Assembly (NCBI GenBank): GCA_964624625.1
Contig: CAZUXW010000003.1
Coordinates: forward strand, 1,728 to 65,727
Direction of reading: 5' to 3'
DNA length: 64,000 bases
From: an uncultured bacterium
GTDB taxonomy: Bacteria; Oederibacteriota; Muellerivitia; Muellerivitales; Muellerivitaceae
Under the pieces are notes generated by a model. It saw only the letters and a list, made by a program, of their open reading frames with translations. It was not told the origin of the DNA and did not search any database. The translations under genes were made by a program, and so were the position numbers. The first letter of the stretch is position 1. Each line of letters begins with the position of its first letter. Below are positions 1-64,000 of the stretch, one piece after another.

Positions 1-368
1 TGGCGCAACCCTCTCCCACCGCGCAGCCGGGAGGATCAAGGAAAACCGAACGGTAATAGGCCTTCCGGTAGTAGTAACAGGTTCCCCGGAAACCGGCTGG
101 GGCCCAAAGAATCAGGAGGGCGGGAGACTGCAAAAGCGCCGGTAAAAACTTCAACCAATCAGGGTTGAAAAACGGCGAAAACATGGGGGATAGGTAGGGG
201 CCGTACTCATAATAGGCTTGACCGTTCGGCCCGAACGGGTGCAGACCAGCCCAGGTGGCGTAAATAATAAAGGAACCGAAAAGACATTGGTAAAATAACG
301 GCTCTAGCCACCAGGCGTCCTTTCGCTGGGTCGCGAAAAGGCCTTTTTCCGTCTTTACGTCCATTGCC
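1..368 (-). CDS. integral membrane protein, 5' part only (gene continues beyond the left window edge); family not recognised
   Basis: Minus-strand ORF starts at ATG 368..366, preceded by GGAGG (RBS). Translation: MAMDVKTEKGLFATQRKDAWWLEPLFYQCLFGSFIIYATWAGLHPF...GTCYYYRKAYYRS. Hydrophobic and aromatic-rich. No stop before position 1. Confidence 0.4.
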
Positions 369-390
369 ATTTCAATCCTCCGTGGATCGT

Positions 391-475
391 AATTAGGAAT
401 TAGTATTTAGGAATTAGAAATTATTACGGCATGAAAAGATTTAAATTCCTAACTCCCAATTCCTAACTCCTAATT
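391..475. repeat. imperfect inverted repeat made of 2 x TTAGGAATT(AG) and 2 x AATTCCTAA(CTCC), with a ~20 bp loop
   Basis: Left arm aattaggaattagtatttaggaattagaaatt (391-422); right arm aaattcctaactcccaattcctaactcctaatt (443-475), reverse-complementary motif copies. Sits between the fnr-like gene stop (478) and the start of the upstream membrane gene (368). Confidence 0.55.
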
Positions 476-477
476 TT

Positions 478-1470
478 TTAGAGTTTTAAGGAAGAGCTAT
501 GTCCAGGTTCCGCTTTTTCCCCGGGATTAATGTAGGTTTTGGAAAAATTAACCGCGATTGCCCCCTCCGCGAACCCCGTCGCGATCAGGTCCAGCTTGCC
601 CGGATGGGTCACGATGTCCCCCGCGGCGTAAATACCGGGAACATTGGTTTCCATCCTGTGGTTGACGGGAATCTTGTTCTTCTCCAGGTTGATTCCCCAT
701 TCCTTCAGGAAGGAAAGGCTGGCCTGAAAACCAAAATTGAGCACCACAAAATCCATCGGCAGGGTTTCCTCCGCCATGGTGTGATTCTCGTAAATCACCG
801 CTTCCTCCACCTTGCCGTTGCCCTTGACGGTTTTGAGCTCGTGCCACAGTTTGACCTCAACCTTGGAGGCCTTTAGTTTTTGAACCGAGGACTCGTGGGC
901 GCGGAATTCATCGCGCCGGTGGACCAGGGTGACCTTGGCGGCGATCGGCTCCAGCATCAAGGCCCAGTCCAGGGCCGAATCCCCGCCGCCCACGATCAGG
1001 ACTCTCTTTCCCTTGAAGGGTTCCATGGAAAGAACTCCATAGTTCACTCCCTTCCCCTCGTAAGGAACCAGCTCGGGATTCGGGTGTTTTTTCGGAGTAA
1101 AGGATCCCATCCCGAGGGCCAACACCACCGCCTTGGTGTAATGCTTCGCCCCCTTGTCGGTGGTCATTTCAAACACGTTGTCCGCGGGACGCTTGACCAA
1201 AGTGGAAACTTTCTCCCCCAAGATGATGTTGGGGTGGAATCTCATCAGCTGTTCTTCCAGGTCCTGAACGAGTTTTTTACCCGAGACGCGGGGAAACCCG
1301 GCCACGTCAAATATATCCTTTTCGGGGTACATGGCGGAAACCTGGCCGCCGAGAGCCTCCATGGAATCGATGATCTTGCATTTCATGCCCCGCAACCCTG
1401 CGTAAAACCCGCCGAACATGCCTGTCGGTCCGGCCCCCACGATCGTGACGTCGAATATTTCCTCAGCCAT
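478..1470 (-). CDS. ferredoxin-NADP+ reductase, thioredoxin-reductase-like (FNR type 2)
   Basis: 330 aa. N-terminal FAD motif TIVGAGPTGMFGGFYAG, second dinucleotide motif VLIVGGGDSALDWA, C-terminal AAGDIV. Length and architecture are typical of YumC-type Fd-NADP+ reductases. Confidence 0.8.
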   Translation of the reverse strand: MAEEIFDVTIVGAGPTGMFGGFYAGLRGMKCKIIDSMEALGGQVSAMYPEKDIFDVAGFPRVSGKKLVQDLEEQLMRFHPNIILGEKVSTLVKRPADNVFEMTTDKGAKHYTKAVVLALGMGSFTPKKHPNPELVPYEGKGVNYGVLSMEPFKGKRVLIVGGGDSALDWALMLEPIAAKVTLVHRRDEFRAHESSVQKLKASKVEVKLWHELKTVKGNGKVEEAVIYENHTMAEETLPMDFVVLNFGFQASLSFLKEWGINLEKNKIPVNHRMETNVPGIYAAGDIVTHPGKLDLIATGFAEGAIAVNFSKTYINPGEKAEPGHSSSLKL

Positions 1471-1582
1471 GGCATCCTCCCGATTTCACTGCGATTTTTG
1501 GAACAAACTGGCTTGGTTGAAGCAAAAACTTTAACCCGGCGAAACGTTCTTCTTTATGATCTAAAACATAGAAGGCCTTCAA

Positions 1583-1610
1583 ACAAAAAAAACGAACCCG
1601 AGGTTCGTTT
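1583..1610 (-). terminator. rho-independent terminator downstream of the polyferredoxin gene
   Basis: Minus-strand RNA: stem ACGAACC / GGUUCGU with a 3-nt loop, followed by UUUUUUUU (plus-strand A8 run 1585-1592, stem 1592-1608). Confidence 0.55.
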
Positions 1611-1650
1611 CCATAGCTGACAACGGCTGGCTGAGGACTGCGAACGGGGG

Positions 1651-2139
1651 TTAGCGGTTCGGTTGGAAACTCATCAGTTCCGCCGGACGGGCTATGGTGA
1701 TGCTTTCCTTGATGCAGACGGTCTCGCAAAGCTTGCAGCTGACGCACTTTTTCTCGTCCACAACGGCGATCTTGAAAAATTCGGGGTGGTCGGTCCGGGG
1801 CTGCATGGAGATGCAATCAAAGGGGCAAATATCAACGCAGAATTCGCAGGCGGTGCAGGTCTCCGGATCCACCTTGGCCTTGGGGATCGCCAGGGGCTTT
1901 ATCTTTTTTACCGTCTCGCCCTCGGGATTGATGATGGCCTCGACGGGGCAATGGATGCCGCAGACGCCGCAGTCGATGCAAAGGGCCGGATCGATGTGGA
2001 ACATGGCTTTTTTTTCGCCGGCGATGGCCTCCGTTGGGCACTTCACCGCGCAGAGGGTGCAGCCAATGCAGTTGTCGAGAATGACATGCGGCACGATGAA
2101 ACCTTTCATATTCGCGGGGAAGCGTTTGCGGCGGCCCAC
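1651..2139 (-). CDS. polyferredoxin with four [4Fe-4S] cluster motifs
   Basis: Four CxxCxxCxxxCP-type motifs: CIGCTLCAVKCP, CIDCGVCGIHCP, CTACEFCVDICP, CVSCKLCETVCIKE. The ORF starts at GTG 2139; an alternative ATG is at 2109. Confidence 0.75.
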   Translation of the reverse strand: MGRRKRFPANMKGFIVPHVILDNCIGCTLCAVKCPTEAIAGEKKAMFHIDPALCIDCGVCGIHCPVEAIINPEGETVKKIKPLAIPKAKVDPETCTACEFCVDICPFDCISMQPRTDHPEFFKIAVVDEKKCVSCKLCETVCIKESITIARPAELMSFQPNR

Positions 2140-2361
2140 GAATCCTTCATCGCCCTCGACCTGATGAAATTCTTCCGCAGAAATTCATGGTTTGGTTAAG
2201 GGCTGAATCCTTTAAACAGCCTGATCAACGGGAAGCATTTTACCCAAAAGGCCCGGAAAAAGAAAAGGCCCTTCTCGTTTCCAAGAAAGGCCTTTGTCAG
2301 GTTCTAGGTGTTAGGTTTCAGGGCCTGGCAAGCCCTGATAGCTTGTGCCTGGCGCCTGATT

Positions 2362-3255
2362 TTAGATGTACTCTTCGATCAACTTTTTGCGCTGATCCTT
2401 CGTTAAACCCAGCTTCTGGATCTTCGCCAAGCCCTGACCCTGCAAAGCCGGGTCCGCGGCGTCGATGGAAGGCTGGGGATTCGGGTTCTTATAGAAAACA
2501 CCGATCGGAATCTGGGTTCCCCATTCCTTGGAGCGCTCCATTCCCGTGGCCCAATCGCCGGGGTTGTGGCCCTTGTCTTCCAGCTTGTAAACGCGCTCCT
2601 TGAACCAGCCAAAGGTGTTCTGCTTGTTGAAGGTGACGCAGGGGCTGAAAACGTCGATAAAGGCGAAGCCGGGATATTGAATGGCCTGGGTATAGAGGCT
2701 CTTCAAATGGTTGATGTCGCCGGAAAATCCGCGGGCTACGAATCCGCAGCCAGCCGCCAAGGCCAAGGCGATGGGATTGAGCTGGCCTTCCGGGTTTCCG
2801 TTGGGCGTGGACTTGGTCTTCATGCCCGGCTCGGAAGTCGGGGAAGTTTGACCGGTGGTTAATCCATAAATTTCATTGTCCATGACGATGTAGGTCATGT
2901 TGACGTTGCGGCGCATGGAGTGGATGAAATGGCCTTGGCCGATGCCGAAGCCGTCCCCGTCGCCGCCGCAGGCGATGACGGTCATCTCATGATTGGCCAT
3001 CTTGGTGCCGGTCGCGACCGGCAAGGAACGGCCGTGCAGGGAATGCATGCCGTAGGATTTGAAGAATCCCGGCAGGTTGGAGGAGCATCCGATGCCGGAA
3101 ACCACCATCAACTTCTCATTCGGGATGCCCAGTTCCGCCACCGCACGCTGAAGAACGGTCAGAACACCGTAATCCCCGCAGCCCGGACACCAATCCGGCG
3201 GTACTTCCGGTTTGTATTGCTTAGCTTCTCTCGCTACCAATGTCGCTGTCGTCAT
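2362..3255 (-). CDS. korB: 2-oxoacid:ferredoxin oxidoreductase beta subunit (TPP-binding)
   Basis: WCPGCGDYGVL motif and GDGD...MDNEIYGLTTGQ TPP-binding region. GGAGG sits 7 nt upstream of the ATG. The 2-oxoacid substrate is not determinable from sequence. Confidence 0.8.
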   Translation of the reverse strand: MTTATLVAREAKQYKPEVPPDWCPGCGDYGVLTVLQRAVAELGIPNEKLMVVSGIGCSSNLPGFFKSYGMHSLHGRSLPVATGTKMANHEMTVIACGGDGDGFGIGQGHFIHSMRRNVNMTYIVMDNEIYGLTTGQTSPTSEPGMKTKSTPNGNPEGQLNPIALALAAGCGFVARGFSGDINHLKSLYTQAIQYPGFAFIDVFSPCVTFNKQNTFGWFKERVYKLEDKGHNPGDWATGMERSKEWGTQIPIGVFYKNPNPQPSIDAADPALQGQGLAKIQKLGLTKDQRKKLIEEYI

Positions 3256-3295
3256 AATTTCCTCCTCAGGTTGTCCCCTTGCGGGGGATGAATGA

Positions 3296-5119
3296 TTAGT
3301 GAGCGGAAGCCGTCGTCAACACCCCAGGTCCCGGAGGATGAGGAGTGCGCCAACCAGGCTCGATCGATTGAGACTCGACCAAAGCTTTTCCCTTTATGAC
3401 TTCCTTGATGCCCTCGACGATGTGTTTCGGCTCGAAGGGTTCGCCGTCGTATTTACGGACATTGCCGTGGGCCGTGATGCCTGTTTCGGCGCGCAGATGG
3501 CGGGCGAACTGACCCGACTTGTTCATCTCCACGACGATGATCTTTTTCTTATTTTTCAACAGGTCGGTGATTTCCTTTTCCTGGAAAGGAATCAGGTACT
3601 TGACCGAGAGGTGGTTCACCTTGATTCCCTCTTTATTCAAGCGTTCAATGGCTTCGCTGGCGGCGCCATAAGTGGAGCCGTAGGTAACCACGGTGGTGTC
3701 AGCGTCCGCCGGGCCTTCCAAAACCGGTTTGGGAAGGGCGGCCAAAACACCCTGCATTTTGCGTTCGCGTTTGTCCACCACCCGCTTGCGGGTGACGGGA
3801 TCGGTGTAAACATCCGAGATCGTAACGCCGTCGTCATCGTGTTCATCGGTGGCCGAGACATACAAGTGGTTCGGCAGTCCGGGGATCGCCCGGGGAGAAA
3901 CGCCCGAGGGAGTATCTTTATAACGCAGGTAGGACTTCGGTTTACCGTCATCCTCAAAGATCATTTCGCCCCGATCGATCTTGAACTCGCGGTCCAAGAA
4001 GGATGTTTCCAGGGTCATATGACCTTCGCTCATTAAAAGATCCGAGAGGATCAGGACCGGCATCTGGAACTTCTCGGCGTAGTTGAAGGCTTCTTCCATC
4101 GTGTTGTAGCAATCGGCGATGGAAGTGGGGGCGATGATCACGCGCTGGAAGTCTCCCTGGGAGGCTCCGATCGCCTGGTTCAAGTCGCCTTGTTCCTGCT
4201 TGGTCGGAAGTCCGGTGGAAGGTCCGCCGCGCATGACGTTGATCATGACGACTGGGATTTCCATGATGGAAGCCATACCGATCGCCTCGGTCATGAGGGC
4301 GAATCCCCCGCCCGAAGTGGCGCACATGGCGCGCACGCCCATTTGGCCGGCGCCGATGGTCATGTTGGCGACGCCGATCTCATCCTCAACCTGACGGACG
4401 CAGATGCCCAATTCCTTGCCATGGCCTGCCATCCAGTGAAGAACTCCCGTCGCCGGGCTCATGGGATAAGCGCAATAGACCTTGCAGCCGGCGTTGGCGG
4501 CGCCAAGCGCGAGCATATTGTTTCCATGGACCATGGCCAGCTTGGCCGGGGTCTTTCCGAGAGGGTTCGCGATTTTTTTGTAAGTCTTGACCGCGAAATC
4601 GAACCCCGCCTTGGCCGCGTCAATGTTCGCCTTAACGACCTGGGGTTTCTTCTTAAAGGTGTGCTCAAACACGGAGGAGAGGGACTCGAATTCCAACCCA
4701 AGCAACCCCGTCAAGGCTCCGAGAGCCACGGTGTTTTGCATGATCGGAAGGGCGTCTTTACCCGCCAACTCAAAAACAGGAAGGGGGCAGAGCTGCACGC
4801 CCTCGGGAGCCTTGCCTGGCTTGACCTTGTCGCCGTTATAAACACAGAGACCGCCGCTTTTGAGTTCCTGCAGATGGCGGTCCATCGAATCCTGGTTCAA
4901 GGCGATCATGGCGCCCACTTGGTCGCCGACATTAGTGACTTTTTTGGTGGAAATGCGCTGGCGGATCCAGGAATGCCCGCCGCGGATCAGGGATTGATAG
5001 CTGGTGTAAACATAAACATGCAGGCCTTGCCGGGCGCTGGCGAGAGCCAAGTTATCAGCCGTGGAAGCGCCTCCGTCTCCGGCCGCTCCGCCGATTCCAA
5101 TAATAATTTCATTTTCCAT
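3296..5119 (-). CDS. korA: 2-oxoacid:ferredoxin oxidoreductase alpha subunit with an N-terminal gamma-like domain (fused gamma-alpha)
   Basis: N-terminus IGIGGAAGDGGASTADNLALASARQG is gamma-subunit-like; the rest is a large alpha domain (GxGQMGVRA..SGGGFALMTE). Start reassigned to ATG 5119 (MENEIIIG), with GGAGGA 7 nt upstream. The ORF-finder start at 5137 overlaps that RBS. Confidence 0.8.
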   Translation of the reverse strand: MENEIIIGIGGAAGDGGASTADNLALASARQGLHVYVYTSYQSLIRGGHSWIRQRISTKKVTNVGDQVGAMIALNQDSMDRHLQELKSGGLCVYNGDKVKPGKAPEGVQLCPLPVFELAGKDALPIMQNTVALGALTGLLGLEFESLSSVFEHTFKKKPQVVKANIDAAKAGFDFAVKTYKKIANPLGKTPAKLAMVHGNNMLALGAANAGCKVYCAYPMSPATGVLHWMAGHGKELGICVRQVEDEIGVANMTIGAGQMGVRAMCATSGGGFALMTEAIGMASIMEIPVVMINVMRGGPSTGLPTKQEQGDLNQAIGASQGDFQRVIIAPTSIADCYNTMEEAFNYAEKFQMPVLILSDLLMSEGHMTLETSFLDREFKIDRGEMIFEDDGKPKSYLRYKDTPSGVSPRAIPGLPNHLYVSATDEHDDDGVTISDVYTDPVTRKRVVDKRERKMQGVLAALPKPVLEGPADADTTVVTYGSTYGAASEAIERLNKEGIKVNHLSVKYLIPFQEKEITDLLKNKKKIIVVEMNKSGQFARHLRAETGITAHGNVRKYDGEPFEPKHIVEGIKEVIKGKALVESQSIEPGWRTPHPPGPGVLTTASAH

Positions 5120-5383
5120 TGAAAACTTCCTCCTCAAAATTAATAAATAAGTCGCAAAACCGCCGGGGATTTAAGTCCGTCATTTCTCAAGTTCATCCGT
5201 TTTGGCGAGAAAATGACTCGTCCCGCCTTTTGTTGGATTCGGAATGCATCCTCAACCTTGGCAGGAAAAGCATGATACCCGTTGGAGCTTGGAATTCGCA
5301 ACACTTTTGAGGAATAACCAACCTGGAAAATCATTAAAATGAAGGGTATTTCAGCGGGTTGAAGTTCCCCGGAAGCGGTGATT

Positions 5384-5819
5384 TTATGAAACTTTTACCG
5401 CTATTTTCCCGAAAAAGTTCCGGTCCAACCTGCATTGTTGGGCTTCCTTGGTTTGGTCCAGTGAAAAAATTTTACCCACCACTGGTTTCAAACGGCCTTC
5501 TTCCGCCCATTGAACGGCTTTTTTCAACCCGGCCAAGGACTCCATGTAATTGCCGAAGATCGACCGGTTTTTAGAAAACAGAGCCCCCAGGTTCAAGTTG
5601 ATGTCCGGCCCCGAGGTGGATCCGCAGTTCCCCAACCGTCCCCCGGGAGCCAGGCAGCGGAGGGATTGGACAAAAACTTCAGGGCCAATAGGCTCAAAGG
5701 CCTCCTCGACGCCCTGGGCGGTTAATTCCCCCCGCCCAAGCCCCGGGCTCGGGCGACGGCAGGTCCAGGGATTTTAAAACTTCAAAACCACCCTGTTGTT
5801 CGAAAACGACGGCTTTCAT
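5384..5819 (-). pseudogene. decayed quinone oxidoreductase / zinc-ADH-family remnant (frameshifted, internally deleted)
   Basis: ATG at 5819 gives MKAVVFEQQGGFEVLKSLDLPSPEPG (canonical QOR N-terminus), then runs into a stop. The +1 frame continues ...GELTAQGVEEAFEPIGPEVFVQSLRCLAPGGRLGNCGSTSG...FGKIAVKVS (QOR C-terminal region). Total span ~145 codons against ~325 for intact members, so the Rossmann/GxGxxG region is missing. The frame switch lies at a GGGCGGGGGG tract (~5722-5735). Confidence 0.6.
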
Positions 5820-5825
5820 GGGGGG

Positions 5826-6707
5826 TTATTTCGACGCCTCGGCGTTGTCCAGGAGGGCGGTGGATTTGGCCTGGTCCAGCTTTAAACCTTTTCCATAAAC
5901 CTCAACCGCGACCAAACCCTTGCCCCTGGCGTAGTAGGAAATAATGGTGGAGGATTTTGTTTTTTCCGTGACGATGACGCAATCCGGGTAGATTTTTTGG
6001 TAGACCTGGGCCTGTCCAAAGGAAGCCTTAAAATAATTTCCCCCGCCCATCCAGCGGGCAACCGCCCCCTTGGCTGGAAATTGAAAAACAAAGTCATCGG
6101 TAAGGGCCTGGTCGTCCGTGAAGGTATGGGTGACCTTGCCGCCCGAAAGGGAGTATTTTTCCAAAACGGTTTTCCCCTGATCATTGACTTGAAATGTGGC
6201 CTGAAGGGATCCGTCGGACGACGTTTCCTGGGCCAGGCATTCCACGGACCGGATTTTTTTCGCTTCCTCCCCGGGGGCCGCCTTTAAATACTCATAGGAC
6301 CACTTCGTCCCCTTGAGGGTGGGAAAATACTCGGCGAATAGCCCCAGTGACGCAACCGGAACAGCCGCGGCATTTTTCTTGGTTTCCGGGGAGGGAGTTG
6401 GGGTTAAGGCCGCCGCCGCCATGGTCGGAGTGGGAACGAGGGCGGGGGTTTTCACAACCGCGGGGGTCGGGGTGGATTGGGATTCGTCCAAAACCTTGAG
6501 GATGGACTGGGCTTGGGCGGAGGGGCCCGTCACGGCGTTGGAGGCGGCCGGCAACGACACGGGGGTCAGTTGGTCCAAGTCCAAGGGGGGGGGCAGAACG
6601 TCCATGCCGTCGCCTGTATTCAGCGGCACGGGAGGTTTCAATTCGTCGGCCCAGGCGCTTGGCATCCACAGGAGAATGATCGCGAGGCATATTAAGTTTC
6701 GATACAT
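5826..6707 (-). CDS. secreted protein with signal peptide and Pro/Thr-rich linker
   Basis: MYRNLICLAIILLWMPSAWA|DEL signal peptide; TPTPAVVKTPALVPTPTMAAAALTPTPSP linker; C-terminal globular part with no recognised motifs. Start taken at the internal ATG (6707). Confidence 0.55.
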   Translation of the reverse strand: MYRNLICLAIILLWMPSAWADELKPPVPLNTGDGMDVLPPPLDLDQLTPVSLPAASNAVTGPSAQAQSILKVLDESQSTPTPAVVKTPALVPTPTMAAAALTPTPSPETKKNAAAVPVASLGLFAEYFPTLKGTKWSYEYLKAAPGEEAKKIRSVECLAQETSSDGSLQATFQVNDQGKTVLEKYSLSGGKVTHTFTDDQALTDDFVFQFPAKGAVARWMGGGNYFKASFGQAQVYQKIYPDCVIVTEKTKSSTIISYYARGKGLVAVEVYGKGLKLDQAKSTALLDNAEASK

Positions 6708-6838
6708 GGAACGGCCCCTTTGACGGAATGGTTGGAACACAAGAAGAACGGCTTCAATGCCCGAAAATTATATCCCCCGTTGTTTAAAAAGTCACTTTGA
6801 ACGGGGAGCCGGATAAACCCATGCTATAATCGGAAAAA

Positions 6839-8320
6839 ATGCGCCCTCGAAAAAATAAAATCCTTTACCGGACCCTATGGGGCGTCTTCTTCCTGGCGGC
6901 CCTTGGCCGCGCGTCCGAAACCAGGGTGGACTCGGCGGGTGGATTGAGCCTCGTTCTCTCGGACGAATCGAATGAGTTAAAACCGTTTATCTTCGGAAAC
7001 CCGGCAGGCCTTTCTTTCCTGGAGTCCCCCAACCGGTTTGACCTGGCGGGCTTCTGGCTTTCCCAATCCTCGGCGGCCTCCAACCTCACCAACTCTTTTT
7101 ACGGGACCGTCACGGACCCCCTTTCCACTTCCCTGGACTACCACGGCCTTATCCTGGAACCCTCGAAGGATTGGACCATCCAACTTGACGGGGATCTCCT
7201 CCATACCGAATCCCAGCCGGATTTCGGCGTCTTGGACCAAAGCCGTGACAGGTCCCGTGAACTTTTCCGCACTTCCATCAAAATCGGCGCCTTGGCCCTC
7301 GGCGGACAGGTTCAAGCGACCCAAGCCAGCCTGGCCTTGAAGCCGGGATATTTCGGAGCGGTCCAACTGGATTCGGGCCAGGGCACGGGCAGCGGACTGC
7401 TGGGAACCGGCGGATTGCTCCTTTCCTTCCCGGCCAATCCCCTGGCCCAGCAGAGCCGAGTGATCGCCGGGGGGATTTACAGCCGCGCCCTCATTCCAGG
7501 CCGTTCCAAGACGGACATGGTCCTGGAGGAGGCGGGACCCATCACGGTCAACCTGAGCCAATCGCTGCAGGAGGGCGACAGCCAAAGCTTTGGCCCCGAA
7601 ATTTATTTCGAGTCCCCCAATTCCCTTCAAGCGGTCCTTCTGGGCCGGATTTCCAACGGCGACATTTCCCTCCAACAGGAATCCTCCAACGATCCCCTTT
7701 TCAACCAGCCTTCGCACAAATACCAAAGCACCAGTTCCACGGCGGTCCTGGGCGCCCTCAAAACCAACAGCCCCCTTCAACGGTTGATGTCCCTTAAAAG
7801 CGGGGCTTCCTTTTTATTCCAAACCACCACGACGAGTTTATTCGATCCAAGCCAAAACCCGGCCGCCCTATCCGACAGCCAGACCTGGCAATTTCAAATG
7901 GGGACGGGTCTGGAGGGATTGGAAAAATACACGGTGGGGCTTCAGGCGAGACTGCAGGGGGTCAGCGGCGGATTCACGCCCGCCGGCGCTTCGGCCGAGC
8001 CGGTCAATTTCTTCAGTTATCAGCTCAGTCTAGGCGGGGAGCAATGGATTTCAAATCAATGGGCTTTCCGGGCGGGAATCATCTACGAGAACGACATCAA
8101 TGCCGGGGCTTCTTCCTACCCCTCGGGTATTTTTACCGTCCCCAGCGGCCAGCGCGTCGTCTCAACCGCCATCACCGCCGGCGCAGGCTATAAAAACTCA
8201 AGCTTCAAAGCCGATCTGGGTTTCTTTTTTGACCAGCCCTATGTTTACGACAGCCCCAACCCGGATGATTTCATGACGCAAATCGGGATCCAACTTTCCC
8301 TTTCCTTGTTATTGGAGTAG
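6839..8320 (+). CDS. secreted / putative outer-membrane protein (hypothetical)
   Basis: 493 aa with an N-terminal signal-like segment LWGVFFLAALGRASE. Gly/Ser/Gln/Leu-rich with alternating amphipathic stretches. No recognised catalytic motifs. Confidence 0.45.
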   Translation: MRPRKNKILYRTLWGVFFLAALGRASETRVDSAGGLSLVLSDESNELKPFIFGNPAGLSFLESPNRFDLAGFWLSQSSAASNLTNSFYGTVTDPLSTSLDYHGLILEPSKDWTIQLDGDLLHTESQPDFGVLDQSRDRSRELFRTSIKIGALALGGQVQATQASLALKPGYFGAVQLDSGQGTGSGLLGTGGLLLSFPANPLAQQSRVIAGGIYSRALIPGRSKTDMVLEEAGPITVNLSQSLQEGDSQSFGPEIYFESPNSLQAVLLGRISNGDISLQQESSNDPLFNQPSHKYQSTSSTAVLGALKTNSPLQRLMSLKSGASFLFQTTTTSLFDPSQNPAALSDSQTWQFQMGTGLEGLEKYTVGLQARLQGVSGGFTPAGASAEPVNFFSYQLSLGGEQWISNQWAFRAGIIYENDINAGASSYPSGIFTVPSGQRVVSTAITAGAGYKNSSFKADLGFFFDQPYVYDSPNPDDFMTQIGIQLSLSLLLE

Positions 8321-8332
8321 TCCTCTGCCTGT

Positions 8333-8369
8333 CCCGGAGAAGGTCATTACACTCCGGGTTTAAAATAAA
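8333..8369 (+). terminator. rho-independent terminator
   Basis: Stem CCCGGAG (8333-8339) / CTCCGGG (8352-8358), 12-nt loop, followed by TTTAAAATAAA. Sits 13 nt after the TAG of the 6839-8320 gene. Confidence 0.6.
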
Positions 8370-8454
8370 CCAAGAATTTCCGCGATCCCGCCTCTTCCTC
8401 CCTCATTGATTCGGAGGTTCAATCCAGCGGGAAGCATTCAGGAATATTTTAAGT

Positions 8455-8916
8455 CTATTCGAATCCGTAAAAGGAATAGGGGACGGCTCTGGAGTCTTTG
8501 ACGGTGCTGTTCACGTACATGGATCCGTTGGTACTGTCATACAACCATCCGGTCGCGCTGGAGTTGGGGGTTCCGCCGTTCGTCGTCATGGCGACCACCG
8601 CGCCTGTCGGACTGACGGCCCCGGGAACGTAATAGCCCGATGCCTTGACAGGGCCTAAATAATCCAAATACATGCTGAATGAATAAGAGGGATTAGCGGA
8701 GAGGGTGGTGGGCCAAATCCCTTTTTGGTCGCTGTAATAGATCGAGGCGGCCGAATGGATGCTATTCAGGTTGCCCTTGGTTTGCCCTTCCTTGGATTTT
8801 TCCAGCATTTGCCCGAATCGGGGAATAGCGATCGCCGCGAGGATGCCGATGATGGCTACGACAATCATTAATTCGATCAGCGTAAAACCCTGAGAACCCT
8901 TTTGTGTGCGGCCCAC
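8455..8916 (-). CDS. type IVa pilin (prepilin-type N-terminal cleavage/methylation domain)
   Basis: QG|FTLIELMIVVAIIGILAAIAIP class III signal with Glu5. Proposed GTG start at 8916 gives a 10-aa leader (MGRTQKGSQG) and has GGGAGG 6 nt upstream. The ORF-finder start is at 8943. Confidence 0.8.
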   Translation of the reverse strand: MGRTQKGSQGFTLIELMIVVAIIGILAAIAIPRFGQMLEKSKEGQTKGNLNSIHSAASIYYSDQKGIWPTTLSANPSYSFSMYLDYLGPVKASGYYVPGAVSPTGAVVAMTTNGGTPNSSATGWLYDSTNGSMYVNSTVKDSRAVPYSFYGFE

Positions 8917-9044
8917 GAAGCACCTCCCAGCGCGACTTTCCAACTCTTATTCCCGACAAGGAATAACGACCCAGGAATATTTTATCCCAGTTTTGGCGGC
9001 AAACCCCGATAAATATGTCGTTGGATTGGCGGAAAAAGCTGAAA

Positions 9045-9350
9045 CTACCGTTGGGCCATGCGCTTTTTGACGCTTTTGACTTTTTCTTCCATGGTTTGGC
9101 TGCGGTCGATTCTGGTTCCAAACTTCAAGGTCGTGGTGATGCGGGGCGCCCCCATTTGATGGACCACCTCATGGCAGCGCTTAATCGCCTTGAAGACTTT
9201 ATCCCAATCGCCCTCAATATTGGTGCCATAGGCGTGAAGCTGGATCTTTAACCCGGCTTTTTTCAGGACCTTCTCGCAGGCCGCCACGTACTCGGAAACC
9301 GAGACGCCTACGCCCAAGGGTATAACACAAAGATCAGCGATGACTTTCAT
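9045..9350 (-). CDS. MTH1187/YkoF-family protein (DUF77, thiamine-binding-like)
   Basis: 101 aa. MKVIADLCVIPLGVG...YVAAC N-terminus and size match the family. AGGGAGG RBS upstream. Confidence 0.6.
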   Translation of the reverse strand: MKVIADLCVIPLGVGVSVSEYVAACEKVLKKAGLKIQLHAYGTNIEGDWDKVFKAIKRCHEVVHQMGAPRITTTLKFGTRIDRSQTMEEKVKSVKKRMAQR

Positions 9351-9450
9351 GCCGAGCCTCCCTTCGAAAAATATCCTGTGTGGTTGGTATAGTCCCGATT
9401 ATTCCTCGAATTTATCCCCTTTGAGAATTGGGACATAGCGACCTCCTTCG

Positions 9451-10881
9451 TCAAAAAGGAAATTTCAAAAACCCGGCGACGAGGCTTCCCGCTGCGCAAA
9501 GAATAAAAGCGAGGGGCAAGCCGAGGGAAAGGGGCAACAAAGCCGGTTCCTTCCCTTCCAAGGGCCTCATATAAAGATACACCACCACCCTTAAATAATA
9601 GTAGGCGGAGATGAAACTATTGAGGACCGCGACCACCGCCAGCCATAATAAACCGTGATCGACCGCTAGTTTAAAAAGGAAGTATTTACCAAAGAACCCG
9701 GCTGTGGGCGTCATCCCGGCCAGGGAAAACATAAAAACCGCCATGGGCAGGCCCATCCAAGGCTGGCGCAGCCCCAAACCCCGGATATCCTCGATCTGGG
9801 TTTTGGTTTCGCTTTGGCCGGCGGACCAAGCGATCCAGCCAAAAGCGCCGGCGGTCATAAGGGTGTAAGCCAAAAGATAAAATGCCACGGCCCGCTCCGT
9901 CTCATCGGCCGGGGCCAGGGCGGCGGCCGACAAACCCACCAATAGATAGCCCGCGTGGGCCACGCTGGAATAGGCCAGCATGCGCTTCACGCTGGACTGT
10001 CCCAAGGCCCCCAAGTTGCCCAAAGTCATCGTGAGGACCGCCAAGACCACTAAACACCAGGACCAGCTTCCGGGAAGGCCGAAAACTTCCGTGAAAATCC
10101 TGGCGAAGGCCCCAAAGGCCGCGGCCTTGACGCCGGTGGAAAGAAATGCCGACACCGGCGCGGCGGCTCCGTCATACACGTCGGGGGCCCATCCGTGGAA
10201 TGGAACAAGGGCCACCTTAAAACCCAAGCCCACCAAAAGAAGCGCCGCCCCCAACTCCACGAAAAGGGAACGGGTATTCCCCTGTTCCAAAAAATGCCGC
10301 AATTCGGAAAAATGGGTCGTGTGGGAGGCGCCGTAGAGCAACGCGATCCCGTAAAGCAGGAAAGCCGAGGCGAAAACTCCCAGCATGAAATATTTCAGGG
10401 CCGCCTCGGTGGACCTTTCCTGGACGCGGAAATACCCGGCCAGAACGTACCCCGCCAGCGACATCAGCTCCAATCCGACGAAAAGGGTTAAAAATTCCGC
10501 CGCCAGCACCAACGTCAACATCCCCGCGGTTCCCATCAACAACAAGGCGTAATATTCGCCGGTAACGGCTTTTTCCCGCCGCAAATAGCTGGAGGAAAAA
10601 ACGCAGGTGAGCAGGGCGGACAGGAGGCAGATGCCCCCCATCGTCAGGGAATAGAGATCCACCACGACGGCGCCGTGAAAAAGCGGTCCCGGCATGCCCG
10701 AAACGGATAAAAGACGAAAGGTCGCGCCCAAGGCCAGCGCCAAAAAGGTTCCCGTCAAGAGGGGGGCGGTCTTTCGTCCCTCTTCTTTTAAGGTGACCTC
10801 CAGCAACAAAAGAAACAGGGAGCCGGCCGTGACGATCCAAAGGGGGAGCAACGCTGTTAATTCGGTTGGCAGTGAAAACAT
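9451..10881 (-). CDS. nuoN: NADH-quinone oxidoreductase subunit N
   Basis: 476 aa polytopic antiporter-like subunit. Last gene of the nuo cluster; family-typical length and position. Confidence 0.9.
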   Translation of the reverse strand: MFSLPTELTALLPLWIVTAGSLFLLLLEVTLKEEGRKTAPLLTGTFLALALGATFRLLSVSGMPGPLFHGAVVVDLYSLTMGGICLLSALLTCVFSSSYLRREKAVTGEYYALLLMGTAGMLTLVLAAEFLTLFVGLELMSLAGYVLAGYFRVQERSTEAALKYFMLGVFASAFLLYGIALLYGASHTTHFSELRHFLEQGNTRSLFVELGAALLLVGLGFKVALVPFHGWAPDVYDGAAAPVSAFLSTGVKAAAFGAFARIFTEVFGLPGSWSWCLVVLAVLTMTLGNLGALGQSSVKRMLAYSSVAHAGYLLVGLSAAALAPADETERAVAFYLLAYTLMTAGAFGWIAWSAGQSETKTQIEDIRGLGLRQPWMGLPMAVFMFSLAGMTPTAGFFGKYFLFKLAVDHGLLWLAVVAVLNSFISAYYYLRVVVYLYMRPLEGKEPALLPLSLGLPLAFILCAAGSLVAGFLKFPF

Positions 10882-10997
10882 GGTTAACCTTTTTTATCTT
10901 TTCTTGAGGATTTCTTGCGCCAGTGAGGGGTTAGAAGTTTTCGACTTCCCCCATCCTTGGTTTTTCAACTCCTAACCACTAACTTCTAAATTACTAA

Positions 10998-12530
10998 CTA
11001 TTTTTTCTTTTTGCCTTTTTCCACTTCTTCCTGAAGTCGCCGCTGTTGGGCGGCGAAATCCGTCATCGTGGGCGGCGGCTTGAGCTTTTCAATGACGCTC
11101 ATTTGCAGGGTTTTTTCCATCGGCCTGAGGAAAAAATTGGGGTTAAGGCCGATCCAAAGGACGGCTAGGACGAGGGGTAATAGGGCCAGTCCCTCGGTCC
11201 AGGAAAGGTCAGGGACGGATTGATTTTCTTTCTTTTTCACGGGCCCGAGGAAAACCTTGCCGTAGAGGTTAAAAAGATACCAGGCGGAGAGGACAAACCC
11301 GGTGATGGCGGTCAAGGCCAGCAGGGGTGCGCTCTTATAAACTGCCACCAGGATCAATATCTCGCCGGCGAACCCGGCGAAACCAGGAAGGCCCGCCGCC
11401 GCCAGCATCATCCATAGAAAAGCCGTGGATAGGACTGGAACGACCTTTGCCATTCCGCCGTAGGAATCCATCTCATGGGATTGGCGCCGTTGGTAAAGCA
11501 TGCCCATCAAAAGGAAAAGACCCGCCATGTAAACACCGTGGCTGATCATTTGAAGAACGCCGCCTTGAAGCCCGGTCAAGGAAAAGGTGAAGATGCCCAG
11601 CACGATCATCCCCATGTGGGATAAGGAGGAATAGGCGGCCAAACGCTTAAAGTCCGTTTGGATCGAGGCCATGAGGGCTCCATGCACCACCCCGGCCAGG
11701 GCCAACACCATGATCCAGGGGGCGAAATCCTTGGCCGCGTTGGGAAATAAGGGAACGCAGAATCGCAAGAGGCCATAGGCTCCCAATTTCACCAGGACCG
11801 AGGACAACATGACCGTAGCCCCGGCGGGGGCCTCCGTATAGGCGTCCGGCAGCCATCCGTGAAAGGGAAAGAGTGGAATTTTGATAAAGAAAGCCAGGCC
11901 AAAGGCCAAAAAACACCAGAATTGGACGTCCTCCGGGAAAAAATGCTCGAAGATCTTGGCGTACTCGAAGCTCTTGACCTCATGCGTCACGTAAAGAAGC
12001 GCGACCAGCATCAGGAGGGACCCCAACATCGTAAAAAGGACGAACTTGACCGTGGCCTTGACCCGGTTCGGGCCTCCCCAAACCCCGATCAGGAAAAAAG
12101 CGGGGATCAACATGAGCTCCCAAAAGAGATAGAAAAGGAATATATCCGTCGAGGCCAGGGTCCCCACGACCGAGGATTCCAGAAGAAGAAGGCAGGCGTA
12201 AAAACCCCGGACATTTATTTCAACCGCTTTGAAGCTGGCCAGAAGAACCAAAGGCGTCAGAAAGGTGGTTAAAAGAATCAGCCAAAGGGAGAGGCCGTCG
12301 ATACCCAGGCTGTAATGGATGCCCAGGGAGGGAACGAGCGGGGCCTGTTCCTTGAACTGAAATCCCCCATCCGAGAGGTCGAATCCGTTATAAAGGGCCA
12401 GGGAAAAAACAAAAGTGATGAAGGCGACCATGAGCGACAAGGTCTTCGCGGCCTTAGCCTGGGGAAAAAGGGCGACCAACAGGGCTCCCGATAACGGCAA
12501 ACCGATGAGTATGGATAAAATCACTTTCAA
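10998..12530 (-). CDS. nuoM: NADH-quinone oxidoreductase subunit M
   Basis: 510 aa antiporter-like subunit, with conserved gene order after nuoL. Confidence 0.9.
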   Translation of the reverse strand: MKVILSILIGLPLSGALLVALFPQAKAAKTLSLMVAFITFVFSLALYNGFDLSDGGFQFKEQAPLVPSLGIHYSLGIDGLSLWLILLTTFLTPLVLLASFKAVEINVRGFYACLLLLESSVVGTLASTDIFLFYLFWELMLIPAFFLIGVWGGPNRVKATVKFVLFTMLGSLLMLVALLYVTHEVKSFEYAKIFEHFFPEDVQFWCFLAFGLAFFIKIPLFPFHGWLPDAYTEAPAGATVMLSSVLVKLGAYGLLRFCVPLFPNAAKDFAPWIMVLALAGVVHGALMASIQTDFKRLAAYSSLSHMGMIVLGIFTFSLTGLQGGVLQMISHGVYMAGLFLLMGMLYQRRQSHEMDSYGGMAKVVPVLSTAFLWMMLAAAGLPGFAGFAGEILILVAVYKSAPLLALTAITGFVLSAWYLFNLYGKVFLGPVKKKENQSVPDLSWTEGLALLPLVLAVLWIGLNPNFFLRPMEKTLQMSVIEKLKPPPTMTDFAAQQRRLQEEVEKGKKKK

Positions 12531-12601
12531 ACCCCTTTTTGATTAGGGGCCAGGTTCAAGGTTCCAGCCGGAACCTGAGACCTTGACCCTGAAACCTGCC
12601 C

Positions 12602-14584
12602 TTAATGCAGCATCAAATAAATCAACAGCCCCGCGCCGGCGACCACGTAGGCCAGGTAAACCCGGACCAAACCCACTTGGAGTTTTTTTAATATCCCCGC
12701 CAGGGCGTAGAGGCCCCGGGTCAGGGCCTCGAGGACCCGGTTGATGAGCAGCTGCTCCACCAGTTTGTCCGAAATCCAATAGGCCAACCCCTTCACCCAT
12801 TTCACCACGGTGAGTTCATAAAGCTCGTCCACGTAATATTTTTGCTCGATGACTTTTTTCCCGCCGGGAATAAGCTTGAATATCCTCTGGCTCAAAACGT
12901 GTTTCAATCCATAAACATACCAAGCCACTCCCGCGCCCAATCCCGCCACGAGAAAGGACATCAGCATCAATAGGGGCTCCATTTTCTTGGAGACGCCGTC
13001 CGCTTCCAGGGTCGAGAGATGGAAGAGAGGGTCCAAAAACTTCCCCAGCGCGTTGCCTCCCCCGATGGCCTCGGGCATGCCGATCCAGCCGGAAACCAGC
13101 GAGCCGATCCCCAAAACAAACAAGGGAATGGTCATCCAACGGGGTGATTCGTGCAAATGCCCGAAGACTTCCTTGTCGCCCCGGTACTCGCCGAAAAAAA
13201 CCAAAACGACCAGGCGGGTCATGTAATAGGCCGTGAGAAAGGCCGTCGCCAGGGCGGTAAAATAAAGAAGCTCCGGCAAAAGCGGAAAGACTGCGTTGGG
13301 GGTGGCTAGGGCGCGCCAAAGGATCTCGTCCTTGCTGTTGAATCCCCCGCAAAGGGGCAATATCCCGGAAATGGCCAGCCATCCCAAAAGAAAGGAAAGG
13401 CTGGTAAGGGGGATATGCTTTAAAAGGCCTCCCATTTTGCGGATGTCCTGCTCCCCCTTCATGGCGTGGATCACCGATCCGGCCCCCAGGAAAAGACAGG
13501 CTTTAAAAAATCCATGGGTAATCAAGTGAAAGATTCCGGCACTGTAGGCGCTGACGCCAACCCCCAGGAACATAAAGCCCAGCTGGGAAATCGTGGAGTA
13601 GGCCAGGACTTTCTTGATGTCGTTTTGCGTCACCGCGATCGTGGCCGCCAATAGCGCGGTCAAGACCCCGATGACCGCCACCACCATGGAAGCCCAAGGC
13701 GCGAGCACGAAAAGGAAATGCAGGCGCGCCACCAGGTAAACGCCCGCCGTGACCATGGTCGCGGCATGAATGAGGGCGGATACAGGCGTGGGGCCCGCCA
13801 TGGCGTCAGGAAGCCAAACATAAAGGGGAATCTGGGCGGACTTCCCGGCTGCCCCAAAAAAGAAGCAGAGGCAAACGATGGTGGCCGAGAGATTGCTAAA
13901 CACCATTTTGTGGGCTTGAAGATCGTTGAAATTAAAGGTTCCGGCCAGGGCGAAGACCATGAGCAGGCCCGCCAGGAACCCGGCGTCCCCGATTCGGTTG
14001 ACGATGATGGCTTTTTTACCAGCGTTGGCCTTGGCCTCGTCCTCAAACCAAAAACCGATGAGGAGGTAGGAACAAAAGCCGACCCCCTCCCATCCCAGGA
14101 ATAAAACCAGCAGGTTTTGGGCCATGATCAGAACCAACATGGAAAACAAAAACAGATTCAAATAGGTGAAGTAGCGGCCAAATCCAGGGTCATCCTTCAT
14201 ATAACCAATTGAATATAGGTGGATCAAGCTTGAGACAAATGTGATGAAAACCACCATCACCAGGGAGAGGGAGTCCAATTGCAGGTTCATTTTAACCTGG
14301 AACGAACCCGCGTCCATCCAATCAAAAAGATCCTCCACCAAAATACTGTTGTCGGGCAATCCGTTGAAATGAAGAAAGGTAAACCAGGCCGCGATAAAGG
14401 ATGCGATCGCGGCTCCGCAGGCGACCGTGGCGTAAAGGGCCCGGGGAAAGGCAGGCTTCCCGCGGGAAGCGGTGAGCGTCAATAATCCGTTGACGGCCGC
14501 CCCGATCAGGGGGGCCACGGCGATCAACCAGATCCAATCAAAGTTGATCAGGGCTATGTTTTGAAAATGTTCCAATTTCAGCAT
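12602..14584 (-). CDS. nuoL: NADH-quinone oxidoreductase subunit L
   Basis: 660 aa antiporter-like subunit with a long C-terminal extension. GAGG RBS 5 nt before the ATG. Confidence 0.9.
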   Translation of the reverse strand: MLKLEHFQNIALINFDWIWLIAVAPLIGAAVNGLLTLTASRGKPAFPRALYATVACGAAIASFIAAWFTFLHFNGLPDNSILVEDLFDWMDAGSFQVKMNLQLDSLSLVMVVFITFVSSLIHLYSIGYMKDDPGFGRYFTYLNLFLFSMLVLIMAQNLLVLFLGWEGVGFCSYLLIGFWFEDEAKANAGKKAIIVNRIGDAGFLAGLLMVFALAGTFNFNDLQAHKMVFSNLSATIVCLCFFFGAAGKSAQIPLYVWLPDAMAGPTPVSALIHAATMVTAGVYLVARLHFLFVLAPWASMVVAVIGVLTALLAATIAVTQNDIKKVLAYSTISQLGFMFLGVGVSAYSAGIFHLITHGFFKACLFLGAGSVIHAMKGEQDIRKMGGLLKHIPLTSLSFLLGWLAISGILPLCGGFNSKDEILWRALATPNAVFPLLPELLYFTALATAFLTAYYMTRLVVLVFFGEYRGDKEVFGHLHESPRWMTIPLFVLGIGSLVSGWIGMPEAIGGGNALGKFLDPLFHLSTLEADGVSKKMEPLLMLMSFLVAGLGAGVAWYVYGLKHVLSQRIFKLIPGGKKVIEQKYYVDELYELTVVKWVKGLAYWISDKLVEQLLINRVLEALTRGLYALAGILKKLQVGLVRVYLAYVVAGAGLLIYLMLH

Positions 14585-14609
14585 GCAAACCTCAAACTTA
14601 AATTTTGAA

Positions 14610-14716
14610 CCACAGAGTGAACAGAGTTACACAGAGTAAGGCAATACAAGGCATTCTGAACGTTAGTGCTTAATAAAATTCTTGTCTTACTCTGCGTAAC
14701 TCTGTTCACTCCGTGG
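14610..14716. repeat. 107-bp dyad: 31-bp inverted-repeat arms around a 45-bp loop, between nuoK and nuoL
   Basis: Arms: ccacagagtgaacagagttacacagagtaag (14610-14640) and cttactctgcgtaactctgttcactccgtgg (14686-14716). The two arm differences are G-U wobbles in the minus-strand (nuo mRNA-sense) RNA and C-A mismatches in the other sense. Confidence 0.7.
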
Positions 14717-14723
14717 TTGATGA

Positions 14724-15041
14724 TTATCCTTTAAGACTTTTGAACAAATCCAAATCCACCGTTTCTTTTATACGGAAAAGCGCGATCACGATAGCCAGTC
14801 CCACGCAGGCTTCCGCCGCCGCCACCGCCACCACGAACAAAACGAACACATGGCCCGTCAAATCCCCGTTCACTCGGGAAAAAGTAACGAAGGTAAGGTT
14901 GACCGCGTTCAACATCAGTTCCAAGGACATGAGGGAAACGAATAAATTCCTGCGGGTCAAGACTCCCGCGATCCCAATGGCGAACAAAATGGCCGAGAGA
15001 ACGAGATAATGGGTCGGCGAAACAGGGTAAAGCAAATCCAT
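14724..15041 (-). CDS. nuoK: NADH-quinone oxidoreductase subunit K
   Basis: 105 aa with three TM segments, [16 protein letters not shown] motif. Confidence 0.9.
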
Positions 15042-15094
15042 TTCAAATCATCCTTTTTGAACTAATTTACGAATTCCGCATCCCGAAAGGTTAA

Positions 15095-15130
15095 TTGGTC
15101 CTTTCAAAGCTTCCGCTTTGAAAGGACCAA
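15095..15130. repeat. perfect 15/16-bp stem hairpin that overlaps the 3' end of nuoJ
   Basis: TTGGTCCTTTCAAAGC ttccg CTTTGAAAGGACCAA. The last nuoJ codons (..LVLSKRKL*) are encoded by the loop and the distal arm; the proximal arm is immediately 3' of the stop. Confidence 0.7.
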
Positions 15131-15619
15131 GGCCCCCACTACCGCCGCCAAGAGGAGCAGGGAAAGCATTTCGAACGGAAATAAATAATCCGAAAAAACC
15201 TTCATTCCGACAGCTCCAATGCTTCCAAAATCCTCCGGAATGTCGGCGAACTTCCATTGGCCCGAAGGAAAAACCACCAAAAACAGCGGGCCCAGCGCGC
15301 CTCCCAATACCAATAACAAAACCGCCGGGATCATAACGGCCCGGGCCTTTAAGGGCCTCAAGTCCTCCGGAGCCAGGTTCAATAGCATGATGACGAAAAT
15401 CACCAACACCATAATGCCGCCGGCATAAACCAGGATCTGGATGATCGCCGCCAGGGAAGCGGATAACGTGGCGTAGAGGGCGGCCAAAGCCACAAAGGCC
15501 CCCACCATGGACAGCGCGGACCCAATGGGGTTGGTGCGGGTGATCACCAATAACCCGAAGCCCAACAACAGGGCGGCTAGGATGTAAAAGACGGCGGCTT
15601 CCAACAAGTGATGCTCCAA
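15104..15619 (-). CDS. nuoJ: NADH-quinone oxidoreductase subunit J
   Basis: 171 aa hydrophobic, in conserved position between nuoI and nuoK. Confidence 0.88.
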   Translation of the reverse strand: MEHHLLEAAVFYILAALLLGFGLLVITRTNPIGSALSMVGAFVALAALYATLSASLAAIIQILVYAGGIMVLVIFVIMLLNLAPEDLRPLKARAVMIPAVLLLVLGGALGPLFLVVFPSGQWKFADIPEDFGSIGAVGMKVFSDYLFPFEMLSLLLLAAVVGALVLSKRKL

Positions 15620-15744
15620 GGATGGATTAGTAGTCAGGAATCAGGAATTTTGGAAGATTCTCATTTGAATTTCGCAAATGAAAATCACCTTATTTCCCTT
15701 CCAAACTACGACTGAATGCCTCTTTCCTAATTTCCAATTACGAA

Positions 15745-15775
15745 CGCCCCATGCCAAGCCTATGGCTTGGCATGG
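15745..15775. repeat. perfect 14-bp stem hairpin that overlaps the 3' end of nuoI
   Basis: CCCCATGCCAAGCC tat GGCTTGGCATGGGG. The nuoI stop codon lies in the loop and the final codons (HGPHAKP) are in one arm. Confidence 0.7.
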
Positions 15776-16305
15776 GGCCCGTGCGTCCAAATCACCGGCC
15801 GCGGCGGATTATATTCCGGCACGATATCTTTATTGTCATGGTCCATCAAAAATTCCTTGCCATAAACCAAGCTGTCCCTGGTGTAGCCCGCGATGGCGAT
15901 TTCCGGCACATCCATCCGGATGGCGTCCAAGGGGCAGGCGTCCACGCAAAAACCGCAGAAAACACAGCGAAGCATGTCGATCTCGAATTTTTCCGGCAGT
16001 TTCTCCACGTTCGGGTCGGCTGATTCAGCCGCCTTAATATGGATGCACTCTGCCGGGCAGGCGGTGGCGCACAACATGCAGGCCGTACAACGGGGCGACT
16101 CATCCTCCCTCTTCATCAGGCGGTGGCGTCCCCGGGTGGTCGGCGGCAGGGCCTTCTTTTGTTCCGGAAAAAAAATTACCGGCATCCCCTTGGGATTCAT
16201 TAAATTCCTCAAGACATGACCCATCGTCACGAGGAGCCCCTTGAGGACTTCGCCCAGGTAGAGCTTTTGGGAACCTGTCATTTCAGGCCGCTCAACAATT
16301 TTCAT
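15760..16305 (-). CDS. nuoI: NADH-quinone oxidoreductase subunit I (2 x [4Fe-4S])
   Basis: CTACMLCATACP and CVFCGFCVDACP motifs. Start reassigned to the internal ATG (MKIVERPE..., 16305) because the ORF-finder start (16374) would overlap the nuoH 3' end. Confidence 0.88.
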   Translation of the reverse strand: MKIVERPEMTGSQKLYLGEVLKGLLVTMGHVLRNLMNPKGMPVIFFPEQKKALPPTTRGRHRLMKREDESPRCTACMLCATACPAECIHIKAAESADPNVEKLPEKFEIDMLRCVFCGFCVDACPLDAIRMDVPEIAIAGYTRDSLVYGKEFLMDHDNKDIVPEYNPPRPVIWTHGPHAKP

Positions 16306-16345
16306 AAAACCCCTATTTTTACCTTTTCTGCGTCTCTGCGGCAAA

Positions 16346-17656
16346 TCATTGTTTTTGGACCAAAATAAAAACACCCGTCACCAGCAAATTCAGCAGCGCC
16401 AAAGGCAGCATCAGCTTCCATCCCAGGTTCATGAGCTGGTCGTAACGGAACCGGGGCATGGTCCAACGCACCCACACGAAAAGCCAGCAGAAAAAGAGGA
16501 CTTTGATGAGAAGGCAAATCATTTGCAGCAAGGCCGTTAATACACCAGGGGCCCAAACCGGCAAGGCCACAAAATGGGAAAAGACCAGCAGGCCCAGTGA
16601 CATACCGGCCCCGCCGAAACCCACGGCTGAGAATATGAAAGGTTCCCAGCGTTTCATCCCAGTATGCAGAACTTTTTGATCCAAGGCGCTTAAATAGAGG
16701 ACCCTTCCCAGGAAACCGCCGGCCAAGATCCCCCCCCCGCACAACAACAGGAGGGTCAATTGGGGTTTTTGAAGAAGAACTTGAGTCGGGGCAAAGGGAA
16801 CCTGGTAGCCGCCCAAAAATAAGGTTGAAATCAAAAAGGCCGCCACCACCATGTTGGAGTACTCGGCCATGAAGAATAAGGCGAACTTCACGCTGGAATA
16901 TTCGATATGGTAACCAGCCACTAATTCGGATTCACCCTCGGCCAAGTCAAAGGGATTGCGGTTGGTCTCGGCGAAAGAGGCCACCAGGAAAAGAAAGAAG
17001 CCCACCGGTTGGAGAAAGATCCCCCAATGGGGGAAGGGAAGGGTGTGGCCCGCCAGGGTCAAAAGCCCTCCTTGGGTCTCCACAATCGCGTCCACTTTCA
17101 CGCCTTGGAACACCATCAAAAGCCCCACCACGGACAGGCCCATGGATAATTCATAGGAAATCATCTGGGCGGAGGAACGAAGCCCTCCCAAGAGGGAAAA
17201 TTTGTTGTTCGAGGCCCAGCCCGCCAGGATGACCCCAAAGACCCCCATGCTGGTAATCGAAAGAATATAGAGGACCCCCACGCTAAAGTTCGCGGCCTGG
17301 AACCGGAGGCTGTGGCCGGCGACTTCCATGGGCGCGGCCAGGGGGATGATCAACAGCGGCAGCAGCGAAACCGTCATGGACCAAAAGGGCGCCAGCCAAT
17401 AATAAAAACCATTGGCGTGGGAGGGCGTGATGTTTTCCTTCATCAGGAGTTTGATGACATCCGCGAAGTTATGGACCATTCCAAATAAGCGGACGCCAAA
17501 AATTTCCGCCCGGTTGGGCCCGATTCGGTCCTGAATGATGGCGCTTCCCTTCCGCTCCAGCCAGATGAAAAATGGGATGAATTGGAGCGGTGTCAACCAC
17601 ATGACCACCGTCATGACCGCGATATTAATTAGGGTAAAAAGGTGGTTATCCAACAT
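16346..17656 (-). CDS. nuoH: NADH-quinone oxidoreductase subunit H, with a ~80-90 aa extra hydrophobic segment
   Basis: 436 aa against the usual 320-350. Conserved EYSSVKFALFFMAEYSNM... region, followed by an additional hydrophobic segment (..LLLLCGGGILAGGFLGRVLYL..VGFGGAGMSLGLLVF..) before the C-terminal helices. Confidence 0.85.
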   Translation of the reverse strand: MLDNHLFTLINIAVMTVVMWLTPLQFIPFFIWLERKGSAIIQDRIGPNRAEIFGVRLFGMVHNFADVIKLLMKENITPSHANGFYYWLAPFWSMTVSLLPLLIIPLAAPMEVAGHSLRFQAANFSVGVLYILSITSMGVFGVILAGWASNNKFSLLGGLRSSAQMISYELSMGLSVVGLLMVFQGVKVDAIVETQGGLLTLAGHTLPFPHWGIFLQPVGFFLFLVASFAETNRNPFDLAEGESELVAGYHIEYSSVKFALFFMAEYSNMVVAAFLISTLFLGGYQVPFAPTQVLLQKPQLTLLLLCGGGILAGGFLGRVLYLSALDQKVLHTGMKRWEPFIFSAVGFGGAGMSLGLLVFSHFVALPVWAPGVLTALLQMICLLIKVLFFCWLFVWVRWTMPRFRYDQLMNLGWKLMLPLALLNLLVTGVFILVQKQ

Positions 17657-17791
17657 GAACCTCCAACATTTTCACCCCAGGTCCCTTGGGGACCATCAAG
17701 ACAGGATTAAAGACGGTTGATATTAAACCAAGGACTTTCTTAACGGTGCCCTCCGGGGTCCCAAAGGGACCTGTGGTAACTGGTTTGCGTT

Positions 17792-19417
17792 TCATTCTTT
17801 CGCTTTCCCCAATACGTTCGGTTGGGATTTGATGCCCTGGAAAGGCTCAGCCGCGGCCGGCGGAAGATCCAATACCTTCCCCGCGGAAGGTATCGAACTA
17901 AAAGTTAACCCGTTCAAAAGCGGGACTTCCTTGGCCATGGCGTTGAACACGGCGGGAGTGTCCTCAAACTCAAACCCCTCTACCTTCAAGGCTTTCGCCA
18001 AACGGCAAATCCACATGGAAGCTTCCACCACATCCGGATTCTCAGGCTCAATGGCCTGCTTGAATTTTTGCAGGCGGCTGGTGCCGTTGACGAAAGTTCC
18101 GTTCTTTTCCGTGAAGGGACGGACGGGAAAAAGCATGGATCCCAGCTCCGCGACTTTCGTTTGATGGACCGACAGCACGATCAAGGCGTTCACTTTTCCA
18201 TAAACCTTCTTGGCCCTTTCCTCGTCCTGGCCGAAAGGATTGTTGTGCATCATGATGACGACCTTAATGGCGCCCTTTTCAATTTTGGCGAGCAGTTCTT
18301 TTCCCTCGGGATCAATCCCCAACAGTTTCAACCCTTGCGCGTTAGGGGTCTTGTCCGGCAGTTTAAGGATAGGGTCCCCGGCCCCCGGTTTGCCCCAGAA
18401 AGGAGCGGCCAGGTTTTTGACGTTGAATCTTTTCTCGAAAAGTTTCTTCAAAAGATAGTTGTCCTCCAGGGCCGCGGCAGGGGACGCGATTCCGGCCACT
18501 TCCTCCCGGGACAGGGCCTCGAGTATGTTCGCCAAGGAATCGATCCCCTTGGCCAGCGTGCTGATTCCGTGGCCTAGGCGAACTTCCGTGACCCGGTTGG
18601 TTTGGTAATAGTCGTAGGAAAACCTTCCCTCATCGCAGATCCAGGTCTTATTGAGCTCCGAGTTGTCCCTCGGCATGAAGCGGAAAACCTTTCCCTTATT
18701 ATGCTCCACCGTGATGTTGCATCCCCTCGCGCATCCAGGGCAAATGGAATCGGTTTTTTTGAGGAACCAGACCCTTTGCTTAAATCGGAATTCCTTGAGG
18801 GTCAAGGCGCCCACCGGACAAATGTCGGTCACATTGCCCGAGTAGGCGTTATCCAAGCGGCGGTCCGGGAAGGTGGTAATGGTGGAGGCATGGCCTCGAT
18901 TCACAATGCCCAGCTCGGACGTTTTCGGGACCTCATCCACGAAACGGATGCAGCGGGTGCAAAGCACGCAGCGTTCCTGGTCCAGGATAATATGCTCCCC
19001 GATATCCTCCGCCTTGCCGCCCTTGAAATCCCGGGGCACGCCGCGCCGGAAATCATAGAGGCCGTATTCCATATATTGGTTCTGGAGCTTGCACTCCCCC
19101 GCCTTGTCACAGACCGGGCAATCCAGCGGATGGTCTAATAAAAGGAATTCCAGGGCCGACTTTTGGGCGGCCTTGGCCTTAGGGGTTAGGGTATGGACCA
19201 CCATTCCCTCGGAAACCTTGGTATTGCAGCCAACGGTCAACATCGGACCCTTGGGCCCTTCGATCTCCACCATGCAGGTCCGGCAATTGCCGGCCACCGG
19301 CAGGTAGCGCTGGTAGCAAAAGTGCTCGAGGGGAATATGGTTGGACAAAGCCGCTTCCAGAACGTTGGTTCCGTCGGGCACTTCCATTTGTTTTCCATCG
19401 ATGGTGATTTTCGCCAT
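17792..19417 (-). CDS. nuoG: NADH-quinone oxidoreductase subunit G (short form)
   Basis: N-terminus MAKITIDGKQMEVPDGTNVLEAA..CYQRYLPVAGNCRTCMVEI is the 2Fe-2S ferredoxin fold, followed by a 4Fe-4S Cys-rich region. Start taken at ATG 19417. Confidence 0.88.
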   Translation of the reverse strand: MAKITIDGKQMEVPDGTNVLEAALSNHIPLEHFCYQRYLPVAGNCRTCMVEIEGPKGPMLTVGCNTKVSEGMVVHTLTPKAKAAQKSALEFLLLDHPLDCPVCDKAGECKLQNQYMEYGLYDFRRGVPRDFKGGKAEDIGEHIILDQERCVLCTRCIRFVDEVPKTSELGIVNRGHASTITTFPDRRLDNAYSGNVTDICPVGALTLKEFRFKQRVWFLKKTDSICPGCARGCNITVEHNKGKVFRFMPRDNSELNKTWICDEGRFSYDYYQTNRVTEVRLGHGISTLAKGIDSLANILEALSREEVAGIASPAAALEDNYLLKKLFEKRFNVKNLAAPFWGKPGAGDPILKLPDKTPNAQGLKLLGIDPEGKELLAKIEKGAIKVVIMMHNNPFGQDEERAKKVYGKVNALIVLSVHQTKVAELGSMLFPVRPFTEKNGTFVNGTSRLQKFKQAIEPENPDVVEASMWICRLAKALKVEGFEFEDTPAVFNAMAKEVPLLNGLTFSSIPSAGKVLDLPPAAAEPFQGIKSQPNVLGKAKE

Positions 19418-19440
19418 AAATCCTAAAACCTCATTTTCAC

Positions 19441-19525
19441 CACCAAGGCACCAAGGGGCCAAGAAAGGCTTTTAATTCCGCCCTTTCCGGTAAATGATTT
19501 TCTTGGTGTCTTGGTGTCTTGGTGG
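19441..19525. repeat. inverted tandem 8-mer repeats in the nuoF-nuoG spacer
   Basis: 2 x CACCAAGG (19441-19456) face 3 x TCTTGGTG (19501-19524). Nested GGTAAATGATTT / GGTAAATCATTG dyad. The nuoF stop codon is at 19536-19538. Confidence 0.6.
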
Positions 19526-19535
19526 TAAATCATTG

Positions 19536-20816
19536 TTAAGACACCTTTTCCGGAACCGAAACCGCCGTCGGCTTGCAGTACTTTTCAAAATCCTCCCGGA
19601 ACTTTTTGATGAAGCTCCGCACCGGGAAGGCCAGGGCGGAGGAGAAGACGCAGATAGTCTTGCCTTCCATGTTGTCCGCGATTTCCAGCATCAGGTCCAA
19701 TTCCTTGGCCGCGGCTTCCCCCGCGAGGATTTTCTTGAGGATCCTGTCCTCCCAAGCGCTCCCTTCCCGGCAGGGCGTGCATTGGCCGCAGGACTCGTCC
19801 CGGTAGAAATGGGTCAGGTTCTTGAGGATCTTGGCCATGTCCGTATGCTCGTTCATGATGATGGCGCAGCCCGTGCCAAACATGGTCTTGTGGTCCCTCA
19901 TGCTCTCGTAGGAGAGGGTCAAGTCCTCGCACTCCTTCGCGGTCAATACCGGACAGGAGGATCCGCCGGGAATGACGGCCTTGAGCTTGCCGCCCTTAAC
20001 GCCCTTGCCGTACTTCTCGATAAATTCCATCATGGGAAGGCCGAAGGGCATTTCCCAAAAGCCGGTTTGGTGGACGTGGCCCGAAAGCCCGAACACATGG
20101 GTACCGGGAGATTCCTTCGTGCCGATAGCGGCGTAGGCCGCGGCGCCATTTTCAATAATCCAGGGAACCGAGGACAGCGTCTTCACGTTGTTCACAATGG
20201 TGGGGCAGCCAAAGGCCCCCACGATGGCCGGAAAGGGCGGCTTGATGCGGGGCTGCCCCTTTTTGCCCTCGAGTGATTCCAGGAGCCCCGTCTCTTCCCC
20301 GCAGATGTAGGCTCCCGCTCCCCGGTGGACATAAACTTCCAAATCAAAACCTGAACCCTGGATATTTTTTCCGAGATAGCCGGCTTTTTTAGCGTCCTCA
20401 ATGGCGGCGTTCAAACGGTTGATCTGCTCCAAGAATTCGCCCCGGACGTATATATAGGAAGTGTGGCATCCAATGGCGTAACTGGCGCAGATGATTCCTT
20501 CGAGCAGCAAATGAGGGTCGTAGAGCATCATGAAGCGGTCGGTGAAGGTTCCCGGTTCACCCTCGTCGGCGTTCACCACCAGGTAAACAGGTTTTCCCGT
20601 GTTTTGTGGGACAAATGACCATTTCATGCCAGCCGGAAAACCCGCCCCGCCACGGCCCTTCAAACCCGAGGACTTCACTTCCTCGATTACCTCGGCGGGT
20701 TTTTTGGCGAAAAGATTTTTTAAGGACGCGTATCCACCCGTCTCCAGGTAGACCTTGAGTTGGTGGCCGTCCTTGGTTTCAAACCGCCTGGTGAGTTGAG
20801 GTTGAAATTCGGCCAT
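19536..20816 (-). CDS. nuoF: NADH-quinone oxidoreductase subunit F (NADH/FMN/4Fe-4S)
   Basis: GRGGAGFPAGMKW FMN/NADH motif and C-terminal CGQCTPCREG 4Fe-4S motif. Confidence 0.92.
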   Translation of the reverse strand: MAEFQPQLTRRFETKDGHQLKVYLETGGYASLKNLFAKKPAEVIEEVKSSGLKGRGGAGFPAGMKWSFVPQNTGKPVYLVVNADEGEPGTFTDRFMMLYDPHLLLEGIICASYAIGCHTSYIYVRGEFLEQINRLNAAIEDAKKAGYLGKNIQGSGFDLEVYVHRGAGAYICGEETGLLESLEGKKGQPRIKPPFPAIVGAFGCPTIVNNVKTLSSVPWIIENGAAAYAAIGTKESPGTHVFGLSGHVHQTGFWEMPFGLPMMEFIEKYGKGVKGGKLKAVIPGGSSCPVLTAKECEDLTLSYESMRDHKTMFGTGCAIIMNEHTDMAKILKNLTHFYRDESCGQCTPCREGSAWEDRILKKILAGEAAAKELDLMLEIADNMEGKTICVFSSALAFPVRSFIKKFREDFEKYCKPTAVSVPEKVS

Positions 20817-21296
20817 TTATTTCTTCCTCAATTCTTCGATCAACTTCTCGGTGCTTTGGGGGGTCAGGTTCTCGTGATAGTCGTCGTTCACCTGCATGCA
20901 GGGCCCCGTGTGGCAGGAGGCCAGGCATTCGACCGGTTGATAACTGAATTTCCCGTCGGGCGTTGTCTCGCCTGGTTTTAAATCGAGCTTCTTCTCGATC
21001 ACCTTTTTGATTTCTTCCGAGCCGTTTAAGAGGCAGGAAATGGTTTGGCACACCTGAAGATGGTACTGTCCGGGCTTTTTCTTTTGATACATGGTGTAGA
21101 ACTCGGCAACTTCCATCACCTGCATGGGGGAACAGCCCACCAGTTCGGACACAGCCACCATGGCGTCGGTGGAGATCCAGCCGAATTCCCTTTGGGCCAG
21201 CCAAAGGGCCGGAAGGAGCGCGGCCCGGCGCAAGGGATAGCGCTTGGCAATAGCCTCGAACTCTTCCAAGGTTTCTTTTTTGAACTGTACGGCCAT
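20817..21296 (-). CDS. nuoE: NADH-quinone oxidoreductase subunit E (2Fe-2S)
   Basis: 159 aa. CQTISC...ECLASCHTGPCMQVN thioredoxin-like ferredoxin motif. Directly abuts nuoF. Confidence 0.9.
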   Translation of the reverse strand: MAVQFKKETLEEFEAIAKRYPLRRAALLPALWLAQREFGWISTDAMVAVSELVGCSPMQVMEVAEFYTMYQKKKPGQYHLQVCQTISCLLNGSEEIKKVIEKKLDLKPGETTPDGKFSYQPVECLASCHTGPCMQVNDDYHENLTPQSTEKLIEELRKK

Positions 21297-21389
21297 TTCG
21301 AATTCCCTTTTCCCAAGTTAGAAGTTAGGAGCGAGAGGTTGGGAGTTTTGAACTTCTCACCGCCAACTCCTCACTCCTAATTGATTTTT

Positions 21390-22634
21390 TCAACGGTCCA
21401 GTTCGCCCGCAATGATGTTGATCGACCCCAAATTCGCAACCGCGTCGGCGATCATCGTCCCCTCGATCATGGTGTGGTAAGCCGCGAAATTCATGAAACA
21501 GGGGGGCCGGCACTTGATACGGTAGGGATTCTTCGATCCGTCCGAGACAATCGTAAAACCCAATTCCCCATTCGCGGCCTCGGTGGCGTCATAGACCCGC
21601 CCGGGCTCGGGACAAATGCCGTGCATGATGATCTTGAAGTGATTCATCAACCCTTCGATGTTTCCGTAGGTCTGCTGTTTGGGAGGAAGCGCCACCCTCT
21701 TGTCGTCCGTCATGACCGGACCGTTGGGTAATTTCCCCAGGGCCTGCTCGATGATGTGGATGGATTCCTCGATCTCAAGAAAACGTATGAAAATGCGGTC
21801 GAAAATATCGCCCCGGCTTCCCACAGGAACGTCGAATTTAAAGTCCTCATAATGGTAATAGGGCTCGGCTTTGCGCAGGTCGTACTCAACCCCGCTGGCC
21901 CGAAGCGTCGGCCCCGTCCAGCCGTAGGAAATCGCCTTCTCTTTCGAGATAACGCAAATATCCTTGGTGCGGTCGAGGAAAATCCGGTTTTTGGTAACCA
22001 GTTTCTGAACATCCAAAACACCTTTTCGTATTTCTTTCAATACCGCCGTGACTTCCGCGCCGAAAGCCGGATAAACATCGCGCGAAAGGCCCCCGATGCG
22101 GGTATAGCTGGACGTCAAGCGCGCTCCGCAAAGCTTTTCGAGAATGTTGTAAACCTTTTCCCGCACGTTGAAGGAATACCAGAAATTGGTAAGGGCGCCG
22201 ATATCCACGAGGTTCGCGCCGGCGCAAACCAAGTGGTCAATGATGCGGTTGAGCTCGCTGGTGATGACCCGGATGTAAATCGCCCTTTCCGGAACCTGAA
22301 TATTCATCATGCGCTCCACGGCCTTGCAGAAGCCCACGTTGTTCATGATGGCGGATACGTAATTAAGCCGGTCCGTGTAGGGAATGCATTGCTGGAAGGT
22401 ATGGACCTCGCAGTCCTTCTCAAAACCACGGTGCAGGTAGCCGATCTCGGTGACCGCCGCCACGATGGTTTCGCCGTCCAGGGCGCAAAGCGCCCGCAAG
22501 GTGCCGTGGGTCGCCGGGTGGCTGGGTCCCAGGTTCACCATGACCAGGTCCTTTTTCTCAAGGGATTGAACCGAGTTCAATCCCCGGGAAGAGGACTCGA
22601 CAGGTAGTAAAGTTTTCGTGTCGATCGCATTCAT
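21390..22634 (-). CDS. nuoD: NADH-quinone oxidoreductase subunit D
   Basis: 414 aa; N-terminus ..MVNLGPSHPATHGTLR and C-terminus ..AGELDR are typical of NuoD/49-kDa subunits. Confidence 0.92.
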   Translation of the reverse strand: MNAIDTKTLLPVESSSRGLNSVQSLEKKDLVMVNLGPSHPATHGTLRALCALDGETIVAAVTEIGYLHRGFEKDCEVHTFQQCIPYTDRLNYVSAIMNNVGFCKAVERMMNIQVPERAIYIRVITSELNRIIDHLVCAGANLVDIGALTNFWYSFNVREKVYNILEKLCGARLTSSYTRIGGLSRDVYPAFGAEVTAVLKEIRKGVLDVQKLVTKNRIFLDRTKDICVISKEKAISYGWTGPTLRASGVEYDLRKAEPYYHYEDFKFDVPVGSRGDIFDRIFIRFLEIEESIHIIEQALGKLPNGPVMTDDKRVALPPKQQTYGNIEGLMNHFKIIMHGICPEPGRVYDATEAANGELGFTIVSDGSKNPYRIKCRPPCFMNFAAYHTMIEGTMIADAVANLGSINIIAGELDR

Positions 22635-22686
22635 CGTTTTTCCTCTTTAATAACGCCGACTTTCAATGACAAATGGTTAACCCGCG

Positions 22687-23229
22687 TCAAACGTAGCCCT
22701 TTTCCTTTAAGCGGACTTCCATCTCGTCCATCAGCGACTCATTCATGGAAAGCGCCTGGCGGCGGGTGATGGGATAGTCTTTCCGCAGGGGATGTCCCAC
22801 GAACTCATGGTGGTTTAAAAGCCGCTTCAAGTTGGGATGGCCGGAGAAACGGATACCCATCTGGTCGAAGGCCTCCCTTTCCAGCCAATCAGCGTTGGCG
22901 TAAAGGGTGGTGAGGCTCGGCACCACCGGCCCGTCCTCGGGGGCGGTCAGGGAGAGTTGAATTCGGTGGCCATGGCCCAGGGATTTCAAATGATAAATCA
23001 CGCCGAACCTCTCACCGGTCCATCCGGAAAAGGCCGAATAGTCCACAGAGACGATATCCACGAGCATGTCGAACTGAAATTCCGGGTCATCCCGCAGTAT
23101 TTTCACCATGCCGGCGAGCTGGGCGCGGTCCACCTGGACCTCCAGGGCGCCAAAACGATCCGCCGAACCAAGAATGGCTTGGGGGGTTTTTTCTTTCAAT
23201 TTTTCCAATAGCGCCGAGAATTCCATCAA
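22687..23229 (-). CDS. nuoC: NADH-quinone oxidoreductase subunit C
   Basis: 180 aa, 30-kDa subunit family, in conserved position. Confidence 0.85.
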   Translation of the reverse strand: MMEFSALLEKLKEKTPQAILGSADRFGALEVQVDRAQLAGMVKILRDDPEFQFDMLVDIVSVDYSAFSGWTGERFGVIYHLKSLGHGHRIQLSLTAPEDGPVVPSLTTLYANADWLEREAFDQMGIRFSGHPNLKRLLNHHEFVGHPLRKDYPITRRQALSMNESLMDEMEVRLKEKGYV

Positions 23230-23349
23230 AACCTCCCACCTTTCACCCCATGCCGCCTAAGGCAGATCGCAAAGTTGCGGTTCGAAAAAATATTTTCCAT
23301 TTCCACCCAAAGGCCTTTGTCCAGCTGTGACTCCGTGGTGAAAAGGTTG

Positions 23350-23855
23350 TTAATAATCAAACTTCGGTTCCTTTGCCATGAACTGCGCCGCCGGCGTCGT
23401 TCCCGGATTCTCGATCTTGTGCTGGAGCTTCATCACCGCCGTCAAAATAGCTTCCGGCCTGGGGGGGCATCCGGAAATGTACACGTCCACCGGGATGATC
23501 TGGTCGATGCCCTGCACCGTGCAATAGTTGTTATAAAACCCGCCCGAGGAGGCGCAGACGCCCATCGAGATCACCCACTTGGGCTCGCACATCTGCTCGT
23601 AAATTTGTTTCAGGATGGGGGCCTGCTTGAAGGTGACGGTCCCCGCGACCAACAAAAGGTCCGATTGCCGGGGGGAGAAACGCACCAACTCGGCTCCGAA
23701 CCGGGAAATATCAAACACCGAGGAAACCACCCCCATGAACTCGATCGCGCAGCAGGCGGTTCCGAAGGGCATGGGCCAGAGGGAGTTCTTTTGCCCCCAG
23801 GCGATGACAGCGTCCTTGCGGGTGGTGATGGCCGGAAAAGTTTCTACTCCCATTC
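23350..23855 (-). CDS. nuoB: NADH-quinone oxidoreductase subunit B
   Basis: Start at the internal ATG (MGVETFP...). Conserved [17 protein letters not shown] and GCPPRPEA motifs. The longer ORF-finder version would overlap nuoA. Confidence 0.9.
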
Positions 23856-24221
23856 CAAGGCCCCCCTTTTCCAGAGGTAAAACCAACCAAAGGCCAGGAC
23901 GCCAAGGAACCCCAACATTGAAAGGAACCCGCCCCAAGCCATTTTTTGGAACAGCACCGCCCAGGGAAAGAGAAATACGATCTCGACGTCGAATACCAGG
24001 AAGCACATGGCCACCAGGTAAAATTTCACGTTGAAACGGTGGCGGGCGTCCCCCGTAAGGGCGCTGGATTGGATTCCGCATTCGTAAGGGGAAAGCTTCG
24101 TTTCGTTGTCCTTGCGGGGTCCTAGGGCCTTGGATAACAACAGCATGGCCGCCGGAACCGCCATGGCGAGGAAAAGGGAAAGAACGATGGGAAGTAGGTT
24201 TTCAATCAGCTCGAAATTCAC
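23844..24221 (-). CDS. nuoA: NADH-quinone oxidoreductase subunit A
   Basis: Start taken at GTG 24221 ([13 protein letters not shown]...), with GGAGG 6 nt upstream. Conserved KLSPYECG motif. The upstream ORF-finder extension has no family counterpart. Confidence 0.85.
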
Positions 24222-24332
24222 GCTTAGCCTCCGGTCAACGCTTAAGCTTTCACCCGGAAGTAAGGCTGGTTTGGCGGGGGGCAATGGGTGAAATTAGAGC
24301 GAATTATAAGGAGTTTTAAACCATTTGGTCAA

Positions 24333-24348
24333 TGTGAAATATTTCACA
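24333..24348. promoter_or_regulatory. perfect palindrome TGTGAAATATTTCACA (CRP/FNR-family consensus TGTGA-N6-TCACA), site 1 upstream of nuoA
   Basis: Exact 16-bp palindrome, ~120 bp upstream of the nuoA GTG. Confidence 0.6.
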
Positions 24349-24414
24349 AACTATTCATTTTTAGGCCTCAAATTCCCGAATTTTGAGGCCTATCCGTCCT
24401 TTTCATAAAATAGA

Positions 24415-24430
24415 TGTGAAATATTTCACA
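24415..24430. promoter_or_regulatory. second identical TGTGAAATATTTCACA palindrome, site 2
   Basis: Identical 16-mer 82 bp from site 1 (centre to centre). The hairpin AGGCCTCAAA ttcccgaa TTTTGAGGCCT (24363-24391) lies between them. Confidence 0.6.
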
Positions 24431-24470
24431 AGCCCTGGTAGGCCGCCTGGATCCCCCACAAGGATTAGGC

Positions 24471-24498
24471 AAAAAAAAGGCCCGGGGGCTCCCGGGCC
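24471..24498 (-). terminator. rho-independent terminator of the upstream OMP gene
   Basis: Minus-strand RNA: GGCCCGGG agcc CCCGGGCC followed by U8 (plus-strand A8 at 24471-24478). Confidence 0.7.
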
Positions 24499-24528
24499 TT
24501 GGTGCATTTTTAACGTCCTGACTCCCTA

Positions 24529-25101
24529 TTACATAAACGAAAAGCCGACCAAAAAGGTCAGAGTGCCATTTTGGATATTCACGTTTTGCGCCACATTGTC
24601 CAGGCCCAATTCATAACGCCCGCTGACCAAAAATTTGTCGATATCCACTTCCACCCCGGCCACCAGGCCCACATCCGAAGTGGCAATGTTGGAAATGTTG
24701 CCGCCAGAGGCGTCTTTGGCGACCACATTCCAAGCAAAGGAAGGGCCGAATAAAATTCCGGGATTAACCACCGGCGAACCCAACGAAAGCTTCAAAAGCA
24801 CCGGAATTTCAATGTAATCCAACTGGGTGGAGGTGCTGGTCCCCGATATCTGGTTTCCCTTTTGCTCATAAAGAACCTCGGGACGGATGGCGAAGCTGTT
24901 CCCGAAATTGAGGCTCAAGAACCCGCCTCCCACCAGACCCAGTTTGGAATCGTTCGCCCCGCTGATGGTGCTGACATCCGCCCCGAGGAAATTCGAGAAG
25001 TTCGCCCCGGCTTCCAATCCCAAACTGAAATTCTGGGCGGCAGCCCGGCCAAGGGACAGCCCCGCCAGCAACAAACTAAACAGCATTATCTTGATTTTCA
25101 T
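24529..25101 (-). CDS. outer-membrane beta-barrel protein (OmpA-like / opacity-porin-type barrel domain)
   Basis: Signal peptide MKIKIMLFSLLLAGLSLGRAAAQ, alternating amphipathic strands, aromatic C-terminus ..LTFLVGFSFM. AAGGAGAG RBS upstream. Confidence 0.7.
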   Translation of the reverse strand: MKIKIMLFSLLLAGLSLGRAAAQNFSLGLEAGANFSNFLGADVSTISGANDSKLGLVGGGFLSLNFGNSFAIRPEVLYEQKGNQISGTSTSTQLDYIEIPVLLKLSLGSPVVNPGILFGPSFAWNVVAKDASGGNISNIATSDVGLVAGVEVDIDKFLVSGRYELGLDNVAQNVNIQNGTLTFLVGFSFM

Positions 25102-25230
25102 CTTTCTCTCCTTTTTAAAAACTGAAAACCGAAATCCTCTGATCCACCGCGGTTGTCAACCAGCGGCTATTCACTAGTCATTAGACGTCCAGGAAGACCG
25201 CCTGGTTCCGCTTAATTTCAACTTCCGGCT

Positions 25231-26670
25231 TTAGGACTTGGTTTTCGACAGCCAATCGGTATGGATGAAGCCCCTTTCCGGATGGTCCACCCTCTCGTAG
25301 GTATGGGAACCGAAAAAGTCCCTCTGGGCTTGAGTCAGGTTCTGCGGCAGGTCCGCCGTGCGGTAGCTGTCGAAGTAGGCCAAACTGGCGCTCATGGCCG
25401 GGGTGGGGATTCCGTTTTCCACCGCCACGGTAATGGCTTTGCGCCAATTGCCCTGGGTTGATTCAATCTGCTTCTTGAAGGATTCATCCAACAAAAGGGA
25501 CTGCAGGTTCGGATTACGGTCATAGGCCTTCATGATCTCGTCCAACAGCTTGGCGCGGATAATGCAGCCGCCCTTCCAAATTCTGGCCATTTCCCTCAGG
25601 TTGACGTTCCACTTGTATTCGTCGGAGGCGGCCTTGATCAGCCTCATGCCTTGGGTATAAGAACAGACTTTCGAGTCGTAGAGGGCGTCCCGCACGGCGT
25701 CGATCAAGGCTTGCTTATCGCCCTTGTAGGAAATAGCCGGGCCCTTGATCTGTTTGCTGACCATCACCCTTTCTTCCTTGATGCTGGACATGCCGCGGCC
25801 GTCCAAGGAAGCCATGATGGTGGGAATCTGGATCCCCATGTCCAAGGCGATTTGCGCCGTCCATTTGCCCGTTCCCTTTTGCCCCGCCTTGTCCAAAATC
25901 AGGTCCACCAGGGGTTTGCCCGTCTCGTCATCCTTGACCGTGAAAACTTGAGCGGTCAATTCAATCAGGAAGGAATCCAGGATGCCTTTATTCCATTCGG
26001 TGAAAATGGCGCCGATTTCGGTCGCGCTCAATCCTAAAACCTTACGGAGAATATCGTAAGCCTCGGCGATCAATTGCATGTCGCCGTACTCAATGCCGTT
26101 ATGGACCATCTTCACGAAATGCCCGGCCCCGTCGGGGCCGCAATGGGTGACGCAGGGGCCCGAATTGGTCTTGGCTGAAATGGCCTCGAATATCGGCCGG
26201 ACAAACTCATAGGCCTTGGGCGATCCGCCCGGCATGATGGAGGGGCCGAAACGGGCGCCTTCCTCACCGCCCGAGACACCAGCCCCGAAAAAATAAAAAC
26301 CATCCTTCGTCAGGTCCGCTTCGCGCCTCTGGGTGTCCTTGAACCAGGAATTTCCCCCGTCGATGATGATATCGCCCTTGGAAAGGAGCGGTTTGAGCAT
26401 TTTAATGGCGTCATCCACCGGGTCCCCCGCCTTGAGCATGATCATGATTTTCCGCGGGGTTTCCAGGGCGTTGACCAATTCTTCCAGCGTCCTGGTTCCG
26501 ATGAATTTTTTTCCCTCATTTTTTTTCATGAAGGGGGTAACCCGGTCGCTGCGGAGATTGCAAACCGCCACGGAAAAACCATGGTCTTCCATGTTCATGG
26601 CCAAGTTTTCGCCCATGACGGCGATTCCGAGTATTCCAAAATTCGCTTTAGTTAACGCTGTGGCTGACAT
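25231..26670 (-). CDS. gnd: 6-phosphogluconate dehydrogenase (decarboxylating)
   Basis: N-terminus FGILGIAVMGENLAMN matches the Gnd NADP-binding start. Family-typical length (~480 aa from ATG 26670). AAGGGGG RBS. Confidence 0.88.
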   Translation of the reverse strand: MSATALTKANFGILGIAVMGENLAMNMEDHGFSVAVCNLRSDRVTPFMKKNEGKKFIGTRTLEELVNALETPRKIMIMLKAGDPVDDAIKMLKPLLSKGDIIIDGGNSWFKDTQRREADLTKDGFYFFGAGVSGGEEGARFGPSIMPGGSPKAYEFVRPIFEAISAKTNSGPCVTHCGPDGAGHFVKMVHNGIEYGDMQLIAEAYDILRKVLGLSATEIGAIFTEWNKGILDSFLIELTAQVFTVKDDETGKPLVDLILDKAGQKGTGKWTAQIALDMGIQIPTIMASLDGRGMSSIKEERVMVSKQIKGPAISYKGDKQALIDAVRDALYDSKVCSYTQGMRLIKAASDEYKWNVNLREMARIWKGGCIIRAKLLDEIMKAYDRNPNLQSLLLDESFKKQIESTQGNWRKAITVAVENGIPTPAMSASLAYFDSYRTADLPQNLTQAQRDFFGSHTYERVDHPERGFIHTDWLSKTKS

Positions 26671-26823
26671 AAACGCCCCCTTAATTTTTGGCATCGATCC
26701 GGCGAAAGCACGACATTTTAACACGAACCATTCAGCAAAATAGAGAAGTTACGGGAACGACTTTATGAGCTCGGTCATCCTTTTGGAACATTTCACGAGA
26801 AACGTCGTTTCCGCCAAAATTTG

Positions 26824-27783
26824 TTATTTCGATTTTACCCCCTCCATCCGCTTCCAAACCTCCTGGAGGGTTTCCGCGGCTTCGGTGGAAGGCCCCAAAA
26901 CCCAAAAATAAAGCCACACCTGCCTGGCGTTTCCATCCGGATTCCGCGGCTTGGCGACCCACAGGCCCCTTCTTTCCAACCGATCCTTCACTTCTTCCGC
27001 CCTGCCTTCGTCCAATAACATCCGGCCGGTCCCAGCCACGATATCCTTTGAAATCGCGCTCCCCCAACCCCAACCCTTTTTCTTTCCGACCACCACTCCC
27101 TGGACCTTTTGAAGCCGAAGGACGGTTTCCAATCCTACCCCGAATGGAGTGCCGGGGCTTTCAGGGGTTCCGGCGGCGGCTGGCTCAATTTCATAGCTGA
27201 GAACCTTTCCCAAAAGCTTGCCTGGGCCTAAAACCGACTCCACCCCCGCCCAAACAATGGCCGGACTGGGGGCAGGGGCAGCGGGAGTAGGCGGCGGAGC
27301 TTGGCGGGGGGCAGGTTCTTCCCTATTCTCGCTCAAGGGCTTGGCGGTTAAGACCCGCCTCAAAGCCTGGGCCAGGTTCGCCCGCGAACCCTGACCACTT
27401 ATATAGAGGATTCGGAGGGAGGGGTATCCATTGGGGAGAAAATCTTGAACACCCAAGGGTTGAAAACCGTTTTGGGTCATTTCAGCCTCGACTCGGGGGA
27501 CTTCCGACTCCAGCAAAACCACCTCCCCCGACAGGAGGGTGCCCTTCGCCATGGGTCTAAAGAAAAAACGGCTGGTGAGGGCCAACTCAGGCTCCAAGGG
27601 AATTCCTTGAACCGTCACGTTCAGATCGGCCCTGGGAATCTCGACTAGGAATCCCCCCTCCCTTTCCTGTCCAGCGCGTCCCATAATTTTCTCGACTGAA
27701 CTCCACCCGCCTGGGACCGCTTCCGCGGGAGAATTGGAAAAAGCGGCGGCCATTAATAAGAATGAAAAAAACCGGAGATTCAA
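26824..27783 (-). CDS. secreted tandem-domain protein (DUF1259-like, tentative)
   Basis: Signal peptide MNLRFFSFLLMAAAFSNSPAEA. Two related halves separated by a Pro/Ala-rich linker (APRQAPPPTPAAPAPSPA). Confidence 0.4.
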   Translation of the reverse strand: MNLRFFSFLLMAAAFSNSPAEAVPGGWSSVEKIMGRAGQEREGGFLVEIPRADLNVTVQGIPLEPELALTSRFFFRPMAKGTLLSGEVVLLESEVPRVEAEMTQNGFQPLGVQDFLPNGYPSLRILYISGQGSRANLAQALRRVLTAKPLSENREEPAPRQAPPPTPAAPAPSPAIVWAGVESVLGPGKLLGKVLSYEIEPAAAGTPESPGTPFGVGLETVLRLQKVQGVVVGKKKGWGWGSAISKDIVAGTGRMLLDEGRAEEVKDRLERRGLWVAKPRNPDGNARQVWLYFWVLGPSTEAAETLQEVWKRMEGVKSK

Positions 27784-27826
27784 TTAGTCCTCCAAATAAC
27801 GCCGATGATACCTTAACATCGTCCCT

Positions 27827-28978
27827 ATGGACATCAAGAACAGCCGCGATGAATACTCTTGGGCGGGCCTGCTTTACTATTTTCTAAAATTAGGTTCAAC
27901 GATTTTGGGCGGCTCACTGGTATTGGTTCAGCATCTCCAAAAGGATTTAGTATTAAAGCGCCGATGGATTTCCGACCAAGATTATCAAAAAGGGCTTGCC
28001 CTTAGCTTGACGGCTCCTGGCCCCGTGGCTCCCCAATTGGTGGTTTTTATCGGCACGACCAAAAGGGGGACCTGGGGAGGGCTTCTCTGCGGCCTTGTTT
28101 TCCTTCTTCCCTCTTTTTGCCTCAGCCTGGTCTTAGGTCTTTTATACCGGCATTTTGAAAATACGGCCTTTCTACGATCCATCCTGTACGGAATGGGCGG
28201 CACCGTCATCGGTATCCTGGCCAAGTCCACTTTTGATCTTTCCCGGCCCGTTTTCCTCATGCGCTTGCTTTACCGGATTCTTTTCCTGATGGTGGCGGCC
28301 CTGACGGCTTTGACCGGTCAAGTGTCCATTTGGCTCTTTTTGTTAAATGGTTTCATCGCCTGGCTGGTTTTTGCCCCCTCCAAAAGTCCGTCGGGAGTCC
28401 CCAAGGCGCTGGGCCAGCCCTGGGCGGGGGTATTCTTGACGCCCCTTTTAACCCCCTCCCTCCCGGCGCTCTTTCTTTTTTTCGCCAAAGCCAGCTTGCT
28501 GGTTTTTGGAAGCGGCCTAGTGATCCTCCCCTTCCTCCACGGGGAAATGGTCCGGGACCAAGGATGGCTCACGGACCGTCAGTTTTTGGACTCGGTCGCC
28601 GTTGGATTGGTCACGCCCGGCCCCTTCCTGATGGTGGTGGGATTCATGGGATTTCTCATCCGGGGTTGGCAGGGAGCCTTGGCCGCCTTCGGCGGGCTTT
28701 TCCTGCCGGCCTATCTCCTGGTGCTCCTGCTGGCCCCCCTCTTCAAGGACCGTTCCTCCAATCCCGGGCTGGATGCTTTTGTCAAAGGGATAACGGCCGC
28801 GGCACTTGGCGCCGTGGCGGGCATGGTCCTGTGGCTGGGCCTCCAGAACCTAACGGATATTCCCAACCTTCTTCTCGCGGCGGGGGCCCTGGCCATATTA
28901 AGTTTGAGTAAAATTCCGGAAGCCTGGGTGATCCTGGCGGGAGCTCTATTGGGACTCCTGATCCGCTCAACCGCCTGA
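27827..28978 (+). CDS. chrA: chromate transporter (CHR family, two-domain)
   Basis: 383 aa; N-terminus LLYYFLKLGSTILGGSLVLVQHLQKDLV and duplicated domain organisation typical of ChrA. Confidence 0.75.
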   Translation: MDIKNSRDEYSWAGLLYYFLKLGSTILGGSLVLVQHLQKDLVLKRRWISDQDYQKGLALSLTAPGPVAPQLVVFIGTTKRGTWGGLLCGLVFLLPSFCLSLVLGLLYRHFENTAFLRSILYGMGGTVIGILAKSTFDLSRPVFLMRLLYRILFLMVAALTALTGQVSIWLFLLNGFIAWLVFAPSKSPSGVPKALGQPWAGVFLTPLLTPSLPALFLFFAKASLLVFGSGLVILPFLHGEMVRDQGWLTDRQFLDSVAVGLVTPGPFLMVVGFMGFLIRGWQGALAAFGGLFLPAYLLVLLLAPLFKDRSSNPGLDAFVKGITAAALGAVAGMVLWLGLQNLTDIPNLLLAAGALAILSLSKIPEAWVILAGALLGLLIRSTA

Positions 28979-29152
28979 AGGCTTTTGTTTCATTTTTCTT
29001 CCCCCTCCGCCCTCCGGGGCTTATGATTTCCAAGCGGTTCTGGAAGGTTCATCGGAGAAGGAGGCGGTCCAGGGCTGCCATCCCCTCCGGAGGCAAATGC
29101 CCGGACTTCTGAGTCCATTCTTTTCCAAGTCGGTTACGAAAGATTCCTCACC

Positions 29153-30943
29153 ATGGAAATTAAAAACATTTTGGGCGGAAGCGCCCCCAGCCAGATCAAA
29201 AAAGTTTGGGGCGAAGCCACCTCCTTCCTGACGCGATACCAGAAAATTTGGTGGATCGACCTTTCCCTCCTGCTGGGGCTCATCGGGTTGATTTTCGGGA
29301 TCCTAACCGTCGCCGGCGAATGGACGGGACAGCACCGTTCCTCCATCGAGATCGACCTTTCCCCCTGGGCCCTCCCTAAATACACCTTCTTCTCCCTCTG
29401 CCGTGGCCTCATGGCCTATCTTCTCTCCTTTATTTTCACCATCGCTTACGGTTACTGGGCCGCCAAGGACAAAATCGCCGAAAAAGTCCTGATCCCCATG
29501 CTGGACATCCTCCAAAGCATCCCCGTCCTCGGTTTTATGCCGGGGTTGATCCTGGCCCTGGCCGCCCTTTTTCCCAACAGCAATATCGGTTTGGAATTGG
29601 CGGCGGTCCTGATGATATTCACGGGCCAGGTTTGGAACATGACTTTCAGTTTTTACCAATCCCTCCGGTCCATTCCCCTTTATCTCCAGGAAGCGGCGGC
29701 GGTCTACCGATTCAATTGGCTCCAAAAAGCCCTGAAACTGGAAATCCCTTTTTCCGCCATGGGTCTCATTTGGAACAGCATGATGAGCATGGCGGGCGGC
29801 TGGTTTTTCCTGACGGTGGTGGAGGCCTTTCGATTGGGCGACAAGGATTTCCGGCTGCCGGGCCTGGGCTCCTACATGAGCGTGGCCAGCGACAAGGGCG
29901 ACAATGTGGCGAGATTTTGGGGTGTGATCGCCATGATCCTCATGATCACTTTCCTGGACCAGTTCCTCTGGCGCCCCTTGGTGGTGTGGGGGCAAAAATT
30001 CCGCGTGGAGGAAGGCGGCAGCGAGGAAGCCATGAGCTCCTGGTTTTTGGATTTTCTCAACCGCTCCCAAATCGTCCAATTGGTTCAGTCCCTTTTTAAA
30101 TCCAAACCTTCCTCGGCCACCCCTGGCGCCGCGCCCCCGGACGAGAACCTTCCCGCGAAACCGAAAAAGGTGGCTTCCCCTTCCAACGCCCGATGGATCA
30201 AACTCGTCTCGATTCTGGCCTTTTCAACCCTGGTGGCCGCCATGGCCTTCGGTGCCTGGAAAATCATCGAGCTCTTCAGCAGGGTCAGCCTGGCCCAATG
30301 GGCCCTCATCCTAGAAGAAGCCCTGGCGACCTTGGGTCGTGTCCTTTTGGCCGTCGGATTCTCCGCTCTCTGGACCGTCCCCGTCGGGCTGGCCATCGGC
30401 TTGTCGCCCCGCCTCTCCCGCCTGGCCCAGCCTTTCGTCCAGGTGGCGGCGTCCTTTCCCGCTCCCATGCTTTTTTCCTATCTGTTAGTCCTCATGAAAT
30501 TGATGGGGATTTCCCTCAATTGGGGCAGCATCGCCCTGATGCTTTTGGGCGCCCAATGGTACATCCTTTTCAACGTCATCGCGGGCGCCATGGCGATTCC
30601 TTCGGATCTATTGGAAGCGGCCCGGATGTACCGCCTCACCGGCTGGCGGCTGTTCACGAAGGTCCACCTGCCTGGTATTTTTCCCTACCTGGTGACGGGA
30701 ATGGTCACGAGCGCCGGGGGCACTTGGAACGCCAGCATCGTGGCCGAATTCGTCACGGATAAGGGGCAAACCCTTACCGCCTTCGGGCTGGGTTCCCAGA
30801 TCAGCATCGCCGCGGCCCAGGCCGATTTCCCCATGCTGGCGGCCAGCGTCGTCGTGATGTCCCTGATGGTCGTCGCATTCAACCGGTTGGTGTGGAAGAG
30901 GCTGTACCGTTTGGCGGAAGAAAAGTATTCTTTAAGCAAGTGA
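29153..30943 (+). CDS. ABC transporter permease, duplicated (two fused NitT/TauT-type transmembrane domains)
   Basis: 596 aa. Two permease modules (~residues 60-290 and ~340-590) joined by a hydrophilic linker (EEGGSEEAMSSW...PAKPKKVASPSNA). Confidence 0.7.
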   Translation: MEIKNILGGSAPSQIKKVWGEATSFLTRYQKIWWIDLSLLLGLIGLIFGILTVAGEWTGQHRSSIEIDLSPWALPKYTFFSLCRGLMAYLLSFIFTIAYGYWAAKDKIAEKVLIPMLDILQSIPVLGFMPGLILALAALFPNSNIGLELAAVLMIFTGQVWNMTFSFYQSLRSIPLYLQEAAAVYRFNWLQKALKLEIPFSAMGLIWNSMMSMAGGWFFLTVVEAFRLGDKDFRLPGLGSYMSVASDKGDNVARFWGVIAMILMITFLDQFLWRPLVVWGQKFRVEEGGSEEAMSSWFLDFLNRSQIVQLVQSLFKSKPSSATPGAAPPDENLPAKPKKVASPSNARWIKLVSILAFSTLVAAMAFGAWKIIELFSRVSLAQWALILEEALATLGRVLLAVGFSALWTVPVGLAIGLSPRLSRLAQPFVQVAASFPAPMLFSYLLVLMKLMGISLNWGSIALMLLGAQWYILFNVIAGAMAIPSDLLEAARMYRLTGWRLFTKVHLPGIFPYLVTGMVTSAGGTWNASIVAEFVTDKGQTLTAFGLGSQISIAAAQADFPMLAASVVVMSLMVVAFNRLVWKRLYRLAEEKYSLSK

Positions 30944-31029
30944 ACCGAAGGTTGCGCCTTCGGAATCAGCATTTTTTGGACGCGCGGCATTAAGAATTCA
31001 GAATCGCCGTTAGTAAAAGGGAGGTTGTC

Positions 31030-32511
31030 ATGGCCGTGGATTCAACCCTGGTTCTGCAAAATCAAAAACTCATCGAGGTGAAAAACGTCACCCAGGAATT
31101 TAACCTTCCCAACGGCAAGTCCTTGAAGGTGCTGGAGAATGTGAGCCTTTGCGTCAACAAACGCGAGGTGGTGGCGCTCCTCGGCCCTTCCGGCTGCGGC
31201 AAATCCACCCTGTTGCGCGTCATGGCTGGTTTGATCACGCCAACCCAAGGCGAGGTCCTTTCTCACGACCAGCCTCTGCATGATCTCAACATCGGGGTCA
31301 GCATCGTGTTCCAAAGTTTCGCCTTGTTTCCCTGGATGACGGTGGCGGAAAACATCCAAACTGCCCTGCAATCCCGCGGCTTCCCTGGTAACGAGATCGA
31401 GGAAAGGGCCCAAAAGGCCATCCAAATGGTGGGCTTGGCTGGTTTTGAGGAGACCTATCCGCGGGAACTGTCCGGCGGCATGAAACAAAGGGTGGGAATC
31501 GCCCGGGCCCTTTCCGTCGACCCGGAGATTTTATTCATGGACGAGCCCTTCAGCCATGTGGACGCCCTGACCGCCGAATCCCTCCGCGCCGAGGTCATCG
31601 ACATCTGGGCGGCCCATGACAAGAATCCTTCCTCGGTCCTGATGGTCAGCCATGACATCCCGGAAGTGGTCTATATGTCCGACCGCATCGTTCTTTTAGG
31701 AGCCCATCCCGGGCATATTTTAAAGATCGTGGAAAATCCCCTGCCCCGTCCCCGGGACTACCGGTCCCCCGATTTCAGCAAGCTGGTGGAACAATTGCAT
31801 GAAATCATCACCGGCCATGAGATTCCCGACGTTCCGGAGCCCATCCTCCAACCCAACGAATTGCCCCCCGCCGAGTCCCTGCCCGACGCCAGGGCCGGGG
31901 AAATCGTCGGTATCCTCGAATACCTGGACGCCCGCGGCGGCAAGGAAGATGTGTTCCGTATCGCCACGGAAACCGAGCGGGAATTCGGCGAGATCCTCAA
32001 GGTCGTCAAGGCGGCGGAGCTTTTGGATTTTGTCGACACGCCCAAGCGCATGGTGGTCCTGACCCCCGACGGCCAGCGTTTTGTGAAGGCCACCTCCCAG
32101 GAAAGGCAGAACATCTGGAAGGAGCAATTGCTGAAGCTGAGGATCTTCAAACAGGTGAATGACATGCTCGCCAAACACCCCCGCATGAAATTGGACGCGG
32201 ACCTGGCCCAGGAAATCATCATCTTCAATTTACCGTCGGAAAATTTCGAGAGGACCTTCGACACCTTCACCCATTGGGCCAGGTTCGGGAACCTTTTCGC
32301 CTACGATGAGGACACCAAGAAAATATTTTATCCCCGCAAACGCCAATATAAACCCAAGCCCAAACCGGAGATGAAAGCGGACGGATCGGTGGCGGTTTCA
32401 GAGGAACATACTCCTTCCGAATCAAACGCCCCCCTTGGGGCCCCTGTTTCCGCTGCCGGACCCTCGAAAGATGAGCCTCCGCCGCCGGAAACAACGGCCC
32501 CGAAATCCTGA
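31030..32511 (+). CDS. ABC transporter ATP-binding protein (NitT/TauT-like) with a ~230-aa C-terminal extension
   Basis: Walker [10 protein letters not shown], signature [15 protein letters not shown], Walker [13 protein letters not shown]. Extra C-terminal domain ending in a Pro/Lys-rich tail. Confidence 0.8.
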
Positions 32512-32685
32512 TTACACCGGACTTCTATTCCCTTCATCCTTGAGGGGCGTTGGAGGAGGCCCGCCGCGTTTTTTTATTTCGCGGTTTTCCTTCTTTTCTT
32601 CGGCGGAAGCCGGAAGGCGGTCAGCGGAAAGGGGCCTTTAGTGGTAAACTAACGGCGCTTCACCCACCAAACTTAAAGGGGACTT

Positions 32686-33351
32686 ATGGAATTCCTGCAC
32701 CATGCCGTCACCGTGATCCTTCATTTAAACCAGTACCTTCCCGAGATGGTTCAATCCTACGGCACCCTGATCTACGTCGTTTTGTTCGCCGTCATCTTTT
32801 GCGAGACAGGCCTGGTGGTCACGCCCATCCTCCCGGGCGATTCCCTCTTATTTACGGTCGGGGCCCTTTGTGCCACCGCCAAGTTGAACATCGGTTTTTC
32901 CTACCTTTTACTCACGGCCGCGGCCCTCCTGGGGGACCACAGCAATTATTGGATCGGCCGTTTTTTTGGCCCCAATGTTTTCGGAAGGCTGCTCAACCGT
33001 AAATACCTGGATAAAACCCATGAGATTTACGAACAACACGGGGTCCAGACCCTCATCCTGTTCCAGTTCGCGCCGATCTTCCGCACCTTCGCCCCCTTCG
33101 TGGCGGGCGTGGGCAAAATGACCTACGGAAAATTTACCCGCTACAACCTGACAGGGGTCCTCTTGTGGACCACCATTTGCATTTTTTCAGGGTTTTTCTT
33201 TGGAAACTTAGAAGTCGTGCAGAAGAATTTCGAACTGGTCATCCTGGGAATCGTGGCGGTTTCGCTGATCCCCACCTTTATCCAGGTGATTAAATTCTTC
33301 CTGGGACCCAAAAACAAAAAGCCTTCTACCGGCAAAACCCGGAAAAATTAA
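32686..33351 (+). CDS. DedA-family membrane protein
   Basis: 221 aa; ...FCETGLVVTPILPGDSLLF..G motif typical of the DedA/SNARE-associated family. Confidence 0.75.
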   Translation: MEFLHHAVTVILHLNQYLPEMVQSYGTLIYVVLFAVIFCETGLVVTPILPGDSLLFTVGALCATAKLNIGFSYLLLTAAALLGDHSNYWIGRFFGPNVFGRLLNRKYLDKTHEIYEQHGVQTLILFQFAPIFRTFAPFVAGVGKMTYGKFTRYNLTGVLLWTTICIFSGFFFGNLEVVQKNFELVILGIVAVSLIPTFIQVIKFFLGPKNKKPSTGKTRKN

Positions 33352-35232
33352 CTACTTCACTTCAACCCTGTAGACGGGAATGGTTTTTTTCGCCCATTTC
33401 ATCTCGAAATCCAATTTTTGCGCAGGCAATCGATTTTCTCCCAGGAAATTTTTAACTTCCGCGTCATCGGCCACGCTTTGGGTGAAGCCGATCTGCCCGG
33501 CGTTGGAGGTGGATTGGATTTTGGCGCTTAGATTCACGGTGTTCCCGAAATAATCGATGTTGCTGTTCAGGTTCACCGCCAGGCAGGAGCCGCTGTTTAA
33601 GGTGACCCGGAGCCTCAGGCGCGTTTCGGGGTTATGGCCGTTGAAATACTTCTGCATCTCCACCGCCGCCTTCATGGCGTCCAGGGGATGGGCAAAGGCC
33701 GCCATGACCGCGTCGCCGATGGTCTTCACCACCGCCCCATCGTGCTTGACGATGGACTCGTAGGCCTTCAGGAAATGCTGGCGCACCTCGGCGAAAGCGA
33801 CCGTATCCCCTTCCAGCTCGTAAAACTGGGTGGAACCCACCAGGTCCGTGAAAAGGATGGTTTGGACCCCCACTTCCAATTTGATGTCGGCGGACAGGGC
33901 CTGCTCCGAGAAGAGATCCCGAAATCCCTGGAACGAGAATAAATCCACCGGCCGCAAGGTGTCCTGGTCCGTTTTATTTTCTTCCAAAATAAAGGTGCGC
34001 GCTTCGGCCGAGGTGTTCTGGAGAACGACCGTTGGAAAATGGACGCTCTGGAAATTTTCCTGGGCCGCGATATCCTTCCACAAGACCTGGTTCCCCGCGA
34101 CATCATCGGTAATATCCAGCAGGTTATAGACTTCCTTCCCCTGGATCCTCAGGCGGTACCGGCCTTGGCTGAGCAGGGTTCCCAGGGACAATTCGTCCTT
34201 GGGCCTTATGGTTTTTTGCATCTTGATATGGGGCTTGGTGCCCGGCTCCGCGGCGCAAAAAAGTTTCTTCTCGATCGGCCGGATGGAGGGGTTCACGTGA
34301 AAGGTGACTTCCAACACGTTGAAGGAAGTGGCGTCAAAATCGATCTTGCAAACCTCGCAGTTCCCTCTTTTCGGCAGGTCTCCCAGGTTTCTCATCTCGT
34401 TGCGCACGCCCCGGCAATGGGGGCAAAGCACGTCCCAGGTTAAATTGAACAAACCCAGGCGGGTGGCCGTGAGGAAGGCCAGCAATAGCTCCTTTTCCCG
34501 GACATTCCATTCCCGGGCCAAGGGCTTCACCCGGATCCGGTAAAGGGTGTCGTCGGAAGCCGTTTCCACGTAGCGGACCATCTGGTCGGCCAGGGCCGGC
34601 AAGATTCCCGCCTTCACCAAGTCCTGCCTAATCCGATTCAACTTTTCCTTGACCGCGGGTGAAAACTTAAAGGCGGGCCCCACCGGGATGGGTGGCGCTT
34701 GCCCTTGGATGGCTTTCACGATCTCCCCCAGCGCCTTGACATAACCCTGCTTGATTTGGATCAGGCCGATATTTATCAGCAGCCGGGCCTTGAGGCCGCG
34801 GGGGATCCAGGATAAATAAACCGTCAGGCGGGTTTGGCCCGGCTTTATTTCCTCAAACAAGTAACGGGCCTTCATGTAATAGGGCAGCCCCTCGCTGTAA
34901 ACCCTGGCGTGGCTGAACTCCCTGCCATATTCCCATTCCCATGGCACTTCTTCCCAGACCATGCGGGTCCCGACATTCATGGCGAAACCTTGCAGGCGCC
35001 CGTTCTTCTCCGTGAACTTCATCTCCCCCAGCCCCACCCTTTTATTGAAGGTGGAGAGGTCGGCCAAGTAGGGCCAAAGCTTTTCCGCGGCGACGGGCAG
35101 GTCGAATTTCCAGAAGAAGTGCATGGGTTTGCCCTTGGCGAGCCAGTCGGAGGGCCAAGGATATTTTTCCAGGAACTGGTCGAGGGTCATCCCCTGGTTT
35201 GTTTCGAAACTTTTAGTTGAGGACATCGACAC
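33352..35232 (-). CDS. class III adenylate/guanylate cyclase with a large N-terminal sensory region
   Basis: C-terminal ~190 aa: ILFTDLVGSTQFYE...KTIGDAVMAAF...YFGNTVNLSAKIQS (cyclase homology domain). N-terminal ~430 aa unassigned; includes CPHCRGVRNEMRNLGDLPKRGNCEVCKIDF (CxxC-N16-CxxC). Confidence 0.75.
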   Translation of the reverse strand: MSMSSTKSFETNQGMTLDQFLEKYPWPSDWLAKGKPMHFFWKFDLPVAAEKLWPYLADLSTFNKRVGLGEMKFTEKNGRLQGFAMNVGTRMVWEEVPWEWEYGREFSHARVYSEGLPYYMKARYLFEEIKPGQTRLTVYLSWIPRGLKARLLINIGLIQIKQGYVKALGEIVKAIQGQAPPIPVGPAFKFSPAVKEKLNRIRQDLVKAGILPALADQMVRYVETASDDTLYRIRVKPLAREWNVREKELLLAFLTATRLGLFNLTWDVLCPHCRGVRNEMRNLGDLPKRGNCEVCKIDFDATSFNVLEVTFHVNPSIRPIEKKLFCAAEPGTKPHIKMQKTIRPKDELSLGTLLSQGRYRLRIQGKEVYNLLDITDDVAGNQVLWKDIAAQENFQSVHFPTVVLQNTSAEARTFILEENKTDQDTLRPVDLFSFQGFRDLFSEQALSADIKLEVGVQTILFTDLVGSTQFYELEGDTVAFAEVRQHFLKAYESIVKHDGAVVKTIGDAVMAAFAHPLDAMKAAVEMQKYFNGHNPETRLRLRVTLNSGSCLAVNLNSNIDYFGNTVNLSAKIQSTSNAGQIGFTQSVADDAEVKNFLGENRLPAQKLDFEMKWAKKTIPVYRVEVK

Positions 35233-35302
35233 TCCAGTTTAAACAGAAATGAGCAATTCGAAATTTTAAAGGATCCAATTCCCAACTCCTAATTCCGCAT
35301 TC

Positions 35303-35638
35303 CTAATTGGTTTTCAGCAGTTGGTCGATTTTCGCGGCGCAGATGAAGTCGTTTTCCGACAGCCCCTTGATGGAATGGGTCGAGTAGTGGATCTTGCATT
35401 TTTTATAGCCGACTTCCAGTTCCGGATGGTGGTCTTCCCGGTTGGCGATAAAGGCCACCGCGTTGACGAAAGACATGGTCTCGTGAAAATTTTGGAAGGT
35501 GAAGGTCTTGACGATCTCTCCGCCGATATAGTCCCAACCGGACAATTTCAACAAGTAGGCCTTGATGCCGTTCTCGGCCAGGGGCTGGGTTACCCCCTCG
35601 CAAGGTTTGCATTTTTTTTGGGATAAGTCTTCCGACAC
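35303..35638 (-). CDS. pterin-4-alpha-carbinolamine dehydratase
   Basis: 111 aa; REDHHPELEVGYKKCKIHYSTHSIKGLSENDF matches the PCD/DCoH signature ([DE]HHP...TH...GLS..D). Confidence 0.8.
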   Translation of the reverse strand: MSEDLSQKKCKPCEGVTQPLAENGIKAYLLKLSGWDYIGGEIVKTFTFQNFHETMSFVNAVAFIANREDHHPELEVGYKKCKIHYSTHSIKGLSENDFICAAKIDQLLKTN

Positions 35639-35820
35639 AGGCGCCTCCGGGAAAACAGGATAAGACTTAAGTGTTTCGAAAAGATTAAGTTACAGGAAAA
35701 GCCATTTTACTTCAAATTGAGGGAGGATGATTCCACAGAGGATCGATGAGGCTTCCATTACATCCAATTTTCGGGGAGACTTCCCGCTTTAGCCTGGGAT
35801 GAAACTGAAAGGAAAGGCCT

Positions 35821-36975
35821 TTACCAAGAATCCCGGAGATTGTGGATCATTTCACCCTCGTTATAAACCACTCGAGGGGAAGCTCCCTTGGCCACGATGA
35901 AACTGCGGGTAAAGACCTGCCTTCCGGTCCCGGTCCCGGAGATCCCCACCTCAAATCCGCCCGGAAAGGAACCGTTCGCCGTGGCGTAACGGGGAGAGAC
36001 GACGGGAGGGGCGTCGGCCCAACCAGCCGTATTCGGACTGACGCCATAGCCAAACCCCGTGCTTAAAACGCCAGCTGGTACCTTGGTCAAGCACAAGACC
36101 TGCCCCTCGGGAATCGAGGGATTGGTGATGGAGGTCGCGGCTCCTGCCGTGGTCAAGGTGTAAAAGGTGCCGTTGGTCGGATCGGTTTGGGTCGGGTCCC
36201 AGGCCAAGGTCACCGCGATTCCGGTGCCGGCGTTTCCCGTGGTCGCCAGCCAAGTGACGACGTCCTTCATCAGGTTCGGCCCTCCCAAGGTCGATTTGGA
36301 AAGGTTCAACAATTGGTAATAATCCGCGAATTGGACGCTTTGCCACTCCACCAAACGGTAGGAAGAGGCTCCCTTAATGCTCTTGGGGTTGTTGCTGGTC
36401 AGGTAATAATAATAAAAACGGTAAAGGTCGACGACGATCGTGGCGGGCTTGCTATCCAGGAAGGTGACGGGACAGGCCCCCTTGGTGAAGACCGTCACCG
36501 GCGAGACATAAGTTACGTTATTGATGGTTTGGGCCATGTCATAGGCTCCGAAAAGAAGGCTGTTCCCGAAATTGGAAGCGGCCCCGCCGGCGGCCGTTGA
36601 AAAAGAGGCGAAACTGGAAACGGGTACCGACTGGGTGGTGGGAAGGAGGGTCCCGGCCAGGATGGGATAATTGGATTTCGTGGCCGCCGACATGCCCTGT
36701 GTCACGGCTTGAAGGAAGGCCGTTCCCGAGGCGTCGCCCTCCAGCAAATGCCTCGAGGCGGTGGCCCTCTCATGGATCCGGAGCAAGTTCAAGGAATTCA
36801 GGCTCTCGAGCTGGATATGCATCTCATCCGCGGCCATGCCTTGGGCGCACTTGGAGAAGAGCATGGTCATGGCTGGCGTGATGACTCCAATGATGGCCGT
36901 GACGATCATCAATTCCACCAGGGTCCATCCCCGGGAATTGAGCCCCTTCCGCCTCTCTCCCATGAGGGTCCTCAT
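35821..36975 (-). CDS. pilin-like protein with prepilin-type N-terminal cleavage/methylation domain (384 aa)
   Basis: NSRG|WTLVELMIVTAIIGVITPAMTMLF, with Glu at +5. Its ATG overlaps the upstream gene's stop (ATGA). Confidence 0.7.
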   Translation of the reverse strand: MRTLMGERRKGLNSRGWTLVELMIVTAIIGVITPAMTMLFSKCAQGMAADEMHIQLESLNSLNLLRIHERATASRHLLEGDASGTAFLQAVTQGMSAATKSNYPILAGTLLPTTQSVPVSSFASFSTAAGGAASNFGNSLLFGAYDMAQTINNVTYVSPVTVFTKGACPVTFLDSKPATIVVDLYRFYYYYLTSNNPKSIKGASSYRLVEWQSVQFADYYQLLNLSKSTLGGPNLMKDVVTWLATTGNAGTGIAVTLAWDPTQTDPTNGTFYTLTTAGAATSITNPSIPEGQVLCLTKVPAGVLSTGFGYGVSPNTAGWADAPPVVSPRYATANGSFPGGFEVGISGTGTGRQVFTRSFIVAKGASPRVVYNEGEMIHNLRDSW

Positions 36976-39900
36976 CGGTTAACCGAGATGTTGAGGTCGT
37001 GGTAGGAATAATGAAGGGGATAATTGGGCCGGTAGGCTTCCCCGCGGATCCAATAATTTCCCTGCTTAAACATGACTGGGTCGGAGATGTCCCAGTTGTA
37101 AACCATGGGGGCGTTGGACGCGAAGGTCATCCCGTGGGCCGCCGAATTGCTGTAGACCCCGATGGTAGCCCCCGCGTTGTCCCCGGCGAAATACCAATTT
37201 TTCTCGTCGGTGGACCATTTGAAATTGACCCAGAGGCTCGTCGCGGCCGATTCGGTATAGGTGCTCAACGACAGGGGCGCCCCTGCCGCGTAGCCGGGAT
37301 ACTCGTCGGTATAGAAATTCGCCGTATTGGAGCTGATCCCGGGGTAACGGTACCAAATATTCGTGATGGCCTGGGAGAAGGAAACCCCTCCCGAGGTGGT
37401 GACAGGGCTGGTCAAGGTAATGCCGACCGTATAGGTGGAGCTGGTGGGATAGGGATATTGGTTGTTGGGGCTGTTGACATAGACCTTCACCATGGGCAAT
37501 TGGGCGATATGGGCCGCGCCCGCGTAACGGCCGCCGTCCAGGAAAGACCGCAACAGCATGGCCATGGTGATTTTACCCAAGGCGGAGGTATCGAAGGTTC
37601 CTTGGGGCGCCAATCCGGAAAAGCTGAAGAAACAGGCTTGCGACACGGGGGAGTTGATGGACATCTGCACCACGCCCACCGTGTGCCAGAGGGCGTCCGG
37701 AGAGGAAGGTCCCGCGCCGGGCCCGCCGACGTTGTCGTAAAAGACCCGGTTCACGCCGCCAATGGACGGCATGGAAAGAAGGGTCCTGCGGCCATTGGCC
37801 GCGTCACTGTAATAGCTGCTGTTCCACTCGGGCGGGAGGTTGCCCGAGATGTTATCGGTCCAGGCCCAGGGCCGGGATCCCACCAGGGGGCTTTCCATCG
37901 GGAAATTGGTGATGTAGTAATTATTATCCGCCAGGGTCGTGGAATTGGCCGTGCCGTTGAAGTCGTGCATGAAGCCTTTTTTACTGCCCGCTGCCGTTTC
38001 CCCGTTCATAAAGGCGATGGGAGCCCTGCCCCCGACGCCCCATTGGTAATCACGGTTGTAATCATAACCAGTTTGAAAGTCGGTCGCGCCAGTATTGATT
38101 TGCTGGAGAGGTACCCGCCAAAAACCGGAGGTTCCCGTGGGAAGGTTGCCGTAAGGCTCCCAGGAATTTTGAAACCAATCGTCGGGAGAAAGCTCCCCTT
38201 CCCAGGTGCGGGCGAACCAAACGGTGTTGGGGTCTTGGGATCCCCCTGAAATATAGCGCATAATGCTGCGGGCAACGCCGGCTCCCGCGGAGGAAGTCCA
38301 GTTATCCGAGTTTTGGATCTCGTCGATGGAAACGGCGCCGCTGTTGGCGAAAGCCGGATCCCAAGGTTTCTTATCGAACTGGAGCGAATTCACCCAAGGG
38401 TTATAGGTACTGCCGATCTCGCCTCCCTCGCTGGCGTGCCAAAAGCTGTAACCGTTCAAGTTGCCGTAGATGGTCGTGTTGTTCAACAGGCCGTGGCGGT
38501 AGGTGTAGTAATAGCGGGGAATATCCCTGAGATCATGGTCGGTCGTATCGTAACCGGCGGCGGTTTGGGTGAAGCCCGAATATCCGTTGTTACCGTCAAA
38601 ATCCCGGAAGTACCAGTTATAGCCGTCCGCGTCGATGGTAACCGCCGAATCGGTCGGGTCCACCACTGTCGTTCCAAATTTGACGTCGAGGTAGGGGCAA
38701 TCACGGGGATCGCCATTAAATTGGAAGCGCTCGGTCCAAGGCACGATACCGCTGGTGGAGGTTCCCACCGTCCCGGATCCGGTGCCGACCCAAAAATAAG
38801 TTCGAGATAGGTTCAGCTTTTGGTCCACCGATCCCGCGGAGGTTCCCGTGGTCAGGTCGTTGCCCAAGCGGGTTTCCACGGCGAATTGGCCTTGCGGAAT
38901 AAAACCGCTGGAAGTGTTTTTAAGGGCGATGATCCACCTGGCGGTATTTCTCGCCGTTTTGTTGGGAGCGATTAGATCCGTCGCGAAACTAACCGAACTA
39001 GCCGTATCCACAGGACAGGGAATATATTCGGCTCCGTAAAGCCTAGAGCTTTTCGCCAAGCCCGTCGTCACGCCGCCTGTGACAACCTCCGGGCACCTCA
39101 TGGGTGTGTTGAAAAGAGTTAAAAGCGTATCCGTACCATTGGGATGAGAAATGGAGGTTGCCATACCATAGACGGTGGTACTCGTATTCGCGATGGCGGC
39201 ATAACTGTAAGCCGTGGAAACTCCGGCATTATCCACGCCTCCAATGACCGCGGTGATCCCCATGTTGAGATAATCCATTTGAAGATTTGGAAAATAAAGC
39301 GAGATGGTGGAGGCCCGGTTGCCGATGGAAGTCGCTTGGGAGGTATCCAAAGCCGAGGGATCGATCAACCCGTCATAATAATTATAAACCCGCAAGGTCA
39401 CGCCGTTGCCGAATTTGCTATGGAGCAATTGGGGATGGGTCACCACTCGGCGGTAGCGGTTGCTGGTCGGGTCATAGACGCCTCCCGGCAAGGGATCGTC
39501 CAGGGGATCCTTGGCCGGGTCGGAGTAATTGCGCATATTGGGCAGGGGCAAAACTTCCCCGTGCATGGAAAGGATTAGGGCGTTTTTGTAGTTGGTGGAG
39601 CTGTTCAACTGCTCCAGGAACATGCGCAAGGTGGGAGCCGGCAGGTCCGAGGGTACGACCGGCTGGCCCTGGGCGACCTTGGCGGCTGCGGCGGCGATGG
39701 TGATGGCCGCGTATTGGGCCAGGGCGTCCGGATAGCGCATGTCCGCGTTATACATGTCGCACATTGCGGTTTTGTAGGGACTGTCCTGTAGGTTGTAGTC
39801 GAGCAGGATATTGCCTGCCGCTTGAAGTTCGGTATTATCAAAAAAATTGGCGTTGGAGAATGGTGGGGAAGCTGAATAATCCTGACCGCAAAGTCCTGGA

Positions 39901-40712
39901 TAAAGATAAACAAAGGGTAGATCACTCGTAGCATAGCCGGAAATGGTAGTCACTCCGCCTGCTATCGTATATCCAGTAATGGAAGCAGCAGCTTGGGCCG
40001 CGTTAATACTGGGACGGTAATAGGGATCCCGGCCATAGCCCGTTTGCGTGATGTTATGAAGGCGCAGTTCCAGGCCCGGGTTGCGTTCCTGGATATCCTG
40101 GGCGACCCGCTTGAAGGTGGGAACCATGCTGGGAATGGTGGTGAACCATCCCAAAACGTTGGAGAGTCCTAAGCAGTAAACATCCAGGACCTGCTTGGAC
40201 GATTCCACGCTGGCGATGGTCCTTAAGTAGCCCCCCACGGTGGCCAGGAGGTCGCCCGGATTGTTGGGGTCCGAGTCCGAATCGTAAAGCCAAACCTTCA
40301 CCACCACCTGCCTGGCCCAAACATCGTTGGGCACGTTGTTGACGGCGATTTGGCGCAGGTAGCGCATATGGCCGTTGGAGAGCCTGTTGCCGCTGAGCGG
40401 ATCCAGGGGATTGGCCGTGGGCAGGCCCGTGTCCACGAGTTGGTCCGTGGTCAGCACCGTGTTGTAGCTTTTACCGTCGCTGTAATTGTTGAGGACGGAA
40501 ACCCCCAATTTTTCCGATCCGTTGACCAGGGCCCTCAGTTCCTCGAACATTTGGATGGCCTTTTGGGTGGCGTAGGCCTTATCCGAGGCCTTGACCGTCT
40601 GCTTGGCCATGTAGGAACGGGCGATCATGACGCTGGAAGCCAGGATGGCCAGGAGCGCCACGGCGATGGAAAGTTCGACCAGGTTGTAGCCTTGTTGATT
40701 TAATTTTTTCAT
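36972..40712 (-). CDS. giant pilin-like protein (1246 aa) with prepilin-type N-terminus; putative pilus-associated adhesin
   Basis: MKKLNQQG|YNLVELSIAVALLAILASSVMIA class III signal with Glu5. The remainder is Asn/Thr/Ser/Tyr/Trp/Gly-rich, and I recognise no catalytic motifs in it. Confidence 0.65.
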   Translation of the reverse strand: MKKLNQQGYNLVELSIAVALLAILASSVMIARSYMAKQTVKASDKAYATQKAIQMFEELRALVNGSEKLGVSVLNNYSDGKSYNTVLTTDQLVDTGLPTANPLDPLSGNRLSNGHMRYLRQIAVNNVPNDVWARQVVVKVWLYDSDSDPNNPGDLLATVGGYLRTIASVESSKQVLDVYCLGLSNVLGWFTTIPSMVPTFKRVAQDIQERNPGLELRLHNITQTGYGRDPYYRPSINAAQAAASITGYTIAGGVTTISGYATSDLPFVYLYPGLCGQDYSASPPFSNANFFDNTELQAAGNILLDYNLQDSPYKTAMCDMYNADMRYPDALAQYAAITIAAAAAKVAQGQPVVPSDLPAPTLRMFLEQLNSSTNYKNALILSMHGEVLPLPNMRNYSDPAKDPLDDPLPGGVYDPTSNRYRRVVTHPQLLHSKFGNGVTLRVYNYYDGLIDPSALDTSQATSIGNRASTISLYFPNLQMDYLNMGITAVIGGVDNAGVSTAYSYAAIANTSTTVYGMATSISHPNGTDTLLTLFNTPMRCPEVVTGGVTTGLAKSSRLYGAEYIPCPVDTASSVSFATDLIAPNKTARNTARWIIALKNTSSGFIPQGQFAVETRLGNDLTTGTSAGSVDQKLNLSRTYFWVGTGSGTVGTSTSGIVPWTERFQFNGDPRDCPYLDVKFGTTVVDPTDSAVTIDADGYNWYFRDFDGNNGYSGFTQTAAGYDTTDHDLRDIPRYYYTYRHGLLNNTTIYGNLNGYSFWHASEGGEIGSTYNPWVNSLQFDKKPWDPAFANSGAVSIDEIQNSDNWTSSAGAGVARSIMRYISGGSQDPNTVWFARTWEGELSPDDWFQNSWEPYGNLPTGTSGFWRVPLQQINTGATDFQTGYDYNRDYQWGVGGRAPIAFMNGETAAGSKKGFMHDFNGTANSTTLADNNYYITNFPMESPLVGSRPWAWTDNISGNLPPEWNSSYYSDAANGRRTLLSMPSIGGVNRVFYDNVGGPGAGPSSPDALWHTVGVVQMSINSPVSQACFFSFSGLAPQGTFDTSALGKITMAMLLRSFLDGGRYAGAAHIAQLPMVKVYVNSPNNQYPYPTSSTYTVGITLTSPVTTSGGVSFSQAITNIWYRYPGISSNTANFYTDEYPGYAAGAPLSLSTYTESAATSLWVNFKWSTDEKNWYFAGDNAGATIGVYSNSAAHGMTFASNAPMVYNWDISDPVMFKQGNYWIRGEAYRPNYPLHYSYHDLNISVNR

Positions 40713-40737
40713 TTTCGTCCCGTCCTTTCAACGCTTC

Positions 40738-42489
40738 CTACAAGTTCGGTATGGCCAATAAGGTTCTTCGGGCGGAGATGGTTTCCCGGTATTGGGCCAC
40801 CAGGTTTTTCGCCTGGAGAATTTGGCCCGGGTTATAAGTGACCTTGGCGTAGCTGCTGCCGGTCCCGTTCAAGTAAAGAAGGCCCGGCCTGGCGTGGAAA
40901 TAAGGCTGGCCCATGATGAGGGCTCCCTCGATCTCGCAGCCCGCGAGGACCGTCACATCGCCCGTCACGAAAACCACGCCCTTATAGCTGCTGGGCAATA
41001 CGGTGGAGGTCCCCGGATTCAAGGTCAAATCCCCATCCACGATCAGGATTCCGGAGGCGCGGAGGGTGTCGTAGGGCGGGTCCAAGTTTCCGTCATAAGT
41101 CAGGTTGCCCGTGAAATAGGTAAGCTTCCAATCGCTGGTGATGGTGAGGGGCGAGTTGTTATCGCCGGTGTAATCCGCCAGGCTTTTTAATTCCTGTAGG
41201 GACATGCCGAAGACCGATTGGTCCAGGGTGAGGTCGGTAACGGTGATGGGCGCCGGACCCACTCCGACCGTGGGCGTGGGGTAATTAAAGCAATAGGCGT
41301 TCCCGTCCATATCGGTGGTGTTGGACCCGGGAACCACGCAGGCCCCGGTGGCCGGGGGAATGACCGGTGTTCGGGTAAAGGTGGAGGTAAAGGTGGCCGT
41401 GGGTTGGACGGTTCCGGTAAAGGTGATGGAGGGGGTGAAGGTGAAGGTATCGGTGGGAATCAAGAATCCCGGGGTGCTGGTGGAAGTCGGGGTTTGAGTG
41501 GGTGTGTTGGACGGCGAATTGGTCGGGGTTTTAGTAGGCGTGTTGGTGGGGGTAACAGTCGGCGTGTTCGTCGGGGTTCTCGTGGGAGTATTGGTGGGGG
41601 TAATGGTCGGAGTGTTACTTGGTGTATTGGTGGGGGTAATGGTCGGTGTGGCCGTCGGGGTTCTGGTGGGAGTAGGGGTCGACGAATTTGTCGGCGTGGC
41701 CGTCGGGGTTCTGGTGGGAGTAGGGGTCGGTGTGTTACTCGGGGTTTTAGTGGGGGTAGCGGTCGATGAATCAGTCGGCGTGTTCGTGGGGGTTTTGGTG
41801 GGAGTAGTAGTTGGCGTGTTCGTCGGCGTATTGGTAGCCGTCAAGGTCGCGGTAAGGGTAAACGTCTTGGTGAAGGTAGTGGTAAAGGTGGGAGTGGGGC
41901 TATTCGTCGGGGTAAAGGTCGGGGTAATCGTCGGGGAATTGGTGGGGGTACGGGTAAAGGTATTGGCCAAGGTCAGCGTAAAAGTTTGGGTGGGAGTTGC
42001 CGTATTGCAGGGCACCGTAAAGGGAATGGCGTCCGAATCCTGGGTCGTAACGACCGCGGGGCATTGGGGAGCAGCATTATGCCTGGCGGAAACGACAAGG
42101 AACCCCGAGGTAAAACCGGCGGGAATGGTGAGGGTCTGGCTGATGACCTTAGGACTGGCGGTGCAGGTGACATTGCAAGAGGCGGAATTGCAGCCGCCGC
42201 AAAGGGCGAAAACATCGCCCGCGTCCATGACATTATCCGCCGAAAAGGCGTAGTTTAAATCATAGGACCCTGTGGTGAAATTGGTGATTTGAAAATTGAC
42301 GGTGACGGTCCCTCCGACGTTGCCGCAATTCGTCGAAACACTGGTAATGGTCACGGTCGTTAGGGACGCGGCCCGTGCCTGGGGAACCCCCGCGCCTAAC
42401 CACAAGCCCAGCAGCAAGCAGAAGGCTCCGGCCTTCATGCCGGATCGGGTTGGCGGGGTTAAGTTCGTTGGTGTGACTTTCGATACCAT
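40738..42489 (-). CDS. secreted protein with a ~150-aa (T/N)TPT(N/R)TPT repeat linker
   Basis: Signal peptide [23 protein letters not shown]|AS. Cys-rich N-domain, long TPT repeat region, C-terminal domain. ATG 42489 has AAGGA 8 nt upstream. The ORF-finder TTG start is at 42516. Confidence 0.6.
41480..41950. repeat. coding tandem repeat (12/24/57-nt periodicities) encoding the TPT-rich linker
   Basis: Reiterated gtcggNgtgttNgtNggggtt... units. A near-identical ~57-bp unit (..tggccgtcggggttctggtgggagtaggggtcg..) is duplicated in tandem. Confidence 0.7.
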
Positions 42490-42544
42490 GTCGCTGTCCT
42501 TTTTAGTCTGCCGCAATTGTCGCTGTCTCGAGGCTCCCGGCCCC

Positions 42545-43561
42545 TTACTTGGTCATGGAGATGGCCGGATAAGTTCCGGTTCCCGAGACCGAACCGCCGA
42601 AAAGATAAGTTTGGTTGTTCTTGAGGTAAATTTGGGTGGTGCTGTTCACGTAAACCCCGGCGGTAATGTTGTTGATGTCGGTGGTGGGCATATTCAAGGC
42701 GAGCTTGCGGTACTCGGTGCTGAACTTGGCCTGGGCCAGGACTTTTCCGGCCAGACCCGTGGTGCCGGGAACCGGCGTCGCGTAACCGTACTTCCAAGTT
42801 CCGTCGGGATTGGTTTGCTTGTCGAAGCGCCGGTAGACGATGCCGCGGCTGACGACGGTCCAGATCATGCCGTCCCCGCTGACGAGCCCCGTGGAACTGC
42901 GTATGCTGGTGACGTCATGGGCCGCGTCCGGATCGGTGGCGCCGACCGGCTGCTTTTTAATCTCGTACCTGCCCCACAAGAGGGCCTCCGCCGTCACCGC
43001 GCTGTCAATCGGATATTCGTTGACGATGCCGATATTCGAGTCCAAGGTGTCGGATAACTGGAGATTGGGGTTGTTTTGCGGATTGAAGGCCTGGTCCACG
43101 TAGGAAAAGGAGACGCCTGTCGCGGGGTTGGTGGCGAAGGTGGCGGGCGCCGCCACTTTTTCCGTATAGGAAGAATTGGGATAGGCCCTCACCACGTAGT
43201 CGCCCCCCGCGCCTGGCTGGCGCCGGAACCAACTCAAGGCGTCGACGAGGCCGGCCCTGGACACATTCTCGGCTTCGGAAACGAACAACTCCCTCTGTTG
43301 GACCTCTTTGGAGGCGTAGTTGATCAGCTTCACCCCGGTGGTGATCAAAATGGTCGCGATCAGCATGAACATGATGGCCAAAATGAGGGCCGAGCCATGG
43401 TCTTTTTGGGTGTTGGGAATAAAAAAGAAGGGTTTTTTGCCAAGACGGAACGAGGAGTACGGGTTTAAAAATCCCCGGCGAAGGCGTGTCGAATTAAATT
43501 GTCGCAGGTGTTGATCCATAATCTGCCGCTCCCGACCCGTTAATATTCCATAATTTATCAT
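42545..43561 (-). CDS. PilX/GspK-like minor (pseudo)pilin-type protein (start uncertain)
   Basis: Hydrophobic segment [23 protein letters not shown] resembles PilX_N/GspK N-termini (GSALIxALxxxLxL). 338-aa ORF. Candidate ATGs at 43561 and 43519. Confidence 0.45.
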
Positions 43562-43921
43562 GAAATCCAGAAAAACGCCGGAGCGGCAACTCCATTGGAA
43601 CGCTTTCTAAACTTCGACTTCCGACCTCATTATCCACCCATTGTTTTTATTAGTCAATTAACGTTCAAACAAATCCGGGAAAACGACCCGCATTCCCCCC
43701 AACCCCATGGGTTGATTGGGATGACGGCTCGCTAGGGGTAGCAGATTGGACAATCAAGGAAGATTTTGACCCAAAAAGGTATTTTTCCAGGAATTTTCAC
43801 CAAAGCCCTGAAAGACCGCCTTGCGTAAGGCGCCGCTTCGGCCTGGAAGGTGCCGGTGGGTTTGGCGAGGGTTCCCTTACTTCCAAAGGCCGTCTTCTGG
43901 AGCGGACTGGTCCGCTCTGCT

Positions 43922-44773
43922 TTATTTTGTAAATTCAGCGACCAAAAAAGTATGGTCCGAGGGTCTTTCCAGTCCCCGGGGCTTGGTGTCGATCCATATT
44001 TTTTGAAGCCTTTGAACCATGGGCGGCGTGCCGAGGATATGGTCGATTCTCCAGCCCAGGTTTTTCTCGAAGGTTCCCGGCTGGCGGAAATCCCAAAAGG
44101 TATAGTGCCCCGGCTCTTTGATTTTTTCCCGGAACAGGTCCGTCCATTTCCCCTTCATGGTCTGGGCGTAGGCCTCACGGGCGTCAATGTGGAAACAAGG
44201 GTGGTCCTTGTTCCCCTTAGGATTGTTCAAGTCGATCTCCGTGGGGGCCACGTTCATGTCGCCCATCCAGAGGGCCGGCTGGGTGGCCGGCACGTTCTTA
44301 TCAAAATATTTTTTCAGGTCCGTGAAGAACTTAAGCTTGTACTGGTATTTATCCGACTCGATGTCAAACCCCTGGGGGATGTAGGTGTTGATCAGCTTGA
44401 TTCCCTCGAACTCACCCACGAGAAACCGCGCCTGCTCCTCCGGATCCTTGGGGTAGAGGCGGTTCACGAGGATCTCCACCGGTTTTTTCGAGACGAAGGC
44501 CACGCCGTTGTAACTCTTCTGGCCCCGGAAAACCACTTTCCATCCCGCCGCCTCAAAGGCCTCCCGGGGGAACTCATGGTCCTGGACCTTGGTTTCCTGG
44601 ATGGACAAAACATCCGGCTGTTCCTTCTTGAGCCAATCCAGGACGATCGGAAGCCTGGCCCGGACCGAGTTGGCGTTGAAGGTGGCGATTTTGAACGTGC
44701 CGCCTTTTGATTTCGGGGATTTCGCCGGCGAGGGCTTGGATTTGGAAACCTTGGGCATTGCCACACCTCTCAA
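43922..44773 (-). CDS. xth: exodeoxyribonuclease III with a Lys/Ser/Pro-rich N-terminal extension
   Basis: IATFNANSVRAR...VLSIQETK...WMGDMNVAPTEID...RIDHIL matches the ExoIII/APE1 catalytic motifs. N-terminus PKVSKSKPSPAKSPKSKGG. Confidence 0.85.
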   Translation of the reverse strand: MRGVAMPKVSKSKPSPAKSPKSKGGTFKIATFNANSVRARLPIVLDWLKKEQPDVLSIQETKVQDHEFPREAFEAAGWKVVFRGQKSYNGVAFVSKKPVEILVNRLYPKDPEEQARFLVGEFEGIKLINTYIPQGFDIESDKYQYKLKFFTDLKKYFDKNVPATQPALWMGDMNVAPTEIDLNNPKGNKDHPCFHIDAREAYAQTMKGKWTDLFREKIKEPGHYTFWDFRQPGTFEKNLGWRIDHILGTPPMVQRLQKIWIDTKPRGLERPSDHTFLVAEFTK

Positions 44774-44889
44774 GCTAAAATTGCACGAAGCCGCGGGTAA
44801 AGGGGAGGATTAAGGACGAATTCATTTTCGTTAAGCCTATCGGCGGCTTCCTTCATCCCCTTCCCCCGCGGCAAAACAGTCCAGTCCTT

Positions 44890-45192
44890 TTACATTTCGT
44901 AATCCGTAACCCGCCTTTCGGCGGCGTACTTCTTCACCAACTCGGCCACCTTGAGGTGCTCCGGGTGTTTTTGATAAATGTCCAGGTCCTGGCGGGTCTT
45001 GAATTCCGAGTAAAGGGATAGATCGCAGGCGATCTCCGCGGGGTTGAAATTAACCCCGCATTCCAAAAAATAGATTTCTTGAATCTTCATCCTCAGCCCT
45101 TCCAGGGCCTCCTTCAACAGGGTGGCGGCTTCGGTCCTGGATTTGCCTTCCACCGAATCCTTCAATTTCCACAACACGATGTGCTTGATCAT
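44890..45192 (-). CDS. Dabb-family stress-responsive alpha/beta-barrel protein
   Basis: 100 aa; MIKHIVLWKLKD...HPEHLKV pattern typical of the Dabb domain. Confidence 0.6.
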   Translation of the reverse strand: MIKHIVLWKLKDSVEGKSRTEAATLLKEALEGLRMKIQEIYFLECGVNFNPAEIACDLSLYSEFKTRQDLDIYQKHPEHLKVAELVKKYAAERRVTDYEM

Positions 45193-45373
45193 ATTGCCTC
45201 TCGGGGAACTAAACTTGGGATTGGCTATTATTCTTCAGTCTGGTCGAAAAATGAAACGGTTTTCGAGGGAGCAGGTCGAAAATCCAGGCGCCGGACCCCT
45301 GTTTTTAGGCTTTAAAGTGCCGGAGAAAAACGTTAAGTTAAGTCGCATTCATCAGCCTCACGGAGGAACATTC

Positions 45374-46186
45374 ATGGGATTACTTTCAGGGAAAAAAGCC
45401 TTTATTTTCGGCGTCGCCAACGACCGGTCCATCGCCTGGGGCATCGCCAAAGCCTTGCACGCGGAAGGCGCGGAGGTGGGTTTTAATTTCCTGGGAGAAG
45501 CCCTGGAAAAACGCGTCCGGCCCTTGGCGGATTCATTAGGCGCCAAACTCATTCTTCCCTGCGATGTTTCCAAAGATGAGGAAATCAACGCCTTATATAA
45601 GAAGGTAGCCGAAACTTGGGGCAAGTTTGACATCCTGATCCATTGTATCGCCTTCGCGAATAAAGACGATTTAACCGGAGCCTTTTCCAACACCAGCCGG
45701 GCGGGATTCCACTTAGCCATGGATATCTCCGCTTACAGCCTCATTGCCATCACCAAACCAGCGGTTCCGCTTTTAAACGAAGGGGCCAGTATTATCGCTT
45801 TGACCTATTACGGTTCCGTGAAGGTGATTCCCAATTACAACATTATGGGCGTGGCGAAAGCCGCCCTCGAAAGCACGGTGCGTTATTTGGCTTATGATTT
45901 GGGACCCAAGGGCATCCGGGTCAACGCCATCTCCGCCGGACCCATCAAGACTCTGGCCGCCTCCGCCGTAGGCGGGATTAAGACCATGTTGAAGGCCGCT
46001 GGTGAAATGACCCCCTTGAAGCGGAATGTGTCCCAAGACGAGGTGGGAACCACGGCCACCTACCTGGCCAGTTCCTGGTCCTCGGGCGTGACGGGCGAGG
46101 TGATTTACGTGGACGCCGGGGGCAATATCGTGGGCATGCACTTTGACGAGAAAAAAGAAGAGGGTTCCGCTCCCGCCGCTACTTGA
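45374..46186 (+). CDS. fabI: enoyl-[acyl-carrier-protein] reductase (NADH), FabI
   Basis: GKKAFIFGVANDRSIAWGIA Rossmann motif, Y-x6-K (YNIMGVAKAALE) catalytic motif, SAGPIKT. GGAGG 7 nt upstream of ATG 45374. The ORF-finder's 5' extension overlaps the Dabb gene. Confidence 0.88.
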   Translation: MGLLSGKKAFIFGVANDRSIAWGIAKALHAEGAEVGFNFLGEALEKRVRPLADSLGAKLILPCDVSKDEEINALYKKVAETWGKFDILIHCIAFANKDDLTGAFSNTSRAGFHLAMDISAYSLIAITKPAVPLLNEGASIIALTYYGSVKVIPNYNIMGVAKAALESTVRYLAYDLGPKGIRVNAISAGPIKTLAASAVGGIKTMLKAAGEMTPLKRNVSQDEVGTTATYLASSWSSGVTGEVIYVDAGGNIVGMHFDEKKEEGSAPAAT

Positions 46187-46595
46187 GGTCCTGGGGTATG
46201 AAGCAATAGGACATGCTCTTGATCTTGTCCACCGTCAAATGTCGGAACACGACGTGCCACCTAAAAGTTTCTTCCGAATCTGAAATGGCGACCCTGCTGA
46301 TTTCAAATTGACCCAGGGACGCCAGTTCCCCTCCCGGCAAGGGCACCGAATAGTCCACCGTTAGGACCCAGGTTTGGGCCTCACTGAAGGCCAGGGTGTG
46401 AAGCCCTGAGCAGTCCAATGCCCTTCCAAAACTTTCCGAGAAAGCCAAAAGCTCCACCGCGTCCTTCGGCCAGCGGTTTTTTTCCATCCTGAAAACCTGG
46501 ATCATCGGGACGATTTGCTCGAAATGCAATTCTTCCTGCGTCATGTCGGCCTCCTGAAAGACCTTGGGGGTTGGGATTGTCCTGGAAGAGTTCAA
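46179..46595 (-). CDS. hypothetical protein (138 aa)
   Basis: ORF overlapping the radC stop by 4 nt. No recognised motifs. Confidence 0.4.
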   Translation of the reverse strand: MNSSRTIPTPKVFQEADMTQEELHFEQIVPMIQVFRMEKNRWPKDAVELLAFSESFGRALDCSGLHTLAFSEAQTWVLTVDYSVPLPGGELASLGQFEISRVAISDSEETFRWHVVFRHLTVDKIKSMSYCFIPQDLK

Positions 46596-47407
46596 GCCAA
46601 TAACCCTGCCTGGCGGAATGAAAAATGTCCTTCCGTCGTTAAGATCAGGTGGTCATGAACAGTGATTCCCATGGCCCGGGAAGCGGTGAGAATCTGCCGG
46701 GTCAATTGCTTATCCCCCTCGGACGGTTCCAAACTTCCCGCCGGATGGTTGTGGGCGAGAATGAGCCCCGTCGCATGGAGCTCCAACGAGCGCTTGATAA
46801 TTTCGCGCGGGTAGACCGCCGTATGGTCCACCGTGCCTTCTTGCAGGTGCTCGAAGGCCAGCAGATGGTTGCGGTGGTCCAAAAAAAGGGCGGTAAAGAC
46901 TTCCCGGGGCCTGCTTCCGATTTGCTCCCGGAGAAAGGACGCCACGTCGTCCGGGCTGGCGATAACCCTTCCCCTTTTAAAATCCTCCCGGGGAACCATC
47001 CGGTATAAGTCCCCCATGGCCTTTAAATGAAGGGCGCTTTGGGGCGGCAGCCCTCCCAGGGTTTGAAGGGTGGTGATATCCGAGTCCAGGATCCTCCGGA
47101 TATTCTTGAAAACCGAAAGAAGTTTTTTCGCGTAGGGTTTGGTATCCCGGTGGGGAATGGAGAAGGAAAGCAGCAGCTCCAAAAGCTCGTAGTCCTGAAG
47201 CGCCCTGGCCCCCAGGGTCGCGTACCTTTCCTTCAAACGGCGCCGGTGGCCTAAATAATCGGGATGCTCCCCTTTTAAATCCAACGCCAGGGCCGGCTCA
47301 TGGGCATCGGCCCCCGGCCCCTTGGGGTTTGGGGGCGGGAAGGCGGGGGCCGCTTTTTCCCGGCAACCGGGCAATTCCTTTGTGTTTTGAAGCTCCATTT
47401 CCACCAT
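46592..47407 (-). CDS. radC: RadC-family JAB/MPN-domain protein
   Basis: C-terminal HNHPAGSLEPSEGDKQLT (JAMM-like H-x-H...S..D motif) with an upstream helix-hairpin-helix region. Has an N-terminal extension. Confidence 0.8.
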   Translation of the reverse strand: MVEMELQNTKELPGCREKAAPAFPPPNPKGPGADAHEPALALDLKGEHPDYLGHRRRLKERYATLGARALQDYELLELLLSFSIPHRDTKPYAKKLLSVFKNIRRILDSDITTLQTLGGLPPQSALHLKAMGDLYRMVPREDFKRGRVIASPDDVASFLREQIGSRPREVFTALFLDHRNHLLAFEHLQEGTVDHTAVYPREIIKRSLELHATGLILAHNHPAGSLEPSEGDKQLTRQILTASRAMGITVHDHLILTTEGHFSFRQAGLLA

Positions 47408-47425
47408 GTTCGTCCTCCTTTTTTG

Positions 47426-47468
47426 CTTGACGAAGAATACACTCGTATACTAGTATACAACCGTATTC
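47426..47468. promoter_or_regulatory. candidate LexA operator overlapping a sigma70-like promoter: GAATAC-N4-GTATACTAGTATAC-N4-GTATTC
   Basis: Perfect 14-bp palindrome GTATACTAGTATAC (47445-47458) flanked by GAATAC (47435-47440) and GTATTC (47463-47468). TTGACG (47426-47431) and TATACT (47447-47452) look like -35/-10 elements directed toward lexA. The lexA ATG is at 47501. Confidence 0.5.
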
Positions 47469-47500
47469 TTATTCAACTACGAAATTCACGAGGGGGATTT

Positions 47501-48118
47501 ATGGCGCCATCCGACGAAAACTTAACCGACATCCAACGATTGGTGCTCCAGTATGTCCAGAACCGCCTCACCCAGGACCACCGCCCGCCGACCGTGCGGG
47601 AAGTAATGCGCCACTTCAAATGGAATTCCCCCCAAAGCGCCCGTAAACATCTTTTGGCTTTGGAGGAAAAAGGCTATCTGGAAAGGGAAGACCGAACGGC
47701 GAGGGGTTTGAAGGTTTCCGGCGATTCCTCCGGCGGTCTTTCCATCCCCATTTTAGGGAAAGTCGCGGCTGGTTTGCCGCTGTTGGCTGAGGAAAACCGC
47801 GAGGGAACCATGGTGGTGGATCAGGCCATGTCCCGGGGAGGCCGGAACCTATTCGCCTTGACGGTCCGCGGCGATTCGATGGTCAACGCCCATATTCTTT
47901 CGGGGGATAAAGTGATCGTCCAACAAACGACCCACGCCAATCCCGGGGAAATCGTGGTGGCGTTGATTGAGGGAGAGGCCACGGTCAAGACTTTCCGCAA
48001 AACCGCCTCCAAGGTGATCTTGGAACCGGCCAATCCCAAGTACAAGGATATCGTGGTCAACGAGGGCCAGGATTTCCGGATTATCGGCAAGGTCGTCGGG
48101 GTCTTCAGTCCCCGGTAA
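47501..48118 (+). CDS. lexA: LexA repressor
   Basis: N-terminal winged-HTH (LTDIQRLVLQYVQNRL...PTVREV), C-terminal S24 peptidase with GDSM (Ser) and VKTFRK (Lys) dyad. AGGGGG RBS. Confidence 0.88.
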   Translation: MAPSDENLTDIQRLVLQYVQNRLTQDHRPPTVREVMRHFKWNSPQSARKHLLALEEKGYLEREDRTARGLKVSGDSSGGLSIPILGKVAAGLPLLAEENREGTMVVDQAMSRGGRNLFALTVRGDSMVNAHILSGDKVIVQQTTHANPGEIVVALIEGEATVKTFRKTASKVILEPANPKYKDIVVNEGQDFRIIGKVVGVFSPR

Positions 48119-48173
48119 AAACAGCCGCTGGCTGTCAAAGCCCCGCTCGCGGCAAAATCCCTCAAAATCCTAA

Positions 48174-48686
48174 ATGAACCTTCAAGGAACAGTTATGTCC
48201 GATCTCCCCGCGATTCAGGTCTCGGTTGTTCAGGAAATACAATCCGGCTATTCCGCTCCCTTTCGAGAGATGGTTTACGAGGTTTCCTTACGAACCGCCG
48301 CCTACAGCGATTGGTTAAAAAAAATAAACGGCGCCCACCGCCTCCTTCAAGCCTTGCTGCAAGGCCAAATGATGGGGCAATATCAACTTTTGGATTTTAT
48401 CATTCAGCCGGACGGACTATTTACCAGGGTCACGTTGAAAAACGGTTCCTCCTTGTCCGACTTCTTAAATTGGGTCAAAGAAAAATCCATCCCCGCCGGC
48501 GAACCTTCCCGGACCTTTTGGAACGATGAGCTTCAATGGATCAAGCTGGTGCCGCCGGACCGGCTCGCCGAATCCACCAGGTTGTTTCTTCAAAAAGCGG
48601 AAAGCCTGCACCGGGAAGTCCACCTGACCGAAAGTGGCCCGCCGGAGCTCTTCTTTTTCTACCGGGACCAGCGTTTCACCTCCTAA
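48174..48686 (+). CDS. hypothetical protein (170 aa), between lexA and the radical-SAM gene
   Basis: Same strand, 55 bp after lexA. No recognised motifs. An alternative ATG at 48195 has AAGGA upstream. Confidence 0.45.
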   Translation: MNLQGTVMSDLPAIQVSVVQEIQSGYSAPFREMVYEVSLRTAAYSDWLKKINGAHRLLQALLQGQMMGQYQLLDFIIQPDGLFTRVTLKNGSSLSDFLNWVKEKSIPAGEPSRTFWNDELQWIKLVPPDRLAESTRLFLQKAESLHREVHLTESGPPELFFFYRDQRFTS

Positions 48687-48709
48687 AAATTGTTCCGGCG
48701 GTTTTTTAA

Positions 48710-49684
48710 ATGCCCGATCCTTTTCTTTCCACTTCCTTATCGCCCTCTTACGTCCAAGGGGACGACAACCCCCGGGAGGTGGAATATATCGAGATCCAGG
48801 TCAAATCCGCCCTCCATCACACCCGTCTTCCCTACAGCCCCAAACCCTTTTATTACAGCTTGAACCTCTACCGCGGATGCCGCCACGGCTGCCCCTATTG
48901 TTTCGCCCGCTATACCCATTGGTTCCTGGGTTTCCAGAACGCCTTCGACTTTCAGCGCAAGATACAAGTAAAAGTCAATCTATTGGAGGTTTTGGAAAGG
49001 GAATTGGCCCAACCCCGGAGGAAAAAAGACTGGGTGAGCCTGGGAGCCGTCACCGATCCCTACCAGCCGGCCGAAAAAAAATACGGATTGGCCAGGGGCG
49101 CCTTCAAATTGCTGGCCCAATACGCCTGGCCCGCGGTTTTTTCCACCAAATCGGATTTAGTCGTCAGGGATTTGGATGTGTTAAAGGAATTGGTCGGCCG
49201 CGCCAATGGCGGAGTGGCCATGACGATGACAACCCTGGATCCCCAGCTTCAAAAGTGGCTGGAGCCCCACGCGGTGTCGATCGACCGGCGGCTGGAAGCC
49301 CTCCGGCTCTTGAAAAAAGCCGGCATCCCATGCGGCATCCATTTGATGCCGATCCTGCCCTTCCTGACCGACAGCGATGAAGCCATGGAAGGCATGGTCA
49401 AAATGGGGGCCGAAATCGGCGTGGATTATTTCGTGTACAACGTCCTTCGATTGCGCGGCCAAGTCGTCAAAGGAGCCTATTATGAGGTTTTAAAAAAGGC
49501 CGACCCATCCCTCTTCCACCAAACGCTCAAGCTTTACAGCGGCAGGTCCGCCTACCCTCCGGACCCTTACCTGGCGCGGATTAAAGAAAAAATGAGTTTT
49601 TTCAGGGAAAAATGGGGGATGAAAAACCGCTGGCGCGCCGACTTCACCGAATCCCAATTGAATTTGTTCAATGAGCCAAATTAG
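48710..49684 (+). CDS. radical SAM protein, spore-photoproduct-lyase-like (SplB / DNA-photolyase family)
   Basis: CRHGCPYC (CxxxCxxC radical-SAM motif) near the N-terminus. Size and overall pattern are like SplB-type radical-SAM DNA repair enzymes. Confidence 0.6.
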   Translation: MPDPFLSTSLSPSYVQGDDNPREVEYIEIQVKSALHHTRLPYSPKPFYYSLNLYRGCRHGCPYCFARYTHWFLGFQNAFDFQRKIQVKVNLLEVLERELAQPRRKKDWVSLGAVTDPYQPAEKKYGLARGAFKLLAQYAWPAVFSTKSDLVVRDLDVLKELVGRANGGVAMTMTTLDPQLQKWLEPHAVSIDRRLEALRLLKKAGIPCGIHLMPILPFLTDSDEAMEGMVKMGAEIGVDYFVYNVLRLRGQVVKGAYYEVLKKADPSLFHQTLKLYSGRSAYPPDPYLARIKEKMSFFREKWGMKNRWRADFTESQLNLFNEPN

Positions 49685-49714
49685 GAATTATTCTTTAAAT
49701 ACAAATTCCTAATT
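49680..49714. repeat. hairpin of the TTAGGAATT/AATTCCTAA family between convergent genes
   Basis: AATTAGGAATT (49680-49690) ... AAATTCCTAATT (49703-49714). The TAG stop of the radical-SAM gene lies inside the left arm. The NYN gene stop is at 49720. Confidence 0.6.
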
Positions 49715-49719
49715 GTCTT

Positions 49720-50307
49720 TCAGACCCCGAAAGCCATTTCCTCATCCGCGTGAGCCTTGTCCTCCGCGGTCTGGGAAGGCGGGAACACATGCGTCGCGTG
49801 CGAGTTAACCACCTCATCCAAGTTAAGGATTTTATCCGCGGCGCGGATCATTTCACGGCTTTGGGCGTCGGGAAAAACCGCCAGTTCCACGTGCTTTCCC
49901 AATTCCTTGACCAGCCCCATCGCGGGGGAGAAATCCTGGTCCTCGGTGACCACGATGGCCGTGTCGTAAAAATCCCGGGCCGCGTAATAAACCATGTCGG
50001 CCGCCATCCTCACATCCACGCCTTTTTCCATCCGGTGCCCTTCGCGGTTTTGGATGATCCGGCCCAGGCGGAGTTCCAGGAACGGGGTCCTGTCCAAAGA
50101 ATCAAAAAAGGACTGCTGGCTCTTGGCCTTGTCGGAAAAATGAGTCGCGTCGAACACCGCGTTGTAATAGAAGGTTCGGACCAGTTTCCGCCTGTCCCCG
50201 CACAAGGCCAGCGAGAATTGGTAATAATCAACCCGGGTCATCTTGTTGTTCCGCTTCAGGGCGAAATAAAGATTGCTGCCGTCGATAAAGACGCAGATTC
50301 GGGACAT
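49720..50307 (-). CDS. NYN-domain (LabA-like, PIN-related) protein
   Basis: MSRICVFIDGSNLYFALK N-terminus and internal acidic residues, typical of NYN/LabA domains. Confidence 0.65.
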   Translation of the reverse strand: MSRICVFIDGSNLYFALKRNNKMTRVDYYQFSLALCGDRRKLVRTFYYNAVFDATHFSDKAKSQQSFFDSLDRTPFLELRLGRIIQNREGHRMEKGVDVRMAADMVYYAARDFYDTAIVVTEDQDFSPAMGLVKELGKHVELAVFPDAQSREMIRAADKILNLDEVVNSHATHVFPPSQTAEDKAHADEEMAFGV

Positions 50308-50334
50308 GGCGCACCTCTTTCATAACAATAGCTG

Positions 50335-50350
50335 ATACAGTTAACTGTAT
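50335..50350. promoter_or_regulatory. perfect 16-bp palindrome ATACAGTTAACTGTAT, 28 bp upstream of the NYN gene start
   Basis: Exact dyad symmetry in a 160-bp intergenic region. Confidence 0.4.
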
Positions 50351-50466
50351 TAAAACTAAACTACTACCGTGATTTCAAAACCGCAAGAGGGACGCCTCCG
50401 GTTTTTTTGGAAGAGATAAAATTGTTTGACAGATTAGGCAGGAGTGAAGCCTCATAAGGATTTTGG

Positions 50467-51027
50467 TCAAACTTTACCGGGATTTTGATTTTGGAATAGG
50501 CCCAGAAAATGAAAGGCGGCCACCACGAGGGCATGGCGGATGCCCCCTTTTCGGATGAGTTCCGGGATTGCGTCCAAATCCCATAGGCTCACTTCCAGCT
50601 CCTCCGCCTCATCCAGCTTTAAATCCGCCACTTTTTTCGCCCCCAGCGCTAGAAAATAATGACAGGTATTGTTGAGGATCGCCGGATTAGGCTGGACCTG
50701 GCCCAAGGAGTGCCATTCGGCGGCCTCGTAGCCCGTTTCCTCCAGCAATTCCCTCTTGGCGGCCTCCAGGGTCGAATGATCCTTGAGGTCCACCGCGCCG
50801 CCCGGTGTTTCCAGGGCGACTTCCCCCGATCCATGCCGGTATTGGGAAACCATCAGCACCTTTTTATCCGGGGTGAGCGCGACAATATTGATCCAATCAC
50901 GAGTGTTGAGGATATAAAAGGGGTGCTGTTTCCCGGTTTGAGGCGAGGAGCTTTGGTGGACCTGGACTTGAAAAAAGCCGCAGTCATAATCAATTTTTTG
51001 GCCGTGTTTCTTCCAGGGTAAAATCAC
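50467..51027 (-). CDS. NUDIX hydrolase (ADP-ribose pyrophosphatase-like)
   Basis: Nudix box GGAVDLKDHSTLEAAKRELLEETG. Its start overlaps the AKR stop (ATGA). Confidence 0.8.
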   Translation of the reverse strand: MILPWKKHGQKIDYDCGFFQVQVHQSSSPQTGKQHPFYILNTRDWINIVALTPDKKVLMVSQYRHGSGEVALETPGGAVDLKDHSTLEAAKRELLEETGYEAAEWHSLGQVQPNPAILNNTCHYFLALGAKKVADLKLDEAEELEVSLWDLDAIPELIRKGGIRHALVVAAFHFLGLFQNQNPGKV

Positions 51028-52160
51028 TTTTTTCCCCTTTTTTTCGCTTGAGGCCGCTTTTTTTTCGCCGCCTTATCCCCGCCTTTTGCCTTGGGTCTCC
51101 CCTTTTTTCCGGTCTTTGATTTTTTCGCGGGTATTTCCACCACGCCCGACATGAAAACGGCGGGGATTCCCTCGGTCGTCAAAACTTTCCGCTTGGGCAG
51201 TCCGAAATGAGCCAGGTAAAGTTTCTCCGATTTCCGGACCGCCTGGGATGAAAGCTTTTCCCCATCACCCGCGGAGCAATTGAAAACCGCTTGTTTTATA
51301 TTTCGGATGCCGGGAATGGACGTGGAGACCTCGGAAAAGGCGAGGGTCCATTTGAGCGCGGCTTCGCTGAGCGGCTGGTTTTTCGAGGTCAAAAATTTCA
51401 GTTTTTCGACTTTTTTCAAAGTGAGCCTCAGGCCTTCGCCCTTATATAAATTCCGCCGGTGGTCATCCCCGATAAACCTTGTTTGAAGGTTGAATTTTCC
51501 GCTCAAAGCGCCAAAGGCCAGCGGCACCCTCGCGATAACCCCAACCCCGTATTGGCGGGCTAAGGGAAAAACTTTCCAAAGGGGATCCTGGTAAAACAAG
51601 TTGAAAAATATTTGCAAAGCGTCCACCTGCCTCCAACGGATCAAGTCGTTGGCTTCCTCCGGCCCCTTGTCCCTTAAGGAAATGCCGAAAGCCCTGATTT
51701 TGCCTTCCCTTTTCAACCTGGCGACGGTGGACAGCAGCGGCTCCGATTCCTGGTTCCATTCCCGCGACCAAGTGTGGAGCTGTAAAACGTCCAGGCAGTC
51801 CACTCCCAGGTTCCTGAGGGACTCCTCGGTTTTGGATTGGACCCAATCCCCCGGGAACACTTGGGCCAGGGCCGTCCCGGGTGGATTGTCCCAGTTCCAG
51901 TTCTTGGGAGGAACCTTGGTGGCGATAATGGGCCTCTCCCCCCTTTCTTTTATTACCCCTCCGATGAGTTTTTCGCTATGGCCGTCGCCATAAACCCATG
52001 CCGTATCGATGAAATTACAGCCCATATCCAAGGATTGGTGCAGGGCCATCCTGGAATCGTTGTCGTCCTGGGGGCCCCACCAGGCTCCCCCGATCGCCCA
52101 GGCGCCGAAACCTATCTCACTGACCTTCAATCCCGTATTTCCCAGCCACCGGTAACGCAT
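51024..52160 (-). CDS. aldo/keto reductase with a Lys-rich C-terminal tail
   Basis: N-terminus MRYRWLGNTGLKVSEIGFGAW..., AKR fold. C-terminal 35 aa is PAKKSKTGKKGRPKAKGGDKAAKKKRPQAKKRGKK. Confidence 0.8.
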   Translation of the reverse strand: MRYRWLGNTGLKVSEIGFGAWAIGGAWWGPQDDNDSRMALHQSLDMGCNFIDTAWVYGDGHSEKLIGGVIKERGERPIIATKVPPKNWNWDNPPGTALAQVFPGDWVQSKTEESLRNLGVDCLDVLQLHTWSREWNQESEPLLSTVARLKREGKIRAFGISLRDKGPEEANDLIRWRQVDALQIFFNLFYQDPLWKVFPLARQYGVGVIARVPLAFGALSGKFNLQTRFIGDDHRRNLYKGEGLRLTLKKVEKLKFLTSKNQPLSEAALKWTLAFSEVSTSIPGIRNIKQAVFNCSAGDGEKLSSQAVRKSEKLYLAHFGLPKRKVLTTEGIPAVFMSGVVEIPAKKSKTGKKGRPKAKGGDKAAKKKRPQAKKRGKK

Positions 52161-52244
52161 TGACCCTCTCCTCCCGCTTGGACTCTTTTGGTGAGGTTAG
52201 CCCCATCCCAACCAATCCGAAAATTCTCCCGGCCCTTCCCTCTT

Positions 52245-53348
52245 TCAGGATTTTTTCCTCACCGAAGGGGATCTTTTCAAATTCAAATAGACTTCCCGGT
52301 AAATCGCCAAAAAGGCCATCCCCATGGAAAGAATGATCGGGCCCAGGAATATTCCCAGGAAGCCGTAAACCTTGAGTCCCCCGATGGTGGTAAAAAAAAG
52401 CCAAAAGAGGGGAAGCTTGGCCTCACTGCCGATCAACAGGGGCCTTAAGACATGGTCAATGACCGTCAAGGTGGAACCCCAAAGGGTGATGCCCACCGCC
52501 GCCGTGGTATGGTCCTGGTAAAAAAGCCAAGCCGCCACCGGCACCCAAACCCACGTCACGCCCATAAAGGGAATAAAAGAAAGAACGAAAACAGCCAATC
52601 CCAACAGGACGGGAACCGGCACCCCCGCCGCCAAAAAACCCAGGGTGGAAAGGACTCCCTCCACCAGGGCCGTTAAGAAAATAGCCCGGACGACGGCGGT
52701 GACCGTCACGGAAAAAGTGCGGGCCACGTCCCCCTGATGCTCCTTTTCCAGCGGCAAGAACTCGATGGCCTTCAAGGACAGGCGGGCTCCGTCCCGGAAG
52801 AAAAAAAACACCGCGACCGACACGAACGCGGCCTCCATGATAAAGGCGGCTAGGTTCTTGAAAATATTGGTTATTTTTTCCAACAGCACCTGGGAAAAAT
52901 TCTGCATGGCGTTGGCGATCTGCTTCTGGATCTCCGCCTCATATTGGCTGGAATCGATGCCCCAATTCTGAAGCCAAGATCCTAAATCAATGGATTTCAA
53001 TTTCATCATGAGCCAAAGGCTTTTCTCGTCCCATTGGGCCGAGGAAAGAAATGCATAGGCCTTGGGCAGCTCCTTCCCGAGGTTGATCACCATGAAAAAA
53101 CCCGGCAAGGCCAGAAAGAGCAGGACTAAAAGGGTGCAAGCCAGGGAGGATAAGGTCGTCTTGCCGTTGGTCCACTTCAAGAGCTTGGCATAGACAGGGT
53201 AAAAAACCATGACCATGATCGTGGCCCAAACAAAAGACCGCAGGAAGGGTTCCAAGAGGGAAAAGAGCAGGCTTAAGAGGCCCAGCAATAGGCCAAAAAA
53301 AGCGATCACGAAAATATTCTGCCGGCTGATGGTAAATTCGTTTTTCAC
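52245..53348 (-). CDS. AI-2E family transporter (UPF0118/PerM-like)
   Basis: 367 aa, ~8 TM segments, conserved ..VVRAIFLTALVEGVLS.. and GLKVYGFLGIFLGPI regions. Confidence 0.7.
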   Translation of the reverse strand: MKNEFTISRQNIFVIAFFGLLLGLLSLLFSLLEPFLRSFVWATIMVMVFYPVYAKLLKWTNGKTTLSSLACTLLVLLFLALPGFFMVINLGKELPKAYAFLSSAQWDEKSLWLMMKLKSIDLGSWLQNWGIDSSQYEAEIQKQIANAMQNFSQVLLEKITNIFKNLAAFIMEAAFVSVAVFFFFRDGARLSLKAIEFLPLEKEHQGDVARTFSVTVTAVVRAIFLTALVEGVLSTLGFLAAGVPVPVLLGLAVFVLSFIPFMGVTWVWVPVAAWLFYQDHTTAAVGITLWGSTLTVIDHVLRPLLIGSEAKLPLFWLFFTTIGGLKVYGFLGIFLGPIILSMGMAFLAIYREVYLNLKRSPSVRKKS

Positions 53349-53442
53349 GGTTTCTCCTGGAGGTTGGGGTTATTCTACAGGAAGGCCTTTGGAAAAAGCA
53401 CCAGGGCCGGGAAAAGGACCCCGAAACGCCTTTATCCCTTGA

Positions 53443-54114
53443 ATGGAACCGTTCCCCAAGTATATTGTTTGGGAAATTAACGAGAACCCACAAGAGGTCC
53501 CGATGACCCCCAAACCCTGGAACCCCGGCTTTTCCCTCCCGGACAAGACTGTTTTCACACAGGCTTGGAATATTTTTATTTTCTCGGCCATCTTCGCCAT
53601 ACTTTTCAACACCTTTTACGTCGACGGGATTGAACTGAAGGTCAAACCGGCCAAAATTCCGCCCCATGTCACGGCTGGTTCAACCCCGCCGCCCTCCTAT
53701 CCCGGTTGGAAACCATCCCAAGCCAAAACCCCCCCCGCCAAAACCACTCCGGAAAAATCACCCTGGGGAAACATCACCCGGCTGAGTTTGATCGGTACGA
53801 AGGCCCGGTTTGACAAAAAAACCTGTCTGTTTCTTGACGCGCGGGAAGCCGATAAGTATAAGGAGGGACATATCCCCGGTTCCCTGAATTTTTCCGCGTT
53901 GGAGATGGATAAATTCGCGCCCTTGGTCATGCCCAAATTAACCGATAAAAATCAGGAAATGATCGTCTATTGCAACGGCGGGGATTGTACCTTGTCGCTG
54001 GAGCTGGCTCAAACCCTCATCGAACAAGGGTTTACCCAGGTCAAGGTTTTTGAGGGCGGCTGGCCCGAATGGAAAAAAGCCGCCTATCCTTTTCAAACCG
54101 GTGAAAACCCATGA
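53443..54114 (+). CDS. membrane-anchored rhodanese-domain protein
   Basis: One TM (IFIFSAIFAILFNTFYV), then a rhodanese domain (LFLDAREADKYKEGHIPGSLN...IVYCNGGDC...GGWPEW) with a candidate active-site Cys. Confidence 0.7.
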   Translation: MEPFPKYIVWEINENPQEVPMTPKPWNPGFSLPDKTVFTQAWNIFIFSAIFAILFNTFYVDGIELKVKPAKIPPHVTAGSTPPPSYPGWKPSQAKTPPAKTTPEKSPWGNITRLSLIGTKARFDKKTCLFLDAREADKYKEGHIPGSLNFSALEMDKFAPLVMPKLTDKNQEMIVYCNGGDCTLSLELAQTLIEQGFTQVKVFEGGWPEWKKAAYPFQTGENP

Positions 54115-54575
54115 TCGTCCCGAAAGCTTCCACCGACCGGCAGGCGGTCTTAGCCACCCTATTACGCCTGGCCTGCGGCCTCGTTTTTCTCTACGCCAGC
54201 CAGGACAAATTAGGCGAGGCGGAAAAATTCACGGGGATCCTCAAGGAATACCACATTCTTCCCCCCGTCCTCATTCCCTTGTCGGCGGTGGTCCTTCCCT
54301 GGCTGGAATTTTTTATCGGCGCTTGTCTAGTGGCGGGATTTAAGTGGCGCGGCGCGGCCCTTCTTTTTTGCGGCCTCATGGGCCTTTACTCACTGGCCCT
54401 CAGTTGGAATTTGCTGCAGGGGGTGGAAATGAATTGTGGATGCTTCTCCATGGACTCCACCGAAAAAACCACCTGGCTTTCCGTGCTGCGCGACGCAGGA
54501 TTCTTCTCCATGGGATTTTTTGTTTTGGTCACCCCGCGCACTTATTTTCCGTTGGACCGTTCCCCCCGCCCTTAA
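54111..54575 (+). CDS. MauE/DoxX-like membrane protein
   Basis: 154 aa, 4 TM, GCGCF motif. Overlaps the rhodanese gene stop by 4 nt. Confidence 0.5.
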   Translation: MIVPKASTDRQAVLATLLRLACGLVFLYASQDKLGEAEKFTGILKEYHILPPVLIPLSAVVLPWLEFFIGACLVAGFKWRGAALLFCGLMGLYSLALSWNLLQGVEMNCGCFSMDSTEKTTWLSVLRDAGFFSMGFFVLVTPRTYFPLDRSPRP

Positions 54576-54688
54576 AACAACTCTTAAAAACATGCAACCG
54601 GTTTTGGTTGAGCGTGAATCCCGTCATTACAGGTTATTGACCCCAGGGGTTCATTCCTTATTCCTCGACTTGTGATAGTATTTTAATT

Positions 54689-55279
54689 GTGCCGGCGGAT
54701 CAACCGGCGGTCGCTACCATTTCAACGCGCATGAAGGTTTTTATGGCACTGGACCGTTTGTCACCTGAGCAATTGAACGCACTTGGAAGCATGAGCAGGG
54801 AAATCCATGACGAGTATAGAAACTTGGGCTTCGCCGGATTCTCCCCGGACCCCATCCGTTACCTGGCCTTCCGCACCCAAACCAAAAATTTCCTCCAAAC
54901 GAAGCTGGTGGTTTCCGACGCCGGGGTATTTTTCTTGGATCCCGCCAGGAAAATAAAATATAAATTCCATCAGGGTTATTTTTTCGTTTATCACGAGGGA
55001 TTTCATCAAGTGGATGAGCAAAAAATCAAGGAAGCCGAGGGCCCCGTCATCCTCCTGGATAACCTGTTGGAGTTCTGGAAACGCCAGGGAACAGGGCTTT
55101 GCCTCGTAGCGGACCACCTCAATCACTGCGATTATCTTTTTCCCGAGCAAAAAGCCGAGTTGGAGCGGGTCCAGCGTTTATACAACAAGGATGAATTCGT
55201 CATCAATCCCATGCTCCAAAAAAAATCCAAGGAAAACCCCGCCGGACAAGCGGTAGGAGTTTTCGACCTGGAAGATTAA
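54689..55279 (+). CDS. hypothetical protein (196 aa)
   Basis: ORF with no recognised motifs. Confidence 0.4.
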   Translation: MPADQPAVATISTRMKVFMALDRLSPEQLNALGSMSREIHDEYRNLGFAGFSPDPIRYLAFRTQTKNFLQTKLVVSDAGVFFLDPARKIKYKFHQGYFFVYHEGFHQVDEQKIKEAEGPVILLDNLLEFWKRQGTGLCLVADHLNHCDYLFPEQKAELERVQRLYNKDEFVINPMLQKKSKENPAGQAVGVFDLED

Positions 55280-55288
55280 ACCGGCTTT

Positions 55289-57388
55289 TTAGAGGCCTGC
55301 CTGGTCCAAAGCCTTTAAATTTTCCGCCGCTGGAGTCAGGTTCAATTTCGAGTGTACCGCTTTTTGAAAAGCCGCCCTGGCTAACGCGGTCTTTCCCTGC
55401 TGGACGAGGATGGCTCCCTCCTCGTTGTAAAATTCCGCCAAGGGATAGCCGTTTTGAAGTCCCTCCCGGATGGCCTCCAAACATCCCAATTCGTCATGGT
55501 CGATGGCACGGTGGGTGAAGACCTTTTCCCAAAAACAGGACTGTAAGAAGGGATCATCCCCCAAAAGGTCCTTCACTTGATAAATCCGGTCCAGAATGAG
55601 GCTTTGTGATACCCAGGGGGAAGAACTGATGACCGCGTAGGTCGCCCCTCTCAATCCCTGATTGACTTCGAACCATTTGCTCAAGCCGGCCCGATTTTCC
55701 TCATTCAAAGGAATGACGCCCAGCATCCAATAGCCCACGGATTTTTTTTCACCGATCCAGTACCACTTCCCCGCGGGAAACCTCTCGGCCAGAAAAGGAC
55801 GGTAATTGGCGTCCGTCACCACAGAAACCCAATGGGCATCCTCAAAAGTGAATTTGGGATTGCGGCAAACATCAAAGGGATAAGCCGCCATGATGAGCGA
55901 AGGATCCGCCACATGGGTTCTCAAATCCGCCAGAACCGCTCCCGGACCCAGATCCTTGTTCGTTTTCATTAATATATCGTAAGCCCTGGACAGTTCCGGC
56001 GACTTCCGCAGTTCCCAACCAGTCCCCGGCTCCCCCCAAACCCGGTGGAACCGGGAGAAAAGATGGTGGCAGTCCAAAGCCACCGAGGACAGGAATAGAA
56101 TAATAATCAACGTGATTTTTCCAACGGTCTTCGGCGCGTCCCACAGCGAGAACATTCCCATCACCACGGCGACAATCACCAAAGGAAGGATTTGGAATAT
56201 CCTAAAGGTATCAAACCCCGTGGCTGCGACCGCTGGCAGAAAAAATACCCCGAAAGAAAGGAAAACCCAACGGACCGCGGTACGCCGACGCCATTTCCAC
56301 CCTTCCATGAGGCCCAGCAAAAAAAAAGAACCCAAGATGGGGTTCAACATCCCACCCCAAACAGGACCGTAAAGAATGGACCAATCGTATCCCCAAAAAA
56401 CCGCCCGCACATGGGCGAAGAAATCAGATCCCTGTTGTGCCCAATCCATTCCCGAATGAAGGGCCCATAGTTTTTGGAAATATCGGCCGTTCTTCTCGTG
56501 GAGGGAAGCCCATGCGAACAAAAACGCGGGAGGTGCCATGGAACTCAAAAGCGGAAGAAGGAATCCCTTTTCCTTCGGCTTTTTTCGATCCATAAAATGA
56601 ACCGCCAGGACCACCGAACTGGCGACCACCAACCAGGCCCGGGCCACAAAAAAACCAAGCCCGGCCGCCCATCCCAGCGCCCGAAGAAGACAAGGCCTCC
56701 GAACGGGGGATTTCTCGGTTATGAAGAGGGATAGCAACAGGAACGTCAACGCTTCCCAAAAAGGCATGGCGGCTTCGGGTATGCAAAAGCGGCCGTTGAA
56801 CCAAGGCCAAAAGCTAAACCCCATCCAGCAAAAACAAATCAGGGAAAATGTTTTTGAGAATATAGTCCTAAAGGCGAAACAATAAAGCCCCAAAGTCATG
56901 GCGGAGAGCATGGCTGGGAATAACCAAATCGTAAAAAGAGAAGGCTGGAAAAACTTGAAAAATAAGGCCAGGCTCCAATTGAAAAATAGCGGCTCCTGCC
57001 CAAAGGTAAAGAAAAAATGCCAGGACCAGGCTTTGGAAAGTTCCGAAGAATAATAAGAAAAGTAGCCGTCGTCGGGAAAAAGCCAGCGGGAAAGTTCGGT
57101 GAGTTGAAAAAACCGGGGAATGAGCGCCAACAACCCAACCGCCCAATAGATCCAGGGAGGAATGGATTCGAACGATTCCCGCTCAAAGGCTGGTTTTTCA
57201 TCCGGAAGGGGTGAAGACTCCTGGCGCATCAACCAACCCAGGGGGATTAAAATTCCTGCCAAACCCAAAAGAATTTTGACGTAACTTCCCAGGGGGCCAT
57301 AAGACAATAAAACATTCGTGAGGAGGAAAACAATAAAAACAACAGGCCGAGAATGACCGGGAACCCGCTTGACGTTAGGGAAGGTCAT
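55289..57388 (-). CDS. GT-C-type glycosyltransferase-like polytopic membrane protein (ArnT/PMT/TMTC-like) with C-terminal TPRs, paralog A
   Basis: ~12 TM segments. First-loop acidic motif W-LFPDDGYFSYYSSELS is like the ArnT/PMT DE-x-RY motif. C-terminal TPR-like helices. Start taken at the ATG overlapping the upstream TPR gene stop (57388). Confidence 0.55.
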   Translation of the reverse strand: MTFPNVKRVPGHSRPVVFIVFLLTNVLLSYGPLGSYVKILLGLAGILIPLGWLMRQESSPLPDEKPAFERESFESIPPWIYWAVGLLALIPRFFQLTELSRWLFPDDGYFSYYSSELSKAWSWHFFFTFGQEPLFFNWSLALFFKFFQPSLFTIWLFPAMLSAMTLGLYCFAFRTIFSKTFSLICFCWMGFSFWPWFNGRFCIPEAAMPFWEALTFLLLSLFITEKSPVRRPCLLRALGWAAGLGFFVARAWLVVASSVVLAVHFMDRKKPKEKGFLLPLLSSMAPPAFLFAWASLHEKNGRYFQKLWALHSGMDWAQQGSDFFAHVRAVFWGYDWSILYGPVWGGMLNPILGSFFLLGLMEGWKWRRRTAVRWVFLSFGVFFLPAVAATGFDTFRIFQILPLVIVAVVMGMFSLWDAPKTVGKITLIIILFLSSVALDCHHLFSRFHRVWGEPGTGWELRKSPELSRAYDILMKTNKDLGPGAVLADLRTHVADPSLIMAAYPFDVCRNPKFTFEDAHWVSVVTDANYRPFLAERFPAGKWYWIGEKKSVGYWMLGVIPLNEENRAGLSKWFEVNQGLRGATYAVISSSPWVSQSLILDRIYQVKDLLGDDPFLQSCFWEKVFTHRAIDHDELGCLEAIREGLQNGYPLAEFYNEEGAILVQQGKTALARAAFQKAVHSKLNLTPAAENLKALDQAGL

Positions 57389-58836
57389 CCCTTTTCGAAT
57401 TCCCTTAGGATCACCGTCGCTCTTCCCCTTTCCACCGGAGATAATCCGGGGCGATTGAGGAAATCGTTTAAAACTTTTTTCCCCTTTTCCCATTGGCCGA
57501 TTTGGCTTTGAGCCAGGGCTAAATTGATGGTCAGGGATAGGGGCAGGGGCTCGGATTCGGCCTCCAGCAGCTCAATCAACCCGGTTTTATTTCCTCTTTT
57601 TCCTAATTCGGAGGAAAAGAAAAGGAGTATTTCCTCGTTATGGGGCGAGCGGCGGAGCGCTTCCCTCAAGGTTTCCTCCGCTCCGGGCCATTGGTCGTCG
57701 TCCGCCTGGCCCTGAGCCTTGACCAAAAGGGGCGCGAACCCCGCGGGATTTTCGGCCGCCAACCGGTCCAGCCATTCCAATCCCTCCTCTTTTCGGTCCG
57801 TCTCCCGGAACAAATGATAAAGCTGGCGCAAAACGTCCAAGCGCTGGGGATCCAATTGGACCGCTGTTTGGATCTCCTCCCAAGCCAGGTCCCTTTCATC
57901 GAGGGCTAAATATACCTTGAATAGATTCAAATGAGCCGTTACCGACTGTGGATTTTCATCCAAATAACCCATCAAATGTTTTTCCGCTTCCTGATAACGG
58001 CCCGCCTCCAAATGGACCGTTCCCAGGCCCAAGAGGGCCTCCAAGTTATCCGGGGCGCTTTTCAACGCCTTCTCAAAAGCCTGGACGGAGAGGCCGTGGA
58101 TTTGGTTTTGAAGCAGGCCCCAACCCAATTTCAATAAGGCTTCCGGCGCCTGTTCTTTTTCGACGATTTCCCCCATTTTTTTCTCGTACTCGGCCCTGCG
58201 GATGAAAGTCGCCGCCTCCCCTTCCTTTTTACCCAGGCCACGCAGTAAAAAAAGCTCCCCCAATCCCATGAGCTGCTCCAGCACAAAATGGTCCCCCGGC
58301 AGCAGTTCCAAGGCTTTCCAAAAAACTTCCGAGGCTTTTTTCTTTTCCCCCATCGCCTGGTAGGTCCGCCCCAAGTTGCTGTAAATCCATCCGGACTCGG
58401 GAGCCATCCTCAAGGCCTGTTTGTAAAAGGATTCGGATTTTTCCAATTCCCCTGTTATCCGAAAGCAGTATCCCAGTTGAAAACAAGTTAAAGGGCATTC
58501 CGGATCAATATCGAGGATTTCCACCAGTTTCGGGATCGCCTCGGCGAATCGGCCGGATTCGAAATAGGGATTCACTTCCAATAATTTCGGCCATTTTTTC
58601 ACGAAGAGCTGGTAAAGGTAAGCCCCTGGAGCCCCCGGCGACTGCTTTAAAAGCTCTTCCATGGCTCCCACCCCAGCCTGGAAGTCATAACCCTTTTTTT
58701 CTACTTCCTCCTGTTGGTGGATCCAAAGAGGCGCGTGGGAGGGAAGGTGATGGAATTGGGCCAAGGCCTTCGGAAGGGATACAAAGGTAATTTCCGGCGG
58801 AACACCGGGTGATCTTTCAAAAGAATCCGCGCTCAA
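57385..58836 (-). CDS. TPR-repeat protein (483 aa)
   Basis: Multiple 34-residue TPR-like repeats (A/Y/L patterns, e.g. ..AEKHLMGYLDENPQSVTAHLNLFKVYLAL..). Sandwiched between the two GT-C-like paralogs. Confidence 0.6.
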   Translation of the reverse strand: MSADSFERSPGVPPEITFVSLPKALAQFHHLPSHAPLWIHQQEEVEKKGYDFQAGVGAMEELLKQSPGAPGAYLYQLFVKKWPKLLEVNPYFESGRFAEAIPKLVEILDIDPECPLTCFQLGYCFRITGELEKSESFYKQALRMAPESGWIYSNLGRTYQAMGEKKKASEVFWKALELLPGDHFVLEQLMGLGELFLLRGLGKKEGEAATFIRRAEYEKKMGEIVEKEQAPEALLKLGWGLLQNQIHGLSVQAFEKALKSAPDNLEALLGLGTVHLEAGRYQEAEKHLMGYLDENPQSVTAHLNLFKVYLALDERDLAWEEIQTAVQLDPQRLDVLRQLYHLFRETDRKEEGLEWLDRLAAENPAGFAPLLVKAQGQADDDQWPGAEETLREALRRSPHNEEILLFFSSELGKRGNKTGLIELLEAESEPLPLSLTINLALAQSQIGQWEKGKKVLNDFLNRPGLSPVERGRATVILREFEKG

Positions 58837-58922
58837 AGTGTTTCTCCTTTCCCGTCCCAGGATGTCGCGACCCCTAGATTATCCGCCCTCCCGCCGGCCC
58901 TGACAACCGCCTCGGCAGGCTC

Positions 58923-61091
58923 TCACTCGTTTGGCTTGACTCCCGTTTTTTCCAGCTCCTCCAAAGCGGCCAGGCCAGCGGCAGCGGAAGTATGGTTCAG
59001 GCCGCAGTGGATGGCTTGTTGAAAATTCTTCCGGGCCATTTCCCAGTAACCGCGCCGCATGTAAAGAGCCCCCAAACTATTATAAAGATGGGCCGCTGGA
59101 ATCCCCCGCGCCAGGGCCTTTTGCAGAGCCTGGACTTGGGCGGAATATTCCCGGTCGTGGTAATCATACTCCGCAATTTTTTCCCAAAAACAGGATTCTA
59201 AGAACGGCTCGCCTTTGAACAAGGGATAGAGGCCCGCCAGGCTTTGTAATATCGGTTTTGAACTTTTCCAATCGTGGTTATCGTAAACCTGGCCTGTCAA
59301 ACTATGGGAAGCCTGCTCGGCCTCGATATACTTGTTCAAAACCTCAGGGCGGGAAACAGGAAGCGGAAGGACCCCAAGCATGAGCCCCCCATGGGGTGGG
59401 ACGCAGTCCGAGGCCAGCCAAAACCAGCTGGCTTCGGGAAATTGTCCGGATAGATAAGGCTGATAATGAACATTGATTAAAATCGCCGCCCACCGGCATG
59501 GAACCTTCGATAGTTTCTGGTTTTGAGCGGCGTTGAAGGGATAAGTCGCCACGGATAAGCTTTGATCGAATATATCCGGAACCAGGTCCGAGAGAATGGC
59601 CCCCGGGCCTTGTTCCTTGTTCAATCTCTCCAATATTCCGAAGGCCCTCAATCTTTCGACCGACTTGGAAGCGAACCAATTATCCTTAGGGGCCGTCCAA
59701 AGGGAATGATAAACCCCGAATAATTGCCTGGCGTCCAAAAGGCTGGAAAACAACATCATTGCCGCCACGAAATATATTCTTTTGTTCTGAGAGAGAGTTG
59801 AGGCCAGCGAGGCGAGTCCCAGGCTTGAAGTGAAAATCAAAAATGGCATGGTTTGAACCACGCGGTGGCCGTCCAACCCGCCCGTCAAAAACCCTGGTAG
59901 AATTAAGATGAAAAAGAAGATTCCCTGTTTCCAATAAGAGAATCCCGCCCTCGCTAAAATCACCGTTCCCCAAAAACAAAAGGCCCCCAACAGGGGATTT
60001 AAAAAACCCCCTCCAAAGGGCCGATAAGCGAAAAGGTAGGGAGGAAGACGGCTTCCCCAAAACATGGCGCAGGTATCGTTCAAACCGGTCCATCCCGGGC
60101 CCAATGGGTTTTGCAAAACATAGCGGAAATGTCCCCCTCGATCACCCAGCGTGGTCCAGGCCAAAATCAGGAACAATATGATTTCCGGAATAAAAAAATA
60201 AAGAAATTTACCCCATTCCCCTCTCCGGGCCCCCACGGTTAGCTTAAAAACAAATAGGGTCAGGATAAAAGCGACGATCGACCAGGAGGTGAAGGTGTAA
60301 AAACCGACCCCGGCGCAAAATCCCAAAATCCAACTGGATTTCAACCGGGCTTTTTCGCCTTCCGCTCGCAAAAAAATCCCGAGACAATAAAAGGTCAGGG
60401 CCATCCAACCGGCGAGAAAACCACCCTGAACCGAAAATCGACCCAAATAAAGCGGCCAAAAACTGACCGCCCAAAAACCCGTCAACAGGAACGTGAAGGA
60501 CCTTGAAAATAATAAGCGCGCGCCGGCGAAAACGAATCCCACGGCCAAGGTGGAAAGCAACGCCGGAAAAAACCAAAGCGTCGCAAGGGAAATCCCAAAA
60601 ATCTTAAAAAATAACCCAAGGCCCCAAACATAGAGAGGAGGCATCCCGCTGAAATCATAGGTGAGCTGCCAAGCCCCTTTTTCGGCCAACTCGATGGCGT
60701 AATGCCCGTTCATCGCCTCGTCTTCCAAGGGCCATTCGGATAGAGTGGTGAGTTGATGGAACCTCAAAAAAAGAGCGGTCAAAGCCAATAAGATCCAGGC
60801 CAGAAGCGGAATTTTGGGGATCCACTCCCCTTGTAAAGCCTCATTCAACGAAGACCTTTTCCCCTGAACGGCCCGAACGGCAAGAAGGGCCGGCAAGAAA
60901 AGGCCGATCAGCGCGATCCAAAATTTCCACTCCAAGGAAATGGTAAAATAAGACAGGACGCTGTTGGCGGCGCAGAATAAACCAAAAATCATCCAGGGAA
61001 AAAAGCGTGATTCCAGCGGGTAAAGCGGTAAACGTTTCAAAGGAGCCGCCTTAAAAAAGATGAACGATCTCTTCATTAATAAAAACACCAC
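58923..61091 (-). CDS. GT-C-type glycosyltransferase-like membrane protein with C-terminal TPRs, paralog B
   Basis: Clear paralogy to 55289-57388 (FLESCFWEKI vs FLQSCFWEKV, YPFNAAQNQK vs YPFDVCRNPK). First-loop motif WPLEDEAMNGHYAIELAEK. Confidence 0.55.
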   Translation of the reverse strand: MVFLLMKRSFIFFKAAPLKRLPLYPLESRFFPWMIFGLFCAANSVLSYFTISLEWKFWIALIGLFLPALLAVRAVQGKRSSLNEALQGEWIPKIPLLAWILLALTALFLRFHQLTTLSEWPLEDEAMNGHYAIELAEKGAWQLTYDFSGMPPLYVWGLGLFFKIFGISLATLWFFPALLSTLAVGFVFAGARLLFSRSFTFLLTGFWAVSFWPLYLGRFSVQGGFLAGWMALTFYCLGIFLRAEGEKARLKSSWILGFCAGVGFYTFTSWSIVAFILTLFVFKLTVGARRGEWGKFLYFFIPEIILFLILAWTTLGDRGGHFRYVLQNPLGPGWTGLNDTCAMFWGSRLPPYLFAYRPFGGGFLNPLLGAFCFWGTVILARAGFSYWKQGIFFFILILPGFLTGGLDGHRVVQTMPFLIFTSSLGLASLASTLSQNKRIYFVAAMMLFSSLLDARQLFGVYHSLWTAPKDNWFASKSVERLRAFGILERLNKEQGPGAILSDLVPDIFDQSLSVATYPFNAAQNQKLSKVPCRWAAILINVHYQPYLSGQFPEASWFWLASDCVPPHGGLMLGVLPLPVSRPEVLNKYIEAEQASHSLTGQVYDNHDWKSSKPILQSLAGLYPLFKGEPFLESCFWEKIAEYDYHDREYSAQVQALQKALARGIPAAHLYNSLGALYMRRGYWEMARKNFQQAIHCGLNHTSAAAGLAALEELEKTGVKPNE

Positions 61092-61189
61092 TGGTAAGCT
61101 TCTCTTGCCCCCAACCCGTCGGGCCTAGTTTAAGGGGAATAAGGGTCGTTCCGGTTAGGCATTTCCAAATAAAAGCGCCTGGAGAATAC

Positions 61190-62167
61190 ATGGAAACTCT
61201 GATTTCTTTAGTGGGACCCCTTCATCCGCCCCTGGTGCATTTCGCGGTGGCATGCCCCATTTTAGCTTTCTTCGCCCTGGCGGCCCAAAGGGTTCTTCAA
61301 AAAGAATGGCTGGGCCAGGCCGCCGCGGCCCTTTGGTTTCTCGCATTTTTAACTTCTCTGGCGGCCGGTGTAACCGGTCATTTTTTTTCCGTTCATTTAG
61401 GATTGGAAACGCAGCTTTCCATTCTTCCCCCCGAGAGCGCCTCCCAAGGCAGGCTTCGGGAGCATGTTTTACTGGGAAGTGGCTCGATGTTGCTTTCGAT
61501 CGCCGTCCTTTTCGCGGCCATCCGGACTTTCCGTGAAAAACCCCTCCCTCGGAACACCCAACTTTGGCTCGCCCTAACCGCCGCGCTCCTCGCCGGTTGG
61601 ACGGGCCACGAGGGCGGGGAAATGGTTTACGGTTCGGATAACGCCGCCGCTTCGTCGGAGGCAGCCCAAGAAAAACCGCAAACAGGTGATCCAGCCCATT
61701 CCCCCGCTTCGGTAAAATCCACGGAATTCACCAGTCTTTTTCGCGATTATCGAAAAACCCTCACGCCCATGAACAGCCGGCCCTGGAACAGCCGGACCCA
61801 CGGGCACCGCTGGGTCAATACTTTCGTCTCCAAGGACGCCGTAACAGCCTACCAAAAATCCGACCCTTTACCGGAAGGAAGCCAGGTCGTCAAAGAATCC
61901 TTTGAGGACGCCGGCGGTAAACCCTCGGGACAAGCGGGACCCCTTTACGTCATGGTCAAGGGTCCCGCCGCCGCCTCACCGCGAACGGGAGGGTGGCGTT
62001 ACGCCCTCGTCTGGGATAAGCCCGTGCCGAACAATCCGGAAAATATTTTATCCCCGGTCCAATGGCTCCCGGGCGACCCCCATTTAAATTCCTGCGTTAA
62101 ATGCCACAATCATTTCAAGCTGGCGGATTACCTGGGCGGGATTCCCGAAGGTTTTGAGAATAAATAA
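61190..62167 (+). CDS. membrane protein with DUF2231-like N-terminal domain and C-terminal CXXCH (heme c-binding) motif
   Basis: N-terminus LHPPLVHFAVACPILAF... is DUF2231-like, with 4 TM. C-terminal soluble part ends ..NSCVKCHNHFKLADY (CxxCH), compatible with a small c-type / P460-like cytochrome domain. Confidence 0.45.
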   Translation: METLISLVGPLHPPLVHFAVACPILAFFALAAQRVLQKEWLGQAAAALWFLAFLTSLAAGVTGHFFSVHLGLETQLSILPPESASQGRLREHVLLGSGSMLLSIAVLFAAIRTFREKPLPRNTQLWLALTAALLAGWTGHEGGEMVYGSDNAAASSEAAQEKPQTGDPAHSPASVKSTEFTSLFRDYRKTLTPMNSRPWNSRTHGHRWVNTFVSKDAVTAYQKSDPLPEGSQVVKESFEDAGGKPSGQAGPLYVMVKGPAAASPRTGGWRYALVWDKPVPNNPENILSPVQWLPGDPHLNSCVKCHNHFKLADYLGGIPEGFENK

Positions 62168-62327
62168 TAAAGGAAAAGGGATCCGCCCAAGCCGTCAAAC
62201 CACCCTAAAACTTCAATACCATGGATTTTGGAAGACTCATGGGGCGAATTGAGTTTACCTGGATGGACACTTTTGGACCGGCCGGCCAAGGCGGCCCGGT
62301 GGACCTGGGGTTGTAAAATTGGGTTTC

Positions 62328-64000
62328 TTAAATTTTTTGAAGGGGAAATTGCAGGGTGAAGCGGGTCCCATGGGGCTCGATACGGTGAACCTCGATTTTT
62401 CCACGGTGGGCTTCGGCGATTTTTTGGCTGATCGGAAGCCCCAGCCCTGATCCATTTTTTTTGGTCGTGAAAAAAGGCTCGAACAAATGGGGCAGGTCCG
62501 CCTCATTAATGCCGGCGCCATTGTCCTGGACTCCCAAAAAGATCCATCCTTCCTGGACCTTGGCGGACAAGGTTAATACCCCATTGTCGTTCATCGATTG
62601 AAACGCGTTGAGGATTAAGTTGGACAATACCTGCTCCAGCCTCTCGCCGTCCGCCCAAAGCTCGGGGAAACCCTTGTCCAATTCCTGCCTCACCTCAAAA
62701 TTCACGTGCTGGGTGCCAAACTGGGTTTGCGCCGTGACAAGGGACCGTTCCAGTAAGTTTTGAAGGTCGACTTTTTCCTTTTTAATCTCCGTTTCCCGGG
62801 AATAATCCAAAATATCGTTCATGAATAGGCGCAACCGATCCGTTTGGGAGAGAATCGTGGCCAATTCCTGGGAATATTCCGAACGGTTTTCGAGTTTGGC
62901 CTTTAAAATTTGGCTCATTCCCGACACCACGGCCAAGGGGTTACGGATCTCATGGGCGATGGCGGCAATGACGTTGCCCACCGCGGCCAGCCGCTCATAC
63001 CGGAGCAGCATCCCCTGGGTTTTCTTCCGGTCGGTAACATCCCGGACTATCGTTAAGACCGCCGGCCGGCCCTGATAGACAAAGGCCGTGCCCTTGGTTT
63101 CCGCGTCCATCACTTGGCCGTCGGTCCGAAGGAGTTTTTGCTCGGCCCATTCGGTCTGATCCCCGGAATCATTGATTTTTTGGATACGGTTCAAACTCAA
63201 TTCGCGGTAATCGGGATGGACAAAATCCAGGATCATTTTACCGATGATCTTTTCAGGGTGGCTTGTCCCAAACATCCTCAAACCGGAGGAATTCACGTAA
63301 AGAATCCTTCCCTCCGAGTGAACCACCACTGCCTCCGGCGAAAACTCGATCAACTTCCGATAGCGTTCCTCGCTTTCCCGCAAGTCATTCTCGGCCTTCT
63401 TCCGTTCATCAATAAAAACCAATGAAAAGCAAACCCCGTCTACCCCGCCATGGTCGTTTGCGACCGGCTGGTAATTGACCTCCACCCATCGTTCCCGGCC
63501 GTCGGCGGCCCGGATGGATCTTTCAGCCTTCGTCTCCTTGCCTCCGAGCGCGGCTTGAAAGCTTTTGTGAAACATCTCCAGGCTGGCCCCCGAGGGGAGA
63601 GTGTCCGCGAAGAGCATTCCGACCTGGATGCCCTGTCCCAAAACCCGGGGCGCCATTATTTCCGCTGTTTTATTAAACCCGTGAATCAGGCCGTCTTTTC
63701 CGATGAGAACCATGACGTTGGACCCGCTGTTGAAGACTGCTTTCAAATCCGCTTCCGAACGCCGCAGGGCTTCCTCGACTTTTTTACGCTCGTCGATGGC
63801 GATGGCGGTCATACAGACTCCTGTAATAGTCCCGGCGGCCTCATAAACGGGGTTATAGGAAAAACCAAGCCAAAATTCGGCTCCCTCCCCCGATCTTACG
63901 GCCCTCTCCAGGGTGACCACTTCGCCCTTTAAGGCCCGGCTGATATGGTCATCAAATTCCTTTTTAAATTCCACGTTGAAGGTCATATAGTCCTTGAATG
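62328..64000 (-). CDS. PAS-domain sensor histidine kinase (5' end beyond window)
   Basis: HEIRNPLAVVSGMSQIL (H-box), HATPase motifs (NLILNAFQS, DNGAGI, GSGLGL). Upstream PAS repeats; the first PAS is incomplete at the window edge. Confidence 0.8.
   Translation of the reverse strand, partial: FKDYMTFNVEFKKEFDDHISRALKGEVVTLERAVRSGEGAEFWLGFSYNPVYEAAGTITGVCMTAIAIDERKKVEEALRRSEADLKAVFNSGSNVMVLIGKDGLIHGFNKTAEIMAPRVLGQGIQVGMLFADTLPSGASLEMFHKSFQAALGGKETKAERSIRAADGRERWVEVNYQPVANDHGGVDGVCFSLVFIDERKKAENDLRESEERYRKLIEFSPEAVVVHSEGRILYVNSSGLRMFGTSHPEKIIGKMILDFVHPDYRELSLNRIQKINDSGDQTEWAEQKLLRTDGQVMDAETKGTAFVYQGRPAVLTIVRDVTDRKKTQGMLLRYERLAAVGNVIAAIAHEIRNPLAVVSGMSQILKAKLENRSEYSQELATILSQTDRLRLFMNDILDYSRETEIKKEKVDLQNLLERSLVTAQTQFGTQHVNFEVRQELDKGFPELWADGERLEQVLSNLILNAFQSMNDNGVLTLSAKVQEGWIFLGVQDNGAGINEADLPHLFEPFFTTKKNGSGLGLPISQKIAEAHRGKIEVHRIEPHGTRFTLQFPLQKI

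Follow-up and report, generated by a model that had tools for sequence, protein, structure and literature searches.

The locus described here lies in a window of 64,000 nucleotides (the whole stretch of DNA that was analysed) and, according to the list of the window's open reading frames, comprises three minus-strand genes, which we refer to as A, T and B. All of the objects named in a preliminary description of this DNA, namely two paralogs with a TPR protein between them, are present on the minus strand:

58923..61076, minus strand: gene A, predicted glycosyltransferase of GT-C fold, 717 aa from the ATG at 61076; 100% identical to P0001
58837..58922, minus strand: A-T intergenic spacer, 86 bp, with a sigma-70-like site and, for T, a ribosome-binding site (GGAGA)
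57385..58836, minus strand: gene T, 483-aa TPR protein; TTG start with GGAGA upstream
57385..57388, minus strand: ATGA overlap of the T stop codon and the B start codon
55289..57388, minus strand: gene B, paralogous predicted glycosyltransferase of GT-C fold, 699 aa; called gene, ATG at 57388

The maximal open reading frame of A spans 58923-61091 (722 aa) and the public gene call gives 705 aa from a TTG start; the true start is likely the ATG at 61076, as the resulting 'MKRSF' N-terminus matches those of homologs. For B, the maximal frame spans 55289-57493 (734 aa). The previously reported ATGA overlap between T and B reads 'gggATGAcc' at 57388-57385. Within the A-T spacer, the sigma-70-like site (TTGTCA-17-GATAAT, 58906-58878) is a consensus match only, and two such sites were found in the searched region against 4.4 expected. 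Elsewhere, the window encodes an outer-membrane beta-barrel protein, which indicates that the organism is diderm and has a periplasm. A gene for a Thr/Pro-rich protein (40738-42516), of the kind put forward in the preliminary description as a possible glycosylation target, lies about 13 kb away, and the nearest prepilin-like genes about 15 kb away.

Comparison of A and B revealed 31% identity over 693 residues (E 2e-101), and on their sequences the two are ancient paralogs. Their paralogy had been noted before, together with blocks of near-identical sequence; the former holds, but the best 15-residue windows contain only 10/15 identical residues and the longest identical run is six residues (SCFWEK). 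An AlphaFold2 model of A (pLDDT 91.4, pTM 0.91), combined with a family alignment, resolved the following regions:

59697..61001, minus strand: membrane domain of A, residues 31-465 (DSSP helices of the model, hydropathy and positive-inside statistics)
60717..60734, minus strand: acidic motif of A, W120-P-L-E-D124-E125, at the start of the core's first periplasmic loop (family alignment, hhalign)
57068..57085, minus strand: equivalent acidic motif of B, W-L-F-P-D-D (family alignment)
59262..59660, minus strand: predicted periplasmic alpha/beta domain of A, residues ~478-610 (structure models)
58944..59258, minus strand: C-terminal TPR-like region of A, residues ~612-716 (family profile, C-terminal model)
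55292..55603, minus strand: C-terminal TPR-like region of B, aligned with that of A (Pfam TPR_2 at 16.6 bits, sub-threshold)

The membrane domain of A consists of 13 transmembrane (TM) helices, two of them additional N-terminal helices preceding an 11-helix GT-C core. About 12 helices with an acidic first loop had been proposed; the motifs are where they were placed in both proteins (W137-L-F-P-D141-D142 of B in maximal-frame numbering), but the loop follows the third helix and is thus the first loop of the core. The membrane domain is separated from the TPRs by an alpha/beta domain of approximately 130 residues with a four-stranded sheet; this domain contains the invariant G495, W534 and L547 and has no separate sequence match in the PDB. 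The TPR repeats with which both proteins were said to end are likewise there as a TPR-like tail, albeit a short one of two to three hairpins and, in A, a capping helix. Individual Pfam TPR matches in the C-terminal parts of A and B fall below threshold. With the family profile, consensus TPR proteins score about 30 bits for each repeat unit, and the C-terminal model of A superposes on three-repeat CTPR3-type proteins with a TM-score of 0.76 (rmsd 3.3 over 126 columns).

The GT-C fold suggested in the preliminary description is predicted by the model: all 29 best Foldseek matches of A in the PDB are GT-C enzymes, headed by ArnT (CmArnT, 5f15; E 4e-7, TM 0.53 on the target) and followed by AglB, Pmt4, ALG9, STT3, PglB and AftB, with PimE and Pmt1-Pmt2 also among the matches. 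Sequence profiles likewise relate the family to glycosyltransferases, with 43 of 51 members matching PMT_2 at E<=0.01, several of them above the 26.1-bit cutoff (P0019 at 49.5, P0067 at 32.7, P0039 at 32.5 and P0004 at 28.1 bits), and P0060 scoring 27 bits with PMT (PF02366), for which the cutoff is 22.7. For the window's own proteins, A is sub-threshold for PMT_2 (21.2 bits) and B returned no PMT_2 match in the Pfam scan. Using hhalign, the family profile aligned with E. coli ArnT at E 1.9e-4, placing WP.DE on QPDE (W28-QPDE32 segment), while the N-terminal family profile found no solved GT-C structure by sequence. Some database entries of relatives are annotated as 'glycosyltransferase family 39'. 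A and B thus belong to the GT-C-fold membrane proteins, as a divergent branch of the PMT_2/ArnT/PMT group.

The acidic pair is strongly conserved: D124 is Asp in 50/51 members, position 125 is Glu or Asp in 49/51, and the combination 'DE' occurs in 45/51. Comparable conservation was observed for R110 (49/51), R218 (47/51), R410 (47/51) and D453 (50/51). The density of Lys and Arg is 0.192 in predicted cytoplasmic loops versus 0.055 in periplasmic ones, with the same direction in all 51 sequences; these positive-inside statistics predict a periplasmic location for the C-terminal domain, the DE loop and the long loop that joins core TM7 to TM8, in line with the proposed orientation of the acidic loop. 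One membrane-embedded residue, E230 (Glu in 47/51 members), is Met in A, which may therefore be functionally altered. Loss of this near-invariant Glu would fit a role of A and/or B as catalytically dead scaffolds that bind partners through their TPRs, a reading we consider very improbable: D124, the acidic residue at 125, R110, R218, R410 and D453 are kept in both proteins, and B retains E230. The closest relative of A has Ala at this position with every other conserved residue in place, which suggests that variation here is tolerated.

Gene T matches Pfam TPR_19 at 5e-30 along with other TPR entries, and its length is as described previously; it is not all TPR, however, as the first ~90 residues form a conserved non-TPR segment. 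Its orthologs form a sharp family of about 100 sequences at 44-83% identity. The protein has neither a signal peptide nor a TM segment and is probably cytoplasmic, so that the membrane would separate it from the TPRs of the enzymes; this argues against a simple periplasmic TPR-TPR partnership. Across the synteny set of 16 window-contig and genome loci, T adjoins an A ortholog in 10 and lies within ~3.5-4.6 kb of one in six more. The A-T pairing is conserved, and T, a TPR protein specific to the lineage and present in single copy, shows genetic linkage to the A-type enzyme. B, by comparison, is an accessory to this pairing: it occurs downstream of T in only 2/16 loci (L001 and L004, the latter with a 49% identical ortholog at the same position) as well as on a short metagenome contig outside this set (L022), and the closest relative lacks it.

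This synteny could represent inherited gene order without functional coupling. In that case A, T and B would be neighbors by descent only, with T serving a cytoplasmic housekeeping function and B being an extra copy from an expanding family, a possibility to which we assign somewhat less than an even chance. The lack of a signal peptide in T, its better conservation than A at the same loci (60-77% vs 43-68% identity), the equally syntenic flanking P460/DUF2231 and 196-aa genes, the opposite-strand 1168-aa gene that parts A from T in five loci and the absence of B from most loci all favor it. It accounts less readily for the persistence of a family GT-C beside T on short contigs and even in lineages whose GT-C retains ~33% identity, or for the predicted translational coupling of T and B through the ATGA in the window.

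The family appears to be limited to FCPU426, a candidate phylum in which it is much expanded (612 clusters at 50% identity, E<=1e-30) and includes tandem arrays of three to four or more paralogs. In another genome, there is a 4-bp overlap between a paralog and the end of an hpnCDE-like trio for squalene synthesis, and a pair of ABC-2 type transporter genes comes after one three-paralog array. Neither polyprenyl-phosphate-sugar synthase, flippase nor sugar-nucleotide genes were detected among the Pfam-scanned ORFs of the window or in the examined flanks. The idea of a dedicated, duplicated module is consequently doubtful: the duplication is real, but B is present in 2/16 loci, T is likely cytoplasmic and no donor genes lie nearby.

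These observations bear on the nature of the acceptor. As ArnT is the best structural match and, among solved GT-C enzymes, the only one to give a weak match to the profile, A and B might act at the periplasmic face to transfer a sugar from a polyprenyl-phosphate donor onto an envelope glycolipid such as lipid A or LPS core, altering surface charge or permeability; the organism is diderm, and the overlap with the hpnCDE-like trio hints at a lipid connection. We regard this as improbable, given that no arnBCADEF-like or other donor-synthesis context was found, that the protein-glycosylating AglB and Pmt4 have Foldseek E-values within a factor of ten of that of ArnT, and that ArnT is single-copy and devoid of TPRs, whereas the many diverged TPR-tailed paralogs here suggest many macromolecular acceptors. 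Alternatively, a glycan of the periplasm or cell surface might receive side-chain or backbone sugars from the paralogs, each forming its own linkage, in the manner of the Emb/Aft arabinosyltransferases or the GT-C of three-component glycan-modification systems. The structural matches include AftB and PimE, GT-C families that build glycans typically come as large sets of paralogs and in tandem arrays, and an ABC-2 pair after an array recalls polysaccharide export. Yet ABC-2 transporters have many other roles, TPR modules more often bind protein, and neither GtrA/GtrB-like partners nor a polysaccharide cluster accompany A, T, B or the examined arrays, leaving this an unlikely reading.

We favor, with a probability of roughly 60%, A and B as GT-C glycosyltransferases that transfer sugar from a polyprenyl phosphate to periplasmic acceptors, preferably proteins, even though ArnT acts on lipid. 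The donor, presumably a polyprenyl-phosphate-linked sugar, would be flipped across the inner membrane to its outer face, from where A or B would transfer the sugar onto an acceptor in the periplasm. The Asp-Glu/Asp pair of the first periplasmic loop would constitute the catalytic or acceptor-activating site, R110, R218 and R410 would probably hold the donor phosphate, and the alpha/beta domain together with the short TPR tail may select the acceptor. A possible outcome would be that secreted or envelope proteins rich in Ser/Thr become O-glycosylated, as by TfpW, PMT and TMTC. T, if involved, would act as a scaffold or regulator from the cytoplasmic side rather than as a periplasmic partner. 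Were this mechanism correct, the many diverged paralogs of each genome would confer different acceptor or sugar specificities.

Set against known systems, the family emerges as a divergent and expanded, yet recognizable, branch of an established enzyme superfamily. ArnT (GT83; lipid A 4-amino-4-deoxy-L-arabinose transferase; PDB 5f15/5ezm) shares the GT-C fold, PMT_2 superfamily membership, the acidic motif opening the first periplasmic loop (QPDE in E. coli) and a periplasmic C-terminal domain. It differs in having 13 TM helices counted from core TM1 rather than two extra N-terminal helices and an 11-helix core, and in its placement within an arn operon, which has no counterpart here; sequence identity is about 14-17%. 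The PMT/GT39 enzymes (Pmt1-Pmt2, Pmt4 and actinobacterial Pmt) share the loop-1 'DE' motif and structural similarity, with one family member above the PF02366 threshold and most below it, but carry a MIR beta-trefoil in a lumenal loop where A and B instead have C-terminal alpha/beta and TPR regions. The TMEM260/DUF2723 O-mannosyltransferases also combine a GT-C membrane domain with a TPR-containing non-cytoplasmic domain, although none of the 51 members matched DUF2723 in Pfam.

TMTC1-4, the eukaryotic cadherin O-mannosyltransferases that join a GT-C domain to lumenal TPRs and act on proteins (PMC7801869), had been named as the matching architecture. The likeness holds loosely, in a cytoplasmic N-terminus, an acidic pair in EL1, an 11-TM core, a long lumenal or periplasmic loop with a small helix between core TM7 and TM8, and non-cytoplasmic C-terminal TPRs. 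We rejected an assignment to TMTC itself: DUF1736 (PF08409) gave no match even at E<=1 in A, B or the 51 members, the tail has two to three TPR hairpins versus a long array, and the alpha/beta domain and two N-terminal helices are additional. The family is, moreover, bacterial and apparently restricted to one phylum. TfpW of Pseudomonas aeruginosa is a GT-C pilin O-arabinofuranosyltransferase with a periplasmic TPR domain that modifies Ser/Thr of a protein (bioRxiv 10.1101/2020.04.19.049825). Its gene directly follows pilA and is often accompanied by genes for D-Araf synthesis, whereas no pilin gene adjoins the present locus, and no intervening alpha/beta domain has been reported for it. With its cytoplasmic N-terminus, 11-TM core, loop-1 acidic motif, ArnT as best template and C-terminal periplasmic TPR domain, TfpW is, when compared by description rather than by sequence, the closest characterized bacterial analogue in architecture.

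Near the end of the window, which sits inside an 89-kb metagenome contig (ENA ERZ27245396), three genes lie co-oriented on the minus strand: A and B, which encode paralogous membrane proteins, and T, which encodes a TPR protein between them. Their positions and those of the two flanking genes are as follows.

Genes of the A-T-B region (window coordinates)
54689-55279, +, convergent gene for a 196-aa protein, no Pfam match
55289-57388, -, B, 699 aa
57385-58836, -, T, 483 aa, TTG start
58923-61091, -, A, maximal ORF of 722 aa
61190-62167, +, divergent gene, DUF2231/cytochrome P460 fusion

The start of A is probably the ATG at 61076, giving the 717-aa protein whose numbering we use here, and homologs open with the same 'MKRSF...'; the public gene call takes a TTG start and yields 705 aa. 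A and T are separated by an 86-bp spacer containing a GGAGA ribosome-binding site. At 57388-57385, the TGA of T shares bases with the ATG of B in an ATGA overlap, which sets B at 699 aa, in agreement with the public gene call. The basic observation of the preliminary description, paralogous membrane proteins flanking a TPR protein with an ATGA overlap, was thereby confirmed, with corrections. The A-T spacer also holds a sigma-70-like site (TTGTCA-17-GATAAT, 10/12; 58878-58906, minus strand), a candidate promoter of its own for T (and B); the number of sigma-70 sites and terminators found around A-T-B was not above shuffled expectation.

The 'blocks of near-identical sequence' earlier ascribed to A and B overstate their likeness. 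Their full-length alignment gives 31% identity (E 2e-101), the best 15-residue windows reach 10 identical positions, and no identical run is longer than SCFWEK. The duplication is old. The closest relatives of B in a 50%-clustered library are just 42% identical; of 15 full-length genome loci, L004 alone has a B ortholog in the same position (49% identity), and L002, the locus most like the window's own, has no B.

A word-indexed search recovered 88 homologs, and the family alignment comprises 51 members. An AlphaFold2 model of A built from the family alignment reached a mean pLDDT of 91.4 and a pTM of 0.91, and a Foldseek comparison of this model against the PDB returned GT-C enzymes for all 29 best matches, among them ArnT (5f15, the top match, E 4e-7), AglB, Pmt4, ALG9, STT3, PglB, ALG12, and AftB. 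The multi-span membrane domain of A is thus modeled with confidence as a GT-C fold, as had been proposed. The model contains 13 membrane helices, comprising two short N-terminal ones (31-48 and 53-74) and an 11-helix core beginning at 96-111. Immediately after the first core helix lies the motif W120-P121-x-x-D124-E125, and a nearly invariant G361-G362-x-L-N-P is found in the long loop that joins core helices 7 and 8. These positions, together with the conserved residues listed below, are retained in both A (D-E) and B (D-D).

Conserved residues of the family (numbering of A; aligned members retaining them)
R110, 49/51
D124, 50/51
E125 (E or D), 49/51
R218, 47/51
R410, 47/51
D453, 50/51

A further position, a membrane-embedded Glu in 47 of the 51 members, is Met at residue 230 of A (window 60402-60404) and Ala in L002, the closest relative; B retains the Glu. 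Compensation by B for the loss of E230 in A was considered and rejected, as L002 lacks both E230 and B, and L004 has both; loss of the Glu does not track with whether B is present.

With loops delimited by the model helices, the combined density of Lys and Arg is 0.192 in the predicted cytoplasmic loops versus 0.055 in the predicted periplasmic ones, and each of the 51 sequences shows a bias in this direction. Under the positive-inside rule, the acidic loop is therefore predicted not to be cytoplasmic; it would face the periplasm together with the long loop at 318-365 and the C-terminal domain, as in all solved GT-C structures. An outer-membrane beta-barrel protein encoded in the window (24529-25101) indicates that a periplasm is present. 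Modeled separately, the C-terminal 255 residues of A (pLDDT 92) contain an alpha/beta domain with four strands (~478-610) and, after it, two to three TPR-like hairpins capped by a helix (~612-716). These hairpins can be superposed on consensus TPR proteins with three repeats (TM 0.76, rmsd 3.3), against which the family profile scores ~30 bits per unit. The alpha/beta domain gave no informative match by sequence or structure, the C-terminal model retrieving TPR matches only.

By sequence, neither A nor B is easily recognized by itself, and it is the family that decides the matter. A alone scores 21.2 bits against Pfam PMT_2 (PF13231), below the gathering threshold of 26.1, and B alone shows no PMT_2 match in Pfam, just sub-threshold TPR. 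Across the family, 43 of the 51 aligned members match PMT_2 at E<=0.01, and four homologs exceed its threshold (P0019, 49.5 bits; P0067, 32.7; P0039, 32.5; P0004, 28.1), while a fifth, P0060, surpasses that of PF02366 (PMT; 27 versus 22.7 bits). PMT_2 membership would accordingly hold by transitivity for the family as a whole, not for A or B individually. Against PDB sequences, the family profile without its TPR tail retrieved no solved GT-C chain, ArnT included, and the full-length profile retrieved TPR proteins only; since the profiles do not reach solved structures by sequence alone, the fold comparison was needed. A weak hhalign alignment of the family profile with E. coli ArnT (NC_000913; E 1.9e-4, probability 47%, 193 columns) is nonetheless sensible, placing the family W-P-x-x-D-E on W-Q-P-D-E of ArnT. 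Fold, loop side, and profile relationship, the three points on which the GT-C interpretation had been declared refutable beforehand, all came out in its favor.

We examined the distribution of the family at two scales. Scanning one genome per species yielded 16 loci, most of them titled 'candidate division FCPU426 bacterium'. Two others, L008 and L010, are titled 'uncultured proteobacterium' and show the same P460-A-T-196aa synteny (46% identity for A, 67% for T); these titles are probably taxonomic mislabels. An exhaustive search of 1.84 billion cluster representatives with a 609-position family profile recovered 612 clusters at E<=1e-30. For the top 150 of the 612, most lengths fall at about 660-730 residues (range 534-865), and nearly all of them span most of the profile. 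At E<=1e-3, the same search returned 11,779 clusters, and there the family blends into the wider PMT_2 superfamily. Database copies are mostly unnamed or annotated as 'hypothetical protein'.

The family appears to be restricted to FCPU426 and strongly expanded there, with several paralogs per genome. On the window's own contig, a third copy (L001 1-1539; 708 aa in the gene call) lies ~8.4 kb upstream of A, beyond the window end. On the 2.05-Mb contig CAWIIP010000002.1 (L019/L020, ~1.566-1.582 Mb), three tandem copies lie at a distance of ~20-40 kb from the A ortholog, and a pair of ABC-2 type transporter genes comes after them. Another locus (L023 8001-16463) carries at least four copies in tandem, adjoining a DUF3078-MscL-hydrolase-methyltransferase block that on the window's contig is likewise found upstream of A. 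In a separate context, L021 1770-6974, the last 4 bp of an SQS_PSY - SQS_PSY - amine oxidase trio (hpnCDE-like squalene synthesis) are shared with the gene for a 715-aa paralog, and a second paralog (P0076) follows 1 kb further on.

In T, a conserved ~90-residue non-TPR segment precedes about ten TPR motifs (TPR_19 at 5e-30, among other Pfam matches). T lacks a signal peptide, a lipobox, and any hydrophobic segment, and an in-frame stop bars a longer N-terminus, so T is most likely cytoplasmic. About 100 orthologs share 44-83% identity, after which scores drop from 302 to 86 bits; the T family is sharply bounded and apparently single-copy. T belongs to a recurring block in which a divergent P460/DUF2231 gene, A, T, and the convergent 196-aa protein gene follow one another. 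A and T are neighbors (26-550 bp apart) in 10 loci, are parted by a gene for a 1168-aa secreted protein on the other strand in five (e.g., L007 12108-15614, minus strand), and by an inverted paralog in one. Many T orthologs lie on short contigs (5.4-10.7 kb) together with A-family proteins, and in one locus (L022) a T ortholog with 63% identity is followed by a family member just 32% identical to A. Within the same loci, T is consistently better conserved than A (60-77% versus 43-68% identity). The A-T linkage is therefore old, and it may reflect either a functional tie or merely a stable core-genome block. The outer genes match the synteny that A and T show with each other, the 196-aa gene with 57-83% and the P460/DUF2231 gene with 48-65% identity across loci, and we give a purely historical linkage somewhat less than an even chance.

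Homology and fold indicate that A and B are most likely polyprenyl-phosphate-sugar-dependent glycosyltransferases, with a predicted active site around D124-E/D125 facing the periplasm and with the alpha/beta and TPR domain as a putative acceptor-selecting module. The many diverged paralogs suggest many acceptors or linkages. The preliminary description envisaged a dedicated module, an idea that holds loosely and is unsupported beyond A, T, and B themselves, because no donor-synthesis or flippase gene was found: the 30 window ORFs scanned against Pfam include no GT2 polyprenyl-phosphate glycosyltransferase, GtrA flippase, or sugar-nucleotide enzyme, nor do the seven related loci examined.

Among three candidate classes of acceptor, we tentatively favor proteins, at a probability of roughly 0.35-0.4. 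Both characterized kinds of GT-C enzyme with non-cytoplasmic TPRs, TfpW and TMTC1-4 (PMC7801869), O-glycosylate proteins, and this precedent, the PMT-type D-E motif, and the Thr/Pro-rich linkers encoded in FCPU426 genomes are our grounds for this reading. One such linker is encoded in the window (40738-42516). In another locus (L017 5809-9588, plus strand), the gene 377 bp upstream of a co-oriented A ortholog encodes a secreted enzyme of 1259 aa that has multiple domains and several Thr/Pro-rich linkers. Thr/Pro-rich ORFs number three in about 370 kb, with L017 the sole case among the loci examined that directly adjoins an A ortholog, too few to favor or refute a linkage to the GT-C genes. The ABC-2 transporter beside one paralog array would also fit an envelope polysaccharide acceptor, as for Emb/Aft-like enzymes, and the best structural match, ArnT, would fit a glycolipid acceptor. 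A more elaborate version of the protein-acceptor reading, and an improbable one, is that A-type GT-C proteins and the single-copy, probably cytoplasmic T form the core of an FCPU426-specific protein O-glycosylation system. On the cytoplasmic side, T would then link the supply of donor or the export of substrates to a set of GT-C/TPR paralogs in the periplasm, which would decorate Thr/Pro-rich linkers of secreted enzymes, pilin-like proteins, and surface proteins. If true, bacteria would have a parallel to the way in which PMT and TMTC enzymes divide their labor in eukaryotes.

Elsewhere in the window, four co-oriented genes with no Pfam match (35821-43561, minus strand) form what looks like an unusual pseudopilin or surface-fiber locus. 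Two of them, at 35821-36975 and 36972-40712 (the latter encoding 1246 aa), have prepilin-like N-termini, and the one at 40738-42516 combines a signal-like N-terminus with a ~230-residue (T-P-T-x)n linker. A small protein at 8455-8943 (minus strand) bears the prokaryotic N-terminal methylation (prepilin) motif (PF07963, 9e-10). Genes for NADH:quinone oxidoreductase (nuo) form a long cluster at 9451-24081 (minus strand), whose membrane-protein genes on that strand account for a strongly positive AT skew between 10 and 18 kb.

Bacterial GT-C proteins with TPR tails are common in databases, but to our knowledge acceptors have been established for hardly any of them, TfpW being one of the few characterized examples. 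The family described here is a new, divergent, and expanded member group of a known kind of enzyme. It offers a clean, well-modeled, and strongly expanded example, with hundreds of 50%-identity clusters, from a phylum without a cultured member. The main gain is one of annotation, in that A and B can be named as GT-C glycosyltransferases of the PMT_2 superfamily. The family is also a reasonable candidate for the study of TPR-guided GT-C enzymes in bacteria; were its acceptors proteins, it would imply extensive periplasmic O-glycosylation in FCPU426 and provide a bacterial model for short TPR modules steering GT-C enzymes.

Compared with known systems, the family most likely operates like ArnT, PMT, TMTC, and TfpW and shares their superfamily, but it falls outside each of these named families. 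The TMTC-like architecture first proposed applies loosely: TMTCs have 11 TM helices with the N-terminus inside and a DD in EL1, and the family has an 11-helix core with D[E/D] in the first outer loop and C-terminal TPRs, plus two N-terminal helices. However, TMTCs carry a DUF1736 (PF08409) loop between TM7 and TM8 (PMC7801869) that the family lacks, with no PF08409 match at E<=1 for A or B, nor at E<=0.01 among the 51 members. Whereas TMTCs end in a long lumenal TPR array, A has just its two to three hairpins and cap, and ahead of them an alpha/beta domain absent from TMTCs. PMT/GT39 enzymes contain a MIR (beta-trefoil) domain in a lumenal loop, in contrast to A, B, and the 51 members, none of which matches MIR, and PF02366 is reached by just two of the 51. 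From ArnT/GT83, the family is separated by the lack of a significant ArnT sequence match, and no arn genes occur near A-T-B. TMEM260/DUF2723 (PF11028) likewise has no match in A, B, or the 51 members. Genes of the TfpW type lie immediately downstream of the major pilin gene; the neighbors here are instead the P460/DUF2231 gene, T, and the 196-aa protein gene, and the nearest prepilin-like genes of the window are at 35821-40712 and 8455-8943. By gene context, A and B are therefore not pilA-linked TfpW-type genes. The distinctive features of the family are the two extra N-terminal helices, the periplasmic domain of alpha/beta and short TPR parts, the apparent confinement to FCPU426, where its paralogs are strongly expanded, and the conserved neighbor T.
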